The position numbers and the translations under genes were made by a program. A stretch of 32,000 nucleotides of DNA. Source: Oscillospiraceae bacterium (GTDB lineage: Bacteria; Bacillota; Clostridia; Oscillospirales; Ruminococcaceae). The notes under the pieces are model-generated. The model made no database searches. It saw only the letters and a list, made by a program, of their open reading frames with translations, and was not told where the DNA came from. Each line of letters begins with the position of its first letter. Position 1 is the stretch's first letter. Location of the stretch: the NCBI GenBank assembly GCA_031547945.1, contig JAVBRN010000005.1:18585-50584 (forward strand), given 5' to 3'. This document shows positions 1 through 32,000 of the stretch, one piece after another.

Positions 1-1530
<1,530 letters not shown>

Positions 1531-1544
1531 TCAATTCCGTAAAA

Positions 1545-1575
1545 AACACGAGGCTGCCTGCGGCAGCCTCGTGTT
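1545..1575. terminator. perfect hairpin CACGAGGCTGCC-tgc-GGCAGCCTCGTG about 15 nt after the ppdK stop
   Basis: 12-bp perfect stem at 1547..1573. There is an A6 run on the 5' side but only GTGTT on the 3' side, so the proper U-tract lies on the minus strand. It is an inverted duplicate of the hairpin at 1877..1903. Confidence 0.6.
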
Positions 1576-1578
1576 CGC

Positions 1579-1866
1579 GTAAATCCTTATATGAACCGCT
1601 AGGAAAACAAAAGCACAAAGCGTTCGGGTCGTCGGCCTATGCAATTCCGCCTCAGCCACCCGATTGACGTGGGGCTTCGCCCCGCATCCCGGAGATGAAT
1701 GACAAGGTCGATGAACGGAAACCAGCGTAGAATCGGCAGTTCCTGCAGCCGAAGGCTTATTTCCTCCCATGGAGTTTGGGGACGACGCCCAATGGATTGG
1801 CAGAAGTGGGTATCTTTCGGCCGTTGGCTATTTTGTGCACTTTTCGCCGCCCGGGATTCTTTGACA
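1579..1866 (-). repeat. structured intergenic repeat, copy A. Strand is the one reading GCGAAAAGTGCACAAA ... TATAAGGA.
   Basis: Aligns block by block with copies B-E (GCACAAAGCGTTC, CAGCCACCCGATTGACGTGGGGCTTCGCCCC, GGAAACCAGCGTAG, GGGTATCTTTCGGCCG, TTTTGTGCACTTTTCGCC, TTCTTTGACA). The right-hand hairpin is partly decayed. Confidence 0.75.
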
Positions 1867-1871
1867 ACCCG

Positions 1872-1907
1872 AAAAACACGAGGCTGCCGCAGGCAGCCTC
1901 GTGTTTT
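1872..1907 (-). terminator. bidirectional Rho-independent terminator for the 1935..2849 gene
   Basis: CACGAGGCTGCC-gca-GGCAGCCTCGTG (1877..1903), flanked by A5 and T4. On the minus strand it is followed by TTTTTCGGG, about 30 nt after the stop at 1935. Confidence 0.7.
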
Positions 1908-1934
1908 ATAGCTATTTTTATAATAGACTGTGTT

Positions 1935-2849
1935 TTATGCTTGATTTCCAACCGACAGAAGCTGCAGATAATAAACACCGCCATCGTTTTTGATTGCAAA
2001 GCACAGCTCCTGCATGCCACAGTCAAAATCTTCCAGTTCGTCCTTCTCTTGATTGTAGAACGTTGCGAGGATGTGTGCGCGGACACGGACGCTTTCCGCT
2101 GTCTTTTCGACGATTTCCACCTTGCCCCCCTCTGGACAATATCCCTCTACACCGCCAATTGCTGACGGACCATAGACATCATACTCTTCCAAAAAGTACG
2201 GCGGATAATAACCCTGATTTTTTGGAATGTTGAATTCTGTAATGTCTATGCCAAACATTCTCATCCCGCGCAAATCCATCTCTTCCCGCGCGACACAGCT
2301 TCCGTCAATATTTTCCACATGGATTTTTTCCGAGAGGCTATAGCAAGACCACATAATGGATTCTTGCAAGTCCGGATCCGCATATATCGAACTTGGTTCA
2401 ATCGCGTAATAGCGTATATTCGAAAGGTCCTCGCCCGATGCGCGTAACAGGTCGCAGAATAGTACTAGCGCTTGGGCTTGGATATCTGCGTCCGGGATGT
2501 TGGCGGATGAATAATAATACTGTCCAACCAACGTCGCCGGCGGCAGCTCGCTCTCCGTACCCGAACCAATTTCAGGTCCCGTTTCCGATTCCGTGATTGG
2601 ACTCGGCACGCTGAACAGGCTGACGAGCACGATCGTAAGCACGGTAAAGACGGCGACCGCGCCCAAAACGATTGCGGTGATCGCGCCGCCGCTCAATCCT
2701 TTTTTTTGCACGGGTTGCTGATATGCCGGTTGCTGATAATTTGGCTGCTGGTAACCCGGCTGCTGATAACCCGGCTGCTGATAGCCCGGCTGTTGATAGC
2801 CCGGCTGTTGATTTTGTTGTCCTTGTGATGGATCGTTGTTATAATTCAA
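1935..2849 (-). CDS. hypothetical single-pass membrane protein with an N-terminal (QQPGY)n low-complexity repeat
   Basis: 304-aa ORF. The N-terminus is MNYNNDPSQGQQNQQPGYQQPGYQQPGYQQPGYQQPNYQQPAYQQP, followed by one hydrophobic helix (GGAITAIVLGAVAVFTVLTIVLVSLF) and a ~200-aa C-terminal domain. A terminator follows. I recognise no family. Confidence 0.7.
   Translation of the reverse strand: MNYNNDPSQGQQNQQPGYQQPGYQQPGYQQPGYQQPNYQQPAYQQPVQKKGLSGGAITAIVLGAVAVFTVLTIVLVSLFSVPSPITESETGPEIGSGTESELPPATLVGQYYYSSANIPDADIQAQALVLFCDLLRASGEDLSNIRYYAIEPSSIYADPDLQESIMWSCYSLSEKIHVENIDGSCVAREEMDLRGMRMFGIDITEFNIPKNQGYYPPYFLEEYDVYGPSAIGGVEGYCPEGGKVEIVEKTAESVRVRAHILATFYNQEKDELEDFDCGMQELCFAIKNDGGVYYLQLLSVGNQA
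2711..2815 (-). repeat. seven tandem 15-nt units (CCGGCTGCTGATARC-like) encoding the QQPGY repeats
   Basis: Read directly. Units start at 2711, 2726, 2741, 2756, 2771, 2786 and 2801, and the central units differ by only 1-2 nt. Confidence 0.8.
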
Positions 2850-3277
2850 ACTTACATCCTCCCAATCTTACATTTTCCGTCACATTGTAACGTATTTCAG
2901 CATATTTTGCAATAGTTCACCTTTTTTGATATGTCTGTGCAAACATTTTGTTGCTTCGATACGAGAATCTTATTCCTCGCGCCAACAAGTGCGCTTACCG
3001 GAAAGATCATAATAGGCACAGAAATCTGACGGCTCCCTGCGATCTTGTCTGCACATAAATCTAAAAATCGCGGCTGTTTTTCATCCTGAATTGGCTCAGT
3101 TCGCAGGTCTGCTCTCAAAAACGAGAGTGCGGCTACGTTTGAAATAGGTGCCCGAGGTCAAAAAACTTGATCGGTGACGCGTAATCAATACTTTTAGAGC
3201 CGTTATGGATGCCATTCCATAGACAGTAATGAATCTCGGATTGGTTTGATCTCTTACACACTTACCGCCAGACACAA

Positions 3278-3313
3278 CAGGAGCACAAAGGCTGACCGGC
3301 CCTTGTGCTCCTG
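3278..3313 (-). terminator. possible terminator hairpin after the ParB-like gene
   Basis: CAGGAGCACAAAGG-loop-CCTTGTGCTCCTG, about 50 nt beyond the stop at 3362. The tail on the minus strand is weak (TTGTGT). Confidence 0.4.
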
Positions 3314-3361
3314 CTGCTGTGTGTATGTTGGAAGAACGGCTATCGAGTGTTGGTGGCGCTG

Positions 3362-4192
3362 TCAGACAGCGCTGGTTTTGGGCTCGAGCTCCATATGGGT
3401 TCCGTTGTGGGATGGAATTTTCACGACATATTCCACCAGTCCGTCATAATCGTGTCGCTCGGTCGTCGCGTTGACGCCCGCCTGTTTCATAATCTCAATG
3501 GCTTTTTCAATGGTATTAAAGAAGATGCGCACATCTTTCACCGCCATGGTTCGCCTGGGCGTCTCGGCACTGTCCAGACCCAGCCGCTCCCGCAGCTGCC
3601 AGGCGCGTTCCTCAATGTCTCGCGCCGGGTTTTGCAACCCAAAGAACAGCTTGTCCCGTTCACTTTTTGGCAGCGTCAAAATTCGGTTTGCAGCTTCTTG
3701 CGTTACGCCGGCTGCGCGGCAGAGCTCGATGCGTTCGTCGCCCAGCGCCAGCAGTTTGATCTTGTTTTGGATTTCTTCCGGCGGAATGCCGATTTGATCG
3801 CTTAGGGAATCGTAATCATTAATTTTTAGCTTGTCTATCAGCCCTGCAAGCAACTTTGCTGTTTCAAAACAACTGGGCGGTTCCCGGTATATGTTCTCAC
3901 ATAGCTGTGTAAAGGGCGCCTGCCCAGCTGCGATTACAAATGCCGGCACATGTTTCAAGCCTAGTTGTATTGCCGCCTGCAACCGTCGTCGTCCAGAGAC
4001 CAGCGTGTACCACAATTCCAGTGGCTCTCTTGAGACAATAAGCGGTTGTACAATGCCTCCCGCGCGGATGCTCTCTGTGAGCTGTTGCTGCTTGTCCGCG
4101 TCGTTAACCGCCCAACAAGCGGCGCCTGGTGTCTTGATCATATTGGTCCGAATCATCAGTGCCCGCAGCTTCTTTTCGGTCGACCGAGCCAT
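3362..4192 (-). CDS. ParB/Noc/Spo0J-family protein (ParB N-terminal domain plus HTH), divergent CTP-binding motif
   Basis: ParB-type blocks are GIVQPLIV, LVSGRRRLQAA (in place of GERRxRAA) and ENIYREPP. The C-terminus (VKDVRIFFNTIEKAIEIMKQAGVNA...EYVVKIP) is typical of Firmicutes Noc/Spo0J. It sits next to rsmG, as noc does in Bacillus. I prefer the ATG at 4192 (GGAAAGG upstream) over the GTG at 4216. Confidence 0.8.
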   Translation of the reverse strand: MARSTEKKLRALMIRTNMIKTPGAACWAVNDADKQQQLTESIRAGGIVQPLIVSREPLELWYTLVSGRRRLQAAIQLGLKHVPAFVIAAGQAPFTQLCENIYREPPSCFETAKLLAGLIDKLKINDYDSLSDQIGIPPEEIQNKIKLLALGDERIELCRAAGVTQEAANRILTLPKSERDKLFFGLQNPARDIEERAWQLRERLGLDSAETPRRTMAVKDVRIFFNTIEKAIEIMKQAGVNATTERHDYDGLVEYVVKIPSHNGTHMELEPKTSAV

Positions 4193-4285
4193 ACAAAACC
4201 CCGCCTTTCCTATCACTACGATAGCATAGAGGCGGGGTGTTTACCAGTTAATTCGTTCCTCAAAAAACGGCGGTTTTCGCGCTCT

Positions 4286-4996
4286 TTAGCGCTTTTTCAG
4301 CGGAATTTTTAAGATATTTTTACTTATTCTGGGATAGTTTGGCGGTGTTTGCGATATCTTTTTAATTTTCACGACCGCACGCGTGATTTCGCCTGGCAGC
4401 GTAAACTTTTCAACAGCAGTCACGCTGCCCCCTAATATCGCAATCGCGTCGGCCGCTTCCCCGCGTTCCTGCTCCACCTCCGGTCCTTTCATCGCAAGCA
4501 GCATTCCGCCCACTTTCACGAGTGGCAGCGCATATTCGACCAGCGCGCCAAGCGGCGCGACGGCGCGCGCGACCGCGGTGTCAAACTGCTCGCGCATTGC
4601 GCCGCGCGCGAGTTCTTCCGCGCGGCCGTGCACGGTGCGCACGTCAATACCAAGCTGTTCACAGGCCTGTGCAATGAATCGCAGCTTTTTATCGGTCGCG
4701 TCAATGAGTGTTACTTGCAATGCGGGGCGCACAGTTTTCAACACAACACCCGGGAAACCCGCGCCGGTTCCGACATCAACGACACTGCCTATAAGCTCCG
4801 GCATGGCGCACAGCGTGAGGCAATCGAGCACATGTTTCACTTCGATCTCACGTGGCTCGGTAATCGCCGTAAGATTCAGATACCGATTCGTTTCCACGAC
4901 GCAGGCGCAGTAAGCATCTAATATTGAAGCCTGCGCATCCGTCAATTGAACCCCATATTCCTGCGCCTCTTGCAGCAACCGCGCCAGATTCAGCAT
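4286..4996 (-). CDS. rsmG: 16S rRNA (guanine527-N7)-methyltransferase RsmG (GidB)
   Basis: 236 aa with the SAM-binding motif VVDVGTGAGFPG, the expected length, and conserved synteny downstream of mnmG. Confidence 0.93.
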   Translation of the reverse strand: MLNLARLLQEAQEYGVQLTDAQASILDAYCACVVETNRYLNLTAITEPREIEVKHVLDCLTLCAMPELIGSVVDVGTGAGFPGVVLKTVRPALQVTLIDATDKKLRFIAQACEQLGIDVRTVHGRAEELARGAMREQFDTAVARAVAPLGALVEYALPLVKVGGMLLAMKGPEVEQERGEAADAIAILGGSVTAVEKFTLPGEITRAVVKIKKISQTPPNYPRISKNILKIPLKKR

Positions 4997-5050
4997 TTGT
5001 GTCTCCCTTTCCGTTCAACTGATTTCATCTCAATTTGCGTTTAGATCAGT

Positions 5051-5350
5051 GTGTCAAACAAGTCCTTAATAGAACGCAAAAACGATAAAATGCACATGGC
5101 GTTCCGTTCCTCGGCCGTTGCCATCCCGCCCCAGCCACCCGATTGACGTGGGGCTTCGCCCCACACGCCGAAGGTGAAATGGCAGGTCGACAAACAGAAA
5201 CCAGCGTAGTCAGGCAGTTCCCGCATCCGACGGCCTTTCTTTCCTTCAGCGGTTTGGGGCGAAGCCCCAATTGATTGGGCGGCAGGGATGGGTATCTTTC
5301 GGCCGCCGGAAATCTTTGTGCACGTTTTTGCGGCCTGGCGTTCTTTGACA
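5051..5350 (-). repeat. structured intergenic repeat, copy B (best-preserved; used as the reference)
   Basis: Termini GTGTCAAACAAG / TTCTTTGACA. There are two mutually reverse-complementary hairpins, GTGGGGC-ttc-GCCCCAC (5148..5164) and TGGGGC-gaa-GCCCCA (5254..5268). Nested outer pairings are TGCACA/TGTGCA, TTCCG/CGGAA, CGGCCG/CGGCCG and CCATCCC..GCC/GGC..GGGATGG. Confidence 0.8.
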
Positions 5351-5486
5351 GCCAGTTAAACAGCATTCTTTTCAACATGTCTTTTTTAGAATGTCAAAAA
5401 CTTTGCTGTGTGTGTCGGTCACCGCGGTATGCGCTATACCGTCTTTTCTCGACATTTTACTGCATGCCGTCCGTGCAACCCCGCGA

Positions 5487-7352
5487 TTATCGCCCGTTCT
5501 TCTTTAAAAAAACCGTCAATACTGCGATATCCGCCGGATTGACCCCGCTGATGCGCGCCGCCTGCCCCAGCGAAAGCGGTTTGACTTTATTGAGCTTGTC
5601 GCGCGCCTCGATGCGCAATCCCGTCACTGTAGCATAATCCAGCGCTGCCGGCAGCACAGCATCCTCCAGCCGGCGCTGCTTTTCCACCGCCGTTTGTTGT
5701 CGCCGGAGATAGCCGGCATATTTGATCTCAATTTCCGCGCGCTGTAAAATCCGCGTGGGGATTTCTGCCAGATTCGGATCAAACGGCACTAGATCCGTGT
5801 AACTGATGTTGGGACGCCGCAGCAGCGCAGCAATCGTCGCGCCGGAGGTCAGTGATGCGGTTCCTTTTTGCGCCAGCATCGTGTTCAGCCCGTCACTCGG
5901 CGCGAGCACTGTTTTTTCCATGTGCGCAATCTGTGTTTCGAGCTGTTCCTTATTTTGTAAGTATACGCTATATTTCTCATCATCTACCAATCCCAGCGCG
6001 CGGCCTTTTTCGCACAGCCGCAGGTCGGCGTTATCCTGCCGCAGCAGCAGCCGGTATTCACTGCGCGACGTCATCATGCGGTAGGGCTCATTTGTACCTT
6101 TGGTTGTGAGGTCGTCGATGAGTGTTCCAATATAGGAATCCTGGCGCGTCAGCACAAACGGCGCGCGCCCAAGCGCGCGATGCGCCGCGTTGACCCCCGC
6201 GACAAACCCCTGCGCTGCCGCCTCTTCATAGCCGCTTGTACCGTTGAACTGGCCGGCGCCAAACAGCCCAGAGATGCCTTTATATTCCAGCGTGGGCAAC
6301 AGCGTCTGCGGGTCACAGCAGTCATATTCAATCGCGTAGGCCGCGCGCATCAGCTCGATGTGTTCAAATCCCTCGATTGTGCGGTACATCTCCATCTGCA
6401 CATCGAGCGGCAGCGAGGAGCTCATGCCCTGCAGATACATCTCGTCGGTGTCAATGCCGCAGGGCTCCACAAAAATCTGGTGCCGCTCTTTGTCCGGGAA
6501 CCGCACGACTTTGTCCTCGATCGACGGGCAATAACGCGCCCCCGTCCCTTTGATGATACCACCATAGAGCGGCGATCGGTGTAGGTTTGCGCGGATGACC
6601 GCATGGGTACGCTCGTTTGTATGCGCGATATGACACACCACTTTGTTTTCGGGCGCAGGATTCATAAAACAATAGGGAATTGTATTTTCGTCGCCATACT
6701 GCACACCCAGTTTGGTGAAATCAATACTTCTGCGATGCGCGCGCGCCGGGGTTCCTGTTTTAAACCGGCGGATTGGCACACCGTGTTCCATCAAGTTTTT
6801 GGTCAGCGCGGTTGCGGCGCGAATCCCGTCCGGACCGGATGTGTATCCGGCGTCGCCGACATATATTTTCCCGCCAAGATAGGTGCCTGCCGCAACAATC
6901 ACATTCTCGGCACGGTAAGTCGCGCCTAGCAACGTCTGTACCCCCTGCACCGCACTATTTTCAACGATAACCGCGACAATTTCATCCTGTATGATATCCA
7001 AGCCTTGCTGTGCTTCGAGTGTGCGTTTCATATACGCGTGATAGGCGCGGCGGTCGCTCTGCGCACGCAAAGAATGTACAGCAGGTCCCTTCGCCAGATT
7101 CAGCATCCGGCTTTGCAGCGTTGTGGCGTCGGCGGCCTTACCGATCTCGCCGCCCAGCGCGTCCAATTCGAAGACAATATGTCCCTTTGCCGTGCCGCCG
7201 ATCGACGGATTGCACGGCAGGTTGCCAATCGCGTCTAACGACAGGGTAAACACCGCCGTTTTTGCACCCAGACGCGCCGCGGCCAGCGCGGCTTCGATAC
7301 CCGCGTGCCCCGCGCCGATGACAATTACCTGGTATCGCTGAAACAGTTCCAT
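5487..7352 (-). CDS. mnmG: tRNA uridine 5-carboxymethylaminomethyl modification enzyme MnmG (GidA)
   Basis: 621 aa with the N-terminal FAD fold VIVIGAGHAGIEAALAAARLG and full-length GidA-type sequence. Confidence 0.97.
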   Translation of the reverse strand: MELFQRYQVIVIGAGHAGIEAALAAARLGAKTAVFTLSLDAIGNLPCNPSIGGTAKGHIVFELDALGGEIGKAADATTLQSRMLNLAKGPAVHSLRAQSDRRAYHAYMKRTLEAQQGLDIIQDEIVAVIVENSAVQGVQTLLGATYRAENVIVAAGTYLGGKIYVGDAGYTSGPDGIRAATALTKNLMEHGVPIRRFKTGTPARAHRRSIDFTKLGVQYGDENTIPYCFMNPAPENKVVCHIAHTNERTHAVIRANLHRSPLYGGIIKGTGARYCPSIEDKVVRFPDKERHQIFVEPCGIDTDEMYLQGMSSSLPLDVQMEMYRTIEGFEHIELMRAAYAIEYDCCDPQTLLPTLEYKGISGLFGAGQFNGTSGYEEAAAQGFVAGVNAAHRALGRAPFVLTRQDSYIGTLIDDLTTKGTNEPYRMMTSRSEYRLLLRQDNADLRLCEKGRALGLVDDEKYSVYLQNKEQLETQIAHMEKTVLAPSDGLNTMLAQKGTASLTSGATIAALLRRPNISYTDLVPFDPNLAEIPTRILQRAEIEIKYAGYLRRQQTAVEKQRRLEDAVLPAALDYATVTGLRIEARDKLNKVKPLSLGQAARISGVNPADIAVLTVFLKKNGR

Positions 7353-7564
7353 TGGTTCTCCATTTAAATCTATTGTTTATACACAGGTGGAATTGTATAA
7401 GGCAATTTCCGTTGCCCTTTAAACAGTTTCGCCCAACCAAGTCGCCGCGCTATGCGTTTAGCAATTGCCCGAACATATTGCAATCCGCTTCGCAGCTCCT
7501 TCTTTTCCCGCGGCGCTTTGTTGGCTCGCTGGCTTTGCCCTAACGATAGTAGAGCAATAAAATC

Positions 7565-7790
7565 ATGCCGAATCGTTGCGGCCTTGTATTTCTTGATTTG
7601 GGTTTGGGGCGAAGCCCGAATAGCCGCCAGTGACGTGTCGCTAAACTGCTGGCAAGGTCAAAGACAAAGGGGGTTCCGGCAGGCGTAGCGCACGACGACG
7701 CGTGAGGCACAGGACTCCTGCAACGTAACACTTTGCAGGACAACGAAAATGCAGCAAGCGGCGGGTACCCATCCGGTTTATGGCGATCGC
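7565..7790 (-). repeat. degenerate, rearranged copy F of the structured repeat
   Basis: 7567..7617 (CCGAATCGTTGCGGCCTTGTATTTCTTGATTTGGGTTTGGGGCGAAGCCC) matches the CCGCATCCGACGGCCTTTCTTTCC..GGTTTGGGGCGAAGCCCC half of copy B. Downstream pieces (TGACGTG, GGCAAGGTCAAAGACAAAG, GGCGTAGCG, GCGGCGGGTACCCATCC) resemble other blocks but are out of order or locally inverted. Confidence 0.35.
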
Positions 7791-7868
7791 GACAAGGCGG
7801 GGACGCGCGCTTAACGGCTCTTTTCTTTACACGTTTCCTCACTTTGGTCTCTTGCGGCGCGTGCATTC

Positions 7869-8393
7869 TTATTTTATAAAATCCCGATACAGCAAACTGG
7901 GCTGTATTCCCGTATTGTCCTGGTATTTCCCACTATGATAGGGCAGAAAATCGCCCTCTATTGTGTGATAGTAGATCTGACAGATTTCTACAAACGGATA
8001 AATCCGCACCGGCTGGATACACTGGATTTCCAGTGTCCAAAACCCTGAAAACCCGATATCTCCAAATCCTGCGGTCACGTGGATATATAACCCTAGCCTG
8101 CCCACCGATGAGCGTCCTTCGAGCATCGGAACAAACTTGTCGGTTGCTGTTTTTTCCATCGTTCGGCCAAGGTAGAGCCTGCCCGGCTCGAGAACGAGGC
8201 CCTCTTTTGGAATTTGAATTGTTTTTGTGGCCGGTGGCTGTTTCATGTCCAAAACAGCATCTGTATACACAACCAGCTCGTTGTGCAGCTTTAGATTATA
8301 ACTGTTCGGATTGACCTGTTTCGTGTTATACGGTTCGATCTGAATGTTCCCGCGCACAACCTGCCGCTCAATTTCCAGCCCGGAAAGAATCAT
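7869..8393 (-). CDS. dcd: dCTP deaminase
   Basis: 174 aa with GRSSVGRLGLYIHVTAGFGDIGFSGFWTLEI, typical of the Dcd/dUTPase-fold family. Confidence 0.88.
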   Translation of the reverse strand: MILSGLEIERQVVRGNIQIEPYNTKQVNPNSYNLKLHNELVVYTDAVLDMKQPPATKTIQIPKEGLVLEPGRLYLGRTMEKTATDKFVPMLEGRSSVGRLGLYIHVTAGFGDIGFSGFWTLEIQCIQPVRIYPFVEICQIYYHTIEGDFLPYHSGKYQDNTGIQPSLLYRDFIK

Positions 8394-8405
8394 GCCATTT
8401 GCTCC

Positions 8406-9776
8406 TTATTTGCCCACGCAAAATGTTGAAAAGACTTCGTCGAGCACCGTTTCCGTGATCGTTTCACCGGACAACTCTGCCAACGCGGCCAGCGCCTCAC
8501 TTAAAAGCGCGTAGACCACATCGAGCGTCGTCTGCTCGCTTGCCACCAGCGCATCGGCGATTGCCACATGTGCCTGCAGCGCACAACCGCGCTGCCGCTC
8601 GTTTGCAAGCAGTGGTTCGTTCGGATCCAGATGGTCGATCTGGACAGCGTGCGCTACCGCGGTGTCAAGCGTCTCAAGCGCAGTCGCGTCATTGGCGCTG
8701 ATATAAATGACGTCCATAAAGGTCTGCTCGATTTCCGCTGTGTCCAGCCGCTGTTCCAAATCGGTCTTGTTGACCACCGCGACCACCCGTTTGTCTTTGA
8801 CCAGTTCGATCACGCGCCGGTCGTCGTTGTCGAGCGCACGCGACGCATCAAAGACCGCCAGCACCAAACTCGCATCCCCCAGCCGGGCCATCGCGCGTTC
8901 GATCCCGAGCATCTCCACTTCGTCGCTGCTCTCGCGAATGCCTGCAGTATCGGCCAGCAACAACGTCGTGCCGCCCAAGCGCACCTGCTGCTCTACGATA
9001 TCCCGTGTTGTGCCGGCAACCGGCGTCACAAGCGCCTTTTGCGCGCCCGCCAGCAGGTTGAGCAATGTGCTCTTTCCCACATTGGGGCTGCCCGCGATTA
9101 CCGTCGGTACACCGCGCAGCACGCTGGCGCCGATATCATAACTTGCCAGCAGTTTTGCCATCGTCACTTCAAGCGCGCGCAACGCGCGCATCAGCTGTGC
9201 TTGATCGACCGGGTCAACATCTTCCTCCGGAAAATCAATATAGGCGGTAATATGCGCCTGCAGGGAAAGAATTTGCTCTTTTAAGGCAGTGATTTTGCGG
9301 TAGAGCGCGCCGTTCTGCAGCGCGGCAGCCGCGCGTTCGCCCTGTTGAGACGTTGCATGAATCAAATCGCACACCGCCTCGGCCTGTGTGAGCGTTAAAC
9401 GTCCATTCAACAGCGCGCGGCGTGTAAATTCTCCTGGCCCCGCCATGACCGCGCCGGCGATTAACAGCTCGCGCAGCACTGCCTCGCACACGACCTCGCC
9501 GCCGTGGCACATCAGCTCCACAGCGTCCTCGCCGGTATAGCTTTTTGGCGCGTGAAAAACCAGCGCAATCGCTTCGTCCACAATTTGTCCGTCAGACGCG
9601 ATTACATTGCCCAGGCGCGCCGTATAGCCTTTGACCTCGCGCAGCGATCCGCCGCTTTTCGTACGAAATATGCTGTCGGCAATCGTATGCGCCGCGCCGC
9701 CCGAAAGCCGCACGATACCAATGCCGCCCGCCCCCGCCGGCGTCGCAATCGCCGCAACCGTCTCGCTTTGTTGCAT
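8406..9776 (-). CDS. mnmE: tRNA modification GTPase MnmE (TrmE)
   Basis: 456 aa with G1 GSPNVGKSTLLN, G3 DTAGIR, G4 NKTD and the C-terminal CVGK tetrapeptide. Confidence 0.96.
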   Translation of the reverse strand: MQQSETVAAIATPAGAGGIGIVRLSGGAAHTIADSIFRTKSGGSLREVKGYTARLGNVIASDGQIVDEAIALVFHAPKSYTGEDAVELMCHGGEVVCEAVLRELLIAGAVMAGPGEFTRRALLNGRLTLTQAEAVCDLIHATSQQGERAAAALQNGALYRKITALKEQILSLQAHITAYIDFPEEDVDPVDQAQLMRALRALEVTMAKLLASYDIGASVLRGVPTVIAGSPNVGKSTLLNLLAGAQKALVTPVAGTTRDIVEQQVRLGGTTLLLADTAGIRESSDEVEMLGIERAMARLGDASLVLAVFDASRALDNDDRRVIELVKDKRVVAVVNKTDLEQRLDTAEIEQTFMDVIYISANDATALETLDTAVAHAVQIDHLDPNEPLLANERQRGCALQAHVAIADALVASEQTTLDVVYALLSEALAALAELSGETITETVLDEVFSTFCVGK

Positions 9777-9835
9777 AGCACGTTACCTTTCAACAAGTGT
9801 TTTTGGGGTTGTTAGAAACTTTTTGCACGCAAAAA

Positions 9836-9888
9836 GGGTCAAATGATCTGTGTGACAGCATCCGCGATCACACACCGACCTTTGACCC
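9836..9888. terminator. bipartite hairpin with T-runs on both strands, between jag and mnmE
   Basis: Outer stem GGGTCAAA/TTTGACCC, inner stem TGTGTGA/TCACACA. It is followed by GGTGTTTTATTTTTT on the plus strand and TTTTTGCG on the minus strand. Confidence 0.45.
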
Positions 9889-9934
9889 CGGTGTTTTATT
9901 TTTTCTTTTTCGCTTTGAGCTCGCCAAGACGCTC

Positions 9935-11020
9935 TTACAGGTCAATCTTCCCATACAGTTTGGAAGGATCGATATCGCTCTTTGGCGCGCTTGATGCGCT
10001 CTCTGCTCCGCCGTTATTCGCGGGTTGCCCGTTTCGGTAGGCGGCATCTCTGCGGTTGTTCTTGTTGTAATCGCGGCGATCCCGGTTGTGTCCGCCGTTG
10101 CCGCCGTATTTGCTGTTTCCGCCTTTTTTGCGATCGCCGCCGCGATGGTCGTTGCCGCGTCCGCCGCGATTGCGGTTGCCTTTGCCACCGCTGATCATCG
10201 AAATCACAACGCGGCGATTGGGTTCGGTGCCGACCGATTCCGATTTGACGCCTTCAATTCTTTGAATTGCACTGTGCACAATGCGCCGTTCATAGGGGTT
10301 CATTGGCTCCAATGTCTGGTTATACAATGTCTTTTTTACTTTTTCGGCCTCGCGCGCCGCAAGTGCCTGCAACGTTTTGGCACGTTTGCTGCGGTAGTTT
10401 GCAACATCCAGCATGATCTTGCAGTAATCGCCTTCCGTACGGCTGCTGACGAGCATGCACAAATATTGTAACGCATCCATCGTTTCGCCACGGCGACCGA
10501 TGACAAGCGCACTGTCTTCGCCGTCAATGACAAATTTGACGCCGCGCGCGGTTTTAAATGCGGTATACGTGAGCTGGGTTGCACCCATCTTTGCCGAAAC
10601 AGCCTGGAAATATTCCAGCGCGGCTTTGGCAGGGGCGGTCAGATCCGCGAGCAAAACTTCTTCAAGCGGTTCTTCTGGTTCCTCTTCAAACTGTTCCGAA
10701 TCCATTGCTGGCTGTTTTGGCTGCGGTTGCGCAACACGCTGCTGCGGTGGTTTGGCCACTGGCCGGTTGTTGCGGTCTTTCGGGCTGCGCTCTTCGGAGA
10801 GGTCTTCCTGCTTTGCTTGCTGATCACGCAATAGATCTTTCATCGTGAACGCAGCATCCAGCGGTGTCACTTTCACCTTTGCAGGCGATGTACCGAACAG
10901 CTTTTTCTGGGGCAACTCGATAATTTCATAGGTCACGTCATCGCGGGTAAGCCCAAACTGGGCGCATGCATTATCTACCGCTTCGTCGACCGTACTGCCC
11001 ATTGCAACGATCTCTTGCAT
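9935..11020 (-). CDS. jag: Jag/KhpB RNA-binding protein (Jag_N, KH and R3H domains) with a long acidic/proline linker and an ~84-aa Arg/Gly/Asn-rich C-terminal tail
   Basis: Jag_N GSTVDEAVDNACAQFGL, KH VIGRRGETMDALQYL, R3H MNPYERRIVHSAI. It sits downstream of yidC, as in other Firmicutes. Tail: GGKGNRNRGGRGNDHRGGDRKKGGNSKYGGNGGHNRDRRDY... Confidence 0.85.
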   Translation of the reverse strand: MQEIVAMGSTVDEAVDNACAQFGLTRDDVTYEIIELPQKKLFGTSPAKVKVTPLDAAFTMKDLLRDQQAKQEDLSEERSPKDRNNRPVAKPPQQRVAQPQPKQPAMDSEQFEEEPEEPLEEVLLADLTAPAKAALEYFQAVSAKMGATQLTYTAFKTARGVKFVIDGEDSALVIGRRGETMDALQYLCMLVSSRTEGDYCKIMLDVANYRSKRAKTLQALAAREAEKVKKTLYNQTLEPMNPYERRIVHSAIQRIEGVKSESVGTEPNRRVVISMISGGKGNRNRGGRGNDHRGGDRKKGGNSKYGGNGGHNRDRRDYNKNNRRDAAYRNGQPANNGGAESASSAPKSDIDPSKLYGKIDL

Positions 11021-11055
11021 AGAAATGCTCCTTTCGGGTTATTAAAATAGCGGCG

Positions 11056-12252
11056 CTATTTTTTCTTCTTTTTTTGGTTGTGCGCTGTTTCCGCTTCCTC
11101 GCGCTGTGCGCTGTCCATTTCTGCTTTATCTTTCGCCGGCTTTGTTTCCTCCGTCTCCGCCGTTTCGCGATCGGTGACGCTGTCTTTATAGCGCTCTTCG
11201 TCCAGTTCACGCGCCTTTTGCAAACGCAGTTTTGCCAATTCTGCGGTTGTCATCGTTTTTTCCACCGTCTGGCCGGTCGCTTTGTCTTTTACTTTGACGG
11301 TGTGCTTTTCTTTTTTGGATTTGGCCTTTTTCATGGCCTCATACTTGTCCAGCGTTTCCTGCTTTATCTTCTCAGTGTCAACAAATTTACGCAGCAGCGC
11401 GGTCTGCCCAATGGTCAGCAAACTGCGGAACCCCCAGAACAAACTGAACGCCGCGGGATAGGTGAATGAAAACACGCCATACAGCGCCGCCATGCCAAAG
11501 GTCATCGCTTTGCCGGTTGCGCCACCCATGGCGCCGGAAACAGATTTGTTCATACGGTTGGTGACCAGCATGGAAATGACCATCGCGATAATAGAAAACG
11601 CAGGCAACAGCCAGAGCAACGACGGCTGGGAAATCATCGGCTTTTCCCAGAGGTGAACATTGCCGATGCTCATCTGCAAGCTGCGGATGCGCTCTAGGTC
11701 GGCCGCATACTGCGGGTTGGCCGCAAGTTCCGAAAATGCGCTGTAGTTTGTCTGCACATGCTGTATGATATATGTTTCTGTATAGCGCGGCACATCAATT
11801 TTGCCACCCATCAGGGTCGTGGTCACTGCGGTGAGTTTTGTCAGAAGGTCGGCGGGAATGCGCAACATGAATTTCAGCGGCGCATAGATAACTTCCACCA
11901 ATCCAAACATTAAGATTAGCGGAAATACCATTGGCAAACAACCGGAAAACGGGCTGATGCCCATCTCTTCCTGCAATTTTTGCATCTCTTGGTTCTGCCG
12001 GTTTTTATCATTTGAGAACGTTTTTTGTATGTTCGCCATCACGGACTGCATCGCGCCGGTGCGCGCTGTGGATTTCTGCTGCTTGATTGAAAGCGGAAAC
12101 ATCAGTGCCGTCGTGACAATCGAGAACAAAAACATCGCGAACACATAGGGAATGGGCAGATGCAGAACCTCATCCACAAAAAGATAACACCACCGCATAA
12201 TATAGCCCAGCGGAACCGCGAGCCATTGCCAGACCTGACCAAAAATATTCAT
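11056..12252 (-). CDS. yidC: membrane protein insertase YidC/SpoIIIJ family with a Lys/Glu-rich C-terminal tail
   Basis: It has the SGCLPMVFPLILMFGL motif, several TM helices and a basic tail ending in KKKKK. I prefer the ATG at 12252 (GGTGGAGG upstream) over the upstream in-frame start at 12297, which would overlap yidD. Confidence 0.9.
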   Translation of the reverse strand: MNIFGQVWQWLAVPLGYIMRWCYLFVDEVLHLPIPYVFAMFLFSIVTTALMFPLSIKQQKSTARTGAMQSVMANIQKTFSNDKNRQNQEMQKLQEEMGISPFSGCLPMVFPLILMFGLVEVIYAPLKFMLRIPADLLTKLTAVTTTLMGGKIDVPRYTETYIIQHVQTNYSAFSELAANPQYAADLERIRSLQMSIGNVHLWEKPMISQPSLLWLLPAFSIIAMVISMLVTNRMNKSVSGAMGGATGKAMTFGMAALYGVFSFTYPAAFSLFWGFRSLLTIGQTALLRKFVDTEKIKQETLDKYEAMKKAKSKKEKHTVKVKDKATGQTVEKTMTTAELAKLRLQKARELDEERYKDSVTDRETAETEETKPAKDKAEMDSAQREEAETAHNQKKKKK

Positions 12253-12272
12253 AAACTTTCGAGAACCTCCAC

Positions 12273-12527
12273 CTAACGCAAAGGCGTCCCCTTGCATTGT
12301 ACTTTTTTTCTTTTTTCGGGCACGGGATCATAACCGCCTTTGCACAGCGGATTGCAACGCAAGATTCGGTAAAAACTATAGACGAGACCCATAAACGCTC
12401 CATGGGTCTCTATGGCTTCAATTGCATATTGCGAACAGGTCGGCCGAAAGCGGCAGTGCGCGCCCAAACCGGGCGAAATATGCTTTTGGTAGAGCTGGAT
12501 GGTCCAGATTAAAAAGCGCTTTATCAT
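12273..12527 (-). CDS. yidD: membrane protein insertion efficiency factor YidD
   Basis: CRFRPTCSQYAIEAIETHG motif, small size, and position between rnpA and yidC. I prefer the ATG at 12527; the listed ORF start at 12548 is TTG. Confidence 0.88.
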   Translation of the reverse strand: MIKRFLIWTIQLYQKHISPGLGAHCRFRPTCSQYAIEAIETHGAFMGLVYSFYRILRCNPLCKGGYDPVPEKRKKVQCKGTPLR

Positions 12528-12557
12528 GTCAACATTTCCGATCGACAAAAGGGCTCC

Positions 12558-12923
12558 CTACTGCGTGCTGTTTTGCAATCCGCTGCCCGGAATGACGCCA
12601 GCCTTCTCCAAATGTCCGCGCAGAACCTTTTGGATCTGGGTCGATTTCTTTGAGAGAATCGCTTTCCGGCACACAAACACGATGTCGTAATGGCCGTCTG
12701 CTCCGCGCAACAGCGCGGCTGCGGCAGCTTTTACGACTCTTCGCGCGCGGTTGCGCTGTACGGCGCCCCCTATTTTTTTGCTCGCGGTAATCCCCATCTG
12801 CACGCCGCCGTACCGGCGCCGCACCACATAGGTGACCACAAAAGGCGAGACAAAACACAGTTTGCTTCGATAGGCCCGCGTAAACTGAAAATTCTTGTTT
12901 ATCGGGCGCGGCAGTTGTGCCAT
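12558..12923 (-). CDS. rnpA: ribonuclease P protein component
   Basis: 121 aa with the basic RNR motif region ASKKIGGAVQRNRARRVVK, directly downstream of rpmH. Confidence 0.9.
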   Translation of the reverse strand: MAQLPRPINKNFQFTRAYRSKLCFVSPFVVTYVVRRRYGGVQMGITASKKIGGAVQRNRARRVVKAAAAALLRGADGHYDIVFVCRKAILSKKSTQIQKVLRGHLEKAGVIPGSGLQNSTQ

Positions 12924-12965
12924 CTGCTTAAAAATAAGAGCCAGCCCGCTGTTACGGTTGGCTCT

Positions 12966-13100
12966 TTAAGCACTGAGGCGAGCTCTGCCGCGAGCGCGAC
13001 GGCGCGCCAATACTTTGCGGCCATTGCGGGTGGACATGCGTTTTAAAAAACCATGTTCGCGCGAACGGCTGCGCTGTTTCGGATGATAGGTCGGTTTCAT
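12966..13100 (-). CDS. rpmH: 50S ribosomal protein L34
   Basis: Not in the ORF track because it is shorter than 60 aa. My translation is [44 protein letters not shown] (44 aa), with AAAGGAG 8 nt upstream of the ATG. Confidence 0.93.
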
Positions 13101-13143
13101 GAAATTACTTACTCCTTTAAAATAGATCCTTGCAGAAAATAAG

Positions 13144-13171
13144 TATATATGATAAGGAATTTACTTGTCAA
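13144..13171 (-). promoter_or_regulatory. sigma-A-type promoter for the rpmH-rnpA-yidD-yidC-jag string
   Basis: The minus strand reads TTGACA-16 nt-TATATA (or TTGACA-18-TATACT), about 40 nt upstream of the rpmH ATG. Confidence 0.5.
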
Positions 13172-13381
13172 GGTGGATTTTATGGATATCCGCCTGTTTT
13201 GGGGCATCTGTCTTCTTTTTGTCTCAAAAAATGATACAGTTCCGCTGTCTTTGTTATAAATCTGTTTTCGTTTTTTGATGTTGTTCTATTATACCATGCT
13301 GCTACAAAAAAGACCATGCCATCTTTTGGCGCGCAGCGGATAATAACCTGTCTTTTCCCCTGGATTCCTTGCCCTTTTTTG

Positions 13382-13410
13382 TTGAAACAGGACATGTTTT
13401 ATGTTATACT
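13382..13410 (+). promoter_or_regulatory. candidate dnaA promoter
   Basis: TTGAAA (13382..13387), 17-nt spacer, TATACT (13405..13410), about 130 nt upstream of the dnaA ATG. Confidence 0.45.
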
Positions 13411-13538
13411 GTCTACAGTGTATTATAATATGTAATATTTTAAAGAATTGGTGTGCGGAAAAGAACAAAGATTTCGAAAAATCTCTTGTTCTTTTTTTAG
13501 GAGTTCTCCCCATTTTTTTGTTATCAAAGGGGTTTTTT

Positions 13539-14840
13539 ATGGAGTCGTTTGAACAGGTTTTTGCTGCCGTGAAAACATATTGCCGTGAATCGGAATCCGA
13601 AACAATCTACAATCTCTGGCTGCAAGGCATTGAGCCCGTTTCCTATACGGACGGGATCGCGACGCTCTCGGTAAGCACGGATTTTATCAAAGCTACTGTT
13701 GAAGATCGCTATTTAGTGCTTGTCCAGCGTGGGTTTCAGCAAGTGATGGGGTTTGACGTTCCCGTCCAAATTGTCAGCCGCGCTTCGGTGCCGGCGACCG
13801 CACAGGTTGTGCCCACACAGACACCGGAAGAATCGTATACCTTTGAAAATTTTATTGTTGGACAAGATAACCGCTTTGCCCACGCGGCGGCGCAGGCCGT
13901 CGCCGCAAATCCGGCGCGTGCTTATAATCCACTATTTATCTATGGCGCGTCCGGCCTTGGCAAAACACACCTGCTGCACGCCATCAAAAACGAATTAAAA
14001 AAAACAACCCCGTCCATTAAAGTTCTGTATATCGGCGGCGAGCAGTTCACCAACGAACTGATTGCCGCGATTGCCAGCGGCAATACCGAACCTTTTCACG
14101 ATAAATACCGTTCTGTCGATGTTTTGCTGGTGGACGATGTCCAGTTCATCGGTGGAAAAGAAGCGACACAGGAAGAGTTCTTCCACACCTTTAACGCGCT
14201 GCACAACGCGCAAAAACAAATTGTCCTCACCTCTGACCGTCCTCCAAAAGAGATCAAATCGTTGGAAGAACGGCTGCGCACACGCTTTGAATGGGGACTG
14301 CTTGCGGATGTACAGCCGCCGGATGTGGAAACGCGGATTTCTATTCTCTATCGCAAAGCGGAATTGCTTGGGCTGGAACTACCGTCCGATGTCGCCGATT
14401 TTATCGCGAACAACGTCAAAAGTGATATTCGTCAATTAGAGGGCGCTGTTAAAAAAATAAATGCTTATTTTCAAATGGATGGGATCACGCCATCAATCGG
14501 TCTTGCGCAAAACGCGATTCGCGACATTTTGTCCGAACAACAGCCCACACCGATCACAGTGGAAAAAATCATCGGCGAAGTTGCGCGGACCTTCAGCGTT
14601 TCCGCAGATGACATCCGGTCTTCTAAACAAAATGCTGCTGTCTCCGCCCCGCGGCAGATCTCTATGTATATTGTTCGTGAGGTGACAGGTATGACCATGG
14701 AAAAGATTGGTCAGGAGTTTGGCGGCCGCAACCATGCAACCGTTGTCTACGCAATCAGCAAAGTGGAAAAACAGATGGAGACCGATTCCCGCACGCGGGA
14801 ACTCGTGGAAGACATCATTAAAAACAGCCGGGGTTCCTAA
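13539..14840 (+). CDS. dnaA: chromosomal replication initiator protein DnaA
   Basis: Walker A GASGLGKTHLLHA, LLVDDVQF, and the C-terminal DNA-binding region GGRNHATVVYA. The start is set at MESFEQVF (ATG 13539, AAAGGGG 6 nt upstream) rather than the upstream in-frame start at 13401. Confidence 0.96.
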   Translation: MESFEQVFAAVKTYCRESESETIYNLWLQGIEPVSYTDGIATLSVSTDFIKATVEDRYLVLVQRGFQQVMGFDVPVQIVSRASVPATAQVVPTQTPEESYTFENFIVGQDNRFAHAAAQAVAANPARAYNPLFIYGASGLGKTHLLHAIKNELKKTTPSIKVLYIGGEQFTNELIAAIASGNTEPFHDKYRSVDVLLVDDVQFIGGKEATQEEFFHTFNALHNAQKQIVLTSDRPPKEIKSLEERLRTRFEWGLLADVQPPDVETRISILYRKAELLGLELPSDVADFIANNVKSDIRQLEGAVKKINAYFQMDGITPSIGLAQNAIRDILSEQQPTPITVEKIIGEVARTFSVSADDIRSSKQNAAVSAPRQISMYIVREVTGMTMEKIGQEFGGRNHATVVYAISKVEKQMETDSRTRELVEDIIKNSRGS

Positions 14841-15067
14841 AAAATTATCAACTGTTTATTTAACGATTAACAGCTTTTTTTCAACTGTTCGACATCTTCT
14901 TTGTGATACCTTGTTGTTTCCACAATTCTTTCACATTCGGTTCTGTTTTTTGAACGGCCAGCATATATGCGCCGTCATCGCAATTTATTCCACTTTTAAC
15001 AATTTTAACAGGCCCTACTACTACTTCTATCTAACAGTTTCTAGAAAGAGAGAAATGGAGAGCAATT
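14841..15067. other. dnaA-dnaN spacer: candidate oriC unwinding module with a DnaA-trio-like array
   Basis: GC cluster GGCCC (15011..15015) is followed directly by CTA CTA CTA CTT CTA TCT (about 15014..15033), which is TAG repeats on the other strand. Degenerate boxes lie upstream: GTTTCCACA (14917..14925), TTATCAACT (14845..14853) and TTATTCCAC (14986..14994). Confidence 0.45.
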
Positions 15068-16177
15068 ATGAAAATGACCTGTGATCGCAGTGAACTGCTT
15101 GAAGCTTTGACCGGTGTGTCCAAAGCCGTAAGCGCAAAATCTTCGATTCCAGCCATAGAGGGGATTTTGTTTAAATGTACAAATTACACTGCGACGCTGA
15201 CTGCATATGATTTGGAGATTGGAATTACGACATCGGTGACGGCACAAATAGAGAATCCGACGGATATCGTCATCAATGGAAAGCTCCTGATCGATATGAT
15301 TCGGAAAATAGAAGCAGACAGTGTGACCATCGAAACAACAGAAGAACTGAAAATCACAATCAAAGGCGGATTAACCCAATTTACAATTATGGGCATTCCG
15401 GCGTCCGATTTTCCGGAACTGCCTGTGCCGGAAGCCGAGGATACGATGTTGATTCCCGGCGCTGTGTTGCGTGAGATGATCGGAAAAACCATCTATGCTG
15501 TTTCTACAAGCGACCAGAAACCGGTACATACCGGCACAAAATTTATTTTGCAAAATAATGAGTTAACGATGGTTTCCGTCGACGGTTTTCGGCTGGCGGA
15601 ATGTAAAAAGAGTGATGTAACAATCAAAAGCGAAACATCATTTGTGGTGCCCGCAAAAACGCTGGTCGAAATCAGCCGCCTGATAGGAGACGGAGAAGAG
15701 GAAGTCAGCATTGGAACCGCGCGTCGGTACGGCGTCTTTAAGCTTTCTAATTATACCGTTGTAACACGGCTGCTCGAAGGAGATTTTCTCGATTATACAA
15801 AGTCGATCCCACAGGGATACCGGACGCGCGTTAAAATCAACGTACATTCCCTATACGACGCGGTAGAGCGCGCCTCTTTGATTATCAGCGACCGTTTTAA
15901 AAGCCCGGTCTGTATGGTATTTGAAGACCATTTTGTGCAGATCAGCTGTGTGACCGCGTTGGGCAACGCTTCCGACGAGCTCTCCTGCGAGACAGAAGGG
16001 GAGGTCGTAGAGATTGGATTTAACAATCGTTATATTATGGACGCGCTGCGCAACAGCGGGGAGGAAGAAGTCTATATGGAACTTAGCGGACCGCTTTCCC
16101 CCATCAAAATTGTGCCGGTGGACGGCGACGAATTTCTCTTTTTGGTGCTGCCCATCCGCATCAAAAACGCACAGTGA
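15068..16177 (+). CDS. dnaN: DNA polymerase III beta sliding clamp
   Basis: 369 aa with three-domain clamp length, GGAG 7 nt upstream, and canonical position after dnaA. Confidence 0.96.
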   Translation: MKMTCDRSELLEALTGVSKAVSAKSSIPAIEGILFKCTNYTATLTAYDLEIGITTSVTAQIENPTDIVINGKLLIDMIRKIEADSVTIETTEELKITIKGGLTQFTIMGIPASDFPELPVPEAEDTMLIPGAVLREMIGKTIYAVSTSDQKPVHTGTKFILQNNELTMVSVDGFRLAECKKSDVTIKSETSFVVPAKTLVEISRLIGDGEEEVSIGTARRYGVFKLSNYTVVTRLLEGDFLDYTKSIPQGYRTRVKINVHSLYDAVERASLIISDRFKSPVCMVFEDHFVQISCVTALGNASDELSCETEGEVVEIGFNNRYIMDALRNSGEEEVYMELSGPLSPIKIVPVDGDEFLFLVLPIRIKNAQ

Positions 16178-16395
16178 TGCGCCAGATAACGATCGAAACA
16201 GAATATATTACACTTGCGGCATTTTTAAAATTTGCAGGTGCCGCTATGAGCGGCGGTGAGGCAAAAGCACGAATCACCGCGGGAGAAGTCTTTGTCAACG
16301 ATGAAATCTGCAGGCAAAGAGGGAAAAAACTAGTTGCCGGCGATCGTGTCCGCATGGATAACGACAGCTATGAGGTTGTGCAATCATGTACTTAA
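16177..16395 (+). CDS. yaaA: S4-domain RNA-binding protein YaaA
   Basis: 72 aa with an S4-like sequence (ITLAAFLKFAGAAMSGGEAKARITAGEVFVNDEICRQRGKKLVAGDRV). The ATG overlaps the dnaN stop (TGATG). Position between dnaN and recF matches Bacillus. Confidence 0.8.
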   Translation: MRQITIETEYITLAAFLKFAGAAMSGGEAKARITAGEVFVNDEICRQRGKKLVAGDRVRMDNDSYEVVQSCT

Positions 16396-17477
16396 TCTCT
16401 CACAACTGCATCAATTACCGCAATATCGAGCAGATGTCCTTTTTTCCAAGCAAAGGGGTGAATGTAATCAGCGGGGAAAATGGCCACGGCAAAACCAACC
16501 TGCTCGAAAGCGTTTTTCTTTTGACGGGCGCGCGCAGTTTCCGCGGTGGCAAGGATGCCTCTCTCATCCGGGCAGACGCAGAATTTGCGGCCGTGACATC
16601 GTCGTTTTTTTGTGAGGAGCGCGCACAGACGATATCTCTGAAAATTTCTTCGGAAAAAGGACGCACGGCGAGTCTCAACAAAGGCAGCGAGGCCAATGCG
16701 GCGGCGCTGGTTGGTAAATTTTGCTGCGTTGTGTTTTCGCCGGAACATATGGAATTGGTCAAGGGTTCGCCCGAGACGCGGCGCCGTTTTTTAGATACCG
16801 CACTCTGCCAGATTTCGCCGACCTATTTCAGTAGTATTAAGAGATACAATCGGTTAGTCAAACAGCGCAATAGCCTGTTGAAAGATGCGCAGTATATCGG
16901 CGCGGCGTTCGAGATGCTTGATGTGCTCGATTCGCAGTTTGTTGACGTGGCTTGTGTGGTCACCGAGCAACGCCGCACGTTTGTCGCGGAATTGCTGCCG
17001 CTGGCGCAGCGCACCTACAGGATGCTCTCCGGCGCGCGCGAACAGTTGGATTTTTTTTACAAGTCGACGCTTTTCCCAAACGGCGAAGCCGATTTTGACG
17101 AAGGGTTACACACCATCGCAGATTCCAGGGCGGACGAGCTGCGCGCGGGGTATTCCATGGTCGGCCCGCACCGGGATGATATCACGATTTTACTCGACGG
17201 ACAGGACAGTAAATTGTTTGCCTCACAGGGACAGCAGCGCTGTATCGTGTTGAGCCTGAAACTGGCCGAGGCCGAACTGATGGAACTGAAGTTGTATGAA
17301 CGACCGGTGCTGTTGTTGGATGACGTGCTGTCCGAACTCGATGCGGCGCGCCAGGATTATCTAATCAGCAGCCTCACCGACACGCAGGCGATTATCTCAA
17401 GCTGTTCGCCCGAACTGATTGTCGCGCGCACCGACGCGCAAGTATTCCGGATGGAGAATGGACGGTTGCGCGGGTAA
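16386..17477 (+). CDS. recF: DNA replication and repair protein RecF
   Basis: Walker A GENGHGKTNLLES, signature SQGQQR, Walker B LLLDDVLSELD. Confidence 0.95.
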   Translation: MYLISHNCINYRNIEQMSFFPSKGVNVISGENGHGKTNLLESVFLLTGARSFRGGKDASLIRADAEFAAVTSSFFCEERAQTISLKISSEKGRTASLNKGSEANAAALVGKFCCVVFSPEHMELVKGSPETRRRFLDTALCQISPTYFSSIKRYNRLVKQRNSLLKDAQYIGAAFEMLDVLDSQFVDVACVVTEQRRTFVAELLPLAQRTYRMLSGAREQLDFFYKSTLFPNGEADFDEGLHTIADSRADELRAGYSMVGPHRDDITILLDGQDSKLFASQGQQRCIVLSLKLAEAELMELKLYERPVLLLDDVLSELDAARQDYLISSLTDTQAIISSCSPELIVARTDAQVFRMENGRLRG

Positions 17478-17658
17478 CTATGGTTTAGGATTGTGGTGCA
17501 ACAGCGGGAATCCCGTTGAATCAGGCAACTTCGTTGAGCGCAGGTTCCAAACCGACAGGATTCCAAAGAGGCGGCGCGCAGCAAGACAGGTAAAACTGCC
17601 GGGCTTTTCCTGCAAACGAGCCGTTGTCGAAACAAAAACGAGTAAAAGGAAACGATTC

Positions 17659-19884
<2,226 letters not shown>

Positions 19885-19885
<1 letters not shown>

Positions 19886-20382
19886 TGGGCTACCAGCCGT
19901 TTCAATATGATGCCAGGCAGGCGATGATTGTCGCTAAATGGCAGGTTGGGGTGCGCAACTTTCTGCTGCCGGTCGCAGTGATCCCGTATGCGGTGCCGCT
20001 TGTGCTTGAACTGTTGCGTGTCGTCGCGGGAATGCCTGTTCCGCAACTGAACCTGTCCCCGGTGCTGCTGATCGCGGGTGCCGTATATGCGGCGCTGCTG
20101 CTCTATATTCTGTTTCGGCTGTATACCGTCGGCACGGCGCTGCAAAAGCGGAAACTGACGGTCAATTTCAGCGGTGAAACGGTTGTGATCCAGGAAAACG
20201 GCGACGCGGTGTTTCTGGCGCGCAACGAGGATATCCTCCGGATCGACTATGGAGAGCAGATCGTGCGTGTTTTGACGCAATACGATGCGGGCTGTGTGCC
20301 GCGCGCGGTGGTGCCGGACAATTTTTTAAGCGAGATGCAGGCGGCGCTGGGCGCCGATTGTCGTGCGCATCGCTGGATGTAA
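19885..20382 (+). CDS. hypothetical two-TM membrane protein with a small soluble C-terminal domain (possibly YcxB/bacterial-PH-like)
   Basis: 165 aa. The ATG overlaps the gyrB stop (TGATG). There are two hydrophobic helices (LLPVAVIPYAVPLVLELLRVVAG; VLLIAGAVYAALLLYILFRLY) and then a beta-rich ~85-aa region. The family assignment is from memory only. Confidence 0.6.
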
Positions 20383-20411
20383 TACAGGGGAATTTGACTA
20401 TAGAAAGATAG

Positions 20412-23057
<2,646 letters not shown>

Positions 23058-23063
23058 GGAAGA

Positions 23064-23100
23064 ACAGCTGCGCAGATTAATTCTGCGCAGCTGTATTTTT
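23064..23100 (+). terminator. Rho-independent terminator of gyrA
   Basis: ACAGCTGCGCAGA-ttaat-TCTGCGCAGCTGT followed by ATTTTT, 7 nt after the stop. Confidence 0.75.
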
Positions 23101-23121
23101 GAGAAAGCAGGGGAAACAGGG

Positions 23122-23541
23122 GTGGCCATTTCCAGGAAAGGGCGTCGTAAATGCATAAGACACGAATGTACTTTTTATTGGCTGGTTAAGGAGGACGAAG
23201 AAGCGGAGGGTCAAGTCTATCTGTTCCTTTATGCAGAAGACAAGACGCTGATGGTAAGATATCGGCTTGGGCAAACAAAACAAACGCCATCCCGGAGACC
23301 GGTTATCATTGTCGAAAAAGGAAAGATTAAAGGACAAAAAGATATGGGTAGGTGGAGACGCTATCTGGTGCCGGAATGGGAAGATACAATCGGGACACCG
23401 GCATTGGTTGCAGAAATTGTTGACTGGTGCTTTCAGGAGGAAGCGGTTACCGAAGTTGACTGGAGACATATCGAAGTCACACAGAGCATAGATCAAACGA
23501 GAGAAGAACCAAATCTCAAAAAACGCGTAGCTCGAAAATAA
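23122..23541 (+). CDS. hypothetical protein in a lower-GC patch
   Basis: 139-aa ORF with a GTG start and AGGGGA upstream. It has charged, non-repetitive composition and codon usage visibly more A/T-rich than its neighbours. I recognise no family. The overlapping minus-strand ORF 23077..23580 is judged a shadow. Confidence 0.45.
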   Translation: MAISRKGRRKCIRHECTFYWLVKEDEEAEGQVYLFLYAEDKTLMVRYRLGQTKQTPSRRPVIIVEKGKIKGQKDMGRWRRYLVPEWEDTIGTPALVAEIVDWCFQEEAVTEVDWRHIEVTQSIDQTREEPNLKKRVARK

Positions 23542-23569
23542 ATAATAGGGAACAAAGATCGGCGGCATC

Positions 23570-23715
23570 CTGCGCTTCAAAGCGGAGATGCAGGGGTCAC
23601 AAACCCCTTGGCAATCAGCGGCAGGGGTGAGTAAAAACGTGTCTGCCGACCAATGCCTGGAGAAAGCGGCATAGAAAAAAGGGCCGCAATAAGAAGATGC
23701 TTATTTACCCTAGGT
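23570..23715 (+). repeat. degenerate partial copy G of the structured repeat (the half that precedes the TATAAGAC end)
   Basis: GGAGATGCAGGGGTCACAAACCCCTTGGCAATCAGCGGCAGGGGTGAG aligns with GCAGATGCGGGGCACAGCCCCGCATC... of copy C, and with CCCCACGTCAATCGGGTGGCTGGGGCGGG of copy B (reverse complement). CTGCCGACCAATGCCTGG aligns with GGCCGACGAACGGAATGCCTTGG of copy E. Confidence 0.35.
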
Positions 23716-23881
23716 GGATGTACAAATAGCTCGAATAGCCGTCTTGTAATAGTCCGGGAAAACCGAAGGCATGTCATACAGACGGTGTCACACCAGTTTG
23801 ACAGAAGGACAGTTAGTCTGTAGCATCAAAGAGAGTTGTTACATTGAGTGGCAAAAAGAAAATGACATGGCAGGAGAGGGA

Positions 23882-24397
23882 ATGGATATTCGGCAAGAGA
23901 CACCGCAGGATTATGCCGCGGTTTACCTATTAATAAAAGAGGCCTTTGCCACGGCGGCCCATAGAGACGGTGACGAACAGGACTATGCCGCGGCGCTGCG
24001 GACAAAAGATAGCTTTATTCCCGCGCTGTCATTGGTTGCGGAAGAGAACGGGGAAATTGTTGGTCAGATTATGCTGACAGAGACCGAGATTGTCGACGGT
24101 ACGCGCAGACACGCCTTTTTGTTGCTCAGCCCGATCGCGGTTGCGTCCGCGCAACAAAAGAAAGGCATTGGCGCGGCGCTGATTGCGGAGAGTTTTAAAC
24201 GCGCAATGGCGCTTGGATATACAGCGGTGTTTCTTGTTGGCGACCCGTTATATTATAGGCGCTTTGGATTTTGGCCGACAATCAAATTCGGGATTCAGCC
24301 TCCGGATGGCTTGCGCGGGCACGAAGAAAATGTAATGGTCCGCGAACTGGAAGCGGGCGCGCTGCAAGGCATACATGGTGTCGCGGACATCTGCTAA
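23882..24397 (+). CDS. GNAT-family N-acetyltransferase
   Basis: 171 aa starting at MDIRQETPQDYAAV (AGGAGAGGG upstream). It has the acetyl-CoA motif QQKKGIGAALI and typical GNAT length. The upstream in-frame extension to 23771 is judged non-coding. Confidence 0.85.
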   Translation: MDIRQETPQDYAAVYLLIKEAFATAAHRDGDEQDYAAALRTKDSFIPALSLVAEENGEIVGQIMLTETEIVDGTRRHAFLLLSPIAVASAQQKKGIGAALIAESFKRAMALGYTAVFLVGDPLYYRRFGFWPTIKFGIQPPDGLRGHEENVMVRELEAGALQGIHGVADIC

Positions 24398-24412
24398 AAA
24401 AGCGAGACAGCG

Positions 24413-24439
24413 AAAAAGGATGGGGACCCCGTCCTTTTT
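24413..24439 (+). terminator. terminator of the GNAT gene
   Basis: AAAAAGGATGGG-gac-CCCGTCCTTTTT hairpin (one G-U pair) with an A-tract/T-tract, 15 nt after the stop. Confidence 0.65.
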
Positions 24440-24446
24440 CATTGCC

Positions 24447-24730
24447 GAAGAATCAACGTGTAGCGAAAAAGTGCACAAAAAAAGCCGACGGCCTAATGAT
24501 ATCCATCCCGGCCGCGCAATCAATGGGAGGGCTGCGCCCCAACAAACGGCCGCCGATGCGGGAAATTGCCGATACGGGGCTGGTTTTGTTTGTCGACCTG
24601 CTATTTCATCTTGCAGATGCGGGGCACAGCCCCGCATCCTGTCGGGCGGCTGGGTGGGGTTGCAAAGGTCGACGAAAATGGAACGCCTTGTGTATTTTTT
24701 CGTTCTCGCTTTTATAAAAAGACTTTTAAC
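24447..24730 (+). repeat. structured intergenic repeat, copy C
   Basis: Shares the identical 17-mer GCGAAAAAGTGCACAAA with copy E. It has all conserved blocks (ATGCGGGAAATTGCCGA, GCTGGTTTTGTTTGTCGACC, 10-bp hairpin GATGCGGGGC-aca-GCCCCGCATC at 24616..24638, GGAACGCCTTGTG, GTTCTCGC..TATAAAAAGACTTTTAAC). Confidence 0.8.
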
Positions 24731-24735
24731 GCGCG

Positions 24736-24764
24736 GAAAGGACGGGACATCTCGCCCTTTTTTT
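24736..24764 (+). terminator. imperfect hairpin plus T7 immediately after copy C
   Basis: GAAAGG-A-CGGG-acat-CTCG-C-CCTTT followed by further T residues (T-run 24758..24764). The stem needs one G-U pair and a 1x1 internal loop, so this is weak. Confidence 0.35.
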
Positions 24765-24907
24765 GGGAATTGCATTACAAATTGTTACGCTGATGTGTAG
24801 AAACAAAACCGCTGCGAATACTATAACAGGCGCTTAAACGGGCTGTTGTTCCGTGAATACAAAAGGCGCACCTGAACGATGATGTTTTAAGGAGAGGAAA
24901 ATACGAA

Positions 24908-25426
24908 ATGAAACGTTTTTTCACAATACTGTTGGCGGTCGCGCTTTCGTTTACTCTATTGACCGCATGTACAAAAAAACCGACAGAGGACCCAACGCCG
25001 CCGGTGGACCAGGGAACAGATAAAAACACGCCAGAGCCGACGATCAAGGCAGAAAAAGTTGAGATTATGATTGATACCGACGCCGCGATCGGGTCAATCA
25101 AAATATCTTATACCGGTGACACCTCCAAAACAACAGACAGCGCCGCGGATGCGAACCTTGCAAAGGGCGAAACAGTGACGCTGACGCTCGATAAAACAAC
25201 AACTGCCGAGGGATTTACGGTTACGGTATATGACAAAGACAATAAAGAGCTCGCAAAAAAAGAGTTTATGAAAACAGATCTGACAAATATGGAAGCGACT
25301 GTTATGCTGAAGGTCACCGATAAAGCGGGCGGCGGTATTGAAATTATGGAAAATACAACAGATGCCAACAACGGAGCGACCGAAAACGGCAACACCGATG
25401 ATCAGAATAAGAACCAAACCAGTTAA
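24908..25426 (+). CDS. small secreted lipoprotein, hypothetical
   Basis: Signal peptide plus lipobox MKRFFTILLAVALSFTLLTAC, AGGAGAGG RBS, a Thr/Asp/Lys-rich mature part, and its own terminator. It is visibly more A/T-rich than the housekeeping genes. Confidence 0.75.
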   Translation: MKRFFTILLAVALSFTLLTACTKKPTEDPTPPVDQGTDKNTPEPTIKAEKVEIMIDTDAAIGSIKISYTGDTSKTTDSAADANLAKGETVTLTLDKTTTAEGFTVTVYDKDNKELAKKEFMKTDLTNMEATVMLKVTDKAGGGIEIMENTTDANNGATENGNTDDQNKNQTS

Positions 25427-25440
25427 GCTGGCAAACAGTG

Positions 25441-25477
25441 AAAGAAACAGGCGGGCAATGGTTCCGCCTGTTTCTTT
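25441..25477. terminator. terminator of the lipoprotein gene
   Basis: AAAGAAACAGGCGG-gcaatggtt-CCGCCTGTTTCTTT followed by TTC. The symmetric A/T flanks allow function on both strands. Confidence 0.7.
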
Positions 25478-25494
25478 TTCGTCTGCCGCTATTT

Positions 25495-25760
25495 TACGCT
25501 GCAGTTATAGGAAAGAAAACAGAATGCACACAACGCGTTCCATCGTCGGCCCATGCAATCCCGCCCAGCCGACCGATGGAAAGCAGGGCTGCGCCCCGCA
25601 TCCGAAAGATGAACTAGCAGGCCGACAAACAAAACCAGCGCAGTTTCGGCAATTTCCCGCATCCGACGGCCTTTTATTTTCCGCATGGGGTTTGGGCGAG
25701 GCCCAATTTGACTGGGCGGCAGGAGTGGGTATCCTTCTTGACGAAAGGTTTTTGCACGGA
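25495..25760 (-). repeat. structured intergenic repeat, copy D (end distal to the lipoprotein gene is decayed)
   Basis: The plus strand reads ATGCACACAACGCGTTCC, GCAATCCCGCCCAGCC, GCAGGGC-tgc-GCCCCGC, GGCCGACAAACAAAACCAGC, AATTTCCCGCATCCGACGGCC, TGGGC-gag-GCCCA, GGGCGGCAGGAGTGGGTATC. By eye its closest relative is copy C, in inverted orientation. Confidence 0.75.
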
Positions 25761-26011
25761 TCCCTCTCGAAAATTGAAGCTTTGCGAGAGAATGGACGGG
25801 CAGCGGCGCGGGGCGCGTGCTGTACCTGCCAATCCTGCCGGCAGGCAGAGGTATCGGCCTGCGTTTGCCCAGATCGTTGTCGATACAATGCATTGTTTTT
25901 GGTTTCAAATGACGCCGCATGCTACGATTTGCCAGACCATTCCGCGTCAGGATGATTGCTTTTCGAGATCAAAGCTGGATAAAGGCGAAGCATTTATGCG
26001 AAAAAGTCAAT

Positions 26012-26042
26012 AAAAAAACAGCCGGTGTTCTCGGCTGTTTTT
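26012..26042. terminator. bidirectional terminator downstream of upp
   Basis: A7-CAGCCG-gtgttct-CGGCTG-T5, 14 nt beyond the upp stop at 26056. Confidence 0.7.
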
Positions 26043-26055
26043 GAACGCTTTGTGG

Positions 26056-26691
26056 CTACTTTGTGCCGAAAATCCGGTCGCCGGCATCGCCGAGGCCGGG
26101 GATGATATAGGCGTTGGCGTCTAATGCCTGGTCGAGCGCCGCACAGTAAACCGGCACATCGGGATGCTCTTGCGCCATGCGCTCGACCGCCGGCGTCGCG
26201 GCGACCAGGCAGACCAAACGCAGATCACGGCAGCCGCGCGCTTTTAAAAGTTCAATCGCCGCGGTAGCGCTGCCACCGGTTGCAAACATCGGATCAAGCA
26301 CAATTACCGTGCTTTCGGCAACATCGTCCGGCATCTTGCAATAATACTCCACGGGCTCGTGCGTGTCGTGGTCGCGATAGAGTCCGATATGTCCCACGCG
26401 GGAATGCGGCAGCAGCTTTTGCACGCCAGACACCATGCCAAGGCCGGCGCGCAGGATGGGCACAAGCGTGATGGGCTTGTCCGCCAGGACTTTGGTATGC
26501 ATCTTAGCCATGGGTGTTTCAATTTCGACTTCCTTTAGCGGAAGGTCTTTTGTCACCTCATAGACCATCAGCATCGAGACCTCGTCGACCAGCTCGCGAA
26601 AGTCTTTTGTCGAAGTGTTTTTGTCGCGCATGCGCGAAATTTTATGTTGGATCAGCGGATGGTTAAAGATAAAAGCGTTTCCCTCTTGCAT
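26056..26691 (-). CDS. upp: uracil phosphoribosyltransferase
   Basis: 211 aa with the PRPP-binding motif [14 protein letters not shown] and C-terminal [16 protein letters not shown]. Confidence 0.95.
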
Positions 26692-26717
26692 ACCAAAGCC
26701 CCCATGTATTTTTTTCT

Positions 26718-26746
26718 ATTTTATCACAGCAAAAAACACGTTACAA
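26718..26746 (-). promoter_or_regulatory. candidate upp promoter
   Basis: The minus strand reads TTGTAA-17 nt-TAAAAT, about 25 nt upstream of the upp ATG region (GGGGG RBS). Confidence 0.4.
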
Positions 26747-26767
26747 CAAGAAGCCGCAACGAATTGT

Positions 26768-26800
26768 CGAACCCCATCCGGGAAAACCGGATGGGGTTCG
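26768..26800. terminator. 14-bp perfect hairpin without a U-tract, between the reductase gene and the upp promoter
   Basis: CGAACCCCATCCGG-gaaaa-CCGGATGGGGTTCG. There is no T-run on either strand. Its position fits a terminator or insulator for the reductase transcript. Confidence 0.4.
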
Positions 26801-26945
26801 TAACTTGCAAGCATATTTTGTTCTTTGATCAGGCAGGACATGGTTTGACCAAAGATGTGGTTCTGTTTTGCAGGGCGCTTGCCTTGCCTGTGTCCTATCA
26901 TACGCAGTATTTGTGAAGACGCTGTTACGGCATTATAAAGAAACA

Positions 26946-28646
26946 TTAACGATTTTTTGCAAACGCGGCGGCGGCTGTCCCTGCGACACGGCCTGTCTCA
27001 ATCACCTCTGTCAGCGATGCGCCAAAACCGGGGAACCCTTTTAGATAATAAGCCCCGTTGATTGCTTCGCCCGCCCCAAACAATCCGGCGATTGCCTTGC
27101 CGTTCGCGTCGAGCACTTCGCAGTCCTCGCTGGTGATGAGCCCGCCGAGGGTACCATAGGAGCGCAGCGTCAAGCGAACGGCGCAATAGGGCGCCTGGTC
27201 AACAGCGCCAAGGAAGCGCACGCTTTTGCCATAGGCCAAGTCTGCCTTTTTTACACACGCATTGTTATAGCTTTCTACAGTAGATTCCAGTGTGTCCATT
27301 TTCAGCGCATCGGCCAGCGCGGCGACCGATTGTGCGGTCACAACAAGATCGGTATCCAGCCCCTTGCGGATCGCTTCCCCGTAAGCCGTTGCGTCTGTAA
27401 TCAAATAAGCATAACAATAGCCGCGCGCAAGCAAGGTATTGGACAGCGCAAACGGATCAGCGGCCTCGTTGCCGATACGCTGCCCCGCCGGATCGACAAT
27501 CAGGCCGGTTGTCTGAAATATGCCGGTATCTAAGTCTTCCAGCGTGGCCATTAACGCCGCGCTCTCATAGAGAGCGGCTCCCGCGCGGCGCGCCAGAGTG
27601 AGCCCGCTGCCGTCGCTGCCAAGGCCGGACATCGAAACGCCAATCTGCAAACCATATTGTGAAAGCAGCTGCTCGCTGCGGTCAAAACCACCGGAAGCGA
27701 TGACAACCGCGTTAGACTGCACGGTTACCAAAGTTCCGGCGGCATTTTTCGAGAGTACGCCAGCGACGGTGCCATATTCGTCCAGCAGTAATTCATATGC
27801 CTCGGTATTATATAGAATCGTCACGCCGAGATCGGCTGCACAATCGAGCAACGGCTGCAGCATATTGCCGCCGCCCGTTTCTGTTTCGGCTGCCGTTTGC
27901 AGAATGCGATTGGCATTTCCGTTGGCATCGGCGGAAAGGTTATCGGAAAAAGGAATGCCCAGATGCTGCAAAAAAGCAATATTTTCCGCGCTGCGCACAG
28001 CCATCGCGACATGCCGGTGCAAATCCAATTCTGCGTCACTGTATTGAAAGAGATCGGTTGCAAACAGGCTGACGCGGTCATCCGCAAACTGTTCCTGTTG
28101 TTTTGCGGTGCCGACCGCCATTATTTTGCCGTCGCTGCGCGCGGTGGAGCCGCCGGCAACGCCTAATTTCTCCAGCACGATGACGCGTGCGCCCGCTTGC
28201 GCGGCTTCAATGGCAGCTGTCAATCCCGCGCCGCCCGCGCCCACAACCGCGACATCGCAATTGTAGTGTGTTTGTATGTCGGGGAATAGCACGGGGTTTG
28301 CGCGCAACCGGTCTATGTCGACATGCAGTTTTGTCAGGGCGGCCTCCGCACAATGAATCGTCGCAAGACTGGACACCGTCGCGCCGGATATGACGTCGAC
28401 CGAGAGGCTTTGCGCGCGATTGATCTGCGCTACCGTTTTCTCCACGGCGAGGTCGCCGATGCCTGTTGTCTCCGTATGTTTTATCACAGAGAGCTGTACG
28501 CTGCCGTTGTCGCCAACCGCAGCCTGCAGCCAAATGTTGCCGCGATATCCTGCCACCGAAGCGGTTGCCACTTTGCCGGAACAGCCACAAAGTAAAAAAA
28601 GCAGGGATAGGCATAACATAACAGCACAATGCCGGCGGTTTATCAT
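26946..28646 (-). CDS. extracytoplasmic flavoprotein reductase: lipoprotein signal, FMN-bind domain and a FAD-binding fumarate-reductase/flavocytochrome-c-like domain
   Basis: Signal/lipobox MLCLSLLFLLCGCSG. FMN_bind domain with DVISGATVSS. FAD dinucleotide fold DVAVVGAGGAGLTAAIEAAQAGARVIVLEK..AGGST. C-terminal GLFGAGE. The substrate cannot be inferred. Confidence 0.85.
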   Translation of the reverse strand: MINRRHCAVMLCLSLLFLLCGCSGKVATASVAGYRGNIWLQAAVGDNGSVQLSVIKHTETTGIGDLAVEKTVAQINRAQSLSVDVISGATVSSLATIHCAEAALTKLHVDIDRLRANPVLFPDIQTHYNCDVAVVGAGGAGLTAAIEAAQAGARVIVLEKLGVAGGSTARSDGKIMAVGTAKQQEQFADDRVSLFATDLFQYSDAELDLHRHVAMAVRSAENIAFLQHLGIPFSDNLSADANGNANRILQTAAETETGGGNMLQPLLDCAADLGVTILYNTEAYELLLDEYGTVAGVLSKNAAGTLVTVQSNAVVIASGGFDRSEQLLSQYGLQIGVSMSGLGSDGSGLTLARRAGAALYESAALMATLEDLDTGIFQTTGLIVDPAGQRIGNEAADPFALSNTLLARGYCYAYLITDATAYGEAIRKGLDTDLVVTAQSVAALADALKMDTLESTVESYNNACVKKADLAYGKSVRFLGAVDQAPYCAVRLTLRSYGTLGGLITSEDCEVLDANGKAIAGLFGAGEAINGAYYLKGFPGFGASLTEVIETGRVAGTAAAAFAKNR

Positions 28647-28677
28647 AAAAAGAGGAAATCCTTTCTTTTACTAGGCT

Positions 28678-28964
28678 GGCAAAGAACCAAAGAGGGCGAA
28701 AAAGTGCACAAAAAGATCCGATGCCGAAAGATGCCCTGCCGCCAATCAAGGTGGGCTTCGCCCCAAACCACATTGATGGAAATAAAGACCGGCGAATGCG
28801 GGAAACGGCCGATTTTATGCTGGTTTCCGTTCGTCGACCGATCATCTCATCTCTGGGGTTGGGGCGAACTCCCCATCATCGGATGACTGGGGCGGATTGC
28901 AATGGCCGACGAACGGAATGCCTTGGGCGTCGTTCTCGCGTTGTATATAAGACTTTTTTAACAC
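28678..28964 (+). repeat. structured intergenic repeat, copy E
   Basis: GGCAAAGAACC..GCGAAAAAGTGCACAAA, GTGGGC-ttc-GCCCC, ATGCGGGAAACGGCCGA, GCTGGTTTCCGTTCGTCGACC, TGGGG-cgaact-CCCCA, GGAATGCCTTGGG, GTTCTCGCGTTGTATATAAGACTTTTTTAACAC. Confidence 0.8.
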
Positions 28965-28970
28965 GTTGCT

Positions 28971-28999
28971 TTTACATCTTTATTTTATTATGTTAAAAT
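28971..28999 (+). promoter_or_regulatory. candidate promoter of the acyltransferase gene
   Basis: TTTACA (28971..28976), 17-nt spacer, TAAAAT (28994..28999), with GGGGAG RBS before the ATG at 29027. It starts 7 nt after the end of copy E. Confidence 0.45.
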
Positions 29000-29026
29000 A
29001 AGCAAAAATCATACAAAAGGGGAGCC

Positions 29027-30283
29027 ATGGAAAAGCAGCGGGCGCACGCAAAAAAGCCGAAAAGGAAAAAACGCGCACAGGAACCGCGCAAACCGTTCGG
29101 CTTGTTGTATGTCCTGGCGTGTTTTTGTTCCAGTATTTGTTTTCGGCTATTTTATCGACTAAAAACAGAGAACAGCGCAATCAAGGGGATCAAAGGGCCG
29201 GTTTTGGTGCTTTGTAATCACCAAAGCAACCTGGATTTCCTTATTATGGCGTTGACCGTTTATCCGTTGCGTCTTAATATGATGGTCACCACCTACTTTT
29301 ACCACAGCAGGGTTTTACGATTTTTATTGACAATCCTGGGCACAATTCCCAAAAAGCAGTTTGTCCCGGATCCCGGCGCCATCAAATCTGTGCTCAAAGT
29401 GATTGGACGCGGCGGCAACATCGGCATTTTTCCGGAGGGGCAGGTTTGCTATTCCGGCATGAACTGCGATATCGATGCGAGCATCGGCAAGCTGATCAAA
29501 AAACTGGGCGTTACGACGATCAATGTTGCCATCCGCGGCAATCACCTGACCTGTCCGAAATGGGCGAAAGGGCAGGCGGCTTATCGCGGCGGCGTCAGAT
29601 GTTCGGCGTCGATTCTTTTCACAAAAGAGCAAATACAGGCGCTTTCGGCCGATGAAATCACAGCGCAAACGGTGCAGGCGCTGGCCTACAATGAATATGA
29701 GTGGCAGCGCGGTGAACGGATAGACTATAAACCCAGGCTGCGCAAGACAGACGGCCTGGATATGGTGCTGCACCATTGTCCGAGCTGCGGCGCGGATTTT
29801 GCAATGCGCGCGGACAAAGACATCCTGTACTGCGAACATTGCGGCTACCGCGTGCGGCTTACAAATTACGGTTTTTTTGAGCCATGCGGGGAACAGCCGC
29901 TGTTCTATGACAATCCGGCCGCGTGGTACACCGCACAGCGCGATACCATTATAGAAAAACTGCAGACCGGCAGGTTGCTGCCGATTGCAAGTCCTTGCGC
30001 CTTATATAAGACGATGGAGGGCAAGCATGGCTATACCCGCTGTGGTGCGGGCACGATGACGTTGGATGACACCGGCTTGTCCTTTGAAGGAACAAGCGAC
30101 GGCGCACCGCTCCGGTTTAAGACGCCGTATGAACACCAGACCCATATGCCGCACAGCGCGGTCTACTGCGCAATCGATGTGCATGGGAACGAACAAAACT
30201 ACGCGCTTGCACCGACGGAAGGTCGACTGATGCTGCACATCGTTGAATCTTATGCGCAGGCGCGCAAACAATTTATGGGATAG
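29027..30283 (+). CDS. PlsC-type (lysophospholipid/1-acylglycerol-3-phosphate) acyltransferase with a C-terminal domain containing a Cys4 zinc-ribbon
   Basis: HX4D motif NHQSNLD, FPEG motif, an N-terminal basic region plus TM helix, and CPSCG...CEHCG in the C-terminal half. Confidence 0.8.
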   Translation: MEKQRAHAKKPKRKKRAQEPRKPFGLLYVLACFCSSICFRLFYRLKTENSAIKGIKGPVLVLCNHQSNLDFLIMALTVYPLRLNMMVTTYFYHSRVLRFLLTILGTIPKKQFVPDPGAIKSVLKVIGRGGNIGIFPEGQVCYSGMNCDIDASIGKLIKKLGVTTINVAIRGNHLTCPKWAKGQAAYRGGVRCSASILFTKEQIQALSADEITAQTVQALAYNEYEWQRGERIDYKPRLRKTDGLDMVLHHCPSCGADFAMRADKDILYCEHCGYRVRLTNYGFFEPCGEQPLFYDNPAAWYTAQRDTIIEKLQTGRLLPIASPCALYKTMEGKHGYTRCGAGTMTLDDTGLSFEGTSDGAPLRFKTPYEHQTHMPHSAVYCAIDVHGNEQNYALAPTEGRLMLHIVESYAQARKQFMG

Positions 30284-30290
30284 GATGGAT

Positions 30291-30593
30291 TTATGCGGCG
30301 ACGATTCCCGCTTGCATTGCCTGAAAAAAGGGAAGCAGCATCGAACGATAGTCGACATCAATCGTCTGTGCCGCGAATGTTTGCTGATAAACTATAGTAT
30401 TTGTTTCAAGCCGGACGACTTCCAGCAACAGTTCGCCGGTTTCCAAAACGGTCACGCGTCCGGCGCAGGGGTCGGACATAAAATGGATTGAGCCGGCTTG
30501 TGTCTCGGTTACGCTCACATGCTCAATCGCAATGTCACTTAAAAGCAAAAAGTCGGTTTGCCGCATCAGCCAGGTCAAAAACGGGATCATCAT
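30291..30593 (-). CDS. hypothetical protein (~100 aa)
   Basis: ORF with an ATG at 30593 preceded by GGAGG at 7-nt spacing. The listed start at 30635 is GTG with no RBS. It converges on the acyltransferase gene with an 8-nt gap. I recognise no family. Confidence 0.5.
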   Translation of the reverse strand: MMIPFLTWLMRQTDFLLLSDIAIEHVSVTETQAGSIHFMSDPCAGRVTVLETGELLLEVVRLETNTIVYQQTFAAQTIDVDYRSMLLPFFQAMQAGIVAA

Positions 30594-31101
30594 TCTTCGG
30601 TCCTCCAAAACTGTATTTCTATCTATAAGACGCACAAACGAGTTTTTTTGTTACAGCGTTTGTAAAAAATATAACATTCTTTTTTGCGAATTTTGACGAA
30701 TGCAGAGATAAAAACAGCGGATAGAAAAAAATAGGGAACAATCCTTCATATCGCGTATGCAGGGTTGTCCCGTTTGTCTTGAAACAAAAGCAACCATTCG
30801 TTTTGTATATGTTAAATTGGCTGAACTGAAAACAGAATATCGCCCACCAGGACAGATAATATTTGCTACAACGGCATATGAAAAGAAGAAAAGTTGCACA
30901 ATTACATGGATAGCACCATTTTGTTGTATGAAAAGGAGGTGGATTCATTCAAGAAAAAATAGAATGCCGAAGAACAGGGTCACAGACCATCACGTAACAA
31001 CTATTTCTGACAGTTGGAAGAAAGGTTCTAAAAAGTATCTGAGATCCGCAACCGCAAACAGTAATATATGGTTCTAAAAAAACGAAAAGAGGGAGATCAT
31101 A

Positions 31102-32000
31102 ATGCGCCAAACAAGGATAGTGGCACGCATTCTTGCGGTCTTACTGCTTTTCTCTTTCGTGTTTCATGGCTGCGGTGTACCGCAGCAGGAGCCGAATGAC
31201 GAAAAAGCCGATCCCGTTGTTCCAAATCAAACATCATCTTCCAACGTTAACAAGGAACTGAAAGATACCATGCTGTTCTGTATTAAAAGGAGCATTAAAG
31301 GCGGCTTGGAGCAATTAGTTGCCGTAACAAAAGACGGCAGTGAGATTGTCATACTTCCAAATGTCTTGCAGGTGATCCCGCACGTGGCAGGTTCAAGACT
31401 GGGGGAATTTGATTATTTTCAAAACAGGATTTATATCTACTATGGCAAGGGAGAGTTGGGCTTTATAGACTTAAACAGCGGAGACGGTAACTACACAGTA
31501 ACGCATCTGGCAAGCACTGGGCAAGATGCGTTGCTTATTGACTTTGTGGCACTGTCGGATGTTATTTACTTTAGCTATATATCTGATGCTCTTTACACAA
31601 AGTATTCTGTCGCAGACAATGAATTTACGAAAACCTCATTGTCACCCTATCGCGCGGGAATTCTAAAACCCAATCGGACAGGTGAAAACGCAGCCTATCT
31701 TGCGGAAAATGGAGATCTAAAGCTGATCGATGTGCTCACCGGGAATGAACTATTGATTGATACGAACGCGAATTTAGATATCTTTATTTACAAAAACAAA
31801 GTTATATATAGCAAGAAGCTGGACAATGAGTTAAACGGGGCGTTTGTCTATTGTGAATATGATATTGCAAGCGGAGCAATCACACAGATCTCTAGGACAC
31901 TGTCGTTGAAATCGGGCAGGGATGAAAAGGCATACATCGCCCCCTATGAGGACGGATATATTTATTTGGACGAAGGGGAGACAACGTGTCGCATTTTCCT
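31102..32000 (+). CDS. hypothetical lipoprotein, N-terminal ~299 aa (3' end lies outside the window)
   Basis: Not in the ORF track because it is open-ended. I translated it stop-free from ATG 31102 (GAGGGAG 6 nt upstream). Signal/lipobox: MRQTRIVARILAVLLLFSFVFHGCG. It is rich in Y/I/D/N with beta-propeller-like repeats such as IYIYYGK, VIYFSY, VIYSKK and YIYLDEG. It has clearly lower GC than the core genes. Confidence 0.7.
   Translation, partial: MRQTRIVARILAVLLLFSFVFHGCGVPQQEPNDEKADPVVPNQTSSSNVNKELKDTMLFCIKRSIKGGLEQLVAVTKDGSEIVILPNVLQVIPHVAGSRLGEFDYFQNRIYIYYGKGELGFIDLNSGDGNYTVTHLASTGQDALLIDFVALSDVIYFSYISDALYTKYSVADNEFTKTSLSPYRAGILKPNRTGENAAYLAENGDLKLIDVLTGNELLIDTNANLDIFIYKNKVIYSKKLDNELNGAFVYCEYDIASGAITQISRTLSLKSGRDEKAYIAPYEDGYIYLDEGETTCRIF

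Follow-up and report, generated by a model that had tools for sequence, protein, structure and literature searches.

The window analyzed here, a stretch of 32,000 nucleotides taken as a whole, covers the region of the replication origin in the genome of an uncultured member of the Clostridia. Its minus strand carries parB, rsmG (4286-4996), mnmG (5487-7352), dcd, mnmE, jag, yidC and rnpA, its plus strand dnaA (13401-14840), dnaN, recF, gyrB and gyrA, and the cumulative GC-skew reaches its minimum at about 13-15 kb. Within this region an initial annotation had described a structured repeat of approximately 300 nt, present as five full and two degenerate copies, all of them intergenic and none accompanied by a transposase. 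The last point agrees with our results, as no gene for a transposase, a RAYT, a Y1 transposase or TnpA/TnpB was found in the 32-kb window.

The family is real. Five full copies, 284-306 nt each, were recovered by nhmmer within the window, with profile HMM E-values ranging from 1e-77 to 1e-97, and score 120-159 bits with a covariance model of their 154-nt core; a degenerate 21-nt core pattern, for which 0 matches are expected by chance, matches exactly these five sites. Two copies, C and E, are inverted with respect to the other three. Pairwise identity among copies is 56-75%, with no near-identical pair among the five, and the G+C content is 55-63% in their cores and 56-63% for the element. 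The intergenic position claimed for every copy was found for all five full ones.

Copy A (1576-1871, minus strand) lies between the convergent PPDK gene (ending at 1530, plus strand) and ORF 1935-2849 (minus strand); it is detected at E 1.4e-84, with a covariance model score of 137.8 bits, and its palindrome is decayed. Copy B (5051-5352, minus strand) separates mnmG from rsmG/gidB, both on the minus strand; the start codon of rsmG follows 54 nt after its end. This is the most intact copy, a near-perfect foldback of 302 nt (nhmmer 319.8 bits, E 1.4e-97; covariance model 159 bits). Copy C (24437-24740, plus strand; E 2.1e-85, 120.4 bits), a moderately intact foldback, is located between a GNAT acetyltransferase gene (23771-24397, plus strand) and ORF 24908-25426 (plus strand). 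The same ORF converges with upp (26056-26691, minus strand) on copy D (25485-25772, minus strand; E 2.3e-77, 148 bits), which aligns to profile positions 21-314, one end being truncated, and has a decayed palindrome. Copy E (28668-28972, plus strand; E 1.4e-81, 134.5 bits) is found between the divergent genes for a flavoprotein (26946-28646, minus strand) and an acyltransferase (29027-30283, plus strand); its sequence is identical in an independent Logan assembly of the same strain (contig L094).

The count of seven copies could be reproduced only in part. All five full copies are supported by both nhmmer and the covariance model, while of the two fragments one is a marginal remnant and the other went undetected. 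The former, fragment F (7567-7638, minus strand), consists of one GGGGC-GAA-GCCC hairpin and its flank, in the 515-nt spacer between mnmG and dcd; 45-70 nt in length and degenerate, it is aligned by nhmmer over 45 nt at E 6e-4, and scores 13.7 and 13.5 bits on the two strands with the covariance model (E ~0.015). Neither of the two models, HMM or covariance, gave a match to fragment G (23570-23715).

Palindromy, though imperfect, runs through the entire element, whose own reverse strand is matched by nhmmer at E 1e-11 to 1e-12. Much of the anatomy proposed in the initial annotation is evident in the alignment of the copies: the ordered shared blocks are visible, the outer pairings TGCACA/TGTGCA, TTCCG/CGGAA, CGGCCG/CGGCCG and CCATCCCGCC/GGCGG..GGGATGG are present, and so are the two internal GGGGC-loop-GCCCC hairpins, each the reverse complement of the other. 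In copy B the first hairpin spans positions 5149-5163 (T-GGGGC-TTC-GCCCC-A), with a stem kept in all copies, and the second positions 5255-5269 (T-GGGGC-GAA-GCCCC-A). The latter is the partner of the former in the foldback: the long-range helix, suggested as an alternative to two local hairpins, is indeed the arrangement of the minimum-energy fold of copy B, where the two hairpins together make up one long helix. The base pair flanking GGGGC/GCCCC is, as described, T-A in B, C-G in C and T.G in A; in D, for which C-G had also been claimed, the C-G pair sits one position further out, and the flanking position itself is an A.C mismatch. The matched loss of one G and one C from the second hairpin of copy D holds, and the hairpin loops do vary among copies.

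In copy B the foldback extends to the termini, which are short imperfect inverted repeats (G-TGTCAAAcAAg versus GC-TGTCAAAgAA). The termini of A, C and E are recognisable but degenerate, and D is truncated. TTGACA-like hexamers are placed by the termini so as to face outward at both ends of the element. The tetranucleotide CAGT, found just outside the left terminus of copy B (5047-5050), is repeated just outside the right one (5353-5356), and the pair may be a 4-bp target-site duplication, although, as the ends can be placed with some freedom, such a match would arise by chance with a probability of roughly 0.05-0.2. Reading of the flanks of A, C, D and E revealed no matching direct repeat.

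The 302 nt of copy B form one hairpin, whose 107 pairs comprise 97 Watson-Crick and 10 G.U pairs; its RNA minimum free energy is -149.6 kcal/mol, corresponding to a z-score of -9.15 relative to dinucleotide shuffles, or of -6.42 when DNA parameters are used. The z-score then rises to -3.46 in C, -1.12 in E, +0.14 in D and +0.62 in A, the last three folding no better than shuffled sequence. When the pairing of copy B is projected on the alignment, 73.3% of the cells are paired, versus 37-51% when partners are slid by 1-3 columns; outside copy B the paired cells are about 66%, and copy A keeps 62 of the 97 ungapped copy-B pairs. Pairs changed on both sides are 19, versus 11.2 +/- 2.3 in shuffles (0 out of 500). 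Relative to B, 24 of the 42 two-sided differences keep the pair, where about 37% would do so by chance; one-sided differences break the pair in 111 cases and keep it in 34, and four copies out of five have lost about one pair in three.

The earlier statement that pairing is kept among diverged copies is therefore true of the alignment, where pairing exceeds that of the slid and shuffled controls, and of the folds of B and C, but not of those of E, A and D. Selection on structure, similarly, finds some support in the modest compensatory excess, but the case is weaker than originally put, with so many pairs broken in most copies. Despite the excess of double changes, the family does not display a structure kept in all members with few disruptions, as would be the case for a functional RNA. 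The pattern agrees with a structure of importance to the source copies while they replicated, and lost by degrees from individual insertions; it is not that of an RNA kept by purifying selection at each of its loci. The family consensus folds only moderately (z about -3.4, or -1.7 without B), so that the near-perfect palindrome of copy B cannot simply be attributed to its being closest to the ancestor. Copy B is more perfect than the consensus predicts, and either a distinct source lineage or arm-to-arm correction is needed to account for it.

The Rfam search proposed in the initial annotation matched no family, at either gathering or permissive thresholds: no Rfam 15 match was found at the gathering threshold in the whole window, nothing overlapped a copy at E<5, and copies B and C, searched alone at E<10, gave chance-level matches only. 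That the repeat belongs to no named family was upheld for Rfam and for the plasmid and phage collections, where no match was found by blastn. A tRNA/tmRNA scan detected no genes in the window. No consistent site for a sigma-70 promoter or an intrinsic terminator of the element could be located; a TTGTGC...TATAAG motif is present with spacers of 17-21 nt and fails the promoter consensus scan. A riboswitch or leader was rejected, a role which does not fit copies A and D, lying as they do between convergent genes with no gene downstream. Other candidates discarded were an integron attC array, because of the mixed orientations, a CRISPR, and an IS200/IS605-type end pair, the hairpins being inverted rather than direct.

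The distribution of the family is very narrow. An exact core pattern of 27 positions found 0 matches in 185,579 GTDB species genomes (one per species); three matches in JGI metagenomes and six in IMG/VR were all attributed to chance, by alignment and by nhmmer, respectively. Related Clostridia, the other group in which a search had been advised, were covered by 1.28 Mb of mnmG-centred loci from 83 relatives, with no match by either profile HMM or covariance model. In the protein collection the closest MnmG shares 79% identity with that of the studied genome; the closest from a GTDB species representative shares 66%. Neither of the closest relatives, L091 and L093 (78-79% MnmG identity), has a match to the element; in L091 (78%) the mnmG-rsmG spacer, occupied here by copy B, is 84 nt long, and no alignable sequence was found between the spacer of the studied genome and those of its relatives. 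From these comparisons, in which the nearest relatives are devoid of the element, it was gained within the studied lineage; the absence is evidence of a lineage-specific gain, not of transposition. The same strain is represented in SRA run SRR23967709, where two short Logan contigs (L001 and L094) are 100% identical to the window; the 2.7 kb added by a Logan contig past the window contain no further copy. One independent Logan contig of the strain starts inside copy B.

In its size, its intergenic location, its predicted stem-loop transcripts and, probably, its termini, the studied element agrees with the published description of prokaryotic MITEs (PMC10969869). MITEs so defined have terminal inverted repeats of about 4-30 bp, and their young copies are expected to be flanked by direct repeats. 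At 284-306 bp, with no shared ORF and no Pfam match, it falls within the limit of 500 bp set for MITEs devoid of a transposase gene, and its five full copies are dispersed over 32 kb in both orientations and in intergenic DNA. The likeness is closest to ERIC of Enterobacteria, Correia/CREE of Neisseria, QMITE2 of Coxiella and RUP of pneumococcus, which are likewise shorter than 500 bp and lack an ORF, and whose short imperfect terminal inverted repeats have a possible counterpart in the termini of the studied element. These, too, occur as several diverged intergenic copies, often just downstream of genes or within operons, with transcripts predicted as long stem-loops and outward TTGACA-like hexamers in the termini. 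In contrast, nothing in Rfam, plasmids or phages matched the studied element, its sequence resembles none of these families as far as detected, and it is longer than both ERIC (127 bp) and Correia (100-155 bp). It is also GC-rich rather than AT-rich as is typical of MITEs, its possible target duplication is weak and limited to one copy, no parent IS is found in the window, and the family is confined, within the searched data, to one uncultured Clostridia lineage. A further group, the PATEs (palindrome-associated transposable elements derived from IS200/IS605), comprises small, non-coding elements with subterminal hairpins, possibly mobilised as single-stranded DNA. The studied element is also small and non-coding, and features subterminal hairpins; unlike PATEs, it has no TnpA or TnpB in the window, and while the hairpins of IS200/IS605 ends are recognised on the same strand, in direct orientation, those found here are reverse complements, loops included.

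We favour the view that these sequences are a lineage-restricted family of non-autonomous palindromic intergenic repeats, about 300 bp in length, having their closest analogues in MITEs of the ERIC, Correia and QMITE type and in REPINs, and assign to it a probability of about 0.6. The repeat is unannotated and has no relative in the searched collections, yet repeats of its kind are well known from bacteria, and it is best read as mostly decaying and lineage-specific. Of the two explanations originally offered, a MITE/REP-like element and a family of structured RNAs, the former is the better supported, because of the palindrome running the whole length with imperfect termini of the TGTCAAA type, the gradient from near-perfect to random-like folds, the many one-sided substitutions that break pairs, the fact that the nearest relatives lack it in the orthologous spacers, and the lack of an Rfam match and of a promoter or terminator of its own. 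What counts against the favoured reading is that a possible target duplication is seen at one copy only, that the element is G+C-rich, and that neither a related full-length IS nor a RAYT lies in the window; in addition, the fold advantage of one strand in all five copies could hint at a constraint at the RNA level.

According to the favoured reading, the family would go back to a source element that ended in short imperfect terminal inverted repeats, TGTCAAA(G/C)AA, contained a pair of GC hairpins inverted relative to each other, and spread into intergenic DNA by means of an enzyme encoded elsewhere in the genome. This could be a transposase that acts on the termini, or else an enzyme of the HUH/Y1 type, for which the target would be the hairpins of single-stranded DNA. 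Pairing would be required in the replicating source copies, which would leave a modest compensatory signal between copies; after insertion each copy would decay neutrally, so that A, D and E would no longer fold better than random sequence. Copy B would be the youngest or the best-maintained copy. Since it lies within the transcription unit of mnmG and rsmG, its transcription as a long hairpin is probable, and this hairpin may affect mRNA processing or stability, as has been described for other MITEs.

A family of structured non-coding or cis-acting RNAs, having the long hairpin as functional unit and serving, for example, as RNase III substrate, as mRNA stabiliser or as regulator of the downstream gene, appears unlikely. 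It would be encoded by the strand on which C and E are plus, where the RNA minimum free energy is lower in all five copies, by 2.4-15 kcal/mol, RNAalifold yields -51.7 as opposed to -33.4 on the other strand, and G.T outnumbers A.C mismatches 115 to 80. None of this amounts to a significant strand preference (sign test 5/5, two-sided p ~0.06; G.T versus A.C, p ~0.08), and the argument drawn from wobble pairs in the initial annotation proved inconsistent, since within the same hairpin the T.G of copy A favours one strand, and the mismatch of copy D wobbles only on the other. The genomic context is similarly divided: the strand in question is the transcribed one in the tandem-gene contexts of B and C, and B, C and E lie upstream of genes on the same strand, but A and D are placed in convergent gaps with no gene downstream, and the element has neither a sigma-70-type promoter at its 5' end nor a consistent terminator after it. 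The excess of double-sided changes (19 versus 11.2, 0/500) is what would be expected of a conserved RNA; it has to be set against the loss of roughly one pair in three from four of the five copies, the prevalence of disruptive over conservative one-sided changes (111 to 34), and the folding of A and D like shuffled sequence, with E barely better. There is no Rfam match, and, unlike functional RNAs, the element is conserved in none of the relatives examined. We regard as still less probable a related interpretation, in which the copies are lineage-specific long-hairpin RNAs or cruciform DNA sites, maintained on the strand that runs in the direction of transcription and replication around oriC, with B as the functional archetype and its arms held complementary by selection or by templated correction from arm to arm. 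Should it be true, the hairpin of copy B in the mnmG-rsmG operon could be, for instance, a regulator processed by RNase III or the source of a small RNA.

The possibility that the repeat is a REPIN/REP element in the strict sense, its two GGGGC-loop-GCCCC hairpins being inverted REP units mobilised as single-stranded DNA by a RAYT or by an IS200/IS605-type Y1 transposase, is again doubtful; the outer arms would then be a lineage-specific extension. REPINs are defined by inverted REP doublets folding into hairpins (PMC3116915), and here two short inverted GC-rich palindromes, extragenic and separated by a spacer, pair with each other into one helix in copy B. The hairpin stems are the best conserved among the paired parts, the matched loss of G and C in D leaving the stem intact, and intact copies coexist with decaying ones, as in REPIN populations (PMC3116915, PMC3733652). 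CGTC abuts one hairpin in A and B, recalling the CGTC-tagged REPs (PMC3733652), but the conserved unpaired GTAG or CGTC tag typical of REPs is absent in three of the five copies, which have, in the B orientation, GATG (C and E) or AAAG (D). At about 300 bp, moreover, the element greatly exceeds REPs (20-40 bp) and is 3-10 times longer than typical REPINs, palindromy and conservation run well past the hairpins to the termini, and no RAYT or TnpA gene is found in the window; REPs are, besides, mainly proteobacterial. A host structural element tied to the origin, either forming a cruciform or bound by ParB, Noc, SMC or DnaA, would explain a cluster flanking dnaA, with 5-6 copies within about 15 kb of this gene in a window spanning the origin region and its GC-skew minimum, and with four copies out of five running in the direction of the leading strand. 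We consider it very unlikely: the orientation bias is not significant, the apparent cluster is that of a single 32-kb window, no copy is found in the spacers adjoining dnaA, the copies are poorly conserved (56-75% identity) and contain no parS-like or Noc-box-like sequence, and the element is absent from the origin regions of 83 related loci. A family of small genes, encoding proteins of about 100 aa, is effectively refuted. ORFs of 85-143 aa do overlap every copy, for example 5046-5378 (110 aa) and 24375-24800 (141 aa), but long spurious ORFs are expected at such a G+C content, and these differ in start, stop and frame, none being common to the copies. As pointed out in the initial annotation, which had judged coding unlikely, indels between copies are not multiples of 3; indels of 1-2 nt occur in the most conserved blocks, as in the 1-nt difference between GGTTT-TG and GGTTTCYG. 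The copies have no Pfam matches, and a search of 5.8 billion proteins, for which the six-frame peptides of the five copies were concatenated in order to reveal copies mis-called as genes, returned no homologue of either these peptides or the 110-aa ORF of copy B.

If the favoured reading of a palindromic MITE/REPIN-like repeat is right, it adds one such family from a poorly sampled, uncultured lineage of Clostridia, a group in which small mobile repeats have been little catalogued. Repeats of this kind break short-read assemblies, create spurious ORFs, here of 85-143 aa, and can alter the expression of housekeeping operons, one copy being found in this genome between mnmG and rsmG, near the replication origin. 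No new mechanism is offered, unless the RNA-level or the origin-linked explanation is true. The presence in the genome of an IS with terminal inverted repeats matching TGTCAAAGAA would favour a classical cut-and-paste MITE over a REPIN in the strict sense.

Some copies are adjoined by additional hairpins. Copy A is directly abutted by a terminator-like hairpin of 36 nt (1540-1575), which has an inverted twin on the other side of the copy (1875-1910). The two hairpins, 299 nt apart, are complementary at 35 of 36 positions (97%), and are the only sites at which the 13-mer ACACGAGGCTGCC is found without mismatch. Their loops, CTGCG and CGCAG, are reverse complements, so the duplication is inverted and not direct, and both hairpins are far better preserved than the arms of copy A itself. 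For the hairpins adjoining this and the other copies, possible explanations are a preference for insertion beside terminator hairpins, a duplication by template switching, or a second family of small repeats. By inspection of the sequence, copy C is likewise located between two related terminator-like hairpins, having CCCGTCCTTT in common, and copies D and E adjoin hairpins on one side.

Copy A of the repeat family lies between two convergent genes, PPDK and an ORF on the minus strand (1935-2849), and is bracketed by two terminator-like hairpins of 36 nt, each with a perfect stem, at 1540-1575 on one side and 1875-1910 on the other. The two hairpins are inverted copies of each other, matching at 35 of 36 positions, with even the loop reverse-complemented, and their preservation is far above that of the arms of the copy they enclose. 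Each probably serves as terminator for one of the two convergent genes. The inverted pair may have originated by a template-switch duplication, by an event associated with the insertion, or as a separate repeat in its own right.

Similar neighbours are found at other full copies of the family. Copy C is bracketed by terminator-like hairpins at 24405-24436 and 24741-24766, which have CCCGTCCTTT in common, in inverted orientation, the downstream one being followed by a run of seven T residues. Copies D and E are each adjoined by a hairpin, at 25440-25480 and, in a weaker form, at about 28655-28672, respectively. Repeat elements of this family may insert preferentially beside terminator hairpins.

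Two other non-coding features were recorded in the same part of the window. Immediately after gyrA comes a palindromic hairpin with a perfect 13-bp stem (23064-23094), which has no relation to the repeat family and has the appearance of a bidirectional terminator. From copy D to the upp terminator (26013-26045) runs an unassigned non-coding stretch of about 240 nt (25773-26012), bearing no resemblance to anything else within the window.

The short remnant F falls within the mnmG-dcd spacer, 515 nt in length (7353-7868), where short stretches such as TACCCATCC at about 7768 also match the element, in opposite orientation. A 108-aa ORF in this spacer (7540-7866) gave no match in a Pfam search. 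The content of the spacer may represent a heavily degraded or rearranged copy of the repeat.

The chromosomal replication origin is located within the window, where the turning point of the cumulative GC skew is at about 13-15 kb; its parts are likely the rnpA-dnaA (12923-13401) and dnaA-dnaN (14840-15068) spacers, neither of which holds any repeat copy. Within dnaA itself, two weak Rfam matches, both sub-threshold, were noted: CRISPR-DR36 at 13619-13663 on the plus strand (25.7 bits vs a threshold of 38) and AsdA at 13941-13995 on the minus strand (28.5 bits vs 52). AsdA is an antisense RNA to the dnaA mRNA of Salmonella; the match is a weak one, curious for its position in dnaA and scoring far under the threshold.

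A contig from an independent Logan assembly of this strain, corresponding to window positions 2783-5152, starts at 5152, which falls within copy B, in its hairpin 1. Its start at this point could reflect either a close relative of copy B elsewhere in the genome or an assembly break induced by the palindrome. Besides the source contig, the strain has been seen only in SRA run SRR23967709. The host lineage is poorly sampled: the closest MnmG in any public collection shares 79% identity with that of the window, and the closest GTDB species representative by MnmG, an Oscillospiraceae MAG, 66%.
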